A stretch of DNA of 64,000 nucleotides from Callorhinchus milii (taxonomy: Eukaryota). The stretch covers positions 9,300,001 to 9,364,000 of the forward strand of contig NW_024704765.1 of NCBI RefSeq assembly GCF_018977255.1, given 5' to 3'. The position numbers were made by a program, and so were the translations under genes. Below the pieces are notes generated by a model that made no database searches, had not been told where the DNA came from, and worked only from the letters and a program-made list of their open reading frames with translations. How positions within the stretch are numbered: the stretch's first letter is position 1; each line of letters opens with the position of its first letter. Of the stretch, positions 1 through 64,000 are shown piece by piece.

Positions 1-441
1 CTTATCACGTCTTCGAGACAACTCAAAACGCTTCGCAAGAATATACTGTAAAACAAATGGACTACGTGTTCTGTGGGCGAAAATGCGGCAGCCAATTGCG
101 CACAGCGGCGTCCCACAAACAGTCGTGGATCGAGTGATGAAATTTATTTTATTTATTTGCGGAGGGATTATTCTTATCCCTGGAAAGCGATCTGCAAATT
201 GACCAATGACTCGGTTCCTACTTACCGCTAGGTAAACAGAGGCGTGTGGAGTGAGGAAATTTGTTGAGGTTTCACCCTGCCATACCTATACGCCCAACAC
301 TGGGAGCCTGGCACTGGGGAGCGGTGAGCACGGCCACAACGCCTCACACAGCAGCTCACAACGACAGTGGACAAACTGGTGACCGTTTCCCTTCTCTCCC
401 CCTCCCCGCCCGCCCGCCCCAACCATCTCTCAGTTACTCAC

Positions 442-3379
442 TCCATGAGGTTTTGGAGCTCCGTGGGATTTGATCATGTGACTCTGCAAGTCTCTCTTCT
501 GCATGAACTGGTGGGGGCATGACAGGCACTGGAAGGGTTAAAGCAGAACAGGAATCGCTTAACCAGGTGGGACTGAGGATCGGTAGATAGAGACACACAC
601 AGAATCACGTGCGCGCGCAGAGAAAGAGACACACACACAGGCACGCACAGACAGACAGAGAGAGAGAGAGACAGAGACAGACACACACACACCACCCAGA
701 AACAACACAAGTAAACAAATTGTTTGGGAGATGAGAAATGGCTAGTCCTGAACGCAGCAGGCAACATCCGCCAAAGGCCAAGCGGGTCTGCTGGCTGCTG
801 AGATTCGGATCAAGCACATGCAATGTGATCAGATATTCACAAACATCGGAGCGAACCTGGTTTAGAAGAACGTGTGCGAGCAGCAGATGCACTGGATTTA
901 AACGAAAACGCCTCGGATTCCACACAGTCATCTGAATCTCTGACAGCTCCAAACCCAGGAATTAAACAACTTTTAAGGTGGGGTGGGGGGGGGGGTGAAA
1001 CAAAATAAATTGCTGGACACAATGAGATTGCTCAAGGTCAGTTTGCACCAGCGCTCTCTCACCTTGTATGGCATCTCACCCGTGTGAGACACCACGTGTT
1101 TTCTAAGTTCAATCCTTCCTTTGAACGTCTCCTTGCATTCGGGACAGGTGTAAATCTGTCACAAAAACAATACAGTCAGAACAACAACATGGGGAGGTGC
1201 GGGGGGGTGAGAATGGTGTCATATCGGGGGCGGAAAGCAGCTTGGGTCGAGGGCGGCAGCCAAAGCGCGCACCCCGAGACTAAGAGCCAGCGATCGATCA
1301 GAGGGTCAGTGTGAAATGGGTCGTGGAGAAGAAGGACTACCCAAGGACAACTAAAGACACAGCACTCATCTTCCCCCCCCCCAACCCCAGCTCCTAGCTG
1401 GACAGTCATCCTGGACGACTGCAAGCTCAAAATCCCTATCGCGAGGAGGGGGGCTTCAACCCACAACCTTGCTAGCCAGAGGCCGCGAGCGACTGAACCC
1501 GGCTGCGACAGCTAACTGTGGGGCCCAGCCATGTCTGGACTGGAGGCGTTCAGAGTGACAATAAATATCAAAAACATATAAGCGGGCGTTAAAAATAACC
1601 CGCGACTATAATTTTGTGTTAAGGGGTTTTGCTTCACGTACCACGTCCGCTCTAGTCAGGCAGTTCCTGGCCTCGTGTTTCAGCAGGTTTTCCTTCCTGA
1701 AGTAACACTTTCCACATTTGCTGCATTTAAACGGTTTCTCTCCCGTGTGTTTCCTGAAGACAAGACAAAACAAGATAGCGTGAGAGGGAGGTGGGTAGGG
1801 GGGGGCGGGGGAGGAAGGGGTCAGTCAGTACATTGCATCTCAAGTGTGCTGCCGCATTTGCCTACATATACACACGGTCATTCCATTTCCCAGTACATCC
1901 CATGAAGCGCTTTGAGATGTCCTTCGGATATGAAATAATAATCCTTGCATTTGCATCTTCAAGACGTCTCAAAAGATACACACACGCAGCTCTAATTTTA
2001 AGGATTCTGGCTCCCTAAACTCCCCCTTCACCCCCCACCGTCTCTGCCAGTGCAAAAGATTAATTCCCACATCAATTCCCTTCATTAATGTAAACCCCTC
2101 AATCACTTCACCCTTTAACCTCCTCCGCTGTCAGGAAGGTAAGCTCTAGGTTTAAAAAAACCTAATCATAATAATCACAGTAAATCACAATCCACGATAG
2201 TTTGTTGGACACTGCTGTGTGAAATTGGCTGGCACTTTGCCCACAAAATATACAGTCAATTTACTTTGACAGTATATCCTGTGAAGCAATTTGAGACGTC
2301 TCAACGATGTGATAAGGGGCTATATCAAATGCAAAGATTATGATTATCCCCACCTCAGGTGCCCAGCCAGCTCTGCGAATCTGTGACGTACAAGGCCTTG
2401 TATAAACCTACCTGTTATGAACCTTGAGGTAATATTTGCTAAGAAACGTCTTGTGACAAGTTGGGCATTCGACTGGCTCGCTCTTGGCGTTGGCTGGGTC
2501 AGCATCTCCGAGACTCTGTCCCTCCGGTCCCTGAGCTGCGGCTCTCAGTAACGTAGGCCTCTTCCGCTTCTTGTACGAGTGTTTGATCGGAACATAATCA
2601 TCATCCACTTCGTCGCGCTCGTCCATCTCTCCCTCATCTTCTTTATCCTCCTCCTTGACAAGGTCCATTTCCGGGGCGGCACCGTCGCTCCCCCCTCGCA
2701 CACTCCCCAGGCCGTTTTGCTCGCACTCCACCCGGCCACCTTCCCCAGCGTCATTGGTCTGATCGGGGACAAGCTCCCCTTGGGTCACCACACACTCCCC
2801 GTCCCGGTTCCGCTCACCAGAGGCCTTGACCCTCTCCCTTTCCCGCTCGGTCGGCAGCTGAACTCTCCCCGTCCTCCCACACCGCTCCGCCCTCTGGTGT
2901 CTCAATTGGTACTTGGATGTCGGTCGGTTCAAAGTCACCGCTTCCCCAGCCTCAGGTTTGGTGGCTGACGGCCCGTTGACCGTTCCGCCCTCCCCTGGAG
3001 AGACACTCCCCTCACCGTTACCCGCCAGGCTCTGCTGATAATGGCGGCACATTTGAACGGCATCAGGTATGCACAGCTCCTCGGCGGCGCTCAGCACCTC
3101 ACACACATTGGCTCGAGTCAGTCGCAGGTCGCCCGTGTAGATGAAGTCAAAGAGAAGTGCCAGTACGCCCGTGCAGCTCTGGGGGAGCTGGAGATCGGCC
3201 GACATTCCCTGCCTGTACACGCCATGAAAGAAACGGCTGCAACAGGACAGGATGCTGCGATGTGCTCTCAGGCACCGGCCTTCTACGTCCAGTGTCACGT
3301 CACAGAACGTTCCTTCTTCCCGCTGCTTGTTGAGGGCGTTGAGGATCTTCTTGCTGTGTTGGGCAAAGTAGTCTTCCAT
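442..3379 (-). CDS. ZBTB48: ZBTB48/TZAP BTB-C2H2 zinc finger protein (5' part; continues beyond the left edge)
   Basis: Coding exons are 3379-2412 (BTB domain [30 protein letters not shown]... to [21 protein letters not shown]), 1753-1642 ([31 protein letters not shown]), 1155-1063 ([31 protein letters not shown]) and 528-442 ([29 protein letters not shown]). All introns are GT-AG with compatible phases, and the fingers closely match human ZBTB48 ZF1-4. Confidence 0.96.
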
Positions 3380-4799
3380 GTCGACTCTGTTTTAAAAAAA
3401 AGTATAGCATCAGTCCAAGCGATGCTGTCAAATTTTCTCCCACAAAATATACAAGTGCCAATGGGACAAGTGATATTGACTGTCACAAGCAGAACCAGAG
3501 GACACAGCCTTCGATTGAAAGCGGGTGAATTCAGAACAAATCTGCGAAACACTCGTTCAATGAGTGAGTAGTAATCATATAGAACAGGCTCCCCAGAGGG
3601 AAACGGTTGAAGCAAGAAGTGTTGTTGCTTTCAAGAACAAATTAGATGGATTTCTGTTAGGAAATTATATCTCAGGATACAGTGTATAGTGTGGGACTTG
3701 ACACGCACATGCAACTGCCAAGATGATGGGAGGCAAACTGTTCTTACTACACTTCACAGCACATCCTCTATGAGATGCTTTGAAACACATAATCCTAATG
3801 TGCAAGGCGCTATATCAATCACAAGGTTTATTATCTATTTATCAGTTAACATCGGTGGATGAGGGAGGAGAGTCAGTAGATGAGGATGACGTGGTCGACT
3901 GCATTGAACACTGTGGAAATGTCCAGAAGAACGAGGAGGCAGAGGGAGCTCTGGTCACACAGAGAGAGGACGTCGTTAGTGACCTTGCGTGGCCTCACCC
4001 GAGGCCTCCGATCTCTCGGCTCACGTCTTCAGGTTGGTCAGGTCTCCCCGGTCCTGCTCCTCTTCACCTCTGAAACACACAGTCAATCCACTTCACAGTA
4101 ACATCCTGCGAAGCTCTTCGGGACTTCTCGACGACGTGAGAAGGCGCTGTATCGAACGCGAGGCTTGTTATTCCCTGCCCGATGGGAGGTCCAAAAAAAA
4201 AAAAAAGAGAAGAGAAGAGCGAAAGGGGCCTATTCCAGGGCACACTCCCCTATAAAAACCCAAAGAGAGGGAAGCGAAAGACATCAGCGCGAGATGTTGT
4301 GATGTTCATAGCGCTGTAAATGGCCAATGTAAATGGCCCTATCAAACCAAACCAAACCCAACCTTCCCTCGACCTTCCTCCCTCAGCAGCGGCAGTTTGC
4401 TGGGAGAGATGACAACTCAGAAAATCATGGAATCACAGAGCACAGAGGAGGAGGAGGAGGAGGAGGAGGAGGCGGCGGAGGAGGCCATTCGGCCCATCGT
4501 GTCTGTGATGGCTCTGTGAGACAGGAGGGGGTGGGGAGGAGGAGGGGTGGGGGGGGGGGGGGGAAGCTACCACCCAGTCCCACTCCCCAGAGCCCTGCAA
4601 ACTTCTCCTCCCCATGAGTGCATTTGGACCTGAGAGCAAAAGCCTTCAGCTTTCCTACCTGTTGGCTGACGTTTGCCCCCCACACCCACCCACCCCCTCC
4701 TCCCCCTCCTCAGGAGCTGCAGTGGAAATGACTGAGGAGCCTCCAAACGCTCCTGAGCCTCATATCTGCGGGATACGGTGTGACGCCTCTGCAGATGGC

Positions 4800-5290
4800 C
4801 ATGTGGGGGGGGCGGGGAGGAGGAGGAAAGCTCACTGAGCATGCGCCGTTCACGTCCCCGCGTGTTCTGCGCATGCCCGGAGCGCGGGGGCCGCTGGGAG
4901 TTGTAGGTTTCCCGCCGCTCGGCTCTCGCCCCCTCCGGCCCCCCCCCGCCGTCGCCGCGGCCTCGGCTTCTCCCGTCCCCCGAGGTAACCTCCCCCGCCG
5001 CGCGGCGGCTCACCTGCTCCCTTCTCCTCTCCCTCCCTCCCTGCGATGCCTTCGCGCGCCGCTCTCCTCAGACCGCGGCGGCGCAGCTCTGGTCCTCCCT
5101 CCCGCCCGCCCGCCGCCGAGCTGAGGCCTGAGAGGATCGCTGACTGCATCCAAGATGGCGGCCAAGCGGTGTTTTTATGCGGCGGGCGGGCGGAGTGGGT
5201 GGGGGGGGGGGGGAGGGGGCGGGAGCGGATGTCACGTGACCTGTCCGCCCGCCATCTTGGAAATGGTCCAAAGCTTCTTCTGTTACCATG
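4800..5290. promoter_or_regulatory. CpG-island promoter and probable non-coding exon 1 of ZBTB48
   Basis: The region is CpG/GC-rich. It has YY1 motifs CAAGATGGCGG at 5151-5161 (+) and 5249-5259 (-), a palindromic E-box GTCACGTGAC at 5231-5240, and NRF1-like GCGCATGC motifs at about 4838-4876. A minus-strand donor CAG|GTGAGC at 5014/5013 pairs with the acceptor at 3387-3388, just upstream of the ATG. Confidence 0.75.
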
Positions 5291-5395
5291 GCGATGGCAT
5301 CCTTGGCCTCCACTGCTGTATCCTCTCTCTCTCCCCCATCCCGGCTGCTGCGTCTCCTGTCTCTCTTCCACCCAGAACCCACTGCCTCGCACACG

Positions 5396-5700
5396 ACCAC
5401 GACCTTTCCTGATCAAGATGCCGTACGTCATTCGTGGTCGGGCATTCAGCACCTCCGCCCCCCCCCCCGCACGCTCTGGAACTCTATCCCTCCGCCTCAC
5501 CCCCTCTCTTGCCCTCTTCAAGTCTTGTCTGAAGACCTTCCTCTTTGACCATGCCTTCGGTCACCCTCCCCACCCCTACCCGCCCTGACTTCGTCCCGCC
5601 TGACCCCAACACCCAGCTCAGGTCCAAAATCCCATGACTCTCCAGCGCCCCGGGACATCTTTCCGACGTGAAGGGCTCTACACAAGCGTAATTTGTTGTA
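5396..5700 (+). mobile_element. L2-type LINE 3' fragment
   Basis: Encodes the ORF2 C-terminal-like SLALFKSCLKTFLFDHAF, followed by a 3' tail (gggacatctttccgacgtgaagggctcta...ttgttg) shared with the copy at 31355-31812. Confidence 0.7.
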
Positions 5701-5880
5701 TATAACTACCTCTTCCGCTGGGCCTTTCTCAGCCCCCTCTTTTTCACGCGAAGGGCAGTGGAAATCTGGAACTCTCCCTTTCCCCCCCAAAAGGCTGTGG
5801 ATGCTGGATTAATTCAAATTTTTAAAAAAATTGAAATCCCCAAATTCCGGATACGGGCAGTGACTGGAGAAGCTTGTTTA

Positions 5881-6090
5881 ATAATAATAATAATAATCCT
5901 TGCATTTGATATAGTGCTTTTCACGTCCGGCGGACGTCCCAAAGCGCTTCACAGAACACACTGTAAAGAGAATTGACTGTATATTTGTGGGCGAACGCGG
6001 CAGCCAATTGCGCACAGCAATGTCCCACAAACAGTCGTAGATTGAAAATGACCAATTTATTATTGTTTTTTTTTGGAGGAACGATTATTA
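5881..6090 (-). mobile_element. tRNA/Deu SINE 3' portion
   Basis: Reverse complement of the SINE body and (TTA)n tail seen at 13644-13978. Confidence 0.85.
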
Positions 6091-7493
6091 GGCGTTTGAT
6101 TAATGGCTATGCTTATTTGATGAATGTATCTGATTTAGAATTGTATTGTCCTTGCTCAGTTGGTTGCTGGAAAGCAAGACAGGGAAACTTTGACGAGGGA
6201 CACAATACCTCATGCGGGGATTGTACTTGGGAATAGGGGATGTCACACTATTCTAACCCTCTCAATGGGTTTTCCAATCCATTCTCAGTAAAGCGCATAG
6301 AAATGTGATTCCTATGCGAAAAGAGCTGCATAAATTGCAAGTTGTTCGTCTTGTTTCTGCAGTGTCGAGGCAGCAGGTCTGTGGCAGCTGCTGTTTTAAA
6401 AGAGACATTGCACATGGCGCCATGCAGCATGACATGGTCATTCACCTCAAGGCATAAATAAACAACGCTCTGAAAACACGCATCTTCAACATCCCCAGAA
6501 CGAGCAAATAGTTTAACTTCTCATCCGGCACTGCACTGGACCGTCAGCCTGGACTGCAAGCTCAAAGCCCCCCCAATATGGGAATCGATCTCACATTCTT
6601 CATAACCCAATTTGGGATGAGCTCCCATCTCTCCTAGGAAAATCTGTGCAGCGTGGGTGAGTGCTCTATTTACAATGAATTAAAGAGCGGGGGTCTTGCT
6701 TGGGTGGTCACTGACAAACAGCAATTATAAATGGTTGATCACCTTGATCTTCAGTAATAACTGGGGCAAAATTAACCTTTAAAATAATTGGTTGCCTTTT
6801 TCCATTTCCTTCATTTAGTATCCAGAGCTCTCAACCCGTTGACAGTGGGTCAACAAACAGACGAAGAAGATAATTATCCACTTCCCTTCCGAGAAGTGCT
6901 AATAATCATTGCAATATGATGTCACGATATCTCAAAGGCCTCAGTTTAACATCTCCACCGAAGAATTGTGGGGACTCTGGTGAGCTTGGAATTAGGATCT
7001 GTGATGCTTTCTGCATTCGTTGAACACTCACTGTCTAGGCCCTTTGCATGAAGAATGTGGAGGGTTGGTGGGGGGGAAGAATCCCCAGATGGTGGAGGGG
7101 GGGAAATGCCTGTGGGTGTCTAAAATGTCAGAGACTTGAAGTTGCAACACGAATCTGGAGAGTAGGGGACACATTTGGGGGTGAGTGGGAAAGCAAGGGG
7201 ATGTGAGCAACCGCTCGGAAAAAACGCCTCTTCTCCTCATCTGCTAGCGTGATCCCAGCGTTTAAATTAATGACTGTTTCTGCAGGAAATTATTCATAAA
7301 GATGGCAATGGACGTTTTAATTTGCTGCCGCATCGTTTATTAAACCAGGCTCCGTGACTCACCTGGCAGAGTCAAGGCCTTGCAATTTAATTGCGTGTTA
7401 ATTATGCAGACCTCCCCATCGACTCCCCCACCCGAGATGTCACAGCATCAGGAAAAGACGTAAACTGTGGGGAGAGAGAGCTGCTTCCAAGGA

Positions 7494-7617
7494 GTATATA
7501 TAACGCGCGCACACAACATGCTGCATGAGAGAGAACTGGAGACAGAGCACAGAAAGCGGGAGAGAGCGAACTCACCTGCCAGCAACACCCAGACACTCCC
7601 TCACTACCCCGATCCAG
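7494..7617 (+). promoter_or_regulatory. TATA box and probable non-coding exon 1 of the osteocrin-like gene
   Basis: GTATATATAA lies at 7494-7503. A donor CAG|GTGAGA follows 7617, and acceptor AGs at 7709/7717 precede the ATG at 7720. Confidence 0.55.
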
Positions 7618-7719
7618 GTGAGATAAAATTTATTTCCTTCTTTCCTTTCTTCCGATGTCTCAGTGCATTCTGTCAGTGTTTGAGTCTGATTGCAGTCGCC
7701 TCTCTTTAGTTTTGCAGCA

Positions 7720-9137
7720 ATGTGTCTAAAGTGCTGGGTCGTGCCTGTACTGGCTGCTCTATTCCTTCCGCAGGGCTCCCCAAAAGCAGTCCCCCTGGAT
7801 GCACTTAAACAGGTAAGTCACGGCAAGATTTCTGCCTTTCTGTGTTCCATATTTCCACACGTGTACCTATTCCTTCCCTCCTTCATTTCCTTCTGTTTCC
7901 TTTTTTATACTTCCATGTTCCAATTTAAATTCAGATGTGGAGCAATGCCTTTCACTAATCGCCAGCCACGTGCATTCGCCCACAAAACACACAGTCATTA
8001 CACTTTACACAAACCCAGTGAAGCCGGTTTAAGTTCTTGATGTTATAACAACAACAACAAATTATGTTACACTCACGTTGGAAGAATGTCCCAAGGCGCT
8101 GGACATGAAGGATTTGCTTTCGAGCTAGGGGTTGGGATCACGAAGGATGGAGAACGGGGAGGGTAGGGGTAAGAGGGGGAATAAAGACACGGTCGAAGAC
8201 AAAGGTCTCGAGGTGGGCTTTGAAGGAGGCAAGAGAGAGGCAAAGAGACTGGGATGGAATTCCAATGGGTGGGGGAAGAAAGGATGAATGCAGAATGTTT
8301 CTGATGGTGGGTGGGCAGAGCAGGGGACATGGAACAGGCCTGATGCTGTATTAAATACAGGGATTAGTATTATTCTCTTGTTCTGCAGCTGGTGGAGTTA
8401 GTGGTTGCTGAGGAGGTCCTGGGTGGGATATCTCCTGCAGGAAGGGTCGAGTCAGACAGCTTGGGTTTCGTGGAAGAATTGGACTCCTCGATGGAAGACG
8501 GATTGAAGATCGGAATGGAGCAGAAGAGGAGTTTCCCCAACTTTGGTCTGCCTCTTGACAACCTGTCTGTGTGGCAAGCCAGAAACAAACAGAGGTAACT
8601 GTGACTTTGCCGTGCTTAACCCTTTCCCACCCTACACTCTTTCTGAGAACTTACCCTCAACAGGACCTTTCACATGGGCAGTGTGTAACATTTTACATGG
8701 CATTCATAAAGTAAACCAGAACCGTAATTTAGAATGGAGCCAGTACAGCAGAACAAGAGGATGCAGGTTTAGAGTTGCAAAGGGACAATTTCAGTTCAAG
8801 CAGTAGGAAGTTTTTCTTTATCCAGTGACAAATCAACAACTGGATAATCAACGTTGCTGGGAAGGGTGGTTGAGACCCGGACACTGGGACTCATTTAAAG
8901 AATAGCTTAGGGTGGGTGTGCTAGAAGGATGAGATCAGATGGGTTGAAGAGACGGGTGGAGGGGAAAGAATTGGTGGGAAAGCTCCCAGAGAAAAAATAG
9001 CCTCTTATTACAATTCCGATGAATGTTCTTCCCAAATTTGTTTCTGCAGAAGCTTCCCGCAGATTCCCAAGCCGCGGTTTTCCGCGCCTCTGGACAGAAT
9101 AGGGAGTTCCCGGCTCTCCTCCCAACGCCTCGCCTAA
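7720..9137 (+). CDS. Osteocrin/musclin-like prepro-hormone (128 aa), probable OSTN paralogue
   Basis: Exons 7720-7812, 8389-8594 and 9050-9137 (GT-AG, phases 0 and 2) give MCLKCWVVPVLAALFLPQGSPKAVPLDALKQ|LVELVVAEEVLGGISPAGRVESDSLGFVEELDSSMEDGLKIGMEQKRSFPNFGLPLDNLSVWQARNKQR|SFPQIPKPRFSAPLDRIGSSRLSSQRLA*. It has a signal peptide, an acidic pro-region, a KR site and two natriuretic-peptide-like motifs. Compare human OSTN KKKRSFSGFGSPLDRLS...PKRRFGIPMDRIGRNRLS. Confidence 0.9.
8045..8340 (-). mobile_element. L2-type LINE 3' fragment in intron of the osteocrin-like gene
   Basis: Reverse complement resembles the L2 end at 31560-31812 (WNSIP..., gcgccttgggacatt, (caa)n tail). Confidence 0.65.
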
Positions 9138-10484
9138 TGCCAAGTGCCGCCCGGGGTGACCCTCCTTGAGACGTAAGAGAAACGAAGATGTGTTGTGAAG
9201 ATTTCTCTGTGACTGGAACTCGCTCGGGCAAGTAGCTGGGGGATGGGGATGGGATGGGGGTTGGGGGATGAGGAGGAGACAGCCCGGTCGGTGTGCACCA
9301 GCAGTTGTGTGTTGTCTGTTGTTGCATTCTCTCTGTCTGCGTGCAGGGTTTTGTTGTGTTATTTACTGCAAGAGAGAGAGGCCTGAAAGGAACTGCGTTT
9401 ATGTGTTTGCAAGATAATAAATATTGGGGGGAAGGGTTGGCGGAGGGTGGGGGAGGGGTGAGTGCGCATGAGTATGGGACGTGACTTTGTGTTCTGCATC
9501 GGTTTCTGTGCCAACCGGGCAAGATTGGTTGCCACGGTGACTGTCTCCATGTTGGATACCCCCTCTCTTCTCCCCTCCTCTACACATACTGTTCACCTGT
9601 TCACCTGTTCAAAGTCACAGCATGAAGGTGATTTCAGTGGCTTCATTAAAAAAAGCATAATTGTTTTTATTTGGGGGAGATTGTGGACTTGACTGTTCCC
9701 TTCAAAGGAGCTGTGGTGCTGGAGGAATAAAGGTCTCTTTCAAAGCATCTCTCGTGCCTTGTTTCACTGGTGATGCCTGTGGCTGGAGGGCATAAACTTA
9801 AGATCATCAACAAAAGGGAGAGCGGGGGGTAGTCAGGGGGAATGCTTATTATTACAAACAGAGGATTATCCGGAGATGGAATGACCTACTCCGGTGAACA
9901 TTAATGATCCCGTGGCGCTATTGGAACAGATACCATCCGTGTGATGATAATGATAGTCCTTACATTTGATATTGTGCCTCATCATTTTGTTGAGACATCT
10001 TCACAGAATATACTGTAAAATGGAGTGACTCTATATTTTGTGGATGAAATGTGGCAGACAACAACAACAACACGATTGCATTTATAGAGCGCCTTTCACT
10101 TCGGGAGGATTGCACACAGCAGTGTCCCACAAACAGTCGTGGATTGAGGGACCAAATTTCATCAGGGTCAGGTGGGGGGAAAGGAGGGAAGAGAGGGGAA
10201 TAGATTCCATGGGGAGAGGAGAAGGGAAAGGCCTGACAGGGGCACGAGTAGAAATAATTTTCCGTTTGAACATAAACCACCAAAAGTGTTTTGCAAAACA
10301 TACAGGGATTTTATTGGTAAGATTGAAACAGAAAAATTAGCAAACACTTTGCCATTATTCTTTAATGCTGCTGCCTTTACTCAGTTCAGGAACACATATA
10401 CTGTATCTTCCAACAGGGCACAAAATAGTAACCGCTCCCTGGGTGGAGGGGGGGAGGTGGGCGCGCAGGAGCACCAGGTGCTCC

Positions 10485-12444
10485 TCAAACGCAGTATTTC
10501 CAGAAACACTCAGAGAAATTGTTGCATTTTCTATATTGTCTCTCCTCCAATCCCATCGGGAAGCTGACCTCGGACCACTGAGATCTCCTCCCGTCCAGGA
10601 TCTGTAGAGAGAGAGAGGGAAATCACATCAGTGTCAACTGCTGTTCAATGCATCTTCTCCGCTCGGTATAAGAGCAAACGACAATAACAACAGCAGCTTG
10701 AGTGAGTGAGTGAGTGTGTGTGTGGTGGGGGGGTAGTGGCAGGAGGGGGGAGCGGAGGCTGGGGGTAGTAGGGGCTGGGATCCTTTTATATTCACCTGAA
10801 TCACATCTTCACAAATTTCCCCAGGTCTGGAAAGGGCACACCCTGCTTATCTAATTTCAGAGAGAACTGGGCACAGGTTGGCAAAAGCCAAAGCTTGAGG
10901 GAATCTCAGAGTGTGTGAAGGGGCACTTGCTGGAGCTTAATCAGCTAAAACCGCTCGGTTTGTTTTGAGAGCAATGTCCAGGAAGCTTCCTGCTGCTTGT
11001 GGACTTGTTAGGGCTTTGGTTTGCAGGGTTAACAGCCACACATCTTACAAACAATGAGTCAAATAAATTTGAGTGGGGGCTTTTTTGTGGTGGGGTGAGG
11101 GTGTAAATTTAGATCTGAAGAGAGGTCTCGGAGTGTCGGGGTGGTGGGGTGTGGATTTGACCTGTGTATTATAATTATATTATTATTAGAAATATAATTA
11201 GCGCCTTGGGACATCCTCCCGATGTGAAAGGCGCTATATAAATGTAATCTTGTTGTTGTTGTTGTGTACATTCACCTCAATGAGATTTCCAGTCGGGGAG
11301 AAACTCTTCCACTTCACACCTGCTGAAAGCAGAGAAAATCAGAGAACCAAACTCAGTGAGAGTCTGGAAGCCGGAGGAGACAACAGCCCTTTGACCACAG
11401 ACATCTGTGGATTCCTACAACGTAGGTTAGAGCACTCGCCTCGCAAGCGAGAGGACCTGGATTCAATTTCCAACCGGGAATTGGGAAACCTTAGGCATTA
11501 TTCCTTACTCCACACGTCTCTGTTTACCTCTGCAATAAGTGGTGTTCCGGCGGTAATAATCCCTCCAAAAATAATTAAATAATCATTAAATCGTCTCCCA
11601 CAAAGTACACAGTCAATCCACTTTACAATGTATTCTGTGAAGTGCTTTGAGACGTCTCGAAAAACAGGGTACCAATGCAAGGATTATTATATTATTATCA
11701 CAGGAGATGAAGGATTGAGTCTGAGGTGCAAATAATACAATAATATTCCAATAATATTCCATTGTAACAAAAGTGGGGTAAAGATTCTTCTTGTTAAGGT
11801 ATAAGCACAATGCCCGTGGGTGGCCAGTAGGTGGCAGTCTTCACATAAACCAGGTTCATTCACATCAATAATTGACCCAACTTCACCCTCAAATAATAGA
11901 ACAAAGTATGGGGTTGGGGGGGGGGGAGTCTATGAAACCTACCGCTCTTGTGGTGACGTTTAGCTTCTTCTCCGGTTCTCGTCAGATCCAGAAGGCTGTT
12001 CCCAAGCAGGATTGCAGGGACGCCGTGGAGGTGGTGAGAGCTCCGCATTCCATCCCTACTCAGCGTCTCCTCACCTCTACTGAAGACTGGAACGAGAGTT
12101 ATGAGGGTGGGGATGCGGGTGGGGTGGGGAGAAGCTGGGAAGGGAGGAGGGAAAGAAAGATACAAGTTTTTTTTAATATAATAACAACAACTTGTATTTA
12201 TATCCCGCCCTTCATGTGGGATAGCGTCTCGGACCACTTGCTTAATAGCAATAATAATCCTTGCATTTTGATAAGCTGTTCCCCTTCTCTCTCCCAACCC
12301 CACCCCACCCCTCGCACTGTCGCTCTTACCTCCTCTGCTGTATTGGGAGTCGGATACAGGAAGGCAGAGGACACCGGGGCGGCAGAACAGCAACGCACCC
12401 AACAACAGCATAAGATCATAACGAGGGGAGACAGAGAGCAGCAT
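10485..12444 (-). CDS. UTS2: Prepro-urotensin II (140 aa)
   Basis: Exons are 12444-12330 (signal peptide MLLSVSPRYDLMLLLGALLFCRPGVLCLPV...), 12086-11943, 11322-11276 and 10601-10485 (ILDGRRSQWSEVSFPMGLEERQYRKCNNFSECFWKYCV*), with phases 1, 1, 0. The CFWKYCV ring preceded by an acidic residue and an NNFS extension matches shark UII (dogfish NNFSDCFWKYCV). Confidence 0.95.
11821..11838 (+). promoter_or_regulatory. CTCF-like motif
   Basis: TGGCCAGTAGGTGGCAGT is a close match to the CTCF core consensus. Confidence 0.5.
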
Positions 12445-12468
12445 GCAGACCCCAAGCGCTCAGCCCAT

Positions 12469-12494
12469 GCCTTTATATAACTGCCTTTATATAG
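12469..12494 (-). promoter_or_regulatory. Tandem TATA boxes upstream of UTS2
   Basis: The minus strand reads CTATATAAAGGCAGTTATATAAAGGC, 25-50 bp upstream of the ATG. Confidence 0.6.
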
Positions 12495-13643
12495 CTGACA
12501 CTCCCACCCCACCCCTCCACTACCACACCATCACCTCCTTACTCACAGGTTCAAGGTTAAAGGATAAAGCAGCTGTCTATTTATTGACGATCAAAACACT
12601 CGAAGTGCAAATGAGTTGCAAGACGTTGTTGTTTCGAAGCAAATTAATACATAAAAAAATCAAATTGACTTTTCTCTGTCAGGCGCTAGTTTAAGAGGAG
12701 ATTTACTGCATGTCACCTTTGTGACGCAGGCGTGATCGAGAGGTTTTGACATGAAATATGGTTATTGTGGAATTAAAAGCCATGTGTTTCATTCTCTCCT
12801 CACCATACACACACACACTCCCTTGCTGGCTTTCTCTGCTCCTCACGATAGGTTTGGAGAAGAGGTTTGGCTCAATTGTTCCTGTACTTCCTAATACCCA
12901 CTGTGCTGTCACTGACTTGGGAGTGTGGATGGACAGTGTAGAGGGAGCTTTACTCCGTCACTAACCCATGCTGTTGCTGGCACTGAACAAACTCTCTGCT
13001 GGAGTGAGTTAAACCGTGGTGACACTCTGGTTACAGTTTACTGTGGGCTCCCTTTTAAACACAACTCCTGTCTATACTACAGCAGCAATAAACATGGTTC
13101 AGGAGCTCGGGGAGGTTTTCTTTGGGATCTTCTTTATATATATAATATATATATATTGGGGATATATATTCGATCCACGACTGTTTGCGGGGACGCTGCT
13201 GTGCGCAATTGGCTGCCGCGTTTCGCCCACAAATATACGGTCAATTCACTTTACAGTCTATTCTGTGAAGCGCTTTGAGACGTCGAGAAGACATGAAAAG
13301 CGCTATATCAAATGCAAGGACTATTATTATTATTTTGTCTCTGGCAATAAAATACCCTGAAGAGAATCTATAAACCAAGCTGGAGGAAATCGAGTTTGAA
13401 ACTTAAGGAGGGAATATTGACCTTTTGCTCTGCCTTGAAATCAAGGCGCCTGGGCGTGTGTGGGTTTCAGTGACATACAGGGTGTTCACAAAGTCGTGTT
13501 ACACCCCCCCCACCCACCCCACCCCAATTCCCGTCCCAGCTGGTGTTTTTTCTTACAACTAATTAGTATTTTCTGTTCAGGGTCCGGCGCAGACCCGACC
13601 TGGGACATCTCCTGACGTGAAAGGCTCCTTACAAATGTCATTT

Positions 13644-13978
13644 GTGGAGTCCTGTAACTCAGTGGTTAGAGCACTCGCTTTGCAAGTGAGAGACCTGAGT
13701 TCAATTCCCGGCAGAGGGCGAAACCTTGGGCAAGTTTCCTTACTCCACACAGAGCCTAATAATAATCCCTCCAAAACAAAAAACAATAATAAATTGGTCA
13801 TTTTCAACCCACGACTGTTTGTGGGACATTGCTGTGCGCAATTGGCTGCCGCGTTCGCCCACAAATATACAGTCAATTCACTTTACAGTGTGTTCTGTGA
13901 AGCGCTTTGGGACGTCCTCCTGACGTGAAAAGCGCTATATCAAATGCAAGGATTATTATTATTATTATTATTATTATT
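13644..13978 (+). mobile_element. Full-length tRNA-derived SINE with Deu-like core and L2-like tail
   Basis: tRNA head with A box and B box (GAGTTCAATTCC), core gtgggacattgctgtgcgcaattggctgccgcgtt, tail gcgctatatcaaatgcaagg(att)n. Near-identical copies lie at 35088 and 37901. Confidence 0.9.
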
Positions 13979-14901
13979 TGTATTGTGATTTTTGTTACGG
14001 TAACAACCACTCTTCAATCCCACTGTCTCGCCTGCAGTGAACGCAAACAGCCACCGGGCGGCAGTGTGTCAGCCCCAAGAAACCACGAGAACTTTTCAAT
14101 CTTTCACAGTAAAAATAAATAATAATAAGTAAAAAAGGGAATCTGATGCAATCAGGAGAGGAGAGAGGGAGCGCAGTGCTGGGGGGGGGTGGAGCGATGC
14201 ATCGTCAGAGGCGCCGTCCTTCAGACGAGACGTTAAACCAAGTTCCCGTCTGCGCCCGTTCAGTTAAAGATTCGGCGATGCTGTTGGGAAAAGAGGAGGC
14301 AAATTTTCTCTCCCGGTGTCCTGGCCGACAATCCCCCAGATAGATCACCTGTTCACTTTAAGGCTGTGTGTGTGGGGGGGTGGGGGGGGGGTGGAGTTGA
14401 GGTACAGATCAGCCATGATTTAATAGAATGGCGGAACAGGCTCGAGGGGCTGAATAGCCCAGGCCTGTTCCTACATTCCTATGATCTCTGACTGTATCAA
14501 ATGCGAGAGTTATTATTATTCATCGTCTTGTCTACTGTTTCTTCCCGCCACCCCCAACCCCCCCCCCCCCCTCCCTTCCCTCTCCCCCATTAACTCACTT
14601 TGCATGTCAGACAACATGCCTGAGGTCGGGAGTTTATTTGTTCTGCTTGTGGGAATTTCTGTGCTATTTTAGCAGCGTTCCAAGCGCTCCAAATTGCATC
14701 CTGTGGGAGGGAAGGGAAAGGACGGAGGAAGGAGCGATTCCCTTGCGGCAGTGTTCCGGCACATTCCGGATGAAGCGGAGTGGTTATAATGGGAGAAGTT
14801 GATTTCCTCCGCTGGACACGTTGCTCAGCCTCAAGGGGGTTCGAGCCATGATCCCAGCAACTCCCGTTACACACCCTGAGACGACAAATCCCATCCTTCA
14901 C

Positions 14902-14932
<31 letters not shown>

Positions 14933-16419
14933 TGCGCGTGTGTCAGTAGCATGTTCGAGTGTGGAGACGGGGGAGAGGGTTGAGGGAAGAGACATCACAT
15001 GTGAGCCTCGATCCTGCACTCAGCCGATGTGTGTCCACACGGCGCTTAATAACACGCACACATGTACACATACAAGCACAAACACATGCTCACATGCAAG
15101 CACACACACATGTGTAGGCTGCCTAGGGAGACGGTGTAAGCAGGAAGTGTCGATTCTTTTAAGAACAAAGTAAATGGATTTCTGTTCGGAAACAATATCT
15201 CGGGCGGGATACCGTATATAGTTTAGTTGATGTGCAACTGACTGGATGGACCTTGGTCCTCTTTCGGCCTCAGCAAAATTTCTTATGTTTTTATCCACAT
15301 GCCCACAAACATAGGCACGCGCACACGTACTTTTAAGAGATTTTTTAATTTCCGCCAGACATTCAACAACAACAACTTGCATTTACATAGGTCCCCTCAT
15401 GCAGGGTAGAGCCCCACAGCGCTTGAGAGTGGAGGAGCACGACCCCGAGCCTGTGTGGGGGGGGGGGGGGGGGAGAAGGGGGGAAATGACCAAAGGGAGG
15501 TGGTCGAAGAGGAATGTCTTCGTTGACCAGCTCTCTGTAAACCTGGCCGCTCACCCACATACCACACGGGATGGTTGCCAGTGGGTGACAAAAAGGCTTT
15601 TGTGTGCCAGGGTTTGGCTCGCGATCCACACATACACACACCCACCCCCCACACACAAACACCCCCNNNNNNNNNNNNNNNNNNNNNNNNNNNNNNNNNN
15701 NNNNNNNNNNNNNNNNNNNNNNNNNNNNNNNNNNNNNNNNNNNNNNNNNNNNNNNNNNNNNNNNNNNNNNNNNNNNNNNNNNNNNNNNNNNNNNNNNNNN
15801 NNNNNNNNNNNGTGGAGCCAAACACACACACACACACACAGAAAAAAACAGCATAAAGAGAGAACGAGCGAATAAAGAGAAGGGAGAGAAAAGAAGGGGG
15901 GAATAAACTGAGAGAGAATAAGGCACTCAACAGCCAATGCAGTAGAGGGAGAGAATTAAGGGGAAAGTGAGTTGGAGAGATAGATAGAGGCAGCAGCTCT
16001 CTGAGAGAGTTCTGGACACTTTTTTTTGTCCACATTGTTCCACAAGTTACGACAAACTTTGGTGAGAAGCTGTGGAGTGGGGGAGACAGGGGCTGGAGTG
16101 AGACCATTTATTTCACTTTGTTCAGCTTTTTAATATAAAAAAATGCATGTTTGTGTTTGTGTTGTGGCTGTTGCATGTTTTTTGTGTCTTATTAACTTTC
16201 CTAACTTTTTTCTGACTTGGAAAGTTTTGCTCTTCTCTCTCTCTCTCTCCCCCTCTCTCTCTCAGGCTGTTCCCCCAACACAGTGAGATTCTCTCTGTCT
16301 CTCTCTCTGTCTCGTTTTTTTTAAACTTATTTTTTGAGTGGTTAAAAACGTTTTGGGGCAGTTTTGGGTGTTTTGGGGGTGAATGGCTGGGACAGACTTT
16401 TCCCATTGTCTGAATCCCG

Positions 16420-17160
16420 TGTCTCTGTTCCTTTGTATGTGTGTGTCTCTGTATCTGTATCTGTGTGTGTGTGTGTCTCTGTATCTGTGTCTCTGTATCT
16501 GTGTGTGTGTGTCTCTGTATCTGTGTATCTGTATCTGTGTGTGTGTGTGTCTCTATTTGTATCTGTGTGTGTGTGTCTCTGTATCTGTATCTGTGTCTCT
16601 GTATCTGTGTGTGTGTGTCTCTGTATCTGTGTATCTGTATCTGTGTGTGTGTGTGTCTCTATTTGTATCTGTGTGTGTGTGTCTCTGTATCTGTGTCTCT
16701 GTATCTGTGTGTGTGTGACTTTGTATCTGTATCTCTGTGTGTGTGTGTGTGTCTGTATATGTGTCTGTAACTCTGTGTGTGTGTGTCTTTGTATCTGTAT
16801 CCGTGTGTGTGTGTGTCCATATCTGTCTGTATCTCTGTATGTATCTGTGTCTGTATCTGTGTGTGTCTGTATCTGTGTCTGTATGTGTGTGTCTTTGTAT
16901 CTGTGTCTGTATCTCTGTGTGTGTGTGTGTGTGTATTTGTATCTGTGTATGTGTGTATGCATATATATATATGCGTGTATGTGTTTGTATCTACCTGTGT
17001 ATGTTTGTGCCTGTGTGTCTGTCTGTGTGTTTGTTTGTGTCTCTCTGTGTGTGTGTATATGTTTGTGTGTTCAAGTGCTCTGGGAGGCTACCCTGCCTGA
17101 GGGGTGCTATATAAATGCAAGTTGTTGTTGTTGTGTTTGTGTGTGTTTACGTGTGTGTGT
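16420..17160. repeat. Compound (TG)n/TCTGTA microsatellite array
   Basis: About 700 bp of repeated tctgtatctgtgtgtgtg-like units. Confidence 0.95.
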
Positions 17161-17411
17161 AATCGGTGTGTTGGTGCCTGAAAGGAGAGCAAGTAATGTG
17201 TAATGAATTGCACTGATTAATGACATTGAATCCCATCAGCAAATTTTTCAGGAGTTTTTAAATTCAGATTTTTTTTTTGTTGGAGTCCCAGCAGGGCTCA
17301 GGTCCCGATCCCCGCTTTAAACCTTCCTCCCGCTGCATTTTTATTTCATATTATTTTCCTTTTCTTCCAGAGTTGCTCGGAGCATGTGCGCCGAGGTTTG
17401 ACGCGAGAGCA

Positions 17412-20400
17412 ATGGCTGAGATCGCGATCGATCAGTCCCGACTGCCGCGGGTTCAGGAGGGTAAGATACAGGAAACGTTCAGCCCCGTGGGGGGAGTGCG
17501 GGGGTCATGATATTCTCAAGAACTTTCTCTTCGACTGCGCCTTGGGTCATCTTCCACCACCTGCCCCCCCGTCCCAAATACCCACACCTCTCTTGACTGC
17601 AGACCGCAGCTCGGGGCATCCTCCTGAGGCGAAGGGCACTGCGTAAATGCAATTTGTTGTTGTTGTGTTCCTATCACTGTTACCCTCAGCCCCCACCCGA
17701 AACCTCATCCCGGCGCTCTCTTCCGTGTCCCTTAATCTTTTTGCGGCTCTGTTGCTTATCCAGTTTCCATCTGAACGATTCAAGCTGCCAGCCTGCAGTC
17801 CAAGTCTCTGAGTCAGACAGATGGTTGTGGGTTCGAGCCCCACTGATTCTCCAGCGCAGTGCTGGGGGGAGAGAGTGGGGGGAGCACTGAATTGGGTGAA
17901 TTATTAAACCCAGGTCCTATCTGTGCCTCTCTAGCTCACAGTGGTCAGTCTCTAACTGTGAAGGAACTGCTCTGTCTCTTTGTCTCTGTCTCTCATTCCT
18001 TCTCTCCTTGTCTCTCCCTCACACCCCCTCGATTTTTTTCCCTCCCCCTCTATTAGGATGTGGGCAGTGTGTAATGTCTGCTTGCAAGCCACAAATTGTC
18101 GGCTGGGCACGAGTGTGACTAAATTTCCTGGTTTCCTCACAACCTCTATTTAGAAGTGTCCATCACCGCAGTGGAGGATGGAGCTGAGCCGTGCTCCACC
18201 CCAGGGATTACTTTCATGGCTCCACAACGTTTTTGACACAACAAAATCCCCCCACCCCCCTGCCCTCCACACTAGGCATTCCGTGGAAACAGGAGGAGGC
18301 CATTCAGCCCCTCGAGACCTGTTCCGACATTCTATAAAATCATGGCTGATCTGTACCTCAAGCGCTCTGGGAGGCTCCCATGCATGAGAGGCGCTATATA
18401 AATGCAAGTTGTTGTTATTTATTGCTTGCCATCTGCCTCCCCCTCCCTTTGGTTAAGTCAGAGTCTTCTTTGGGGTGGGTGGGGGGAAGCAGAAGGATAA
18501 ATTGGCTTGGTGATGCTCTGGGTGTTATGTGGTCTGACCCCTGAACGTGTCTTCTCTCTCTCTCTCTCGTGTGTGTACAGTGTGCCGGGGATTCGCGTTG
18601 CTGGAGGATGGAGCCCTGGCCCACAGTCTCCAGGAGCAGGAGAGTAAGTGAGGACCCACCTAAACCCCCCACCCCACCCCCCCACCACTCTGGTCTCAGC
18701 CACTTTGGGGGCCTGTGTGACGCAGACCGTAAGCGCTCTGTCACGTAGCGTAGCGGTTAGAGCACTTACCTCGCATGCAAGAGGATCCGGGTGCGATTCC
18801 CGGGCAGCGCAAATTCTTAGGTAAGTTTCCTTACTCCACACGCCTCTGCATACCTAGCAGTATGCACGCACCCAGCCAGTAAACGCGGGTCCCCACGTAC
18901 GAACTCGGGCAGTGACTGTCGGTGCCGTGTTGCTGTTGCAGTTGAACAACATTACGCCTCCAACGTCCAGAAGAGCCAGCTGGTGCGGCAGGACGTGCGA
19001 GTGGCCAAGATCCTACAGGACCAGGAGGAGCGCCAGGCACGGAGTCACAGCCGCGAGGAGCAGAGCAGGCAGGTCCCACTCCCCGGGGGGTGTGCGTGTG
19101 AGTAGGGTGGGTTGTTAAGCGCCCCCACCCCCCCCTATGCTCCCCTCCCTGCGACTTGAAAGACCTTCCTTTTCGACCTTGCTTATGGCCACCCCCTCCC
19201 TTCCACACACACGCAAACCCCCACCTGGCTCCCGTACGCTGCCCCATCTGAATGCCGCTGTGTAAATGCTATTTGTTTTTGACGCTGTGTCTGGGGGAGT
19301 GGTGGGGTTTGACACTGCGTTGGGGGTGGTGGTTGGGCTGTGCCGGGGAGTGGGGGGGGAAGCTGGTAGGGGGGCGTTTGATGCTGTTTCTGAGTTGGTT
19401 TGATGGTGTGCTGGGGGGGGAGGCTTGGGGTTGTGTTTGAGGGGGTAAATGGGGCATGTGCTTGTTTGAGGGGGTGATGGTGGGGGGACAATGGGGGTGG
19501 GGTGGGTGGGGAGACTGACGCTGTGTACTGAGGCGGGATGGTGTTGTGTGTGTGCGCAGGGAGGAGCAGGACTCTCAGTATGCCCGGGCCGTGCAGGAGG
19601 AGATTCACAGCCGAGCAACTGAGCGGCATCGGCGGGAGGAGGAGGACAAGGTAGGGCTGTGGAGGGTGTTGGTGGGGGGGGTGTGTCTCTCTCTCTCTCT
19701 CTCCTCACCACCCTCTCTCATCTCTGCCAACTCTGTCTGAAACGTCTCATTAAAACCAGATCAACCATTTCTCTAATGAGCTCCCCCCCACAGTGACTAG
19801 CAGATGTGGAGAAATATCACTGTGTCGAGTTGGGTTTGGTTGAGGGCCGGTCTGAGCCCTGGGATGTCTCCCAGCAAGTGAGGTGAAGTGCCTTCCCACC
19901 CCCTACCTTCTCCTCCCACCCCCACCCACCACACCGATTCCTGTGGCTGGCAGTAAATATGAGAGCTGAGTGTGGGGGGGGGGAAACGGATAAGAGGAAG
20001 GCGAAAGCTAAGCACGGTGCCAGCCTGCAAAAGGTTGCTCGGAAAAATACCCATCTTTTTGCCAAGAACAATCTGGGCTGATCCACCGTTTCCATCGAGT
20101 GCAGACAACACGCCAGTCTGTTTATATATAACACCCGCTCCAGGGCAGGTTCCTGCAGACTCCCAGCCCCGGCCAACAGCTCACACTGAGGCAAACTCTC
20201 ATCATCATAATAAGCCACGTGTTTGACACTGTGTGAGAGAGAAAAAGACGGAGCGAGCGAGACAGGGGAGGGGGAGAGAGAGAGACTGAGAAAGCCCTGC
20301 AGTGTCAGAGATGTTGTCCTTTGAGACCATCTGGGCTCCATGTCCAATGCAGGGGGGCAGGCAGGCGTGTGCACTTGCGGGCGTATGTGTGTGAGCGCGT

Positions 20401-23400
20401 GTCTGTGCGCGTGTTCCTGTGCAGGTCTGAGTGACCACGGGTTTCTCCCACCTCCTTCCCCCCCACTTCGGATTAATTACAGATGTTAAATGCGTGGCTA
20501 GACCTGGCAGAGCCCTCACGGTGCCTGACACCAGGTGCGTGTGTGTGGAGGGGGGGAGGCAAGGGATTTAATTGTCTTGGCTCCTTTACGAGCTGGTTTT
20601 ACTGCAGATGAGACGTGCGGCTGAGTCTGATTTATGGCTCGACAGTCAAGACAGAGACGGGCAGGTCTGAGACGCTCACACAGTGCAATGTGAGACAAGG
20701 TTTCACAGTTACGCTGACTTTGGCTGTTTCAACTCCCTGACCAGACAGTCCTGGATAGTGCAGCATCTTCTCCATCTCTCCTGTTTTCCTTTTTCTATTT
20801 TTTTTCTTTTTCTCTCTCTCGATTCCTCTCTTTATTTCTTTTTCTCTCTCTCTCTCTTTCTCTCACATACCATCGAAGGGCGATGGCTGTAACCTTCTCA
20901 CTTTGAAGTACGTACCCTCCCAGCTGGTAAACGTGCCTCTGATTACAGAAAATGTGCAAAACAGCCTGAGACTGAGTTAAAAAAACAGCAAACTGTTCTG
21001 ATAATTAATATTAGGGGAAAAAAAACACACACGCAGACAGTGGCTTTAATGAGCTGCAGGTTGAGGCTGAGTGTGAGGGGTCTATGGAATCAGTAGGGGA
21101 GATGGTTAGTGGCACAAGGTACTGGTTGGGGGGAGACTGACCCCCCTATCCAACCCGCTCTGATCACGCACACCCCAGAGCTCAGAATGCTCTGGGGCTC
21201 TACCCTGCATGGAGGGCGCTATATAAATGCAAGTTGTGGTTGTTGGTTTCCTCTGTGGATTCACAGCAGCTCAGACCAAAGGGTATGGGGGCGAGGGGGC
21301 TAAGGGAACGATGGGGGAGGGAGGGGTAAGGGAGAGAGAGAGACAGACACAGAGAGAGAGAGAGAGAGAGAGAAAAACGAAGGGGGAAAATTTATCCCAT
21401 CAGCCTGAGCTGGATTAAGCCTCGCTCCCCAGCAAGTGGGTGCCGTTTGGTGGTTTGAGCCCAGGCAGCTGGTGACACAGACACGGGAAAGTCGCGCACT
21501 TTACAAAGGAGTTAATTAATTTTTTTTCCTCCCACTTTCGTCCTGCCACTCCCAAACTCTCCGTCTCTGGTCTAATATTACCGCACAGCCCGGGGCTCAG
21601 TCCAGCCTGCCCTACCGCAACTCACTAAACACAGTTAATATTCCGTTCCAAAACAAAGACATGTGAGACGACTGATTTAGACGTCTCAAAGCGCTTCACA
21701 AGATACACTTGTCAAGCGGATTCACTCTATATTTTGTGGGCAAAACAAGGCAGCCAGTTGGGCACAGCAGAGTATCCCACAAAGAGTGGTGGATCAAGTG
21801 ACGAATTTGATTTCATCGTTGGCCAGGACACCGGAGAGAAACTCCCTTCTCTTTCCGATTGGGAAAAATTCCATTTGAATGAGTAGTGTCACAACGTCCA
21901 CCTGAACAGACAAACAGCGCTGTGTTCGCGCTGACAGGGTGCGCCAAGCTTGGCCGCGAGCTCAAACATCGCAGTTCCGCCTGCACGACTGCACAGACTG
22001 CACAGACTGCACATCTGCACAGACTGCACATCTGCTCACCACTGTACCATCGCACTAACCCTCCTCGCTGGGGGCAGGAACAACAAATGCCCAACAAATC
22101 CCAACAAATCCCCCACCCCACCCCCCCAAATAAAATTGGTCACTCGCTCCACGGCCGTCTGTGGGACACTGCCGCGCGCACCAGCTGCCGCGTTTCGCCC
22201 GCGAGGTGCACGTGTCAACCCCCTTTACGGCATATTCTGCGAAGGGCTGCGCGACGTCTCGGCGCCGCGGTCGGGGGCGGCTTCGGACCTCCGGGATTCT
22301 GATTGTGTGCTCTGCGTTGCTGGAGTGTGACCGGCGAAGGCTGTGGAGCGTTGGCGCCCTCCTGTGGGCAACCGCGCAGAGAGCGACGAGCTGCCCTGTC
22401 TCGCTCGGGCAGCTTCCCGGCACGGCTACCGAGCGGAGGCTCGTGTCCCACCAAAACACTAAGGGGGTGGGGGGAGGGGGGGAAGTTGCACTGTAACTCT
22501 CCGCCAACTCTCCTCTGTCTGTCCGTCTCGGTAACGAGTGACTAATTTCACGCCTCGCAATTGCAGGAAATAGCCCGCAGACTCCAGGAAGAGGAGGAGC
22601 TGCGGAGGCGGGAGGAGGAGGGGCAGGAGGATGCCCTGCCCCCGCCCGCCGAGGAGGTTCACAGTGAGCTCGGGGGCGGGGCAGGTGAGCGGTGGGGCGG
22701 GGTATGCAGGAGATGGGGTGGGGCAAGCCGGGAGGGGGTGGGTGGGGGGGGCGCGGGGACTGGGAAGGTGAGCGGGGGAGCGGGGCAAGTGAGAAGGGGG
22801 CGAGGTAGGTGGCAGAGATGGGGGCGGGGCAAGCAGGGGCGGGGCAAGTCAGTGTGGGGGTGTATGGGAGGTGGACTTGCTCAGTGTGTTTGGGCTACAG
22901 TGACCGATGACCTGTTTCTCTGGTGGGCAGGGATCGGGGCGTGGTCTCTGGAGAGGGGCACAGCCAGACTCGGGATCCGGGACCCTCAGCACGGGGAGCA
23001 GCTGCCGGAGACGGAGGGGCTGCGGGGGGACGAGGAGCTGGCCAGGCACTTACAGCAGGAGGAGGAGACACGGCTCGAACAAATGGTCCGTCCGCAAAAC
23101 CTTCCGCCCCCACCCCCCCCCACCCCCCCAGGACGAGAGCATGACTGATCGACGGGCGCGGTGGGATTGTTCGCTGTGGGGCATGTAATTTCCGCCTCTC
23201 ATTCCCAACCCACATCCACGTTTCGCCTACAAAATGCACGGTCACTCCACTTTATATTATATTCTGCGAAGCGCTTTGAGACGTCTCAACGACGTGATAA
23301 GGGGCCGCATCAAATGCAAGGAATATTATTATTATTATGGTTGTAACTGTGTAACTAATTGCCTTTTACAGCAATCACAGAGTCAGAAGAGCCGGGAAGA

Positions 23401-25164
23401 AGATTTCCGAGTGGCACAAGTGGCCCAGGACGAGGTAACGTGTGGCTGGACAGGACGAGTGTGTAGGGTGGGGTGGGGTGGGGGGATGTTGTCGTGACTG
23501 TGGTGACCGATGGCTGGCCTCTGCTGCAGGAGATTGCTCGCTTTATCCAGCGTCAGGAGCTGAAAGCTCAGAAACAGGCGGAGGAGGCCGGCACCGACTA
23601 CGAGAGGACCTGCCATCGCGACGGAGTCCGGGAGAAACGGGTGAGAGGCCAGGGTGGGGGGGAGGGGAGAGGTGGGGGCTGAGGGAAGGCCGGTGTGGGG
23701 GGAGAGGCTGTGGGAGGGGTGGCTGGGAGAGGCTGTACATAAGAATTGCTAGACAAGAGAAGACCAAAGTCCATCCAGTCCACCTTCCACCATCGTAGCA
23801 GAGTGAAAGCTTGCCGGACAGTGATATCAATGGCAAGCTCTGTGGTTTCAGCTGGTTAGACTCGAGCAGTTACCCCAACGCATGCTCTGGGTTCCCCCCC
23901 AAGCCTTGGTTCTTGCCAACCTGCGCTTAAGACTTTCCAGAATTAGGTAAGCAAGGATGCCACAATCTATCTCTGGGATTTCCGTGTCTAGGTGGGATAC
24001 TCTTAAGCACGGTGATGGGTTTCCGCATGTGTCTGGCCGACCCCCAGATAAAAAAAAATCCTGACAGTCTTATGCATGTGTCGTGACCCAAACTATATAT
24101 TGTACTGGACGTTAGGAGACGAGGAGGGTTTGAACATCGAAGGTTGTGTTTTCCTTTGCAGAGCAGCAGGGCAGGGGGCCGGGGGGAGAGGCTGAGATCC
24201 GTAGGGATGGCGAGTGGTGAGTGGACACGCCCAAGAGAGGACACGTCCATGGAGCACGTGCGGAAAGCCAGGTGGGTCCAGCGGATCTGGAACTCTCCCC
24301 CTCCCCCAAAAGGCTGTGGATTATGGGTTGGATCCATTCAAATTTTCCAGACCGAGGTGCATAGATGTTTGTTAGGTCATGGGTATCAAGGGATTGGGGG
24401 CAACGGTGGATCATTGGACTTGAGGTACAGATCAGCCATGATCTAATAGGATGGTGGAACAGGCTCGAGGGGCTGAATGGCCTCCTCCTGTTCCTAGATG
24501 GTTCCATAGTGAACAGTGCCGATCTGCAGCCATCCTGAACTTTGGAATCTGTTCCCATTTTGCAGGCAGCTTTTCCCCAGGAACATCGCCGAGGCCCTGG
24601 ATCCCACCTTCAAAACCCAAAACACAGACGTCTCCCAGCCTGAGCCACACTCTCCTCTCACACCAGGTAACAGCGCTTGCTCCGAGGGGGTGGGGGGAGA
24701 GGATGGAGGGAGGGGCAGGGGGCTGTTATTCTCTACACTTTAACCCCCAATCCACGACTGTTTGTGGGACACTGCTGTGTGCAATTGGCTGCTGCATTTC
24801 ACCCACAAAATACAGTCAATTCACTTTACGACGCAATAAGGCATGCTATAATCAAACCCAAGAATTATTATTATTATTGTTGTGATATAAGCCCTGGAGA
24901 TTGCTGGCTGGAGCTGTTTTGGGGGTGGGGGTGTTCAGTGTGGTGTCAGTGTGTTGCTCACAGACTTCCCCCCCCCCCCCCCCCCGCCACCTCCCTCCCC
25001 TTCTTACAGAGATGTGCGGGTCCTGCCCGGTGCCCCCCGGTGGTCTCTATGACTACATGGACGACAATTCCGAGCCTGAGTTCATCCCCCCCACCCGCCG
25101 TCCCCAGGAGAAGCTCCCGCGGCAAAAATCCAAGGACAAGAAGGAGAGCTGCAAACAGCAGTGA
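17412..25164 (+). CDS. CCDC50 (Ymer)-like coiled-coil/MIU protein, 380 aa, C-terminal CKQQ; probable paralogue
   Basis: Exons are 17412-17460, 18581-18643, 18942-19068 (GC donor), 19560-19650, 22567-22684, 22931-23085, 23372-23434, 23530-23640, 24162-24271, 24566-24666 and 25010-25164 (1143 nt, open frame). The N-terminus [60 protein letters not shown] matches human CCDC50 [47 protein letters not shown]. It has repeated DxExARxLQ MIU-like motifs. Confidence 0.88.
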
Positions 25165-27900
25165 GCGTGCGGAGGGGGTGTGTGTGTGTGGGTGGGGGGG
25201 TTAGCGGCGGGGGGGGGTGAACGCGGGGGTAAACGGGTTGGTTGTCAGCTTTGCTTGTGTCTCACCCACTCTGTCACTTTTTTGGGGTTCATGTGATGAT
25301 TATCACCCAATGCCTTATCCCGGCCGGCTCCCTCCCCACTAACATTGTTCTCCCCCACATTGTTCCCCCCTCCTCCCCTCTCACAGTACTTAACGTCCTT
25401 CCTTTTCCGTCCACCACAAATTCCTCAACAGCCGGGCCCTGATCGCTCTGGTCTCGCTATGGTGCTGCTCTTGAATTGGCCACACGGGGGCGATAGAGAC
25501 CTGCCATTGCCGCCATGTTTATTCTCTGGAGTGACTGGAGATGGTTGTTACTCCCTGGGTTGGGGGTTGGGGGTTGGGGTGAAGGGGGTTGGGTTGGGAG
25601 GGGGAGGAGGAGGAGGAGCAACACAACACGGTGACCATTCTTCCTTTCACCACTTGTTACATTACCGGTCCCTGATGACCAGAGTAACTTTTTTTTCTTC
25701 TTCAGTTTTTTTTTTAAAAGTTTATATTTTGTCCAAATAGTACAAATACTATCTTTGATAAAACCCAAAGCCCCCAATCTTCAAGACTCCTCCCCTCCCC
25801 CCACCACACACACTCACTCACTCTCGCTCACTCATACACACCACAGTGGAGTTGGGGGGGGAAGAGAATAGGCATATGACAGACGGGACCACGTGGTGCC
25901 AGCCACTGGCGTGTGGAGCACGACCAGCTCTGGTCACTGGGGGCATCAGTCACAGTTCTCCCCCCACCCGACAACAGCCTGTGCCCCCCCTCTCCCCCCC
26001 CCCCCCGCCCCCAACTAAGGTCATCAGTCACAGCAACTCATGACTCATGTCGTACCTCCTTCCTCCCCATTCTGACTAATCTTCCCAGCTGAGTGGGTGG
26101 GAAGTGACCTGTGACTGTGGAGAGGGGGGGTGAGTGGGGTGAAGCCTTTGCTAGTAGTAACCTCCCACAGGCTAGTTACTGAGCTCTCGTTCCCCCTCAC
26201 CCCTCCCCCTCCCTCCTCCCACACTGGCTCTGTGTGTGTGTGTAGTGTATGGGTGGGGGAGGTTTGGGGGAAGAACAGCAGCTTCTTGGGGTGACTGGTC
26301 ACTGACTTCCTAAACAATGAGCTCACAAAGTGCCCGAGATTGTCAGATTTCTCAACGGGATTTCTCAACGGAGAAGTCCCATCTTGTGGGAATGACTTGT
26401 GCCCACCACTGCTCGTGGTTTCTTAATTAAGAAATCTCTTAAGAAATAGCGCATGAACAACCCCAAATAATTTTTGCTACTTAGGTTTCACTGTGCAAAA
26501 GCTGCAACCCTCCCTCCCCACCCCCCCACCACCATCACCCAACATAGTCAAGTTATCTCATGTTGAACGATCTTGAGCTACAATTGACTACGAAATACAG
26601 TCACTACACTTCACAGTGAAATCCTGCCAAGCTCTTTGAGACACTGAGCTGGGAGTGGGGTTCACAGTAATCGGTCTTGTCTCTTGCGCTGTGTGTGGAT
26701 TCGGGTTTAATTGCTGGTACAACTTTATCCCCCAAATAAAACTCACTCACTTGCTTACTCACTCACTCCGTGGCTGTTTGTAGGACACTGCTGTGTGCGA
26801 TTGACTGCTGCGTTTCGCAGGTAAAGTACACAGTCATACCATTTTAGAGGATGTCCTGTGAAGCGCTTTGAGACGACTCAACGACCTGATAGAGTGATAC
26901 ATTGAAATCAAGGATTATTATCACTATTACTTTGGGCTTGTTATGGTTTCCTCCTCCCCTTCCTCCCCCCACAGAATAACACAGCCGCAGGTTTAGAAGA
27001 ATAAATTTTTATTTCATAAAAGGGCTATCTATATATAAACAGACGTCAAATAAAACAGGCAGAACAACTAGTTGTCCATGAGGACGTGTGAATCTAAAAT
27101 AATAATTTAAACCAAGATAACAAAATATACAGAACAAAATAAGACAAATCAGCCTTATATCTGTGTAAAATAACAACTAACGCCTGTGTCCGGTCTGGAG
27201 TGATCAGCAAGTCGACAGGAGCAGGATTGGCAGCTCCAAATGTTTCTAATAACCCCATACAAAGACCCCCCCCACCCTCTCAATTCGCGCTGTGGATACT
27301 GCTGTACGCAATTGGCTGCCGCGTTTCGCCCACAAAATATAAAGTCAATTCACTTTACAGTATGTTCCGTGAAGCACTTTGAGACGTCCGGAGACGTGAT
27401 AAGGTGCTGAATCAAATGCAAGTACTATTATTATATCATTATATTGGAGACAGTCTGGGTTTGCGCTACTATAATGTGGAGGTTTTTTGTTGTAACAATG
27501 GATCGTGACAGTGAGTCACACGCTTCTCAGTGAAAAACATCACTTAAACCTGTTTATTCTACTGTTACACAAACAAGTGAGTGTGGCTCAGTCACTCACA
27601 CTCACACTGACTGGCTGATAGGTGTACGAAAGGTAAAACTCTGCAGAAGCTGGAAATCTGAATTTAAAAACAAGTCGCTGGGAACACCACTGGCTTACAC
27701 ACACAGCAGGTCAGGCAGCATCTATGGAGCGAGTCAAGTGAGTTAATGTTTCAGGTTTCGATGACCTTCCATCAGTTCTGAAACGTTAACTCACTTTCCT
27801 CTCTCCATAGATGCTGCCTAACCTGCTGCGTGTTCCCAGCGACGTCTGGTCTAGGATTGGTTGCACTGTGATAGGATGGTCCAGGATGATCTGGGTTTGG

Positions 27901-30900
27901 TCATACTGTGAGCAAACTGTCCTGAGAAGAGTCTGTGCTATCGTCTCCCAGCTCTTTCACAGGATAGTGACAGCTACAGGCATCATCCTCTGTCTGGGCC
28001 ACAGGGGTATCATCTGTCAATAGGAAACATGGGTTAGGGTTCTAAGTCAACCTTGCGCTGGGGAAACAATAGCACCACCCACACTTGCGCGCACACACTC
28101 GCGTGCACACACTAACTCACACGTACACACACTCACATACACGCATGCACTTACACAGACACACACACACAAACACATGCGCGCACAGACACACGCAAAT
28201 GCACACACACACACATGCTGACTGGTGCCAACTGGTCCTCCCTCACCTTTTTTGGGCATCCTTTTGTGCCGTTTCCTGGTCAAAATCACAGCGAACATGG
28301 TGAACGGGATGAACAGGCACGGCACCAGGAACGCCGCCAGGATTCCTAGAACATTTGCATCCTTTTCCGGATACACTGTACGGAGGAGAGAGAGAGAGGG
28401 TTTGAAGCTGGGAAGGGCTGGATGGAACATGGTCGGTCGGTCGGTCTACTGGTCAGGGCTGTGAGGGGACTGAGATGGAACAGATCCTGTGAATCAACAT
28501 GACCTCAAGAATGGAGTCCCGTAGGGTACTGGTTAGCACGCTCGCCTCGCAAGCGAGAGGACCCGGGTTCGATTCATGGGCAGGGTGAAACGTTGGGCAA
28601 GTTTCCTTACAGGTCTCTGCTTACCCAGCAGTAAGTAGGAACCTGGTTGTTAGTCGATTGATGGATCGTTTTCCAGAGGTAATAATCCCTCCCTCACCCC
28701 CCAATGATCCACTCAATCCACAACTGTTTGCGGACACTGCTGTCAGCAATTGGTTGCCGGGGGGATGGCATTAGAGTAGAGAGCTCCAGTGGTGGGGGGT
28801 GAAGATGTAATGTGAGTAGCAAGATGGAGTGTAAGGTGCAGAGGGGGAGGCTGTACCTTTGAACTGTGGGCTGTGTTGCGGTGTTGTGGAGCTTGTGCTT
28901 GTGCTTGCGGTGTATGTTCTGGCCTGGATGCTCCTGGGAGGAGTTGGACTGCACTCCCTGTCCTGAGTGCTGGAGCCGTTTCTGGTCACAAACATTCCTT
29001 TGGTTGAGCAGCTGGAACCAGAGCAGAAAAAGAGATTAATGCGAGAGCTGGAGAGCTCCCGAGGGGAGGAAGGATCTTTCTGAGCTTGGAGGTTGGTACA
29101 CAGCTACGATTGGGGGGTAGAGAAAGAGAGCAGGGAAGGGGATTGGAGTAGAGAGCTCCAGTGGAGGGAGCGAGCACCAGTACAGACAGGATGCGCTGGT
29201 CTGAATGGCTTTGTTATTGTGACATTAACTTTCCGAATGAGTGCGACAGAGGCCGAGAATATTGCCAGTTACAGTCCTCGCTGTTCATGTTGCTCTTTTA
29301 TGGTAATAATATCACTGCTTCCTCCCCTCTCCCCTCTTCTCCCCCCCCCAACCCCCCCTCCACCGCCAACACACACAGTTTGCACCAAAGCTCATTCACC
29401 TTTTTATAGACATTAAACACGTCATCGGCGACTTCGGAAAATCTAAAGGGACGATTGATTCATCTGAGAGGAGGCGTCTTATCTAATGTGGTTTGAGTGG
29501 TTTGCAGTTTCTCCAATGTGTGTGTGAAAGGCACGGGACCGTTTCATGTTTGCCTCCGCCCGCCTCAGTCTGTACAGTTACAGTAAGCAAGTGAGCCATA
29601 GTCTGAGTGTGTGTCAGAAAGACAGAGAGAGAGAGACACCAACCATCGCTGCTCTCTGTGGGTGGGAGCTAATGGCTCCTGTTGTGGTGGTCGCCGAGAG
29701 GTGGGGGGGAAATTGCCAAGACTGAGCAATGAGGGGGGTTCATGTTGGGGAGAGGGGGAGGGTACACTCAGACAGGGCTGAACATTGGCTCTGACGTGTG
29801 ACCTGTTGTTTCCATCGCGGGTCTGATCCCTGGTGACCTTTTAGTCGGCCACATTTGGTTACTCACACAGTACCCTTTTGGGGCAAAGTGAGCGCTGAAG
29901 GATTTAGATGTCAGCCCGGCCCAGTCTCTCTCGCCTCCAAGTCAAAAGATTGTGGGAGGGGGGAGCACTGTATTGTCGGAGGTGCCATCCTTCAGATGAG
30001 ATGCTAAAGATCCTGCAACACTGTTCAGAAGGAGAAGACCAATTCTCTCTCCCGGTGTCCTGGCCAATAAGCCCTCAGAGAAATATATGTTCTCCGTCTC
30101 TCTGTCTTTATAAAACTAAAGGGCAGAAACAGTCACTGGGGGCAGGGAATCCTCCACCTCAGCTCCTGTTAACCCTGCAAGCCAAAACCCTAACGGGTAG
30201 GGTGGTCCTAGCTGGACAAGCAGCAGGAAAGCTTTGCCAGCCGGTGCTCTCAATGGCAAAGCCGTATGGTTTTAGCCGGTTAGATTCCAGCAGTTCCCCC
30301 ATCGCACACTCTGGGCTCCCCCCAAACCTTGGCTCTCGCCAACTGCGCCTAATACTTTCTGGAATTAGGTAAGCAGGAAGCATCCCTCCAGGGAGAGAGA
30401 GCGCATTCCATTCCAACAATCTCTCTGGGATTTCCATGTGTAGGTGGGATGCCTGGAATTCTCAGCTTAGTTTGGGTACTCTTAAGCACGGTGATGGTTT
30501 TCCGCTTGTGTCAGACCCCCAAGTGACCACGGCAGTGTGCTGAAGGACTGTGTCCATGGTCTTGTTATACCCGATGTGTGAAAATAGCCACTTACTCAGT
30601 CCAAGGTATGCATGGTTCCCCCTCTGTCTTGGAAAAGCTTCCCTCATCACAACCAGTGCACTCGGTATCGGAGTTTGAGGTGCCTGAAAACAGAAGGTGA
30701 TGATGGTCTGGTGAACGTGAGCTCCACTGATGGCACCTCGCCTCGTCTCACGCTGGGCAAACGGACCACGTGAAACCCATGCGGGACTTGGCAAGATGGA
30801 TGGTCAGTGAGTCGGGGACCAAGAGGGCATCAGTTTAACATAGGAAATGTGCAAATAGGAGGCCAGGGAGAGCCAGAAGGTCGTTAAGAGGTAATTGTAC

Positions 30901-31924
30901 TGTTATTAATGCTTCATCTTCCCGAGGGAGCGTCTGCCTGGCCCCTGGTCTGGGAGACAGACTGGGGCATGTGGGATGGAGGTTTGGGTGAGAGATGTTA
31001 CCTTCTTTGACGATCCTTTGACCCGGTAGGCAGGACCGATGGGCCATACACTGATCACAGGCGTCATTGCTGCACATGTAGCCCTGGACACAGCCACACT
31101 TGGTGTTGGAGATGGCCGTACACTGTCGCTCCACTCGGAACTTGCCTGCGATGGACAGAAAAAGAGACTTTGGTTATTCAGAGAGACGAGACAGACGCCC
31201 TGTCTTACCCCCAGCTCCCAAAGCCATCTGTACCATCACACTCGGTGAGTTAGTGTCAAACTCAAAGCATTCAGTCCCACCCGAACTGTGTGTGTGTCAC
31301 ATCCTGTGTACATCAGATACAGCTCCTGTGTTACAGTACATTCTTTGTTCAACTCCTATCATCTGTAAACCCATCACTCCCATCCTCGCCCGGGTCCACT
31401 GGCTCCCCAAGCTCAAAGTCCTCGTGCTCTCTTTCAAAGCCCTCCACGGCCTTGCTCCTCCCAACCTCGGTGACCTGCTAACCCCATACCGGCCTGTCCG
31501 CTCCCTCCTATCAGGCCTGTTCCACGTTCCCCCTCCCTGCCCGCCCCATCACCAGCCTTCAAGCCTCTCTGCCCCCACCCTAGGGAACTCCATCCCAAAG
31601 TCCCTTCGCCTCGCCCCCTCCCTTACCTCCTTCAAGGCACATCTCAAGACCTTCCTCTTCGACCGCTCCTTCGGTCACTCTCCCAACCCCTACCCTCCCC
31701 GCCCTCCTGATCCCAACTCCCCTAGCTCGGGTGCAAATCCCTGCCTGTCTAGCGCCTTGGGACATTCTCCCGACATGAAAGGCGCTGTGTCAGTGTAATT
31801 TGTTGTTGTTGTTGAGACTTACTCCCGAAACATGACTGGCATCGTTGACACCGCCTGAGGTTTTCATCGTTGGAGAAGCTTGTTGCTGGACAGGGTTTGC
31901 ACGTATTTTGAGTCTTATATGTAC
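27901..31924 (-). CDS. TNFRSF9: TNF receptor superfamily member, 4-1BB/TNFRSF9-like (signal-peptide exon not located)
   Basis: Exons are 31924-31823 (CKPCPATSFSNDENLRRCQRCQSC), 31145-31002 (CTAISNTKCGCVQGYMCSNDACDQC), 30683-30596 (CTGCDEGSFSKTEGEPCIPWT), 29011-28857 (DCSTKGMFVTRNGSSTQDRECS plus a S/T stalk), 28375-28247 (TM helix plus RKRHKR) and 28013-27901 (PVAQTEDDACSCHYPVKELG...LLTV*). Phases are consistent. The tail resembles 4-1BB PVQTTQEEDGCSCRFPEEE, and TNFRSF9 neighbours UTS2 in human. Confidence 0.75.
29068..29762 (+). repeat. About 700-bp duplicated segment, copy 1
   Basis: Near-identical to 60072-60833 in the same orientation. Confidence 0.9.
30170..30520. repeat. Unclassified interspersed repeat
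   Basis: The motif ggaattaggtaagcagg...gggatttcc(a/g)tgtgtaggtgggat...cttaagcacggtgatgg recurs at about 23800-24050, 37610-37780, 43990-44110 and 62790-62990. Confidence 0.7.
31355..31812 (+). mobile_element. L2 LINE 3' fragment (ORF2 C-terminus and tail)
   Basis: Translation PITPILARVHWLP..KVLVLSFKALHGLAPPNLGDLLTPYRPVRSL...FKAHLKTFLF is typical of the L2 ORF2 end. It ends in (TGT)n. Confidence 0.85.
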
Positions 31925-34900
31925 CTGTAAATCAAAGAAAGATTATTTACAAGAGGCACATTACGTGTCCATTCAGCTGTGTTCGTGAGCGTGAGCATGT
32001 GACGTGCGTGTGCGCACACGCGCACGTGTGTGAATGAGAATGCGTGTCTGAGTTGTACACGCAGACACGCACGTACACAAGAGTGAAAGATTAATTATTA
32101 TCCGAGATAATAATGACCTCATCTCCTTCCTTCCACCACTGTCTGATCTCACAAGGTCATCAGGGTTTTACTCAGAACTCCAGACGACGACAACAACAAC
32201 AACAACTTGTGTTTACCCAGCACCCCCTCAGGCACGGTAGGGTCCCGGAGCACTTGAGAGTGGCAGAGCAGGACCCTGAGCCTGGGGGTGGGGGGACGCG
32301 GTGACCGTAGCCAAGGTCCAAGAGGAAGGTCGTCAGGCGTGACCTGACGGGGGGGGAAGGAGGGGGCGAGGCGGAGGGTTTAATGACTGACTGACACTTG
32401 AAGGGTTAAACCTCTTTGCCGGGTACATGTTAATTAGATTTCTAAGGAAGACGGTGGGGTCAGTGCTGCCGACATTTGAGTCATTCAGCTTTCCAGCAGC
32501 ACTGAGAAACCCCAGTCCGTGACCCCCTCCCCCCCCCCCCACCCGCGGGGGAAAATTCTAACTCACTGCCAGTCAATGTGGGTTGATTTGGCACCGTCCC
32601 TCAGGGAGATTAACTCTCAGAACAGTCACCGCTCAATTACCTTCTGAAAGCCCCGAGCCCTCCCTGACCTCCTGATTTGCTCATCAGCTCTCACTATGTT
32701 AATCCGATGGCCTCTCCTGTTCCCTGACTCACCGACTGTCGAGCTCTCCACTTCTCCAGGTCCCGCTCGGAACACCTTTTCAGTGCCTTGTTTTAACAGT
32801 ATTTTTTTTACACACCCTCCACACCACTCTTCAGCCAATACAATTTACATCTACATTCAAGCAGCGTCTTTCACTTTGCCAAGAGAGAGGGGGGGGGGGG
32901 TGAGGGAGGGAAATCTAATCGAAAGCCCTGGTCGGTCAGTCGGTCAAAGAGGTGAGTCTTGAATCCAAATAGTTAAGAGGAATCTTGTGAACGTCGATCT
33001 TCGAAGTTCATCGGTTGATTAAATTGTACAATGGCGCAATTTACAGGAATGATACAACTCTCTTATCAAAGCGAAAGTGATAGACACACGTAGAATTATT
33101 TCTGTGCAGAAACTCAAGCTATATATAATGCACTGCACTATATTTAGACTCGAGCAACTGCTTCTTAGTCAGTAACATTTCCCCAAGACTCCACTCCGAC
33201 CCTTGTGAATCTGAGCTGACCATACTGTTGCTGAGCAAACTCAGTGGTTTTGAAGAGAAACTCTAGCAAAGTGCAGCAAGTTTCATTGTAGTTTCTCGTG
33301 GCACAGAACAGCGAGCAAACACACACANNNNNNNNNNNNNNNNNNNNNNNNNNNNNNNNNNNNNNNNNNNNNNNNNNNNNNNNNNNNNNNNNNNNNNNNN
33401 NNNNNNNNNNNNNNNNNNNNNNNNNNNNNNNNNNNNNNNNNNNNNNNNNNNNNNNNACACATATACATAGTGTATTACTCTCACACACACACATATACAT
33501 AGTGCAGCATACACATACAGTGTAGTATTCTCTCACACACACCTACACCCATGCAGTATTCACACAGTGTTACACACAGACACAAACACAGTGTGGTACT
33601 CACACACATACAGGACACACAGTGTACAATACATTACTATTACACTGTACTCACGCACGCACACAAAGTGTAGAGCGCAGAGAGAGCCAAGTTACAGTCG
33701 AGTTAAATGAAAGCATTATTTTACATGAATTCTCTTTGAAGCACTAAGCTGACAACCGTTTTACTCTTACTTGTTTCTGAAACTGGCAAACAAAAAAAAG
33801 CCCTGAAAGTACAGTACAGTGGGTGACAAGGCTTTGCAGAGAAGCGATAATAATTACAATAATGGTACTATTACTAATAATAATCCTTGCATTTGTTATG
33901 GCGCCTTATCCGATGAATTTTTTTTTAAAAAAAGTTGTTGTTACTGTTAACTCTTTACCTCTTGGGCAATTGACAGCCAACGTGACAGCAATGAGGAGAG
34001 AGGAGAGAGCGCAGATCTGTGCAATGAGATGTGTCATCGTAGTAAGCCAAAGGAACTGTGGTTCACTGATTGCTACTGACTGTGCTTTTGGCCGCCGGGG
34101 AATGTATAGAGCACGCCTAGCGGGGGATGTGACGGAGTGTGGGGGAACCCCACTCCCTAGATACACAAGTTTATTTTTGAATTGAGTACTGACTTATAGC
34201 CAGAAATTCCCAGGCAAAGCAAAGCTAACCTTGTGCAACTATTATTCCTGTTTTTCTTTGGGATTCCCAGCAGGAGTGTCCAGTGTCTCTGAGTGCAGCC
34301 AGTGCCTGCAGAATGTTTGTTTTGTTCTCGTTTAATAATTTTCTAAAAGAACCAGTTTTTTTTCTAATTATTTGCCCAAATTGGACTTTCCCTGTAGCCT
34401 TCTGGTAACTGCTGGACTCAGTCCCCAAGAGCTCCCCTTGCATTAGAAATACCCCCTCACTCCCTCTCTCTCTCTCTCTCCTCAGTGTATGTCAGGAGTG
34501 GGTCCATGTGCCAATGACAGTGCATTTATTCACTCACTGATCTTGTTTCCTCTTCTCAGAAACACAGGGCATCAGTTTGGCACAATCCATCACTCTCCTT
34601 CCCTCTCGGCATTGGTTAGAGCACTCGCCTCGCAAGCGAGAGGACCCAGGTTTGATTCTCGGGCGGGGCGAAACCTTAGGCAACTATCCTTACTCCACAC
34701 GCCTCTGTTTACCCAGCAGTAAGTAGGAACCCGGTTGTCAGCCAATTGGCGGATCGCTTTTCAGGGAGTAATAATCCTTTTTTTAAAAAAAAATTGGTTA
34801 CTCAAATCCACGACTGTTTTTGGGACACTGTTGTCTGCCACGTTTCGTCCACGAAATATACACCACTCCACTTTATTGTATAAATCTGTAAAACACTTTG

Positions 34901-35087
34901 AGGCATTTCAATGCCGTATAAAATGCAAGGGTCATCATTATTACTCAAGCTCTTCTCCCTACCCCCTTTCTCATAAGCACAGGGCGCCAGTTTGGTGCAG
35001 TGCGTCACTCTCCCTCACTCTCGGTCAGAAAGTTCAACATTCCAGACAGTGACTCCACCGCAGTACTGCATTGCTTATCCGATATTT

Positions 35088-35408
35088 GTGGAGTCCTGTA
35101 GCTCAGTGGTTAGAGCACTCGCTTTGCAAGTGAGAGACCTGAGTTCAATTCCAGGCAGAGGGCGAAACCTTGGGCAAGTTTCCTTACTCCACACAGAGCC
35201 TAATAATAATCCTCCAAACAACAACAATAATAAATTGGTCATTTTCAATCCACGACTGTTTGTGGGACATTCCTGTGCGCAATTGGCTGCCGCGTTGGCC
35301 CACAAATATACAGTCAATTCACTTTACAGTGTGTTCTGTGAAGCGCTTTGGGACGTCTCGAAGACATGAAAAGCGCTATATCAAATGCAAGGATTATTAT
35401 TATTATTA
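35088..35408 (+). mobile_element. Full-length tRNA/Deu SINE
   Basis: Near-identical to 13644-13978. Confidence 0.9.
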
Positions 35409-37900
35409 CATAGATATTGTCCTTTACGAATGTGTAACATTCTGATTCAGCATTCGTGCACTTGCCTTTGAGTCAAAAGATTGTGGATTCAAGCCCCACA
35501 TAGGGACTTGGAGTCACATTTTCTAAGCTGACGCTTTAATGCAGTGTAGGGGACTGGTGTTGCATTGTCAAAGGTGCCGTTCTTCAGCTGAGACGTTAAA
35601 CTGAGCTCCCATCTGCCCGTTTGGACTTTAAAATACCCATCGAAAAGAGAAGGGAGTTTCTTTCTCCCAGTGTCCTGGCCAACAATTCCCCCAAATAAAA
35701 TTGATCACTCCCTCCATGGCTGTTTGCGAGACACTGCTGTATGCAAACTGGCTACTGCAAAATACACAGTCACTCCACTTTATCCACTTTACAGGAGTGT
35801 GCTTTGAGTCGTCTCGACGACGTGATAAGGCGCTGTATAAAATGCAAGTATTATTATTATAAACCCAGGTCCCATCCCCCAGTCTGCCTTTTCAAATGCA
35901 CGTTAGCAATCTCGTGGCGCTTAGAATAGAGAAGGGAGTTTCTCCTTGTGTCTTGGCTGAAAATTCCACCCACCTCCTCCCCACCCCCAACACACACACA
36001 GATAAACTGCTCGTTTAAACTGTGTGCACCAATTGGCTGCTATGTTGCCTGCAAAACAGTCGTTACTGTAAAGCGCTTTGAGATATTCTAACACACAGAA
36101 ATGCAAATTGTTTGTCAGTATGAATGAGCAAAATAAAAGTCCGTGTGGTTTATGTCACAGGAAGGCCTTTGTCTGTGTGTGTGTGTGTGTGTGTCTGTGA
36201 GTCGCATTGCCGGGGTGTCAGTAACGTCAGTCTGTGGGCGGTGGGTGGGTGGGTGGTAGGGGGGCTATGTTTAACGCTGTAAAAGCTGGTCTTGTGCTGC
36301 TGCTGCCCCCTCACATTAGAAACAAAGGTTACGTTCCCCCCCAACCCTCACAAAAAATAATTCTCATCTCAATAAAAAAAATCACTGGAATGTCCAGTGA
36401 GCTGCTCATTTACTGGCTCTCGCTTGTTACTGTTAAACCTGTCCCTTAATCTCCCGACCCCCATCAACCCTGTGGCTTATCGGTTAGAGCACTTCTGCAT
36501 TTGACACAAGCGCCTTATCACGTCTTTGAGACGTCTCAAAGCGCTTCACAGAATATACTGTAAAGTGAATTGTCTGTATATTTTAGGGGAGAAACACAGC
36601 AGCCAATTGAGCAGCAGCAGCGTCACTGGTGGGGGCACAGTGGGGAATTCCTCCCCAGACCAGATTCTCACCTGTGGGGGAACCCCATTAGCTCTGAGTT
36701 GAATGATCCCTAATAGTAACCCTAACCCCCCACTCCCCATTCCGGGGAGAGTGAGATCAGTGATAAAGTTCACAACCACATGCAAACCGTGACTAAGCAA
36801 CGAAATGCAAGTTCATATCTGGATTGGCAACCATCACTTACTGACTGGCGGACCACAGCCTCACGCTCACAGTCGCTGCGGAGAAGGTTCCCGTGGCTCA
36901 AGTATACACTGTCCGTCCTCACTCCCAGGTCAGTGTGAGAGACAGAGTAAAGCTTCCCTTGACACTGTCCGACTGCTATTCCTAACCTGCACTGTACCTG
37001 AACCCAACAATCATTTACTCCTCGTACACAGATGCAGAAATTGAGACAACCTCCATATAATCTCATTTGTTTAATGGGTCCATCTGAATCAAACGGGGGT
37101 GTAAGTATATATATTGCAATGAACTCCTTGTGCTTTTCATGCACTTATTTCTATAGTGTGTTACGCGACGCTGACCTTTCACCCACTCACATACGTATGT
37201 TGAATACAGACACCATTCACCACACACAACGTACGCCCCCGCAAATCTACTCGGCTTCAGTCAATAGCAACTAAGGGGCTGTGACGTGACCGAGTGACGT
37301 GCCCACACACGCACCATTCAGGCAATTAGAAATATCAAGCCATTGAAATAAATATCAAATGAATACGGTGTTCATTTCCCGTGATGCACACAGCATCTAA
37401 ACTGTCTCAAAACACTTCATAGGTCATTGGTATCGAGTGTAGTGAGAGGGACTGTTGTTTAGAGGGGCAGCCAATTTGCACACAGCAATGTCCTGCGAAC
37501 AGCCGTGAGGTGAATGACCCAATTTATGTGGGGATTTTCAGACAGGATACCAAAGGAGATAGCAGGAGCTCTCTTCTGTTTTCCAGTTATGTCAGGGGAT
37601 GTCTTTAACGCTAATACTTTCTAATGCTTTCCGGAATTAGGAAAGCAGGAAGCATCCCTCCAGCGCATTCCATTCCAGCAATCTGTCCCCGGGATTTCCG
37701 TGTGTGGGTGGGATGGTGGGATTCTAAGTTTAGTTTGGAGACTCACTGTGATGGGTTTCCGCGCGTCAGACACCCGGGAACCTCGGAACAACATCTCACC
37801 TGAAGCCTCTGACATTTGCTGATTATCACATCTGTTCATACTCTCTCCAGTGAATACAGCCCCAGTTTTAGGATCATAACTAAATTACCTGATAAGTCTT

Positions 37901-38228
37901 GTGGAGTCCTGTAGCTCAGCGGTTAGAGCACTCGCTTTGCAAGCGAGAGACCTGAGTTCAATTCCAGGCAGAGGGCGAAACCTTGGGCAAGTTTCCTTTC
38001 TTCACACAGAGCCTAATAATAATCCCTCCAAAACCAAACACAATAATAAATTGGTCATTTTCAATCCCCGACTGTTTGTGGGACATTGCTGTGCGCAATT
38101 GGCTGCCGCGTTCGCCCACAAATATACAGTCAATTCACTTTACAGTGTGTTCTGTGAAGCGCTTTGAGAAGTCGAGAAGACGTGAAAAGCGCTATATCTA
38201 ATGCGAGGATTATTATTATTATTATTAT
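37901..38228 (+). mobile_element. Full-length tRNA/Deu SINE
   Basis: Near-identical to 13644-13978. Confidence 0.9.
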
Positions 38229-38631
38229 GATGTATTGCCACTCACCTTTTGGAACTCCATCCCACAGTCCCCTTTACCTGAAATGCTGTACACTGTCCAG
38301 TGCCTCGGGACGTCCTCCCGATGCGAAAGGCACTATACAAATGTAATCTTGTTGTTGTTGTTGTTGTTGCCTACTCCCTCCCTCGCCTGCTTCAAGGCAC
38401 GTCTCAAGACCCTCCTCTTCGACCGCGCCTTCGGTCACCCTCCGAACCCTCAATGCCCGCCCTGATCCCAACCCCCCCCCCCCCCCCACCCCCGCTCGGG
38501 TCCAAATCCCCGACTGTCCCGCGACCGACTTGGGGGGTCCTCCTCCTGACCCGAAAGGCGTTACACACGAATGTAATTTTGCACTGTATTGCACCCCCCG
38601 TTTCTGAGACCCGTAAACCCTTGTGAGGACC

Positions 38632-38649
38632 TGGCGCCACCTAGTGGTC
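38632..38649 (-). promoter_or_regulatory. CTCF-like motif upstream of TMEM201
   Basis: TGGCGCCACCTAGTGGTC is a strong match to the reverse CTCF core GCGCCCCCTAGTGG. Confidence 0.6.
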
Positions 38650-39258
38650 CGTTACAGAAAGGAGGAGGGCCGGGAAAGTCGCACAAGATGAGGTCTCCTC
38701 ATCCAATCGGGAGAGGGGAAAACTTGCTGATATTCCCTCCGCCCTAACCCCGGGGCAGGGAGGGGGCACTGCGGGGCCGTCACGGCCCTGACCGCTGCTC
38801 CGGGCTGAGATCGGTGACTCGGCGCAAAGGGCTCCGCGACGTTCCCGAATCCTTTTATTTTGGTCAGCAGGGAGCCCGGCTCCCGGGGAATCCCATCACC
38901 ACGCGCAGGGAGGCAACGGGAGGTGCGGTGCGCTCGCTGCCTGTCCCGAGGAACCCATCCCCGCAAGCGAGAGGTTCGGTTCCCCGGTGCGGCACGAAAC
39001 CTGAGGAGAGTTTCCATAGTCCACACTCGCCTCCGAGTACCCGACAGGAGGCAGGAAACTCGCCTGGGGGTCGATTGGCAGATCGCTGTCCCGGGGGGGG
39101 GGGGGGGGGGGGGAGAGGGGGTAATAAACCTTCAGCCGCTACGCCCCGAGGCTCTGAAACCGCCTTCATCGCCCCCCCCACACCCTCCCCCCCCACACAC
39201 CCCCTCCTCCCTCCCACACACCCCCTCCTCCCACACACACACCCTCCCCTCCGGGGAG

Positions 39259-39495
39259 AGGGGGCGGGACGTGGGGGCGGGGCGTGGGAAGAGGGGGCGG
39301 GGCGTGTGGGGGAGGGGCGGGGCGTGTGGGGGAGGGGCGGGGCGTGTGGGGGAGGGGCGGGGGGGGAGAGGGGGCGGGGGGGGGGGGGGGCGTGTGGGGA
39401 GGGCGGGGGTGGGGGGGCGTGTGGGGAGGAGGAGGGGCGTGTGGGGGAGGGGCGGGGCGTGTGGGGAGGGGGCGGGGCGTATGGGGGCGGGGACT
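39259..39495 (+). promoter_or_regulatory. GC-box minisatellite / G4-prone TMEM201 promoter
   Basis: Tandem units of about 20 bp (ggggcggggcgtgtggggga) contain many GGGGCGGGG Sp1/KLF sites, about 110 bp upstream of the TMEM201 ATG in a CpG-rich region. Confidence 0.7.
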
Positions 39496-39601
39496 ACGTG
39501 ATGACGCACACGCGCACAGGGCCGCGCGCGCGGGGACACAGTGGAATCCGTGAGCGGTAACATCGAGAGTCGCTCCATTTCTCGGCGCCGCGGAGCGGGA
39601 A

Positions 39602-40288
39602 ATGGATACATTGAGTCGCGTCGTCCGCGCTCTCCCGTTCCCCGTCACCGGCACCGCCACCGCCACCGGCATCGGCTGTGTGTGTGCCGCCGGGGCTCTC
39701 CTCTACAGGGCGGCCACCAGGTACGGCACTGCCCCCCTCCCCCTCACACCCCCACTCCCCCCCTCACTCCCTCCCCCTCACTCCCCCACTCCCTCCCTCA
39801 CCCCCACTCCCTCCCTCCCCTCCCCCCTCACCCCCCCTCCCCCTCCCCCCCTCACTCCTCCCCTCCCCCTCACTCCCCCACACCCTCACTCCCCCCTCAC
39901 TCCCTCCCCCACCCCCACTCCCCCCTCCTCCCACTCCCCCACTCCCTCACTCCCTCCCCCACTCCTCCACACCCCCACACCCTCCCCTCCTCCCCCTCCC
40001 CCACAACCTCCCCCACACCCTCACTCCCCCTCCCTCACACCCCCCCTCCCCCCACTCCCTCCCCCACACCCTCCCCTTCCCCACTCCCTCACTCCCCCAC
40101 CCTCACTCCCCCACTCCTCCCCACCCTCCCCTCCCCCCCTCTCCCCTCCCCCACTCCCTCCCCCTCCCCACTCCCTCCCCCTCCCTCCCTATCTCTAGTC
40201 CCCTCACTCACTCCCTCCCTCTCCCCTCCCCCCCTCCCTTCACCTCTATTTGCTATCTATGTATGTGTGTGTATATATAATATATATA

Positions 40289-40319
<31 letters not shown>

Positions 40320-43300
40320 GTGTGTGTGTGTATATGTGTGTGTGTGAGGAGGGCTGTGTTGGAGTCGTGAGGTTGGAGGAGAGAGAGAAGGAGGGAGGGA
40401 GGGAGCAGAAGAAAGAAAAAGCAGAGGAAGACAGGGAGAGGAGAGAGAGAGAGAGAGAGAGAAGCGGGATAAGAGGGGAGGAGGGAGGGGGTGGGAGAAA
40501 GAAGGGGGGGGGTAAAAAAAAAGGAGGAGCAGAGAGGGGGAGGAGAGGGAGGAGAAGGGAAGGAGTGAGGAGGAGAGAGATGATATGGTGGTTCACCTTC
40601 ATTAAGCGCTATATCAAATGCAAGGATTATTACTCGGTCTTTATTCCCTTTCCCCCCTTCGCTCCCCCCCCCCACACCCCACACGCACACACTTTCCTCG
40701 GTTGGGGGGGGAGTGTGGCCCTGTGTTGGGAACAGGGCACCGCCTTCTGGTTCCAGCACACGCCGCAGGGATCGGAGTCACTCGGGGGCTTCGAGGCAGC
40801 GGACGTTACATTTGGGAAATCTCTTTTCAATCCCGGTTTGGGATCCAAACTCTGCCCCTGGGATTACACAGCCTCCTGGACCGCCCGCGCAAAAAAACAC
40901 ACACCACACGCACACGCACACGCACGCACACGCGGAACGACCCGGCTTTGTGGTCTTGTCCACCACTTCTCCACCAGTAAGAGAAGGTTGTGTTTGGTGG
41001 GACGTGCGGATGTCCCGGAGGAATGAGCTCTGGGGAGGATTAGGATAATAGTCCTTTGCGTTCGGCACAGCGCCTTTATCGCGGCGCTGAGACGCCTCGG
41101 AAGCGCTCGGCAAAATATAATCTCAAGCGGAGGGACCGTCTGTGAAGCGAATGGACTATTTTGAGGGCGCGACCAGGTGTTTTGCAGGAGATGTGCATTA
41201 ATGCAGTCCAATTAATTCGCTTTACAGTCTGTCCTGCGTTTTTAGGGGTGAGACGGCTCGAAGACGTGATAAGGCGCTCTTATCAAATGCACAAGGGTTG
41301 TTGTTATAGCCTTTTGAAATGCTCCTCTGAGTTGCCTCGTGTTTTTACCAGTGCTTTTTCAGTAGGTTGCAAGTAACGACTTGCGTGCGCGCGCGTGTGT
41401 GTGTTAAAAAAAAAAAATCCTCCTGAGCCGAGTCACGCCGAGATTTGTAAATATTCTTTGGGCGTACGGTTTGATTATTGGGAGGGATCGTTAGACGTGC
41501 TTTCGGGAAAGCCAGGACCCCGATCCTAACAGGGTTTAGGTCTGGGATTGGGGTCTGGATGGTGGTGGGAATGTACAGTGCGTAGCTCTGGATAAAATAG
41601 CTTTGTTGGCCCCCCTCCGCACGCTCAACCTGTAATCGCTTTGATGTCCTCCTGACACAAGGTTCCCCGAGTGCCATTTGCCCTCAAACATTTACACACC
41701 GTCGTGCCTTGCGCCCGGGTTAGCGTTCTCGGAGCGAGCGGTTGTAGTCCGTGTGCGTTTAGAGGCTCTCTTTAGGCTATCAAAGCAGAACTCAAATCAA
41801 GGCTGACACGTGGTGGGTAGAAATCAGGATGGAAAGATTGGACGATGTCAATCAGATTTGGAGCTGAGGTCTCCCAAACCATCATCATCATTCATAGTAA
41901 TGGTCCTTGCTTGTGATACAGCACTTTGTCCTGTAATTTTTTTTTGGGAGGGATTATTACCCCCCGGGAAAGCAATCCGCCAGTCGACTAACAGCTGGGT
42001 TCCCCCCGACTGCGAGATAGACAGAGTCGTGTGGCTCAGTCGCCCACATCTTCACGCCAGTATCAGCAATCCCGTGCACTTTGCTTCCTTTACCAGTTGT
42101 CAGCGTCAGTCCCACTTTCTGGCTCAGTCCCGGAGTATTCACAAAGGCTCATTCTTCGTATGTAGGCGAGAGGTCATCGTGGGCGAAGTACGTTTCCTCT
42201 TTTAAGTTAGTGTAAAGGGGAAGAAACCTCTAAGGAAAGCATTTTCTGGTCCGATTACTTATCCTGACACATAGGAAAAGTGTACCTTCCTGGCCTTGGA
42301 TTGAGAAATGGCGGCAATTCCTGTTGAGATAAGACAGAGCCGTCGGTGCTATAAACCGAGCGGCAGAGATGGTGAATGAAACGCAATCTGGTTTTATTTG
42401 GTGGCGGTTTGAGTTAATGATTCAATAGGGCTCCATTGATCCGAGATAGTATCTGCAATCTGCACACCATGATACCTTTCTCGTCCGGAGGACTTTATTA
42501 TATTTCCGCTCCTCGCAAGCATCGTTTGCGAACAAAAACAGTCACTGCAACTTGACAGTGATCGCGGTAACACGCTTCTGGTGCACTCTCGCCTCTCGAG
42601 TCGGATGGTTGTGGGCTCAAGCCCCCGGGCCGGGACTCTGTACTCGTAGTGGAGCTGCGGTCGTGTTGCGTTGTTGGAGGTGCCGTCCTTCAGTTAGAAT
42701 AAATAATCCGCTCGTTGGATTCAGACGCCTTCCCCATCGTTGAGACGCCTCAAAAGCGTTTCACAGGATACGCCGTAAAGTGGAAACGCAGCAATGTCCC
42801 ACAAACAGCCGTGGAGTGAACGATGGATTGTATTTGGGGGTGTGTTGGTCAGGGCAACGGGAGGAACCGCCTTCTCTTTTCGAACAGTGCCGTGGGATCT
42901 TTCTAACATCCACCTGAACAGACAGATGGGAGCTCTGTCCCGTTCAAATGACGCACGGTTGAGACCGCTTTAACCTGATTAAACCGTGACCGGTCAGACG
43001 AGCATTAAAGACCCTGTATCACGATTCAAAAAAGAAGGGAGTTTGTCCCCGTATCTTGGCCAACAATTCCCCCCCCACCCCCAACCTCCCCCAATAAAAT
43101 TGTTGTTCATTTCATGGCCGTTCGTGGGACGTTATTGTGGCAAATTGGCTGTCACGTTTGCCGACAAATTCCGCAGTAAATCCCGTGAAGCGCTTTGCGG
43201 CAAACTCCGATACTAAATCGCATTGCTGTTTGTTTCGGACTTTTGGATGCGACAGAGAATGAGAGAGAGAGCGGCGGAAATGCAACTTCCTCCGTCTTTC

Positions 43301-46300
43301 TCTGAGACGTTTGGGGAGAATCGACTCCACGGTCGGTCGCTTTGCCTCGGCTCCGGGTTTCGGTGCCCCTCTGTCGGCCGGGCCTGCGGAGCGCCGCGCC
43401 GTGTGCCGCGCGTCGCTGGTATTCTCAGTGTGCGTTGCCTCTTTGTCTGTCTCGCCAGGAGATGAAAGGCGTCCACAGGTGGCAACGCACAGGGCGACCC
43501 AAGTCCCGAAGGCACGCACAGAAATAAACACGGGGCGGGAGAGGGTCGTGGATTCTGGCGAAAGATTAGCAGCACATTTTATTAGTTGAAGCATTTCTCC
43601 TTCCTACAGTACTGTGCACTTGTGTCTCGTCGCCACCGTCGCCCCCTGTTTTGCACCTAAAACATAATAAAATTTGGTCACTCGCTTCGTGGCTGTTTGT
43701 GGGACGCTGCTGTGCGCAATTGGCTGCTGTGTGTCATCCGCGGTACACGCAGTCACTCCACCCTACAATATATTCTGCGAAGCGCTTTTAAGACGCCTCG
43801 CCCAGGCGTGCGGCAGTGCGCCATACTCCAACGCAAGGCGTGTTAACTAGTTATTTGCATTGTCGTTTGAAACCTCTGGCCCCCGTTTGTCAGGCTGCGC
43901 CACTGTTAAACGCTACCCCGATAGATAAATGCGAGTTGTTGTCGTCGTGAAAGTGTCATTCGACCCATTCTTTCCACGTTCGCCTTTTCCCTTCTCATTC
44001 CATTCCATTCCAGACACCGGAATTGCCACGTGTCGGTGGCGTGCACGGAACTCTGGCTGGTTTGGACACGCTTAAGCACGGCGATGGGCTTTCTGCCCGT
44101 GTTAGACCCCCCCCCTCCCCGCCCCCCCACCCACCGGCTGACCAGAGTTTTTTAAAAAAATAATCTTCTGGTTCTAAATCTTAAATTTTTCGTAACTTTA
44201 TATTAAAGAAAAAGTCCACGTTTCAAATTTTGCGAGTTTAACCGGAAGAGGGTTTTTGTTAAGACTTTGTTTTGGGGAACTGCGCCCAACAAAATCCACC
44301 GTATCTCCACTTTACAGTAGATCCTGGGAAGCGCTCTGAGACGTCTCAACTACGTGATAAGGCGCTATGTCAAGTGGCCGTATTATTATGATTATTATTC
44401 ACAGCTTAAACTGCGAAGTGCGGAGATTGTGTGGGTGAAACGCAGCAGCCAGTTTGCGCGCGGCAGTGTCCCACAAACAGCCATGAAGGGAATGAACGAC
44501 CACATGTGTTGCTGAGTATCAAGCCTTCGGGTGGTTAGAAAGGTGGGTTCCCAGAGTAATCTACATTTCGTCCATTGCCCTCAATATACCGTCAATCCAC
44601 TTTACAGTGAAGCGCTTTGAGGCATCTGAATGACGCGATAAGACGTTATATAAGGCAAGGATTATAATTATTATTATTTTTGTTGTTGCTCGACTGGAGA
44701 GGACCTGAACGCAGAAGTCGTTAATGTAAGAGTTGCCTGAGGCGGGCAAGCGGGGCGAGTGTTGACCTTGAGGCCTTTCAGATTGAAGCTCCCTGGAGCG
44801 CAGCATGTGTTGTTAATTTCCCAAAGGATGCCCGTCTTTCCTGCCTCAGCCCGTGGACATAACGGTGGTTGTGTCTTGTGGTGAGGCCACATGTGTAAAC
44901 AGGGCTCCAGCCAGCTGTCGGGTTTGGGGAAAGCCGCCTGGTGCCAGTGTCGGCCAAGCCGTGACTTTGAGCTGCTCGTATCTCTTCTGTGGCTTAAGTG
45001 ACGCAATGAATCAATGAATCCGAGTCCGAGAGAGAGAGAGAGAGAGAGATGTCTCTCTTTGTTTCAAACAAGGTGCCTTTGTTCACTGACAAAATACGGT
45101 CGCTGCACATTGCAACGAAGCCCCCGAAGTGCTTCGAGATGTGGCTGATGCGAAAGGCATCGTCTGCAATGCCGTTCACGTTTGCTGCGCATAAACAGTA
45201 GCGCCTTTCGCTTCGGGAGGACGTCCCAAAGCCCGTTCACAGCGTTGGGGTTGGGAGACGAGTGGGGTACGGAGGGGAAAGGTGACGGGTGTGGTGAGAT
45301 TACCTGGGGTTCATCTCACTCAGCCCCCAAACCCAAACCCTAATGGGTAAGTAGGGTGGTCCTGGCTGGGCAAGCTTGCCAGGCAGTGAGGACACTATGC
45401 TACGTGCCTTCCGCTGGTTAAACCAGCAGTGCTCCAATGTAACAAGGCCTGGCTCTTGCTCACCTTGTGTCCAGTCTCCAGCGTTAGGGTGCACCCCTCC
45501 CAAGGAGAAAGTCTGGCCCCTCCATTCCAAACGTGGGGAACTCTCCCCGTGTTGGTCACCTCCGCATGTGGGGCTTTGCCTGGTTTCAATGCTCTTAAAC
45601 AGGTTGATTGGTTTCCACGTGTGTTCCAGACTTCGTCTGACAAACACAAAGAGCTGCGCACAGATGGGATTAGACAGGACAAGGGGGGGGGGGGGGGGGG
45701 CGTTCTTTATATCAGCCGAGGGGGGGAGGGAGTTGAATGCTTCTCCCCTCGGCACAGCTGTCAGGCTGCCTCGGGCTGCGTCTGTTGTGTGTTTGGCTGT
45801 AAGAGCTCTGTGTGGAAAAAGCCTTTTTACTCCCAATGTTAAGGTCGAACCATCAATGAATTTGGATTAATTTCATTTTTTGAGTGTTTTATTTTTTTTT
45901 GAGTGTTTCTACAGGGTGTGGGGGGTGGGGGGGGGGGGTTGGGCACGGGGTATTTACCGCATTTGGTTTAGAATCGTTGCTTGAATTGTCTTAATTGTTT
46001 GTCGGTGTCTTCCCCCTCCACCCTCTCCGCTTTCTCCCATAAAGCGCTCAGCTGCGTCGATAGAGAGATTGCATTTTTAGGTCTCGTGCCGTATTACGTC
46101 AAAGTAATCCCGTGAAGCACTTTTGAGACGTTCCTTCCTTCCGAAGTGATACACCAAAGATTATTGGCATTATTATTGTATAATGCTTTTCGAATAGTGC
46201 TGTGGGATCAGTTATCGTCCACCTGCACAGGCGCAGACAGGACCTGGGCTTTACATCTCATCCGAAGGAGAGGATTGGGTGCGTGTTGCAAAGAAACCTT

Positions 46301-49300
46301 TTTTATTAACCGGCCACTTTTTTTTTTAAACTCTCCCTTTGCTTTCCGCAGGAAGAAGCCAACTCACGTGGAGGTGAACTGCTGGTTCTGCAGCCAGGAC
46401 ACGACCGTCCCCTACGGCAACAGGAACTGCTGGGACTGTCCCAACTGCGAGCAGTACAATGGCTTTCAGGAGGTAAGATCCTCTGCGGTTTCTGAAATAG
46501 CGCAGGTCTGGCTGGTGACATGTCCCTTGTGCCAATCTTCGTAGCGGTCAGTGGGCTCCCCTCGCATCCAAGAGGACCCGGGTTCGATTCCCAGGTTGGG
46601 GATCACTCAAACCGCGACTGTTGGTTCGGACGCCGCTGTGCGCAATTGGCTGCCGCGTTTCGCCCGCGAAATACGCAGTCAATTCGCTTTCCGGTACGTT
46701 CTGCGAAGCGGCTTCGAGACGTCTCAACGACGTGATAAGGCGCTACGCACAACGCAAAGATTATTCCGGCTCTGCCGCTGCGATCGGCCGTTGGAAAAGA
46801 GGAGGGAGTTTAGTTGCTCGTTCCCGGTGTCCTGGCCAACAGTCGCCCCAAATAAAATTGCTCACTCGCTCCGTGTGCCGTCAATCAATTCGCTTTACAG
46901 TCTATTCTGTGAAGCGCTTTCAACGACGTGATCGAAGGCGAGGGTTATTATTATTATTGTTTGCTCGCCGTCTTAAACAGACGCCCTCTAGTCACTGCCT
47001 GATGACGAGTCCCGTTGACGTACTTTCTGTTCCGTTCTCTCAGAACGGTGACTACAATAAGCCGATACCTGCTCAGTACATGGAGCATCTGAATCACATG
47101 GTCACCAGTTGGACAAGTCCCACGGAGGCGAGCAAGGTCCAACAGTGGCCGAACGGACAGCTTCTCTTCTGCAAGAAGTGCAACAGCAACCAAACCCTGA
47201 AGGTCAAACAATTGGCTTCCTTCGTACCAAGAGATGAGGTGGGACACACTTTTATTTGTATTTATTTTTTGAACCTGTAAGCGGTTTAAAATTCTTTATC
47301 AGTTGAAAGAATCGTTGAAAGAATCGTTCACTCACCACTTGGTCTTAGTGTTCATCTTATTTGGGACTGTCATTCCCTCAAACAGCCCTAAAGGTAATTG
47401 ATCAGTTTTATCTGGGGGACTGTGGCTGTTTTTTCTCTCTCTCTCTCTGTGATTGACTTGTAAGGACATCAGTGGCTTATGCGATTCAAATATTTTACAA
47501 AAAATAAAACGCTCGAAGGCTCGTGCAGTCTCGCCCCTTACTGTGCGAGTGTGGCGCTTTGGTGGAGAGTGTACTGTCGAGGTGGATTGATTGTAAATGT
47601 GTTTTCATCCCGTTCCACTGGTTAAACCGACGCCTCTTCTTTATCTTTCTCGCCTGCTTTCTCCCCCAATCCACTACCCGCTCAGCCTCCTGCTCATCCC
47701 CGCTACACCTACTGACTCAAGTCGTGCGTCGAGCCCGTGTCCCTTTGCAACCGCCGAGGATAGTTGGACCGTGCGCAGTGCAGTGATATCAATGGGGACA
47801 GCAAAGGGTGCTTTGGTCCAGTCAGTAACGACGTGCGTTTGCAGATGGAGGCGTTGTGCGTCGGTGCCCAAGGTTATTGGTGGCGTTGAAAAGAGAGAGG
47901 GAGAGAGAGAGGGAGAGAACTTTGGTCACCTTTTACTTTGACTTAATCCTCATTGGCCTTTCTCCGGAGCATTTTGAGAGTCTCCACGGAGCTCGAGCAG
48001 GAGTAGATCTTCGAAGAGCTTCGTGGAGCCGTCGCTCAGGAAATCCCGTCTCGTCCGCAAAATACTCCACTTTGCAGCACACCCCGTGAAGCACTTCGAG
48101 GCGTTCTCGACCCCGTGACGTACGCAGGGATTATTACTGCCGTTGAGGCGACAGCTGTCAAGCCTTAAGAAACAAGGAGGGATGTCTTTTTTTTCTGACC
48201 TCGTGACCGCGATCCGTTCAATTTCAGGCGAAGGAAGGCCCGGATTGAACTGCGCAGCCACCCCTCCGTTAATCCCGAAATTCCTGAGTTGTTTAAAGCG
48301 CAGTCGGGTCGTGGAGAAGTTTCCACGTTGAAGGGTAACCAGGTGCAGGTAGAGAGCGATAAGATCTGGTCACGTCTACTGCCCCTCGGCCGATGGCTTT
48401 TCATCCAGTGACGGGCCAAGTTAGTCTTTCCTTCGTCTCGTACGATATTCCCAAAGCGGGAAGTGGATTTCTCTTCAGGGTGTTCTTCCCAGTGGCCACA
48501 TCCAATGGCTAATAAGTGCAAGTTGGTGTCGACGTCATTTCCCCCGTTGCTTTTGAGGGCAGCTCCTTTGCTGCGCAGATTCATACAATGATAAATCATC
48601 AACAACGCATCTTAAACACTGAACTCCATTGTGATTTAAGTCTATTTTGGGTCTTGCTTTTCTCTCCCTCTCTCTCTCTCTCTCTCTCTCACACTGCTGC
48701 AGCCATTAACGATCAAGATTATTTGCTAATTTACGTCCGCATTATTCACTTTGAAAAGGAGTATCCGAGGAATATCTAAAGGGCGATTGCGCGTGAGAGC
48801 GAGCGCGAGAGTTGGGTTCAGGTTAAAGTGCGGAGGCAAATGCGCGGTCGCTCTGCCCTGAGTTCGTTTTGAAGGACTGGTTTCCGCTCCCGTTGACAGG
48901 ACAGGTACGAGGACGAGATTGAGATGTACAAACACCACCTGGAGCAGACGTACAAGCTGTGCCGTCCCTGTCAGACGGCTGTGGAGTATTACATCAAACA
49001 CCAGGACAGGCAGATCCGAGCCATTCTCTTCGATCACCAGCTCCGGCATCGAGAAGCAGACAAAACTTTTGTGCAGGTAAGAGTAGCGGGGGGGGTTGGG
49101 GTGGTGGGGGTGGGGTGGGCAGAGGTTCCGGAGGTCGGCGAGACCTTAGGAGTAAAGATTTTTTGGTTTTATATAAAGTCGCTAGGAACGTTATCTGCTG
49201 CGATTATTAATTATAACCTGGTTCAGCTCAGCAAATCTAGACAACCCTTATTCTGCTTATTACGACTAGCAATAATTAATAATAATCCTTGCATTTGATA

Positions 49301-52300
49301 TAGCGCCTTATCACGTCAGACGGACGTCTCAAAGCGCTTCCCATTGCTGTGAGACAGAGTGACTGCACTGCGTATTTGTAGGTAAATCTGTGTTGAGCAC
49401 AGCAGTGTCCCACAAACAACCATGAAACGAGTGACCAATTTTTTATTGGGGAGGTGGTGGGGGGGAGACTGTTGGCTGGGACACCGAGAGAGAGAAACCC
49501 CTTTCTCTCTCCCGAATAGCGCCCCACGAGATTGACAGCATCCCGAAGCTCTTCACAGGATTCGCTGCCGCGGGCACTGTTTTGACAGGACGACGGCAGA
49601 AGGACATCGCGTTAGAAACTCGGTGTTAAAAACGTGCGGTCGCGGATACATTACCGGACGCTTAACAGCGACTACGATGCCAGGAAAAGAGTCTGCGTGT
49701 TTTCTAGGAAGGGTTTCTTTCCCCCCCCCCCCCACACACACACAAATCCCTGGGGGGGGAAGAAAAAGATCAAACATTTTGTATTTCACCTCGAGGGAAA
49801 TGACACCCGAGCCCCTCGCCGGGTTGCTCGCAAGAATCTGGGCCAAAGGTTAATTTACCCCGAATGATTCCTCCAAAAATGTCCCGTGGAGTGCTTTGAG
49901 GCGTCTCAACGACGACATTCCCGGGTCCTCTTGCTTCTCGAGGCGAGCAACGCCAAGCCACCACGCTTACAAGTCTCTTTTAAGTGTCTTGAATTCGGTC
50001 TCTCTCTCTCTCTGTCTCTCTCTCTCAGAGCTCCCACTACTCCGGCCTGTCCACTCCGATCCGCGTGGTATTCCTACGGTTCCTGGCCTTCGTGAGCTGC
50101 GCCATGCTGTTGGCCCTGGCGCTGTGGGAGGGTCCGTTCGACCCACGCCCGCCCTCGGCCGAGACGAGAGCAGCAGCAGCCGTCGCCGCCGGGCCGAGCC
50201 CAGCTCCGCAACCGACCAACGGCGGCAACCGGACCGACCCGGGCCCCGACCTCGCTCGCAACGTCAGCCTCTGGCAAGAGCTGCTGAGCGCGCTGCCGGA
50301 GGACACTCTGGCCGGCCTGCGAGCCGCCTGGAGCTACGGCGAGGACCACCAGATGGCAATCGTCTCCACTGGCCTCTTCACCTGCCTGTTGGCCATCATC
50401 CTGGCCGGGCGTATAAGGTAGGCAGGCATCTNNNNNNNNNNNNNNNNNNNNNNNNNNNNNNNNNNNNNNNNNNNNNNNNNNNNNNNNNNNNNNNNNNNNN
50501 NNNNNNNNNNNNNNNNNNNNNNNNNNNNNNNNNNNNNNNNNNNNNNNNNNNNNNNNNNNNNNNNNNNNNNNNNNNTCATCCCTCGGGAGACGGTGGAAGC
50601 AGAAGGAGTCGATTGGTTCAAATACAAATTGGATCGATTTCTTTTAGAAAGTAATTCGTTGAGAGACAGTTTAGGAGCAATTTGAGAGTCTGTGGATATA
50701 TATATATATAGATAGAATCGTAGAATATTACAGCCAGAAGGAGGCCATTCGGCCCATCATGCCTGTGCTGGCTCTTTACAAGAGCTACCCAATCGGTCCC
50801 ACTCCCCATCTTTCCCCGTGCTCCTGCAAATAGTAAGTGTAGTAGGGCTTGGACGAACCAAACAACTTTGGATCCAAGGTTCCCAAGGCTTTCCCCTCTG
50901 CTCTAGACTAATCCATTCAGAATTCATCACCATCAACCTCTCCATTATTGTAGCAAGCGACGATCAGGATGGCAGAAGGCAATCTAGATGGACCTCGGTC
51001 TGTTTTTTTCATCCAGGATTTCCTACGTCCCTACTATCTTCAAGTAAAACTCCCGATAATCTCGTTCCAAGGGAAAAGGGCTCAGTTATCAGAAGGGGTG
51101 AGTTAGGGGCTGTATCAAGTGCAAGGAATATCATTACTCTTGACTTATTATTACACAGTCATTGTGCTGCGTCTGCAAGAAATGTGATGTGATTTGCTGA
51201 GGTTGGAGGTGTTGGTTTGCAAGGTAACAGTATCTACTGAGCTGCCCGGAGGCCTCACCGGCCTCTTGCTTTGGTGAGGTTGCAGGTGCTTGACAAGGCA
51301 AATCCGGGGCAGACACAGTGTCAGACGGGAAAATGTGATTCACCTGAGCAAATGTCTCGTTAAAAGTGAAGAGCAGAGGAAAGACGTGTCTGTTTAGGGA
51401 AAAGGGTTGGGGAGAGAGGGCGGAGAAGTTAAGAAGCCCTGAAGGTGATTAGGTACCACTCGCAGTGATTAAATGCATCTGACCTTTACGCACTCGCTCT
51501 TTGGAGCTTGCAAAATCAACAGCTGTGCTTTCGCCTTCCGTTGAGAGTCTCCAAAGAGCTTCGGCAGGGTAATAGGGTAGAGTGGAGTGACTGTGTGTTT
51601 TGCGGGCGAAACGCGGCAGCCACTGACCAAATTTTGTTTGAACGGAGGGATTATCACTCCCGGAAAGCCATCAACATTAACAACCGGGGTTCCTACTCAC
51701 CACCGGGCAAACAGAGGCGCGTGGAGTAAGGAAACTTACTGAGGTTTTGCCCGGGAATCGAAGCCGGGGAGTGGGGGGAGAGTTATCTCGCTCGAGAGAC
51801 GAGCGGGTTAACCGCCGGAACGCCCAACGACCCACGCTCTCTTTTCCTCCCCCTGAGCTCAGACTGCGGAGGATCGACTCGGTTTCGTCCCTCCTGTGGC
51901 TGTCGGTGATGGGTCTGCACCTGGCCGAGAGGTACCTGCAGAGCGGCCCGCCCGCCTGGCTGGACGCAGCGAAGCTCAGCGCCACGGCCCTGTGTTGCCT
52001 GGCGGGATTCGCGGCGTCGGTGGCGACACGGAAATCCACGGGCCAGAGGAGATGCCGGGCACGAAGGTCAGAACAGTGAAACGGTGGCGGACGCTGAACT
52101 CTCTCTCTGCGTGCGTGTGGTTGCGTGTGTGTGTGTGTGCGCGTGCGTGTGTTTCCTGTTCTGCCTCTCCCGCCATCCGTGCTTCTGTCCGTCCGTCCGT
52201 CCGATCGCCTCTTCCTTCGGGATCTTAAAGGGGCAGCGACATTAGTTGCGGACCTGGGCACGACCTCGAATTCCAGTTGTGTTCGAACCAAACCCATCTG

Positions 52301-55300
52301 CTTTAGTGCGTCTTTTGGGCTAGTTCTGTTTCCTTTCTCTCCCCCCCACTCCCTTCCCCCTCTCTGTTCCCCTTTTCCTCTCTGTTTCCACACCCCCCCC
52401 ACCCGCCCCACGCATGAAAGGAATCCCTAAAATCAAGCACTTGCAAGTTAAAATGTCGGTCACGTTCATTTTAATTTTTAGCCAAATAACAGATCTTCTA
52501 ACTTTAATGGCGTTTCATTTTAATTGACTTTATTTTGTGTGTGTGTGTATGTGGGGTGGGGGGAGGGGGGGGTGTCTTGTGTGTGTGCGCGCTTGTGTGT
52601 GGTGGTGGGGGGGGGATATATCTTGCACAGGGAGGAATAATTTATTATATGAAACGCCACAATTTTCAGCCCAGAAGGAAACCGTCCCAAAAACACATCA
52701 CGTCTGTGGCCAACACTGCAGAACGTGCTCTTAAGACGCTTGAACCCACTATTGTTAAACATCACTTCTCCCCTCTCAGATTCATTGATTAATTAGAAAT
52801 CTTGATTGATTAGAAAACAGGCGTGACTTGCCATTTCTTCTTCCCTCGAGCCAGCTGATACACGTGTTAACCTGCACCACCACAGCTTAGTTTAAAGTCT
52901 ATGTAACACTATTATAAAAAGCATATTTTCTCTTGTAAAAATATTTATTGCACGCGTGTGTGTGTGCGCGTGTGTGTGTGTGTGTGGGGGGAGGGCGGGG
53001 TGCCTGGCGGTGTCTTGTTCTCGAGAACCCCTTCCCTCCCTCCCTTCCTTACCTGCACCCCCTAACTTCGAAGCCTGTTGGAGAGCTTATTGGTGTCAAC
53101 GCACATACTTTATTGTGCTGTGTGCAGTAATCCACTGTCCGTCCACAATAAGATCTCTGGCTCTTTAGTGAAAGCTTTGGCTTCAGACTAGCGACTGGGT
53201 GAGGTGACGAAATCTCGAGGGGGTTTTGGTTTTGGCTGCGGCTTGCACCGCAAAATCTTTTTGACAACGTATTTTAAAAATGTCGCCAGCCTGCGATCTC
53301 AGCGCATGTAAAATCCTCCCAGAACCGTCCTGTCGCTGAGCCAGGGTGGGATTCTCGATGATCCCATCATCACTTCACCCATTGCTATCTCTTGAGTTCT
53401 TCGCTTTCTATCTGCAGATGACGCATTTCGTGAGAGATTTGTGTTCGCCTTCAGCTCTTCTGAATGCTGGAATATAATAATAATAACAATAAGCCTTGCA
53501 TTTGATCCAGCACTTTATCATGTTGAGACGTCTCAAAGCGCTTCACAGAATATACTGTGAAGTGAATTGACTGTATTTTGTAGGCGAAAAGAATATGAAC
53601 ATAAGAACATAAGAATTAGGAGCAGGAGTCGGCCATTCGGCCCCTCGAGCCTGTGCCCCACCATTCGATAAGATCACGGCTGATCTTCAGACCTAACTCT
53701 AATTACCCGCTCTCTCCCCATATCCCCTAATCCCTCAGTTTTTTAAAAATCTCTCAGTCTCAGCCTTGAAGATGTTGAAGGACTGACATCTACAGCCCTT
53801 CTGGGGGAGTGAATTCCATAAAGTCACTGCCCTCTGAGTGAAGAAATGTTTCCTCAACTCTGTTCTAAAAGGCTGACCCTTAATTTTCAGACTGTGACCC
53901 CTGGTTATAGATTCTCCCACCGGGGAAACAGACCCTCAGTGTTTATCCAGAAATATGATAATATTTCAAATTTAATCCCCTCCCTGCTCAAAAAAAAACC
54001 TCTATTATATCTCTTGTTTTTCCCTCCTCCCCCCACGCCCCCCCACCGCCAATTGGATTAGTTGAGTTCACGTTTAGAAATAATTGAAATGTGATTTATC
54101 TGGAGCACGTCACTTTATTGATACAGTGACGTTTAGTGTAGTCAATGTTTTAGAAAAGAAAGATGCATTAAAAGTAACTTGTGCCCCATCTTTCCTTTTT
54201 TTAAAAAGGACTTAATTCAGTATTTAATCCATAATGATATTATTATTGTTTAATCCACTATTTAGTCATACTGGAAGAATTCAGTATTTCCACTATTTAA
54301 TCACAATGGCAGAAATCAGTATTTCCAGATTCTTGTAACAGCGCCTACTTTTCATAGCACCGTAGAATCTTACAGCACAGAAGGAGGCCATTCGGCCCAT
54401 CGTGCCTGTACCGGCTCTTTGAAAAAAATAGTCCCACTCCCCCGCTCTTACTCCATAGCCCTGCAATTACTTCCTTTGCAAGTACCTGTCCGATTCCCTT
54501 TTGAAACCTACTATCGAGTCGGCTTTTCGTGTCCATTTTTGTCCGGGAAGTTTAATATCCGTGTGTTTCATTTCTTTCCTTTTGATCCTAAAATATTTTC
54601 CTTTTTTTTAAAAAAATGATGAATCCTGTTTAAATTTATCGCCTTCTGCTTGAACCCCCCCACACACCCCCGCCCCCCCCCCCCCCCACACACGCATACA
54701 AAACTCAGCATTCAAAAGGGTGTGTTTTAGTTTTTTTTCCTGCTTTCTCTCTCACCTCTTGTGATTTTGTTTTTATATAATCTGTTTGACAAATGTTTTG
54801 CTAAAGTTTGCTAAAATCATTTCAAAAGTGCCACTGTCGTTTATTTCCCCCTGTCTCTTCCCCTCCCCTTCCCCTTCGAAAACCTTTTATTCTGTCTCTT
54901 TTTTGTGCCTTTTTTTTAAAACTATACGATAACCAAAAAAAAACATGCACTCGCTTTGCTTTGACTTAATTTTTTTCACTCCACTGAAATCTATTCACCC
55001 GCCCAGTAGGTGAAAGCTGTATGGTGTGCAGTGCAAGTGAAGTTCATTGTAGGTTTATATGTAGCAGCGCATTTTTTAAATAAACTCTTTATCTACAATC
55101 AACTAAAGAATATCATTCGCTTATGTACCCAGCATGACATTTATTTCACAAGTCGAATCTCACGGAGAGAAACCCACGGAGCCTTGACATGAATCAGTCC
55201 TTCCTTCCTGTGTTAACGATGGCGAAAACTACCGTGTTTTACACTGGAAAACACTCCCAAGTCCGCTTTTGTGTCAAAAAGTGCTTCGCGGTGATCACTG

Positions 55301-58300
55301 TCGTGCCTAGTGACTGTGTTTTGGTGGTGGGGGGGTAGGTAGGTTGGTGTGGCAGCGATTTTTCACACAGCAATGTGCAACAAACACAACAAAGCTTTTT
55401 ATTTCCCCGCAACCTCCTTGCTCTTCCACCTAAACTGTTTGAGACGAGCTGTTATGGCTGTAGGGGATATAAGGATGACAGCAGCATTAGCAACCTGTTT
55501 GGACGTGTGGAGACTGGGTTGAATCCATTGGCTGTTTGTTCACTCTCGCGCTCTCTGAGCCTCTTGTTTTCCCCCTCACACCCCCCCCCCCACCCCGAGT
55601 GATATGGTAGGTCGTGGCCTGAGATTTCCCCTGTATTGAGTTCTATGGAGACGTGTTCTAGGATAAAGAGGATAAATTGCAAAGCAATTCCTGCACTCAG
55701 TCGGCACGTGGGGGTGAAGGGAAAGATAGCGGCAGTCGTGCTTGTACAGCCACACGATGAGGATTGTCTCCCATCAGGACATCATAATAATAATGATAAT
55801 AATAATAATAATCCTCGCATTTGATATGGCGCCTCATCACGTCTTCGAGACGTCTCAAAGCGCTTCACAGACTACACTGCAAAGTGAATTGACTGTACTT
55901 TGTGGGCAACACGCGGCAGCCAATTGCGCACAGCAGCGTTCCCTCACAAACAGTCGTGGGTTCAGTGGCCATATTATTATTATTTTTTTCGAAGGAATTA
56001 TTGTCCCTGGAAAAGCCATCCGCCCAATGAGCTGACAACCGGGTTCCTACTTACTGCCGGGTAAACTTCATAGCACATCCATCCCCAGCATCGCACACAC
56101 ACACACGCATTTTTTAAAAAAATTCTTTTCGACCGCGTTTTAGATGTTTTGCTTTATACATTCTCAATCCCGTAAATTGTGGCAGTTCGCAAGTTCAAAT
56201 GCAGGAGGCGTTTTAACCGTTTTTATATAAAAATGTCTTTCACCTTTTTAAAAATTAAAAGGAACAACTCTCGAAGCACTTAGTGGAATGAAATTATCTG
56301 CAAGTGGAAGTGAACCAAAGGCAGCAACTAACTAACTAAACAGCAGCCAGACAAGCGATCTTCTAACGATGTGCTTCCGCTGGAGAATTTTTCATCCTCC
56401 TCCCTCCATAAGGCTGACCCCTTGTGTGGTTCCTTTCAGTTAAAGGGGACCCAGTGCTGCTGGCAAGCCAAGTGGGGAGAAGAGACGTTGAAGGAAAGAA
56501 GTTGACCAAAGGTTTTTTGACGGCGGAGAAAGTAGAGTTAGTTTGAAGAGAAGGCAGTGTTGGAAGAGCGTTCTCTTTGACTGACGTGCTTGGCTTCGTT
56601 GGCGGAGGATTGAGGTCTGAGGAGACTCGGAATAGGAAGAGAGGAGGGAGCAGGACTGTAAGGCTGGAGGAGATGGCAGTGTTAGGGACAGGGCACTAAC
56701 ACAGGGAATTGACCCAGACATGGGANGGGGGGCGCGGATAATGAGTTGTGAAGTCTTCTCTCTCTCGCTCTCCTGTTTTTTTGTCTGTCTCTTTCACGAC
56801 ATGTGAAAGCTTGGAGGATCAAGCCCTACATCAGAAGCTTCCCTGTGTGAAGGTCGCTGTGTAATTGCAAGTAGTTGTTGAGCTCACGGGTCGCTGCAGG
56901 CTGACGTAGCAATCTAATGTCCCATTAACAATAATCCTCGCATTTGATATAGCGCCTTATATCACGTCTTTGAGACGTCTCAAAGCGCTTCCCAGAATAT
57001 ACTGTAAAGTGAATTGACTGTACATTTTGTGGGCGAAACGCGGCAGCCAATTGCGCACAGCAGCGTCCCCGCAAACAGCAGTGGAATTGAGTGACCAAAT
57101 TATTATTTTTTTTAAAAGATTATTATCCCCGGAAAAGCGATCCGCCAAGCGATGAACAACTGAGTTCCTACTTGCTGCTAGGTAAACGGAGGCGTGTGTG
57201 CTCGTGGAATAAGGAATTTGGCCAATGTTTCGCCCGGCAGGGAATCGAACCCAGGGGTCCTCTCGCTTGTGAGGCGAGGACTCGGAATTGTTGGAAGTGT
57301 CTCGTTGTGGATGAGGCGTTTAAACTTAGGTCCCACCTGTGTGTCTTCGGGTGGATGTCGAAGATCACACGACAATATTCCAACGCATAAAAGACAACTC
57401 GCAATCTCCATTGTTAGCTCGAGAATCGTGACTATGGATGACGCAAATTACTACTGTGTTTGCTTACAAAAACACTTGACATTAATTACCTGGGAGCTTT
57501 GATTTGAGGTGATTCAACGAGATAAGGCTATAAGAACACACCCGTCTTCCTCACTCTTTCTGAGCTGGCTCTAAAGTGTTTCCAGTCAGAAGGCAGCTCT
57601 GTATTCTGACGGCACGTGTCATAACGTTCTTTCAATTAGTCTCCGCTAGTCAGTTGCAGGCAAAAACACTACAGTAATGGTGATTTCCCACTGGTGTTGC
57701 CTTTCACTTCTCGGCTGTTTGTGGGACGTTTTAAAAAAAAAGAAAATCCTCTGAAGCGCTTTGAGATGTGCGAGCCTCGGTGCCGTTGAAATCTTCACCA
57801 GATCGAGCACAGATGGGACCTCGGTTTAAGGTCTCATTCGAAGCTTCAGAGCAGAGCAGGAGGCAGGAACTGAAGAGAGCACATGTCCAAGGGAATTGAG
57901 AGCAATTGATAACCACACACAGTGTGCGTGTGTGTGTGAGTGTATGTGTGGCATTTCACACTGAAAGATAGATGATTGAGGGACTGCTTTCAGAAACCGT
58001 ACAACTGATGTGATATATACAGTAGTCAGGTTACGGTTTGGGAATGTTATGGTTTGGGCTTGATGTATAGGGAACCAGTATCTTACAGAAATCGTCTTAC
58101 ACATCGACCGAGTCAGTGCATTAATACCAGGGAATAAAAATTACGCTTTGAAATTAGTTGTAAAAGGTTAGATGGAGGAGGGAAAAAAATCTTTGCCTCG
58201 CTGACCTTTTTGGGAGACCTTCTGGGTCAGTGTCGCGAGTGAATATCCCGAAAGAATATAAAAAAAATCAGAGATCTGCCGAGAGTAGAGACATCTGGTT

Positions 58301-61300
58301 GGTAAATTACATACAAGTAAATCTTGCGTAAACCTGATCGTATAATCGCCAAAGTCGTACTTCTGCCCAAGTCCCGTTTAAGAGTTTATATTCTGTGCAA
58401 GTTTGACATAACTCAAGCTTTGCATAAGTCATGTTAAACGATACGACTTCTGCGAGTGAGGTTTACTGTGCTTTCAGCTCCAGCACTGCACAGTCTGTGT
58501 GTGTGTGTGTGTGAAAGAGAGAGAGAGAAAGTAGAGGTTTAATCTTGTAAGAGTCACACTCTTGTCTGACTTGCACACACAATGCCTCTTGTTATTCTGT
58601 CTGAGGTTTAGAATCGTTAACGACTTGAACGACCGACTGACTTGGTGGGTTTAAGAGGAGGACAGATGTACTTGTCACCACACGGTGGCAACACTGCACC
58701 TGAGACCATCAGATGAACCGTCGCTGAGTTTAAAAAAAAATAATAATCTTTGCATCTGGTGCAGCTCCTTGTAACATCGTCGGCAAAGCGCTTCCTAGGA
58801 TTTTGCCGTGTAGTGACTGTGTATTTTGCAGGCGAACACGGCAGCCGGTGCCCTCCTAATGCAATGACGGAGGGGGTGCTGTGTTGAGGGAGGTCGTGTT
58901 TCAGTACGGTCCCGGGGTTATGGAAATACCAGTTGTTTGTTTCTTCTCACCGCTGTTCTTGTTCCGCGAGCCTTGCCCCTTCCTTTCCCTTCAGCACCTC
59001 GAGACGTCCTTCCCACGCGGCGAAAGGCGCTGCATTAAATGTCATGTGTTGTTGTTTCTGTTCGTGAAGAGTGTGGTGTTCAGGGATGTGGTTCCTGGAC
59101 AAGTGAGCGAGCTGCTGGTAATCACGTTGTGAGATCGGGATGCGACGATGAGTGGCCAAAAAAAGTTTTTTTTTTTTGAGAAGTCCTGGAAACTGATCAT
59201 TTGTGTGTGAGTTCGGAGCAATTCACTGAGCAGAGTGCACACTAGTCATCTTGTTGGAGAGCAGCGTGTTAGCGGCTGGATCTATTGTGCATAGTTTTCC
59301 GGTTTACTTGCCGTTTCTGTCACGAATGCGCTCCAGGATTATCCGGTCTCTTTTGGTAACGCTGTCATGAATTGTGCCTGGAAGACACAAGCCATTGAGT
59401 CTGTCGCTGCTGTTGCTGTTGTCAACAGTGTTGTATGAAATCTGCTTTAGGCATCATGGAAACTTGAAACACTTTGACTTTTCGTGTGGGTGTTTGTGTC
59501 AAATGGCAAGTCAGATAGGGTTGTATGATTCAACCCCAGTGGGTTACATAATAAATAAATAAATAATCCTTGCATTTGTTATAGAGTCTTATCGGGTCGT
59601 TGAGACGTCTCAAAGCGCTTCACGGGATATATTGTAAAGTGGATTGACTGTATATTTTGTGGGCGAAACACAGCAGCCAATTGCACACAGCACACAGTGT
59701 CCCCCAAACAGTAGTAGATTGATTTCTGTATATAATAATAATCCTTGTATTTGGAACAGCGCCTTATACCATATCATTGAAGTGTCACAGAGCAGTTTGC
59801 AGAATGTACTGTTAATTCCAATGACTGTGTATTTAGCGGTGGTTAAGACATGGTATAATATAAATCCCTCCTCTCTCCATTCCCCCCCATCGACCCAAAA
59901 GACATCTGGTGAAAGGCGTAGTATAAATCTTAAGTTGCTTTACGATTGGCGTGTTGTTTCTATAAGACCTGAAAAACAGGTGCTCCTCATCAATGATCAG
60001 ACATCTCGTTCAAGGCCTTGATTCACTGAGAAAAGTAGTTGGGCGCCAGGTTTCCAATGGGGGAGAGTGGGGGAAGATCCTTCCGTGCTTAGAGGTTGGA
60101 CCTGCACTGACACGATGGGGGCGGGAGAGCAGGGAAGGGGATTGGAGTAGAGAGCTCCAGTGGAGGGAGCGAGCACCAGTACAGACAGGATGCGCTGGTC
60201 TGAATGGTTTTGTTATTGTGACATTAACTTTCCGAATGAGTGCGACAGAGGCCGAGAATATTGCCAGTTACAGTCCTCGCTGTTCATGTTGTTCTTTTAT
60301 TAACTTTCCGAATGAGTACGACAGAGGCCGAGAATATTGCCAGTTACAGTCCTCGCTGTTCATGTTGTTCTTTTATGGTAATAATATCACTGCTTTCTCC
60401 CCTATTCTCTTTCCCCCCCCCCCCCTCCACCGCCAACACACACAGTTTGCACCAAAACTCATTCACCGTTTTATAGACATTAAAACACGTCATCAGCGAG
60501 TTCGGAAAATCTGAAGGGACGATTGATTCATCTGAGAGGAGGCGTCTTATCTAATGTGGTTTGAGTGGTTTGCAGTTTCTCCAATGTGTGTGTGAAAGGC
60601 ACGGGACCGTTTCATGTTTGCCTCCGCCCGCCTCAGTCTGTACAGTTACAGTAAGCAAGTGAGCCATAGTCTGAGTGTGTGTCAGAAAGACAGAGAGAGA
60701 GAGAGACACACCAGCCATCGCTGCTCTCTGTGGGTGGGAGCTAATGGCTCCTGTTGTGGTGGTCGCCGAGAGGTGGGGGGGAAATTGCCAAGACCGAGCA
60801 ATGAGGGGGGTTCATGTCGGGTGGGGGGGAGGGAGAGTCCACGGCTGTTTGTGAGACATTGCTGTGCATAATTGGCTTCTCCCCTGCAAAATACACTTGT
60901 CAATCCACTTAACAGTATATTCTGTGAAGCGCTTTGAGACGTCTCAACGACGTGATGAGACGCTAAATCGAATGCAAGGATTATCATTATTATTACTGCA
61001 CTTTGCTGCGAGCGGTGGGGCGTGGAGGGAGAAGGAGGGGAGTAGTATCTCCTTACTCACCTGGTCAAAACCCCACTTGCTGCACCAGTAATTCTCCAGC
61101 TCTTTGCACAGAAATCACCCCTGCATATGTCACAGTGCCTTCTGAGTCAGGAGGACGTCTCACAGGATTGACTGTACGTACGGTGGAGTGTAGTGGCTGC
61201 GAATTTTGTGGGTGAAGGTAGCATCCGGCTTACGCACAGCAACTTCCCGTAAAACAGCCGTGAAGTGAATGGCTAATTCGATCCAAGCGCAGGATCCACC

Positions 61301-61957
61301 GCAAGAACCGTTCGTAAGACTACAACAGTGCAACCCCCTCCCCCCCCACCCACCCAGCACTTTTGCAAACAAACCCTTGACTGTCCAGCACCTTGGGACA
61401 TCCTCCCGCTGTGAAAGGTGCTGTGTGTATATATATATATATATTATATATAATATGTGCCATTTGTTGTTGCTGTTGTCAGCCTTGAACCGCAAACTCA
61501 AAGTTCCGATGTGGGGCTTGAGCCCACAACCTTCTTCCTCGGAAGGCGAGAGCGTTATGGTATCGGTTTGAGCCCGGTACCCGCTCGTACGCCAGCCTTT
61601 ACAACGCTGAAGAGCTTCGAGGCCGACGGGTTAAGGCTGTACGGAATGCCAAGCTTATTAAGATCATCATTACCAGGACGATGATTAATCGGACTAATCG
61701 GCCGGTGGTCTTAGCTCGGCTCTCTGTGTCTTTCAGGTACTTGTCGGGCGAATCCGTGAACGCCTTCTACAGCAGCGGAACCCTGACGTCCTGCGCTCCA
61801 GCGACTGCCCCCTCGTCCCTCCCGATCCCACCCAGCATCGCCCAGCTAGCCAGGCAGCAGCTGTGCAGGACCACCAGACGCAACTCGCCCTCCTCCCTGC
61901 CTGGCCGTCTCAGCCGAGCCCTGTCGCTGGGAACCGTCCCGTCTCTCACCAGAGCAG
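39602..61957 (+). CDS. TMEM201: TMEM201/Samp1 inner nuclear membrane protein (continues beyond the right edge)
   Basis: Exons are 39602-39720, 46352-46472 ([39 protein letters not shown]), 47044-47238 ([18 protein letters not shown]...CKKCN), 48900-49076 ([16 protein letters not shown]), 50029-50417, 51863-52066 and 61737-61957 (...[24 protein letters not shown]). It has Ima1-type CxxC motifs and TM helices, and phases are consistent. Confidence 0.96.
39730..40245. repeat. C-rich low-complexity tract in TMEM201 intron 1
   Basis: About 500 bp of cccccactccct-like degenerate repeats, followed by (TG)n and purine-rich tracts. Confidence 0.9.
53595..53945 (-). mobile_element. CR1 LINE 3' fragment
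   Basis: Translation [35 protein letters not shown] is the CR1 ORF2 end. The CR1 3'UTR (ggctcgaggggccgaatggcc) ends in ttcttatg repeats. Confidence 0.9.
56930..57285 (-). mobile_element. tRNA/Deu SINE, longer subfamily
   Basis: Reverse complement of the head (cctcgcctcacaagcgagagga...ggttcgattccc), the extra internal segment, the Deu-like core and the tail. Confidence 0.85.
60072..60833 (+). repeat. About 760-bp duplicated segment, copy 2 (with internal tandem duplication of about 75 bp)
   Basis: Near-identical to 29068-29762. The unit ttaactttccgaatgag...gttcttttat occurs twice at about 60224-60375. Confidence 0.9.
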
Positions 61958-62117
61958 GTCAGTCAGTCGGTTGGTCGGTCGGTCAGTCTCCGTTCGGACG
62001 TTCGTTCGTTGGGGAGCAAAGGAAATTGAAGGGATTCCACCTTTTGTTTGCTCTGGCAACTGGAGGGACTTCCAGCCGCGCATCCCGTGTCTGTGCCGCT
62101 GCTGGTTTTTCCGAGTG

Positions 62118-62503
62118 GGGTCCCCGTAGTGTCGTGGTTAAGAGCGCTCGCCTCGCAAGCGAGAGGACCCACCCCGGGGGTTCGATTCCGGGCAGGACAG
62201 GGCGAGACCTTCGGCAAGTTTCCTTACTCCACACGCCTCCGTTTACCCAGCGGTCAGTAGGAACCTGGTTGTTCGTTCAGTCGACTGATGGATCGCTTTT
62301 CCGGGGGTAATAATCGCTTGAAACAAAATCGGTCGCTCAAGCCGTGACTGTTTTGTAGGGACGCTGCCGTGCGCAATCGCCCACCGCATTTCGCCCACAA
62401 GACACACGGTCACTCTACTTTGCAGTATATTCTGCGCAGCACTTTGAGACGTCTCGACAAAGTGCTATATCAACTGCAAGGATTATTATTACATTATTAT
62501 TAT
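62118..62503 (+). mobile_element. tRNA/Deu SINE, longer subfamily
   Basis: tRNA head (gtggttaagagcgctcgcctcgcaag...ggttcgattcc), internal segment, core and (tta)n tail. Confidence 0.85.
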
Positions 62504-64000
62504 TGTGCAGTTGTGTGTGTGTGTTTGTGGGGTGGGGGAATTAATAAAAAAAAATCCACATCACTTGTCGCTTGAGAGAGACATTGAAGCAAAAATTATT
62601 ACAAGGAACTTCTTCAAGCTCCTATTTCGTGGTTCTCATCAAAGGAAAGTTGCTTTACTGTAAATCTTCGCCAACACCAAATGATTCCCTTTCTGGCGGC
62701 ACAGGAGGATTAATTGCGTTGGAAGATTTGCCAATAATAGCAACGCGCTACGTCTCTTAATTTAGGGGTTTTGCCACACACACTTTTTTAACCAGGCTGT
62801 GCACTCAGTGGCCAGCTATGTGCTTTCAGCTGGTTAAACCACACACACACATCCCTAACGCACACTCTGGGGTCCCGCAAGCCATGGCTCCTTCCAGTCT
62901 GTGCCTAATGCGCTACGGAATTAGGTAGGCAGTGTGCGTCCCTCTGGGGAGAGAGAGAGAGAGAGCGTGCATTCTATTTCCAGACCCACGCAAGGAGGAC
63001 TTGCAGCAAATTAGAACAAATTAGACCGATTTCTGTTAGAAAATACCATCTGGGGATACAGTACATAGTTTGGGATACGACATATGTGCAAGCGACTGCC
63101 TGGAGGGTGGAAGGCAAACTGGATAGACCTTGCTCTTCATCCTTCCAGCAGATTCTTACGCTCTTATCGCCGTGCTCGAGAGTCGAGGGGAAGGTTACCG
63201 GGTAAATTCAGTGTCGAACTGGTTAATTCCGTTCCAGCGTGTTTGTTTATGCAGCGTTGGGCAAATCTCCTGTGAGATACCTGTCACACATCGCTTAACG
63301 TGTGGTGTTTTGATGTGGGTTTTCTTTGAAACTCAATAGACAGTGCTGCAGTTTTCCCGAGTTAGTCATGACAAGGGTGAGAGATGAGAACCCGCCTCCG
63401 ATGACTCAGTCTGGTACTTGAGCCGCAGGCGAGACAGTTGGTTTATCTCCTCATTGAAGGATAGCATCTCCAACAATCAGCTCAACCACCCACCCACCCA
63501 CCACACTGCGCTCGAGTGTCAGCTTAGACGTTAATTAGTTCCAGGTCGCCATGTGAAAGGCACTGTGTGTGTGTGTGTGCACGCGTGTGTGTGTGCGTGA
63601 TTAATGCACTGCGCCAGGAAACTACAGACCTGTCTTGTGTTGAGATTATTTTTAAAAGCCAGGTTTGTGTTCTAGAGCTGAAACCACTACAAAAAGTGAA
63701 CGCAACAGTAATTAGCAGGTGACCCTCCCTCCCTCCTTCCCTCCTCATTGTCGAGGATCCCGATAGTTTATTCATGAGAAATAACAGCTTGGGATCTTGG
63801 ATTCTCCCCCCAGTTTGCAGCTGAGATTTGTCGGGTTGGTGGGAAGGGGAGAGGGGGCAAACGGTGTTGGGTTGTAAAGCTCAGGTAACTTTGGTGGTAT
63901 TAAGTTCCTGAAAATTTCAGACTTATAATGTCTCTCTTTCCCACCCACCCCCACACACACAAACTGTCCAACTGGCACCACTCAGCTGATGGTGTTGAAA

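Follow-up and report, generated by a model that had tools for sequence, protein, structure and literature searches.

A second osteocrin-like gene and a second CCDC50 gene flank UTS2 in the elephant shark, most likely as paralogues of the 3q28 genes

Human 3q28 carries OSTN(+), UTS2B(-) and CCDC50(+) side by side and, to our knowledge, human 1p36 has no copy of OSTN or CCDC50. The question raised here is how an osteocrin-like (OSTN-like) and a CCDC50-like gene come to flank a urotensin II gene in the elephant shark, Callorhinchus milii. The window analysed is a stretch of 64,000 nucleotides (contig NW_024704765.1, here C24; positions 9,300,001 to 9,364,000 of the forward strand). A first-pass annotation had described the order OSTN-like(+)/UTS2(-)/CCDC50-like(+), with the two peptide genes tail-to-tail about 1.35 kb apart, and had proposed that the cassette predates the vertebrate genome duplications and survives complete at the UTS2 locus. 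The order was borne out, with 3 of 3 genes intact and splicing into open frames; the peptide genes lie 1,347 bp apart from stop to stop, UTS2 and CCDC50-like lie 4,967 bp apart from ATG to ATG, and the cassette is indeed complete at this locus.

The OSTN-like gene, on the forward strand, begins with a putative TATA-like box (7495..7501) and a non-coding exon 1 (7535..7617, 5' end approximate, GT donor at 7618), the latter found in a spliced contig of X1, one of two public sequencing runs (X1 and X2) guessed to be RNA. Exon 2 (7710..7812, coding part 7720-7812) holds the ATG at 7720 and a hydrophobic signal-peptide core, exon 3 (8389..8594) the sole dibasic site, KR77-78, and a first natriuretic-like motif, and exon 4 (9050..9137) a second such motif and the stop. 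The four exons are joined in a single X1 contig, and the three coding exons, with GT-AG introns throughout, give 128 aa. The probable 3' UTR (9138..9731), with polyA-type signals at 9416, 9645 and 9726, is covered by X1/X2 contigs over 9265-9732 in two pieces. All but 1 of its 128 residues agree with the RefSeq entry 'osteocrin-like [Callorhinchus milii]' (P0001), which matches the Pfam Musclin profile (PF11037; E 6e-13; 49.2 bits, cut-off 21). A 167-aa RefSeq model (P0009) was set aside, as its upstream ATG is out of frame in the X1 splice form.

The precursor has a hydropathy peak at residues 6-16, the signal peptide being read from the hydropathy profile only, and a 50-residue cysteine-free tail after KR77-78. 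Its natriuretic-like motifs share 11-13 of 16 and 9-13 of 21-22 residues with those of seven bony OSTNs; no second multibasic site precedes the second motif, where a single Arg stands and where the copy on contig C11, described below, also differs. In the ESM Atlas the best clusters were Osteocrin (0.96) and an unnamed chordate cluster of 85 members, 40% of them Musclin (0.95), both taken as leads only, and a PDB search gave no meaningful match. Osteocrin is a specific ligand of the clearance receptor NPR-C (PMC9219612), and it is likely that the OSTN-like precursor, too, would be secreted and cut at KR77-78 to a linear, cysteine-free peptide of 50 residues that would bind NPR-C and raise local natriuretic peptide.

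UTS2 lies on the reverse strand. Two putative TATA-like boxes (12473..12493) precede exon 1 (12330..12444), with the ATG and a hydrophobic signal-peptide core, which is followed by exon 2 (11943..12086), exon 3 (11276..11322, picked by its GT-AG ends and open frame, without read support), exon 4 (10485..10601) and a probable polyA signal (10310..10315). The introns are all GT-AG, and the 140-aa product ends in the urotensin ring, the urotensin II peptide being encoded in exon 4; an X1 contig ends at the acceptor of this last exon. The cleavage region contains RK and RxxR sites, each then followed by Cys, with the extra Cys codon (10524-10526) directly after the basic residues; the sequence is unchanged in 3 of 3 covering runs. 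Urotensin II (UII) is distinguished from the urotensin-related peptides (URPs) by an acidic residue before the ring in an extended peptide and by the lack of a phase-1 intron just before the ring, and the window gene is of the UII type in all these respects. Four urotensin-family genes were found in the elephant shark genome, in the window and on contigs C11, C4 and C15; the window gene has four exons with intron phases 1,1,0, those on C11 and C4 have five with phases 1,1,0,1, and the C15 gene also has the last intron. The UTS2 product would yield a cyclic urotensin II.

The CCDC50-like gene, on the forward strand, comprises 11 exons encoding 380 aa, identical to RefSeq P0012, with nine GT donors and one GC donor. 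Exons 1-4 (17412..19650: 17412-17460, 18581-18643, 18942-19068, with the GC donor after 19068, and 19560-19650) encode the CCDC50_N domain (PF15295; E 2e-42; 145 bits, cut-off 27), and exons 5-11 (22567..25164: 22567-22684, 22931-23085, 23372-23434, 23530-23640, 24162-24271, 24566-24666 and 25010-25164) encode further MIU-like helices and the C-terminal CKQQ. The known MIU motif pattern was matched five times. The prenylation-type CKQQ end is conserved, and farnesylated CKQQ is described in LKB1, Nap1L1 and Pex19 (PMC10320760). The protein may well act as an adaptor that binds ubiquitin, with a farnesyl group on this end probably anchoring it to membranes. Its RefSeq label is 'CCDC187' for two species but 'CCDC50-like' for two others, and the ESM Atlas clusters retrieved carry the same two names ('CCDC50-like', 114 members; 'CCDC187', 69 members; leads only).

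The surroundings of the triplet are of the 1p36 type, with BTB-zinc-finger, Kelch, PHD, DNAJC11, Ima1 and PIK3CD genes within 140 kb and TP73 at 0.8 Mb, the human counterparts of such neighbours mapping to 1p36. Inside the window, the triplet is flanked by the first coding exon of a BTB-zinc-finger gene (2411..3379, -; Pfam BTB), which we take to be ZBTB48, by a TNF-receptor gene that is TNFRSF9-type by position (28247..33987, -; exons approximate; best PDB matches ELR1 and CD40, then TNFRSF9), and by a partial gene with Pfam Ima1_N (46352..61958, +), presumably TMEM201-type.

A second triplet, on C11, matches the window triplet in order and relative orientation: OSTN(-) at 468867-471139, URP(+) at 462696-467027 and CCDC50(-) at about 432-456 kb. 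It lies among 3q27-28-type genes, whereas the window set lies among 1p36-type genes; OSTN, UTS2D, CCDC50, CLDN1, CLDN16 and SST are all placed in human 3q27.3-q29 in Table 1 of PMC5350000. Its two peptide genes are likewise tail-to-tail, 1,839 bp apart, the OSTN introns have phases 0 and 2 in both copies, and CCDC50 exons 2-4 measure 63/130/91 bases on C11 and 63/127/91 in the window, with N-domains 51% identical. A PHF13-type PHD gene stands in the same relative orientation at both loci, its distance being about 62 kb to OSTN (C11) and 23 kb to OSTN-like (C24), and these two genes were the only matches of a PHF13-type search at E<=1e-5. Naming of the URPs by the peptide alone, which begins with Val on C11 and with Ala on C4, was dropped in favour of the neighbours. 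By neighbours, C11 is the URP locus and C4 the probable URP2 locus, rcan1, clic6 and gart being urp2 neighbours (PMC8354755).

The correspondence between the two contigs extends well beyond the triplets. Eight of nine families with a C24 member also have one on C11, which makes up about 2% of the genome: Musclin, urotensin, CCDC50, somatostatin, Dishevelled, PHF13, FOXL2-type forkhead and PI3K p110; the nine were picked from 1p36/3q pairs known beforehand and not blind. For the ninth, the P53 family, no C11 member was found, only the one on C24 (TP73 by best PDB match). Along C11 the pairs are spread over about 0.3-15.6 Mb and along C24 over 2.0-9.8 Mb, and a second ordered pair is present on both, FOXL2-type(+) followed by PI3K p110(+), about 55 kb and 46 kb apart. 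Outside coding sequence the two cassettes showed no similarity other than a short repeat-like piece.

Do these data allow the window OSTN-like gene to be the true orthologue of tetrapod OSTN, through reciprocal loss or movement, or the arrangement to be an assembly error? Support for the former comes from the mature peptide, in which the window copy is identical to bony-vertebrate OSTN at 26-29 of 51-52 positions and the C11 copy at 19-22 of 53. The natriuretic-like motif is better kept in the window copy, the second one retaining Phe and DRIG where the C11 copy has lost Phe and Arg. Against this, the C11 OSTN sits with a canonical CCDC50, two claudins, an ABCF-type gene and an SS1-type gene, while 3q28-type neighbours (canonical CCDC50, CLDN1/16, SST) are absent at OSTN-like; the C11 copy aligns gap-free with bony OSTN from the pro-region onward (9-12 of 30 pro-region positions identical, versus 5-7 of 25 for the window copy), and it was the best match of a gecko OSTN search (E 9e-5 versus 0.97). 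As to assembly, none of the listed contigs runs across the entire stretch, and the read comparison was confined to sequence outside the interval between UTS2 and CCDC50-like, but the two triplets have diverged far too much to represent a single locus assembled twice, and no sign was seen of the misassembly of two loci that the first-pass annotation had considered. Either version of this explanation appears extremely improbable. No third OSTN copy was found in the elephant shark genome, with four candidates in the Pfam search and three with gecko OSTN, of which only C11 and C24 match. The local OSTN profile covered 17,764 open segments from C11, C4, C15, C1368, L005 and the window stretches and likewise matched only on C11 and C24; C1368 (14.9 kb), a candidate for the DVL2-type locus, gave no OSTN-like match and looks unlike host DNA.

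Of the gene trees proposed along with the first-pass annotation, that of CCDC50 was informative and that of OSTN was not. In the OSTN tree, which has no outgroup, both shark copies sit on long branches, and OSTN orthology therefore rests on synteny. In the CCDC50 tree, also unrooted, the window copy and skate 'CCDC50-like' proteins form a clade of their own (support 100/100), while the C11 protein falls on the tetrapod side, contrary to the possibility, foreseen in the first-pass annotation, that the window gene is the 3q28 orthologue. Across 121 N-domain columns of 14 proteins, cartilaginous and tetrapod canonical CCDC50 differ by 0.44 and the like-copy differs from canonical CCDC50 by 0.78-0.83; its distance to cartilaginous canonical proteins exceeded the cartilaginous-tetrapod distance in 2000 of 2000 bootstraps. 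At uniform sites, the C11-type sequence joined tetrapods 10 times and the like-copy once. A CCDC50 duplication before the shark/tetrapod split is thereby supported, given unrooted trees and the assumption that the like-copy stem did not undergo a large burst of change.

Such a burst is what would be expected if the OSTN-like and CCDC50-like genes were duplicates specific to cartilaginous fish, placed beside UTS2 by insertion and evolving fast thereafter. The absence of a root favours this explanation, as does the distribution of the copies: named CCDC50-like orthologues were found in three skates only and OSTN-like in this species only. Searches for OSTN-like orthologues gave 1 match among 70 and 1 among 37 candidates, the protein itself in each case, with the 90% collection missing even canonical OSTNs, and all seven non-self matches of a further search were bony-vertebrate proteins. 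The explanation would, however, demand 0.60 changes per site on the branch to the like-clade against at most 0.043 on the other copy (the cartilaginous CCDC50 stem), followed by equal rates (chimaera-batoid distances of 0.33 for the like-copy and 0.30 for the canonical one), as well as two insertions flanking UTS2 in C11-like orientation. We regard it as very improbable.

Taken together, the separate C11 triplet, the CCDC50 grouping and the C11/C24 paralogy indicate that the window OSTN-like and CCDC50-like genes are most likely paralogues of the 3q28 genes, derived from one of the two genome doublings of early vertebrates. In this respect the first-pass reading is supported, with the CCDC50 split older than the shark/tetrapod split and the two contigs paralogous over megabases. 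An origin before both doublings, of which UII, URP, URP1 and URP2 have been proposed as products (PMC4364556), found no such support: the block is present at the UTS2 and URP loci, but no OSTN copy was found in the 100 kb surrounding the two remaining urotensin genes, nor did a genome-wide search place any CCDC50 there. The neighbours at these URP1 and URP2 loci are of RUNX, OCRL, EVA1 and CLIC types, and the flanking genes of the block are absent. These block-free loci would also suit a segmental duplication of a small block along the jawed-vertebrate stem, independent of the genome doublings, which would give an identical CCDC50 dating. The megabase-wide pairs, including the ordered FOXL2-type/PI3K p110 pair, speak against it and make it improbable. 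The window would instead hold, in its 1p36-type version, a block PHF13(-) ... OSTN(+)/urotensin(-)/CCDC50(+) that was doubled with its whole chromosome in one early vertebrate genome duplication, and the elephant shark would retain both copies complete, on C24 and C11. We consider it highly probable that the triplet arose in this way in one of the two doublings, with both copies kept.

The first-pass annotation had also suggested a functional link between the two hormone genes, with selection keeping urotensin and osteocrin genes together through shared regulation. The short tail-to-tail spacing at both loci and the presence of contigs of both window genes in run X1 (tissue unrecorded) are compatible with this; separate TATA boxes, predicted 3' ends without overlap, with polyA signals about 580 bp apart, and the lack of any non-coding element common to both paralogous cassettes speak against it, and selection of this kind seems unlikely. 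Since neighbouring genes also keep their order, no special cause is needed; inheritance of gene order is the simplest account of the linkage, with shared regulation possible.

The elephant shark thus appears to have a second osteocrin-like and a second CCDC50 gene beside UTS2, copies that appear to be absent in human. No report of either was found in the literature, judged mostly by titles and abstract openings, and published synteny figures may already show these paralogues. Tentatively, osteocrin may exist as several ancient duplicates rather than in single copy, forming a hormone family associated with PHF13/23-type genes at 3q28-type and 1p36-type loci, in which the elephant shark 1p36 copy would be the working NPR-C ligand, neighboured by a farnesylated CCDC50 and by a urotensin II whose extra cysteine is free, and the 3q28 orthologue, with Phe and Arg lost, would have changed role. 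The locus offers a direct view of ancestral gene order around urotensin genes, adds OSTN, CCDC50 and PHF13 to the gene pairs marking the 1p36/3q28 duplication, and shows that a vertebrate lacking bone has another osteocrin-type hormone. Since the putative receptor-binding motif is not the same in the two shark osteocrins, a binding comparison would be informative on the role of osteocrin before bone. It also exposes a database naming problem, a CCDC50 paralogue being labelled CCDC187. The surprise is limited in that the UII/URP duplication is known from published work, automatic models of the genes exist and this genome seems to have kept duplicates commonly.

Compared with known systems, the window block shares with the tetrapod 3q28 OSTN-UTS2B-CCDC50 block, whose elephant shark orthologue is on C11, the three families, their order and orientation, the OSTN intron phases and the CCDC50 exon sizes; it differs in its UII-type rather than URP-type middle gene, its 1p36-type neighbours and its divergent flanking paralogues. 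Somatostatin offers a parallel: the SS1/SS2 and SS3/SS6 pairs of cartilaginous fish are also located on C11 and C24, and have been described (bioRxiv 10.1101/823187), unlike the OSTN and CCDC50 pairs, for which no description was found in the literature. Like osteocrin/musclin, the OSTN-like product has a signal peptide, a KR-SF site, a cysteine-free tail of 50 residues and two natriuretic-like motifs, but it has one dibasic site only, a single Arg for the basic cluster before motif 2, no C-terminal RG and a pro-region about 20-28% identical to that of bony OSTN. CCDC50-like shares the CCDC50_N domain and repeated MIU-like helices with CCDC50/Ymer, but stands in its own clade with skate proteins and differs in its C-terminal third, ending in CKQQ; a PDB search with the C11 CCDC50 protein gave no match. 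Within the urotensin II/URP/URP1/URP2 quartet, UTS2 is recognizable by its C-terminal CFWKYC ring, the acidic residue ahead of it and the N-terminal extension, and departs from urotensin II in the Cys after the basic pair, with either likely cleavage predicted to leave a third, unpaired cysteine in the peptide.

The first-pass gene order, OSTN-like(+)/UTS2(-)/CCDC50-like(+), is real, as all three genes form open spliced frames: OSTN-like (+ strand; coding exons 7720-7812, 8389-8594 and 9050-9137; 128 aa), UTS2 (- strand; exons 12330-12444, 11943-12086, 11276-11322 and 10485-10601; 140 aa) and CCDC50-like (+ strand; 11 exons, 17412-25164; 380 aa). A distance of 1,347 bp separates the stop codons of the two peptide genes. 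The only GC donor, in CCDC50-like intron 3 (19069-19070), forms a junction that is also implied by the RefSeq protein. Automatic models already exist for two of the genes; the RefSeq 'osteocrin-like [Callorhinchus milii]' differs from our OSTN-like model by one residue, and the CCDC50-like model is identical to a RefSeq protein named 'CCDC187'. All four OSTN-like exons are joined in one contig of X1, a public run guessed to be RNA, and therefore appear to belong to a spliced transcript. In the urotensin II precursor, a Cys directly follows the basic pair (window 10524-10526, - strand); no differing letter was found at this codon in the three covering runs, from two studies, so it does not reflect an assembly slip. 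If the precursor is cut after either of these basic residues, mature urotensin II would carry an unpaired third cysteine.

Whole-genome family searches placed Musclin and CCDC50_N matches above the cut-off in two places only, the window and contig C11, where a urotensin gene also sits between them. The C11 genes are OSTN (C11:471139-468867, - strand, 136 aa model), URP (C11:462696-467027, + strand, 119 aa model) and CCDC50 (C11, about 456-432 kb, - strand, the model beginning after the first exon), and when reversed they reproduce the +/-/+ order of the window. Their neighbours, from 100 of 301 candidate segments submitted, include two head-to-head claudin genes, an ABCF-type gene and a PHD gene, with an SS1-type somatostatin gene about 150 kb from CCDC50. 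Human 3q27.3-q29 is reported to group OSTN, UTS2D, CCDC50, CLDN1, CLDN16 and SST (PMC5350000), and in Xenopus uts2b is described as adjoining ccdc50 (PMC4319907).

The window occupies positions 9,300,001-9,364,000 of contig C24. Its triplet is preceded by BTB-zinc-finger, Kelch, PHD and DNAJC11 genes and followed by genes for a TNF receptor, an Ima1/TMEM201-type protein, a forkhead protein and PIK3CD; TP73 lies at a distance of 0.8 Mb (40 best-scoring flanking segments examined, 14 selected ones submitted). PIK3CD and TP73 were named by their best PDB hits; the specific names of the other neighbours and their 1p36 positions are those we presume. By eye, about 600-700 bases of the TNF-receptor gene (window 29127-29755) recur near-identically, in the same orientation, in the TMEM201-type gene (60127-60838).

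In a PDB search the C11 PHD exon hits both PHF13 and PHF23; its single genomic partner, at C24:9,284,499, is 83% identical. On both contigs the PHF13-type gene is found upstream of OSTN and runs in the opposite direction. The PHF13/PHF23-type gene at C11:528.8-533.6 kb (stretches L027 and L028), on the 3q-type chromosome, is probably a further duplicate, and we know of no human 3q counterpart. At the chromosome scale, nine of the families searched have a C24 member, and for eight of these a C11 member was found as well (Musclin, urotensin, CCDC50, somatostatin, Dishevelled, PHF13, FOXL2-type forkhead and PI3K p110); the count is not blind, since the nine were picked from pairs already known. 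Somatostatin has two members on each contig, and a family search of the genome found no P53 member on C11. A single-exon FOXL2-type forkhead gene (G000:C24:9,392,715-9,393,518; L096), which we take to be probably the known foxl3/foxl2b, precedes PIK3CD, and a forkhead-then-PI3K pair on C11 mirrors this arrangement. The P53 and Dishevelled family matches in the elephant shark genome include no TP63, TP53 or clear DVL2; assembly of the 17p13-type chromosome may be poor. The 14.9-kb contig C1368 (L080, L081), which carries a Dishevelled-like piece, looks unlike host DNA and is a possible contaminant.

The window CCDC50-like protein is 43-54% identical to all canonical CCDC50 proteins, and both unrooted trees (21 whole proteins; 18 N-domains, with the coelacanth, the monitor lizard and one unnamed protein omitted) set the like-copies apart from all the others by a branch with 100/100 support. 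These results support the first-pass annotation in treating it as a paralogue, not an orthologue, of the 3q28 gene. Counterparts of the window protein in three skates have N-domains 72-74% identical to it, and C11 CCDC50 shares 74-75% identity with ray CCDC50 and 64-70% with tetrapod CCDC50. Across 14 proteins and 121 columns, chimaera/batoid change is equal in the two lineages (0.33 and 0.30), and in the same unrooted comparison the two lineages differ by 0.78, compared with 0.44 for cartilaginous versus tetrapod CCDC50. With equal later rates, these sequence distances favour a CCDC50 duplication before the shark/bony vertebrate split. RefSeq calls the window paralogue 'CCDC187' in two species (P0012, P0135), and CCDC50_N is also the domain of a 69-member Atlas cluster named 'CCDC187'; genes annotated as ccdc187 in fish may be the window-type paralogue.

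Further urotensin genes lie at G000:C4:1,128,325-1,132,588, beside a RUNX gene, with a peptide ending directly after the residue following the ring, and at G000:C15:5,047,208-5,048,109, beside CLIC, EVA1 and OCRL types, with a peptide beginning with Thr after a likely splice. For the neighbours of these two genes, 117 of 175 candidate segments were submitted. The 100 kb surrounding each gene yielded no OSTN copy, and the genome search gave no CCDC50 match at these loci. The four urotensin genes are reported to have arisen in the two doublings (PMC4364556, PMC8354755). The cassette had been proposed to predate the vertebrate genome duplications; given the C11 and window triplets, it most likely predates the doubling that split UII from URP, but an origin before both is unsupported, with neither OSTN nor CCDC50 found around the C4 and C15 genes.

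In the OSTN tree the window and C11 copies are both long branches, and orthology rests on synteny because the tree is uninformative. Of the two copies, the window one resembles bony OSTN more in the mature peptide and the C11 one more in the pro-region. The N-terminus of OSTN-like is hydrophobic; after its single dibasic site (KR77-78) come 50 residues that lack cysteine and include two natriuretic-like motifs. In the window copy the second of these motifs is FSAPLDRIG, compared with FGIPLDRIG in frog and gecko, and it is diverged in the 3q28-type OSTN (PSVPLDQIG; C11:468,867-468,951). The Phe and Arg of the motif are presumably important for binding. Osteocrin is described as binding specifically to NPR-C and limiting the clearance of CNP (PMC9219612), and our best guess, by analogy, is that OSTN-like would do likewise.

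CCDC50-like contains five MIU-like helices and terminates in a basic stretch and CKQQ (window 25150-25164, + strand). Among 121 family proteins longer than 250 aa, 8 end in CKQQ, all within the like-group of 10, in which the two remaining entries are alternative models for the window gene; outside this group, a Cys four residues from the end occurs in none of the 111 proteins. All three skates conserve CKQQ, which none of the canonical CCDC50 proteins examined has. Farnesylation of CKQQ is documented (PMC10320760), and the motif is probably a farnesylation site here, judging from the protein sequence. For damaged lysosomes, CCDC50 itself has been reported to serve as an autophagy receptor (PMC12786279).

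No sign of joint OSTN-like/UTS2 regulation was seen, the TATA boxes being separate and the predicted 3' ends non-overlapping, and no non-coding element common to the C11 and window cassettes was found. The UII/URP paralogy is already published. None of the papers listed in the literature searched, which excludes key subscription papers and one supplement, concerns a second osteocrin or CCDC50 at the UTS2 locus, and one OSTN gene is reported for a cichlid (PMC4992253). The window triplet consists of real genes, and we consider it very likely that they are new members of known families that were retained from an early genome doubling.

What the first reader, a model, noticed from the sequence alone, without database searches (positions are those of the whole stretch)
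7720..9137. A second osteocrin/musclin-like hormone gene ('OSTN2') in the UTS2 locus
Seen: an intact 3-coding-exon, 128-aa precursor that the ORF track shows only in fragments. It has a signal peptide, an acidic prodomain, KR|SFPNFGLPLDNLS and a C-terminal FSAPLDRIGSSRLS. Known: osteocrin carries two natriuretic-peptide-like F-G-x-P-L/M-D-R-I/L motifs without the disulfide ring, binds the clearance receptor NPR-C (NPR3), and is single-copy in human at 3q28 beside UTS2B. Inference: because this copy lies beside true UTS2 and among human 1p36 genes (ZBTB48, TNFRSF9, TMEM201), it is an ohnolog absent from human. That would make it an uncharacterised natriuretic-system modulator in this lineage.
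Basis: partly seen in the sequence, partly recalled or inferred. Interest (0 to 1): 0.9.

Follow-up and report, generated by a model that had tools for sequence, protein, structure and literature searches.

The report
Osteocrin-like hormone gene beside urotensin II
This is a real, spliced and transcribed elephant-shark gene for an osteocrin/musclin-type secreted peptide that sits next to the urotensin II gene, so it may be an old duplicate of osteocrin that humans lack, although public databases already list it as "osteocrin-like".

Summary
Coding exons 7720-7812, 8389-8594 and 9050-9137 (+) give 128 codons plus a stop. All three introns are GT..AG. They are spliced out in contigs of two probable RNA runs from one study, and are continuous in a DNA run.

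Exons 2 and 3 each hit Pfam Musclin PF11037 in colinear order. The matching public protein scores 49.2 bits against a cut-off of 21.

The gene is not new as a prediction. It is RefSeq XP_007900317, "osteocrin-like", of Callorhinchus milii.

The neighbours are as claimed in kind:
- a urotensin II gene lying tail-to-tail with it,
- a CCDC50-family gene,
- a weak TNFR-like exon,
- TMEM201.

"ZBTB48" could be confirmed only as a BTB zinc-finger gene.

The ohnologue reading ("OSTN2") is the best fit (about 0.55) but is unproven. No tool let me search the rest of this genome for another OSTN or fetch canonical OSTN sequences for a tree. None of the 10 paper searches listed a title on an OSTN paralogue or a cartilaginous-fish osteocrin.

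The parts
6950..6979 (+). 3' end of an upstream non-coding exon (its start was not determined), spliced to 7410
   Evidence: Loose ends of X1/X2 contigs before 7409 equal window 6950-6979. Donor GT is at 6980 and acceptor AG at 7408-7409.
7410..7617 (+). Non-coding 5' exon. It holds upstream ATGs at 7437, 7518 and 7525, and a TATA-like run at 7495-7503 that could be an internal promoter (inference).
   Evidence: X1 contigs cover 7409-7540 and 7535-7617. The 7617>7710 joint is GT..AG. uATGs are.
7710..7812 (+). First coding exon. CDS runs from ATG 7720 and gives 31 aa with a signal-peptide-like hydrophobic core.
   Evidence: (joint 7812>8389 in X1 and X2).
8389..8594 (+). Second coding exon: acidic propeptide, KR site (8524-8529) and first natriuretic-like motif FGLPLDNL (8542-8565)
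   Evidence: Pfam Musclin E=1.1e-4. Spliced on both sides in X1 and X2. Motif scan.
9050..9137 (+). Third coding exon: KQR and KPR sites, second motif FSAPLDRI (9078-9101), stop at 9135-9137
   Evidence: Pfam Musclin E=1.1e-3. Joint 8594>9050. Motif scan.
9138..9440 (+). 3' UTR (contig support reaches 9226) with an AATAAA at 9416. The end is inferred.
   Evidence: The X1 contig reaches 9226. The poly(A) signal scan is.
10485..12444 (-). Urotensin II gene, tail-to-tail with the osteocrin-like gene. The last exon, 10485-10601, ends ...RKCNNFSECFWKYCV*.
   Evidence: Sequence. Pfam Urotensin_II E=1.7e-5. The first-exon ORF starts at 12444.
17400..25164 (+). CCDC50-family gene, head-to-head with UTS2
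   Evidence: Pfam CCDC50_N hits consecutive exons: 18983-19102 (profile 50-77, E=0.006) and 19546-19737 (profile 78-109, E=4.3e-5). Exon 1 and the terminal exon were read from ORFs only.
46146..50418 (+). TMEM201 exons, a marker of the 1p36-type region
   Evidence: Pfam Ima1_N (E=2.6e-8 and 3.1e-11) and DUF2448 (E=1.8e-29).

Best explanation
This is the Callorhinchus milii gene that RefSeq predicts as 'osteocrin-like'. It is an expressed gene of at least five exons, three of them coding, for a 128-aa prepropeptide of the osteocrin/musclin family.

It forms a triplet in the order osteocrin-like(+), UTS2(-), CCDC50-family(+), inside a region that also carries TMEM201 and a TNFR-like gene. The most likely history is that an OSTN-UTS2-CCDC50 block existed before the two vertebrate genome duplications. 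On that view this copy is the UTS2-side (human 1p36-type) ohnologue of the OSTN that bony vertebrates keep beside UTS2B.

The likely mode of action is inferred:
1. The signal peptide is removed.
2. A prohormone convertase cuts after KR77-78 and releases a basic, cysteine-free 50-residue peptide. Further cuts after KQR100 or KPR109 are possible.
3. The two linear natriuretic-peptide-like motifs occupy the clearance receptor NPR-C. This would slow clearance of C-type natriuretic peptide and raise cGMP signalling.

Shown here: gene structure, splicing, family membership and neighbours. Inferred: the ohnologue status, the processing and the receptor.
For: Structure and splicing:
- Searches give the exon model.
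- One search shows the three coding-region joints and the 7617>7710 joint, all GT..AG. X1 carries all of them and X2 carries the two inside its contig. X1 and X2 have zero depth in the non-repeat parts of the introns, and DNA run X5 has 0 such joints.

Family:
- One search gives exon-wise Musclin hits in colinear order.
- scores P0001 at 49.2 bits against a cut-off of 21, E=6.2e-13, residues 58-126 on profile 63-131.
- One search lists three PF11037 clusters as the nearest in the ESM Atlas (0.96-0.95).

Identity: one search gives XP_007900317, osteocrin-like, C. milii. P0002 is identical to the window over the 128 residues. P0001 differs at 1 of 128.

Neighbours:
- One search gives Urotensin_II E=1.7e-5, Ima1_N, DUF2448, and TNFR_c6 E=0.025.
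- One search gives CCDC50_N on two consecutive exons.
- The UII family is held to be four paralogues from the two genome duplications (PMC4364556, abstract and introduction passages).
- An earlier unchecked note places natriuretic peptide genes 5.35 Mb away on the same piece.

Function: osteocrin is described as the intrinsic, specific NPR-C ligand that augments CNP (PMC9219612, passages). Residues 79-128 have no Cys, and the KR, KQR and KPR sites are present.
Against: - No second OSTN was seen in this genome, because the genome could not be searched. The scan's notes cover only 904 windows and were blank.
- No tree was built. The full-library HMMER search with exon 2 found 1 protein at E<=0.001, which was the gene's own product. 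The word-index searches found only that same protein (37 candidates, 1 candidate). So neither shark orthologues nor canonical OSTNs could be compared.
- ZBTB48 and TNFRSF9 identities were not confirmed.
- Each motif departs from the canonical F-G-x-P-L/M-D-R-I/L at one position: DNL in place of DRL in motif 1, and F-S in place of F-G in motif 2. Receptor binding may therefore be weakened.
- Spliced contigs come from one study only (X1 and X2 of P1). X3, from another study, showed none.
- The runs are labelled RNA only as a guess, and the tissue is unknown.
- Transcripts with the long 5' leader carry an out-of-frame upstream ATG at 7525 that overlaps the start codon.
Confidence: 0.55

Rival explanations
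1. It is the only OSTN-family gene of the elephant shark and a plain orthologue of OSTN. On this view the OSTN/UTS2-type/CCDC50 block is the same locus as human 3q28, and the 1p36-type neighbours reflect rearrangement or a mistaken UII/URP assignment.
For: - The triplet order and orientations equal those recalled for human OSTN/UTS2B/CCDC50 (the human order is recalled).
- No other OSTN or CCDC50 note exists for this genome.
- The public collection shows only this one C. milii Musclin protein among my hits.
Against: - The urotensin peptide has a five-residue extension and an acidic residue before the ring. That is the UII pattern, not the URP pattern (the rule is recalled).
- TMEM201 and a TNFR-like gene lie within 40 kb.
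- Both the Musclin and the CCDC50_N scores are low for a slowly evolving genome (exon-wise 17-25 bits). That fits divergent paralogues, though the argument is soft.
Confidence: 0.25
2. It is a lineage-specific copy. A segmental duplication or transposition in holocephalans placed an OSTN copy, or the whole triplet, next to UTS2.
For: No relative other than the gene's own product was found in 1.84 billion representative proteins at E<=0.001. This would fit a gene restricted to one lineage.
Against: - A recent copy should resemble its parent closely, yet no similar protein was found at all.
- Introns are retained, so it is not a retrocopy.
- The neighbour is a UII-type gene, not a duplicated URP-type gene.
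Confidence: 0.05
3. The gene is transcribed, but its peptide no longer acts on NPR-C. It has either taken another receptor or is drifting towards loss.
For: - Motif 1 lacks the Arg of D-R-I/L and motif 2 lacks the Gly of F-G.
- Two non-synonymous polymorphisms lie in the propeptide (8417 V>A, 8516 M>T).
- There is an out-of-frame upstream ATG in the long leader.
- Human osteocrin fragments were reported to activate GPR1 and GPR68 in screens (PMC6838683, passages).
Against: - The reading frame is intact, and splice sites and processing sites are kept.
- Motif 2 keeps P-L-D-R-I-G.
- Both polymorphisms lie outside the predicted mature peptide.
Confidence: 0.15

Closest known systems
Osteocrin / musclin (OSTN; Pfam PF11037)
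   Same: - The Pfam Musclin match is above the cut-off (49.2 against 21 bits).
- The precursor is short: hydrophobic N-terminus, acidic propeptide, then a KR site.
- Two linear natriuretic-like motifs sit in a Cys-free basic C-terminal peptide.
- It is adjacent to a urotensin-family gene and a CCDC50-family gene.
   Different: - Only profile positions 63-131 match. The N-terminal half does not.
- Motif 1 reads D-N-L and motif 2 reads F-S.
- The neighbour is UII-type, not URP-type, and the wider region carries TMEM201.
- It is too divergent for pairwise searches to reach any canonical OSTN.
C-type natriuretic peptide and other natriuretic peptides (Pfam ANP)
   Same: It shares the short D-R-I-G-type core of the receptor-binding loop (the motif comparison is recalled). 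It probably shares the clearance receptor.
   Different: - The mature region has no cysteines, so there is no 17-residue disulfide ring.
- No Pfam natriuretic-peptide hit appeared at E<=10.
- It would be expected to bind NPR-C only, not the guanylyl cyclase receptors (inference from osteocrin).
Human 3q28 OSTN-UTS2B-CCDC50 gene block
   Same: It has the same three gene families in the same order and relative orientation: (+), (-), (+). The first pair is convergent and the second divergent (the human layout is recalled, not tested).
   Different: The middle gene is UII-type, and the flanks are 1p36-type (TMEM201, TNFR-like) rather than 3q28-type.

Membership tests
Osteocrin/musclin family (PF11037) | Match to the family profile above Pfam's gathering score | tested here: met
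   P0001, the public protein of this gene, scores 49.2 bits against 21, E=6.2e-13. Exon-wise: 22.5 bits (exon 2) and 19.3 bits (exon 3), colinear.
Osteocrin/musclin family (PF11037) | Two natriuretic-peptide-like motifs (F-G-x-P-L/M-D-R-I/L) with no disulfide ring | tested here: met
   FGLPLDNL lies at 8542 and FSAPLDRI at 9078. These are the only two hits in six frames of 64 kb. Residues 79-128 have 0 Cys. Each motif departs from the canonical form at one position.
Osteocrin/musclin family (PF11037) | Secreted precursor: signal peptide plus a dibasic processing site ahead of the motifs | tested here: inconclusive
   KR77-78, KQR and KPR are present, and there is a hydrophobic core at residues 5-15. 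No signal-peptide predictor was available, and cleavage has not been shown.
Osteocrin/musclin family (PF11037) | Specific binding to the clearance receptor NPR-C (NPR3) | not testable with these tools
   This needs a peptide-receptor assay. The property is documented for mammalian osteocrin (PMC9219612, passages).
Orthologue of OSTN proper (3q28-type locus) | Position beside the URP-type gene (UTS2B), with 3q28-type flanks | tested here: not met
   The neighbour peptide is UII-type, with an extension and an acidic residue before the ring. TMEM201 and a TNFR-like exon lie nearby. No 3q28-type flank was seen in the window.
Orthologue of OSTN proper (3q28-type locus) | Groups within OSTN orthologues in a gene tree | not tested
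   No canonical OSTN sequence could be fetched.
2R ohnologue of OSTN ('OSTN2') | Lies in the paralogous (UTS2 / 1p36-type) region, with paralogous neighbours conserved | tested here: met
   UTS2, a CCDC50-family gene and TMEM201 were confirmed by Pfam. The four UII-family genes are attributed to 2R in PMC4364556.
2R ohnologue of OSTN ('OSTN2') | A separate OSTN lineage coexists, in this genome or in outgroups, and the split dates to 2R | not testable with these tools
Findings look-ups were blank.
Natriuretic peptides (ANP/BNP/CNP) | 17-residue ring closed by two cysteines | tested here: not met
   There are no Cys in residues 79-128, and no natriuretic-peptide Pfam hit at E<=10.

The most novel reading that the evidence does not exclude
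The OSTN-UTS2-CCDC50 triplet predates the two vertebrate genome duplications, and the elephant shark keeps a UTS2-side copy of all three genes that bony vertebrates have lost. This would mean osteocrin separated from the ring-bearing natriuretic peptides before 2R. It would also mean that cartilaginous fish, whose only natriuretic hormone is CNP (recalled), have a previously unstudied clearance-receptor decoy peptide that tunes CNP signalling.
Probability: 0.5. Interest if true: 0.6.

Novelty: new member of a known kind. Interest (0 to 1): 0.5.

Why it matters
Osteocrin is treated as a single-copy modulator of natriuretic-peptide clearance with roles in bone, muscle, heart and the primate brain. 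A second, anciently duplicated copy would do three things:
- date the origin of the ringless osteocrin lineage to before the vertebrate genome duplications;
- add a marker block (OSTN/UTS2/CCDC50) to the 1p36-3q28 paralogy;
- offer a natural sequence variant, with one changed position in each motif, for asking which residues NPR-C really needs.

In a fish with CNP as its sole natriuretic hormone, it is a simple system for testing clearance-receptor competition. The claim is tempered because the gene is already predicted in RefSeq and its paralogue status is still untested.

Tried and rejected
Relatives by sequence
- A full HMMER search of 1.84 billion representatives with exon 2 returned 1 protein at E<=0.001, the gene's own product.
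- The word-index search with P0001 gave 37 candidates, and only the same protein at E<=1.
- The same search restricted to residues 72-128 gave 1 candidate, again that protein.
- No phylogeny was therefore possible. One homologous-protein search was left unused, because exon-sized queries cannot reach full-length CCDC50, ZBTB or TNFR proteins under the length rule.

Solved structures: 4 matches at E<=10, none related (LRR/Rab, acyl carrier and antifreeze proteins). I rejected these as chance.

ESM Atlas
- It supports the Musclin family for P0001.
- For the BTB zinc-finger ORF it names ZBTB49, 46, 24 and 9, not ZBTB48. The ZBTB48 label is therefore unconfirmed.

Pfam on CCDC50-like ORFs: 0 hits on 22561-23145, 24677-25201, 17277-17507, 23473-23679 and 24901-25161. 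Only the two N-domain exons hit.

Papers: 10 searches.
- Judged from the listed titles and abstract starts, and from the passages I read, none concerns an osteocrin paralogue, a chondrichthyan osteocrin or an OSTN gene beside UTS2. I read passages in only six of the listed papers, and two searches listed only part of their hits (20 of 2,615; 20 of 33).
- One search was too broad to be useful.
- PMC4992253 lists one OSTN in a cichlid (passage).
- PMC5016917 places sunfish osteocrin between Gmnc and Iws1 (passage).
- I did not ask for any supplementary files. Synteny tables in supplements of urotensin-family papers might bear on the claim.

Earlier findings: 6 counted look-ups and 2 word errors. 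Nothing lay beyond this window except a natriuretic-peptide note 5.35 Mb away (unchecked).

The 167-aa RefSeq isoform (P0002) starts at ATG 7525 and needs acceptor 7696. The laid contig uses 7710, which puts 7525 out of frame. I therefore prefer the 128-aa product.

I did not fill or look up the N stretches (419 N).

Full report
**What is there**

- Exon 7720-7812 translates to MCLKCWVVPVLAALFLPQGSPKAVPLDALKQ.
- Exon 8389-8594 runs from LVELVV... to ...EQKRSFPNFGLPLDNLSVWQARNKQ.
- The split codon AG|A gives Arg.
- Exon 9050-9137 gives SFPQIPKPRFSAPLDRIGSSRLSSQRLA and then a stop.

Exon lengths are 93 + 206 + 88 = 387 nt, which is 128 codons plus a stop. All internal boundaries are AG/GT.

**Is it more than chance?**

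Searched exon by exon against Pfam, exon 2 matches Musclin (PF11037) at E=1.1e-4 on profile positions 64-105. Exon 3 matches the same family at E=1.1e-3 on positions 110-131, so the two hits are in the right order. Exon 1 has no hit, as expected for a signal peptide. A six-frame scan of all 64 kb for the natriuretic-like motif finds it twice, and both hits are in this gene.

**Transcription and splicing**

Of the 12 runs listed for this stretch, none is on record as RNA. Four small-share holders are guessed to be RNA. I laid X1, X2 and X3 (putative RNA) and X5 (DNA) on 7400-9500.
- X1 holds a 569-nt contig lying on 7535-7617 / 7710-7812 / 8389-8594 / 9050-9226.
- X2 holds a 372-nt contig lying on 7773-7812 / 8389-8594 / 9050-9175.
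- All joints are GT..AG once the stated cut shifts are applied.
- Outside repeats, intron depth is zero in X1 and X2.
- X5 covers the exon-intron boundaries continuously (pieces 7400-8002, 7980-8332, 8311-8775 and 8755-9219) and shows none of these joints. The spliced form is therefore RNA and not a retrocopy.

The limits are these. Both spliced contigs come from one study. X3, from another study, has no exon contig. These are contigs, so expression level, strand and ends are not shown, and the tissue is not known to me.

The contigs add a 5' non-coding exon at 7410-7617. They also add a further upstream exon ending at 6979: the loose ends before 7409 equal window 6950-6979.

**Identity**

The full-library search with exon 2 returned a single protein, P0001. 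That protein is XP_007900317.1, "PREDICTED: osteocrin-like [Callorhinchus milii]". Its cluster mate P0002 is XP_007900317.2, 167 aa.
- P0002 is identical to the window over the 128 residues. P0001 differs at one residue, position 92, L against V.
- The window is therefore elephant-shark DNA, and the gene is already an automatic RefSeq prediction.
- P0001 as a whole scores 49.2 bits on Musclin against a cut-off of 21, E=6.2e-13, with residues 58-126 on profile positions 63-131.
- Its three nearest ESM Atlas clusters all carry PF11037.
- The 167-aa isoform starts at ATG 7525 and needs an acceptor at 7696. The laid contig uses 7710, which throws 7525 out of frame. I therefore favour the 128-aa product, which also places the hydrophobic core at the N-terminus.

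**Anatomy of the product**
- A hydrophobic core lies at residues 5-15.
- Residues 21-75 have 12 acidic against 4 basic residues.
- After KR77-78 comes a 50-residue, cysteine-free, basic tail.
- That tail holds FGLPLDNL (residues 83-90), KQR100, KPR109 and FSAPLDRI (residues 110-117).
- Compared with the family motif quoted in the finding, motif 1 has Asn in place of Arg and motif 2 has Ser in place of Gly.
- The two polymorphisms seen in reads (8417 V>A, 8516 M>T) lie in the propeptide.

**Neighbours**
- Tail-to-tail with this gene lies a urotensin II gene on the minus strand. Its last exon, 10485-10601, ends ...RKCNNFSECFWKYCV* and hits Pfam Urotensin_II at E=1.7e-5. The five-residue extension and the acidic residue before the ring are UII features rather than URP features (a recalled rule).
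- Head-to-head with UTS2 lies a CCDC50-family gene. CCDC50_N matches consecutive exons at 18983-19102 (profile 50-77, E=0.006) and 19546-19737 (profile 78-109, E=4.3e-5). Five other ORF pieces of this gene gave no Pfam hit.
- Further on are a weak TNFR cysteine-rich match at 30838-31134(-), E=0.025, and clear TMEM201 exons (Ima1_N E=2.6e-8 and 3.1e-11; DUF2448 E=1.8e-29).
- The upstream gene at 2411-3379(-) is a BTB zinc-finger gene (BTB E=1.2e-21). Neither Pfam nor the Atlas singles out ZBTB48.
- An earlier, unchecked note places natriuretic peptide genes 5.35 Mb before this window on the same piece.

**Interpretation**

The family call is secure. The location in a UTS2/TMEM201-type region is well supported. 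So is the fact that OSTN-like, UTS2 and CCDC50-like repeat the order and orientation that I recall for human OSTN/UTS2B/CCDC50.

The UII family is attributed to the two vertebrate genome duplications (PMC4364556, abstract and introduction passages). The simplest history is therefore that the whole triplet was duplicated, and that this is the UTS2-side ohnologue of OSTN.

The decisive tests could not be run:
- The rest of the genome could not be searched.
- The findings index was blank.
- No canonical OSTN could be retrieved.

The rival that this is simply the shark's only OSTN stays alive at about 0.25. Even under the ohnologue reading, "second" may not hold within this species if the 3q28-type copy was lost.

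**Function**

By analogy with osteocrin, which is described as the intrinsic specific ligand of the clearance receptor that augments CNP action (PMC9219612, passages), the 50-residue tail or its fragments would occupy NPR-C. This is inference. The two motif departures and the out-of-frame upstream ATG in the long leader are reasons for caution. Screens have also linked human osteocrin fragments to GPR1 and GPR68 (PMC6838683, passages).

**Novelty**

None of the ten full-text searches listed a title on an osteocrin paralogue or a cartilaginous-fish osteocrin, judged from the listed titles, abstract starts and the passages I read. The library lacks most subscription journals, and I did not ask for any supplements.

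The gene is best filed as a new member of a known kind. It is already predicted, uncharacterised, and of moderate evolutionary interest.

Noticed in passing
window 10485-10540 (-): The urotensin II precursor reads ...YRKCNNFSECFWKYCV*. A Cys follows the RK site directly, so cleavage after RK would leave a third cysteine on the peptide. Another first-stage note (s1-904257) says the same.
   Followed up: partly
window 7525-7617 and 7696/7710: RefSeq's 167-aa isoform (XP_007900317.2) starts at ATG 7525 and needs acceptor 7696. The laid RNA contig uses acceptor 7710, which makes ATG 7525 an out-of-frame upstream ORF overlapping the main start codon.
   Followed up: yes
window 7968-8038 (intron 1) and 8749-8961 (intron 2): Summed contig depth rises to about 1,600-18,700 at 7968-8038 in all four runs laid. 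It rises to about 50-200 at 8749-8961 in X1 and X5. These are highly repeated elements inside the introns.
   Followed up: no
window 13617-13928, 34992-35369, 37901-38167 and others: A repeated element recurs many times on both strands. In one frame it reads ...[34 protein letters not shown]..., and it is probably a SINE-like repeat of this genome.
   Followed up: no
window 9265-9500 and beyond: Run X3, from a different study, has a 408-nt contig at depth 37 between the osteocrin-like stop and the UTS2 3' end. It runs past the AATAAA at 9416. It may be a long UTS2 3' UTR or another transcript.
   Followed up: no
window 24901-25164 (+): The last ORF of the CCDC50-family gene ends ...KSKDKKESCKQQ*, a basic stretch followed by a C-x-x-x end. 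Another first-stage note (s1-904371) reads this as a prenylation motif.
   Followed up: no
window 15.6 kb, 33.3 kb and 50.3 kb: Three N stretches total 419 N, and one lies inside a TMEM201 exon region. They were left as they are.
   Followed up: no

Follow-up and report, generated by a model that had tools for sequence, protein, structure and literature searches.

Urotensin II (UII) is one of the main hormones made by the caudal neurosecretory system of fish, according to the available part of PMC4364556. In rodents, the accessible text of PMC5403833 describes URP as isolated from brain and the UII precursor as being without KKR. A catshark prepro-UII query returned 33 proteins (10 elasmobranch, 23 bird), and cluster look-ups added 24, for a total of 57 proteins from elasmobranchs and birds only. 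Of these, 55 were complete to the C-terminus (10 elasmobranch, 45 bird); P0008 and P0011 (two of 12 elasmobranch rows) have no last exon and were omitted from the site count. All 55 complete orthologues carry K/R-K-R immediately before the 12-residue peptide (KKR in 53, RKR in two), upholding what the original prediction, made from the letters of this DNA alone, had given as the usual UII release site.

We analyzed a window of 64,000 nucleotides from Callorhinchus milii (contig NW_024704765.1, positions 9,300,001 to 9,364,000), numbered here from its first letter. The window holds a locus that we read as UTS2 on the basis of its closeness to UII precursors, its four-exon colinearity with them, and the presence of URP-type loci elsewhere in the genome. 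The last exon scored 24.7 bits against Pfam PF02083 (Urotensin_II; cut-off 18.6), and the best match among 1.84 billion representatives was Scyliorhinus canicula prepro-urotensin II. This exon is single-copy in the genome (991.5 Mb, 1762 contigs; next matches at E 0.32 and 6.8). As expected of UTS2 and not of URP, the N-extended peptide lies within the last exon, the nearest named proteins are UII precursors, and the gene is single-copy. The four coding exons have GT-AG borders (12444–12330, 12086–11943, 11322 or 11319–11276, and 10601–10485) and give an open model of 140 or 139 codons that aligns end to end with shark precursors. From ATG 12411 or 12444, the genomic coding frame is free of stops and frameshifts, and a hydrophobic stretch in exon 1 lines up with orthologous N-termini in an alignment in which the start codon is uncertain. 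The parts of the gene are as follows.

12330–12444, minus strand: coding part of exon 1, signal-peptide-like, ending in phase 1; modeled from sequence and alignment, with no spliced contig there.
11943–12086, minus strand: exon 2, 144 nt, phase 1-1; a contig from run X6 covers 12083–11944.
11276–11322, minus strand: exon 3, phase 1-0, 47 nt long or, with the second AG (11319) as acceptor, 44 nt; required for the UII frame.
10485–10601, minus strand: coding part of exon 4, 117 nt including the stop, phase 0.
10310–10315, minus strand: AATAAA, a putative polyadenylation signal.

The acceptor of exon 3 is a NAGNAG tandem (11319–11322, minus strand), and both exon lengths, 47 and 44 nt, are in frame. 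Intron 1 (12087–12329, minus strand) is 243 nt long, a multiple of three, with no in-frame stop; one open frame (11863–12459) thus runs from exon 1 through this intron into exon 2, and intron retention would preserve it. Protein database searches with exon 4 and with the exon 1–intron 1–exon 2 frame returned no match and hence no database protein of this gene, which is weak evidence; a PDB search found no match, and an Atlas search gave leads all below 0.9. One match, P0002, was dropped as an unnamed, repetitive 537-residue chance match.

The neighbors include a BTB zinc-finger gene (2411–3391, minus strand) and a TMEM201-like gene (46519–50418, plus strand; Ima1_N, DUF2448). TNF-receptor-like exons at 28050–31931 (minus strand) have scores below the Pfam cut-off; human UTS2 adjoins TNFRSF9 in the available part of PMC3084835. 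We also observed a CCDC50-like gene (18559–19069, plus strand) on the upstream side of UTS2 at a distance of 6 kb; another CCDC50_N match (contig C11:445673–445804) lies 21 kb from one of the URP-type exons, L012. In humans, CCDC50 is linked to UTS2B, and the two copies may be a duplicate pair kept since whole-genome duplication beside both UII-family loci.

On the minus strand, positions 10540–10485 include CAA (10538–10536), TAT, AGA (10532–10530), AAA (10529–10527), and TGC (10526–10524), followed by 12 peptide codons (10523–10488) and TGA (10487–10485). The original prediction had read R-K-C before the 12-residue UII peptide in the last exon of UTS2, and this reading was confirmed. Three features lie in and near this site.

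10524–10532, minus strand: altered processing site Arg-Lys-Cys, in which TGC at 10526–10524 replaces an invariant Arg.
10488–10523, minus strand: UII 12-mer with the CFWKYC ring intact; 11 of 12 residues are elasmobranch-like, and Glu for Asp is bird-like.
10584–10589, minus strand: upstream Arg-Arg pair that would yield a 32-residue product; R-R is present in two of 10 elasmobranchs.

The comparison with relatives that the prediction had called for gave a uniform answer at P1, with Arg in 55 of 55 complete orthologues and Cys in C. milii, where the site reads RKC. Because Arg occupies the site in every complete orthologue, the change to Cys goes beyond chance. The claim of an odd third Cys in the pro-hormone was also borne out (three Cys in C. 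milii vs. two in the last 60 residues of 55/55 orthologues). CGC is the single Arg codon one step from TGC, so the simplest candidate origin of the Cys codon would be a CGC>TGC transition at a CpG, as had been proposed.

We then asked public reads whether the codon is real. Six runs held the stretch, four of them from one study, and five covered codon 10524–10526 (X1, X2, and X4, which are DNA-like, and X5 and X6, which are spliced; studies P1–P3), whereas X3 stops at 10452, short of the codon. Eighteen other listed runs contained almost nothing of the stretch, which says nothing about expression. No covering run showed any other letter. As a positive control, the same five runs have an extra G after position 10447, at 77 nt from the codon; differences from the assembly are therefore visible here. 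This insertion, in the 3′ UTR and present in five of six runs, is probably a homopolymer error of the assembly. It separates the assembly from the five runs only 77 nt from the codon and so speaks for the view that TGC is an assembly error or one animal's rare allele, but the codon agrees in 5/5 covering runs from three studies whose other variants show distinct haplotypes. We therefore regard that view as extremely unlikely, and its assembly-error part, which the prediction had named as what would overturn it, is ruled out by the five runs. With six of six copies (assembly plus five runs), the frequency of TGC is bounded above about 0.61 (one-sided 95%), or 0.55 without the assembly copy, counting contigs that represent one path per sample with rare variants dropped. 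One run could be from the assembled animal, though the variants of the runs differ from the window and from one another. TGC looks fixed or common and is likely fixed, not a rare allele.

The two spliced runs, from two studies, revealed a further departure. In both of their spliced contigs (X5, X6), exon 2 is joined straight to exon 4. Record 25 of X6 maps to 12083–11944 and 10601–10370 with one letter between; at the exon 4 acceptor, both X5 and X6 have loose ends whose letters match the last part of exon 2 (in X5, 22 of 23 letters at 11944), and depth over 11292–11375 is zero in both. Splicing at GT-AG sites led us to take X5 and X6 for RNA, no run being recorded as such; their depths are 3.6 and 19, their tissue is not recorded, and contigs hide minor isoforms. 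A counterpart of the exon 3 segment is present in all 10 complete elasmobranch precursors. The end phase of exon 2 (1) does not fit the start phase of exon 4 (0), so the skipped form shifts frame and its mRNA stops at 10533–10531, upstream of the UII peptide. Two further features were mapped.

10531–10533, minus strand: TAG ending the exon-3-skipped frame, giving a 109-residue product without UII.
11199–11265, strand unassigned: high-copy repeat fragment starting 10 nt inside intron 3, for which no part in the skipping emerged.

With its early stop in the last exon, the skipped form should fare no differently from the full form under message decay, and skipping is probably the main outcome in the X5 and X6 samples. 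A return of the skipped mRNA to the UII frame was rejected, since exon 2 has two stops in that frame with no ATG after them, and so was a retrocopy as the source of the spliced contigs (the genome has no second strong match). The C. milii gene thus departs from canonical prepro-UII in three features: the K/R-K-R site, the limit of two Cys, and an in-frame mRNA. An annotation warning follows: an intact-looking hormone exon may sit in a gene whose transcripts do not code for it.

Among inverted repeats, a donor hairpin, and donor strength, we found no cis cause of the skipping. Introns 2 and 3 share no inverted repeat pair that would loop out exon 3; the best inverted matches are 15–19 nt long (E 0.6 or worse). 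A hairpin of the exon 3 donor with the adjacent repeat (predicted −4.9 kcal/mol) is ordinary: 71 of 300 shuffled sequences and 13 of 45 donor-like sites are equally hard to open, and the exon 2 donor, which is used, is predicted to be harder to open than that of exon 3. A weak donor alone does not suffice either; the U1 duplex of exon 3 (−7.0 kcal/mol) is weaker than the others (−9.6 and −9.0), yet an exon 2 donor allele in X6 (−5.3) is used. That allele reflects a differing letter at 11943, the last base of exon 2, which weakens the donor. X5 and X6 also have in common a Lys-to-Thr difference at 11960 that is not in X1 or X2.

The 5′ end of the gene has its own irregularities, and three elements there need to be named.

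12471–12493, minus strand: two tandem TATA-like boxes (12493–12485 and 12479–12471), with a putative promoter role.
12460–12468, minus strand: minimal upstream ORF, Met-Gly-stop, in strong start context; within the mRNA only if the first box starts transcription.
12417–12419, minus strand: out-of-frame ATG with a purine at −3, 59 nt (19.67 codons) before a conserved Pro.

The duplicated TATA-like 12-mer and, after it, the Met-Gly-stop in strong start context (12468–12493, minus strand) are noted as a side observation. Both in-frame ATGs (12444 and 12411) have a pyrimidine at −3. In six of nine elasmobranch N-termini, a Met stands exactly 20 codons (60 nt) before the conserved Pro, and we infer from this spacing that the ATG at 12419 would be the ancestral start, shifted by loss of 1 nt just after it; neither X1 nor X2 lists an indel near 12417–12419. 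The in-frame ATGs bypass the putative 1-nt shift. One shark has its Met 17 codons before the Pro, matching ATG 12411; the shift may therefore be harmless or tolerated.

Outside the peptide, the precursor has changed quickly. A relative-rate test on protein, without a genome-wide control, counted 19–24 C. milii-specific vs. five to nine elasmobranch-specific changes; p was below 0.05 for 13 of the 16 triplets, which are not independent of one another. Propeptide identity to birds is 16%–18% for C. milii vs. 29%–33% for elasmobranchs. In a tree, C. milii UTS2 falls on the elasmobranch side with a branch of 1.29 (vs. a median of 0.086) and an unsure placement. The available part of PMC3964593 calls the holocephalan genome the slowest-evolving vertebrate genome, and that of PMC12952989 describes holocephalan genomes as compact. 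Three coding differences were found between runs (11280, 11960, and 11943), all amino-acid changing and none silent, too few to test; exon 4 had no variants among the five runs. We simulated neutral decay under an assumed transition bias, CpG rate, and indel ratio: both the frame and the 12-mer survived in 17%–30% of simulation runs at 0.02 substitutions per site and in 1%–5% at 0.05. With frame and 12-mer intact, any loss of selection must be recent, and the gene cannot be long dead. The fast propeptide is no proof of decay in itself; for the most part it goes back to a long time during which selection still acted on the peptide. UTS2 is a single copy with no intact second copy, the search being a lower bound in a large genome, and because its genomic frame is open, it is not classed as a pseudogene.

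Elsewhere in the genome, three of 11 pattern matches besides UTS2's own are URP-type last exons (L006, L012, and L013), with intact peptide exons and the same CFWKYC ring as UTS2. In these three loci, candidates for URP, URP1, and URP2 in no assigned order, the last exon starts at the residue preceding the ring, whereas that of UTS2 encodes an N-extended peptide. Upstream of L006, and likewise of L012, lies an exon whose end reads K-R; for L013, no such exon was found within 1.5 kb. The first residue before the ring is Val in L012 and Ala in L006, both of which end Ile-stop, and L013 ends Val-Thr-Asn. Tostivint 2013 and 2014 are reportedly the works cited for elephant shark URP1 and/or URP2, and a C. 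milii UTS2 sequence may already be in print. The report of URP1 and/or URP2 in elephant shark appears in the available part of PMC4364556.

We incline, with moderate confidence, to the explanation that C. milii UTS2 is a recently relaxed, hypomorphic gene in early decay that makes little or no canonical UII. Most of its mRNA would lack exon 3; terminating within the last exon, it would be spared nonsense-mediated decay and yield the 109-residue product without UII. Messages containing exon 3 would have to start at weak-context ATGs, and their precursor would offer only R-K, a poor PC1/3 site, plus an unpaired Cys; in a peptide library, PC1/3 cleavage followed KR and RR, and the enzyme is described as leaving RK and KK in POMC uncut (PMC9070308, available part). 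Loss of selection on the peptide would be recent, with frame and 12-mer intact, and the URP-type paralogues, having the same ring, would likely cover receptor signaling. A hypomorphic allele was among the outcomes originally predicted; this outcome gains from the frameshifting skip in 2/2 contigs, the out-of-frame ATG, and the fast propeptide. TGC looks fixed or common, not like a rare allele. The main counter-evidence to decay is the open four-exon frame, the GT-AG sites, and the conserved 12-mer, and neurosecretory cells may include exon 3.

The open frame and conserved 12-mer, together with the absence of exon 4 variants among the five runs, would also suit a gene still functional in neurons, releasing a Cys-extended 13-residue UII through cathepsin-L-type R/K cleavage and an aminopeptidase, or through a convertase acting after R-K. 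Through the extra thiol, the peptide could dimerize, enter a mixed disulfide, or close an alternative ring, and the skipped transcripts would be leaky splicing elsewhere. We hold this reading possible but on balance unlikely. The remaining Y-R-K would be a poor convertase site and a possible cathepsin L site leading to the 13-mer, and an R-x-x-R, the minimal furin motif, ends at that Arg. Proteins with an unpaired Cys tend to be retained in the ER; moreover, neither spliced contig can encode the 13-mer, and 0/55 orthologues have more than two Cys in their last 60 residues. Tyr-Arg-Lys suits cathepsin L, whose cut falls between R and K with a preference for a hydrophobic residue at P2, and basic residues at an N-terminus are trimmed by aminopeptidases (all for human enzymes), but the tripeptide assays described used x-K-R, not Y-R-K (PMC9070308, available part). 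A specific version, in which neurons include exon 3 and release the three-Cys 13-mer by the cathepsin-L/aminopeptidase route as a dimer or second ring isomer while skipping acts as a tissue switch silencing the gene elsewhere, seems to us rather doubtful. Release of a 32-residue N-extended form by a cut after Arg-Arg at 10589–10584 was also predicted. The pair is a PC1/3 site (PMC9070308, in the part available) and lies 32 residues from the C-terminus, but the claim is weakened by the residues that elasmobranchs have at this position (RR in two, RK in six, and RS in two; n = 10). The stretch from pair to peptide is poorly conserved, exon 3 would also be required, and the available part of the review PMC5403833 states that activity appears to depend on processing down to the short peptide; we consider this form improbable. 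With one disulfide, the calculated neutral monoisotopic masses are 1536.62 Da for the 12-mer, 1639.63 Da for the Cys-extended 13-mer, 1767.72 Da for a Lys-Cys 14-mer, and 3977.74 Da for the 32-mer. Little credence likewise goes to a canonical 12-mer still usefully made by a cut near R-K and trimming of the Cys, with the change nearly neutral: the 12-mer is conserved and rodent UII precursors can go without KKR (PMC5403833, available part), yet we found no known route in the literature, and exon 3, absent from the spliced contigs, would be needed.

C. milii UTS2 is unusual against every orthologue sampled, and most likely it is a gene losing function rather than one encoding a new hormone. To our knowledge, holocephalans lack typical Dahlgren cells; were these cells indeed absent, decay of the gene would match the loss of the organ. 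If true, loss of UII in a jawed-fish lineage that retains three URP-type genes would offer a natural test of how far URPs can stand in for UII, in a scope of one gene in one lineage. UII-like immunostaining in chimaera spinal cord, cited in the available part of PMC4364556, might then reflect URPs. A Cys-extended peptide, if produced, would instead represent a new natural form of UII. Our literature search found no report of an Arg-to-Cys change at a UII site or on holocephalan Dahlgren cells; the available part of the PMC3964593 supplement contains neither "urotensin" nor "UTS2", and term searches of the available text of PMC8354755 and PMC4406059 gave nothing relevant.

Compared with elasmobranch prepro-UII (Scyliorhinus canicula XP_038629232.1, Rhincodon typus XP_020368918.1), the C. 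milii precursor is colinear, including the exon 3 segment, with 55% identity over the last exon and the same 12-mer save Glu for Asp. Elasmobranchs have K/R-K-R and two Cys in 10/10, whereas C. milii has R-K-C and three; a basic cluster precedes Gln-Tyr in elasmobranchs, and Leu-Glu-Glu does so in C. milii. Outside the peptide, C. milii shows 25%–38% identity to elasmobranchs vs. 60%–80% among elasmobranchs, and exon 3, whose segment is present in elasmobranch precursors, is skipped in C. milii transcripts. Rat and mouse prepro-UII likewise lack the typical KKR and have a paralogous peptide available, but the available part of PMC5403833 mentions neither an additional Cys nor a frameshifting exon skip in them. 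The gene resembles unitary pseudogenes in early decay in its single copy, lost site, frameshifted transcripts, and intact paralogues; unlike them, it keeps an open genomic frame and a conserved peptide.
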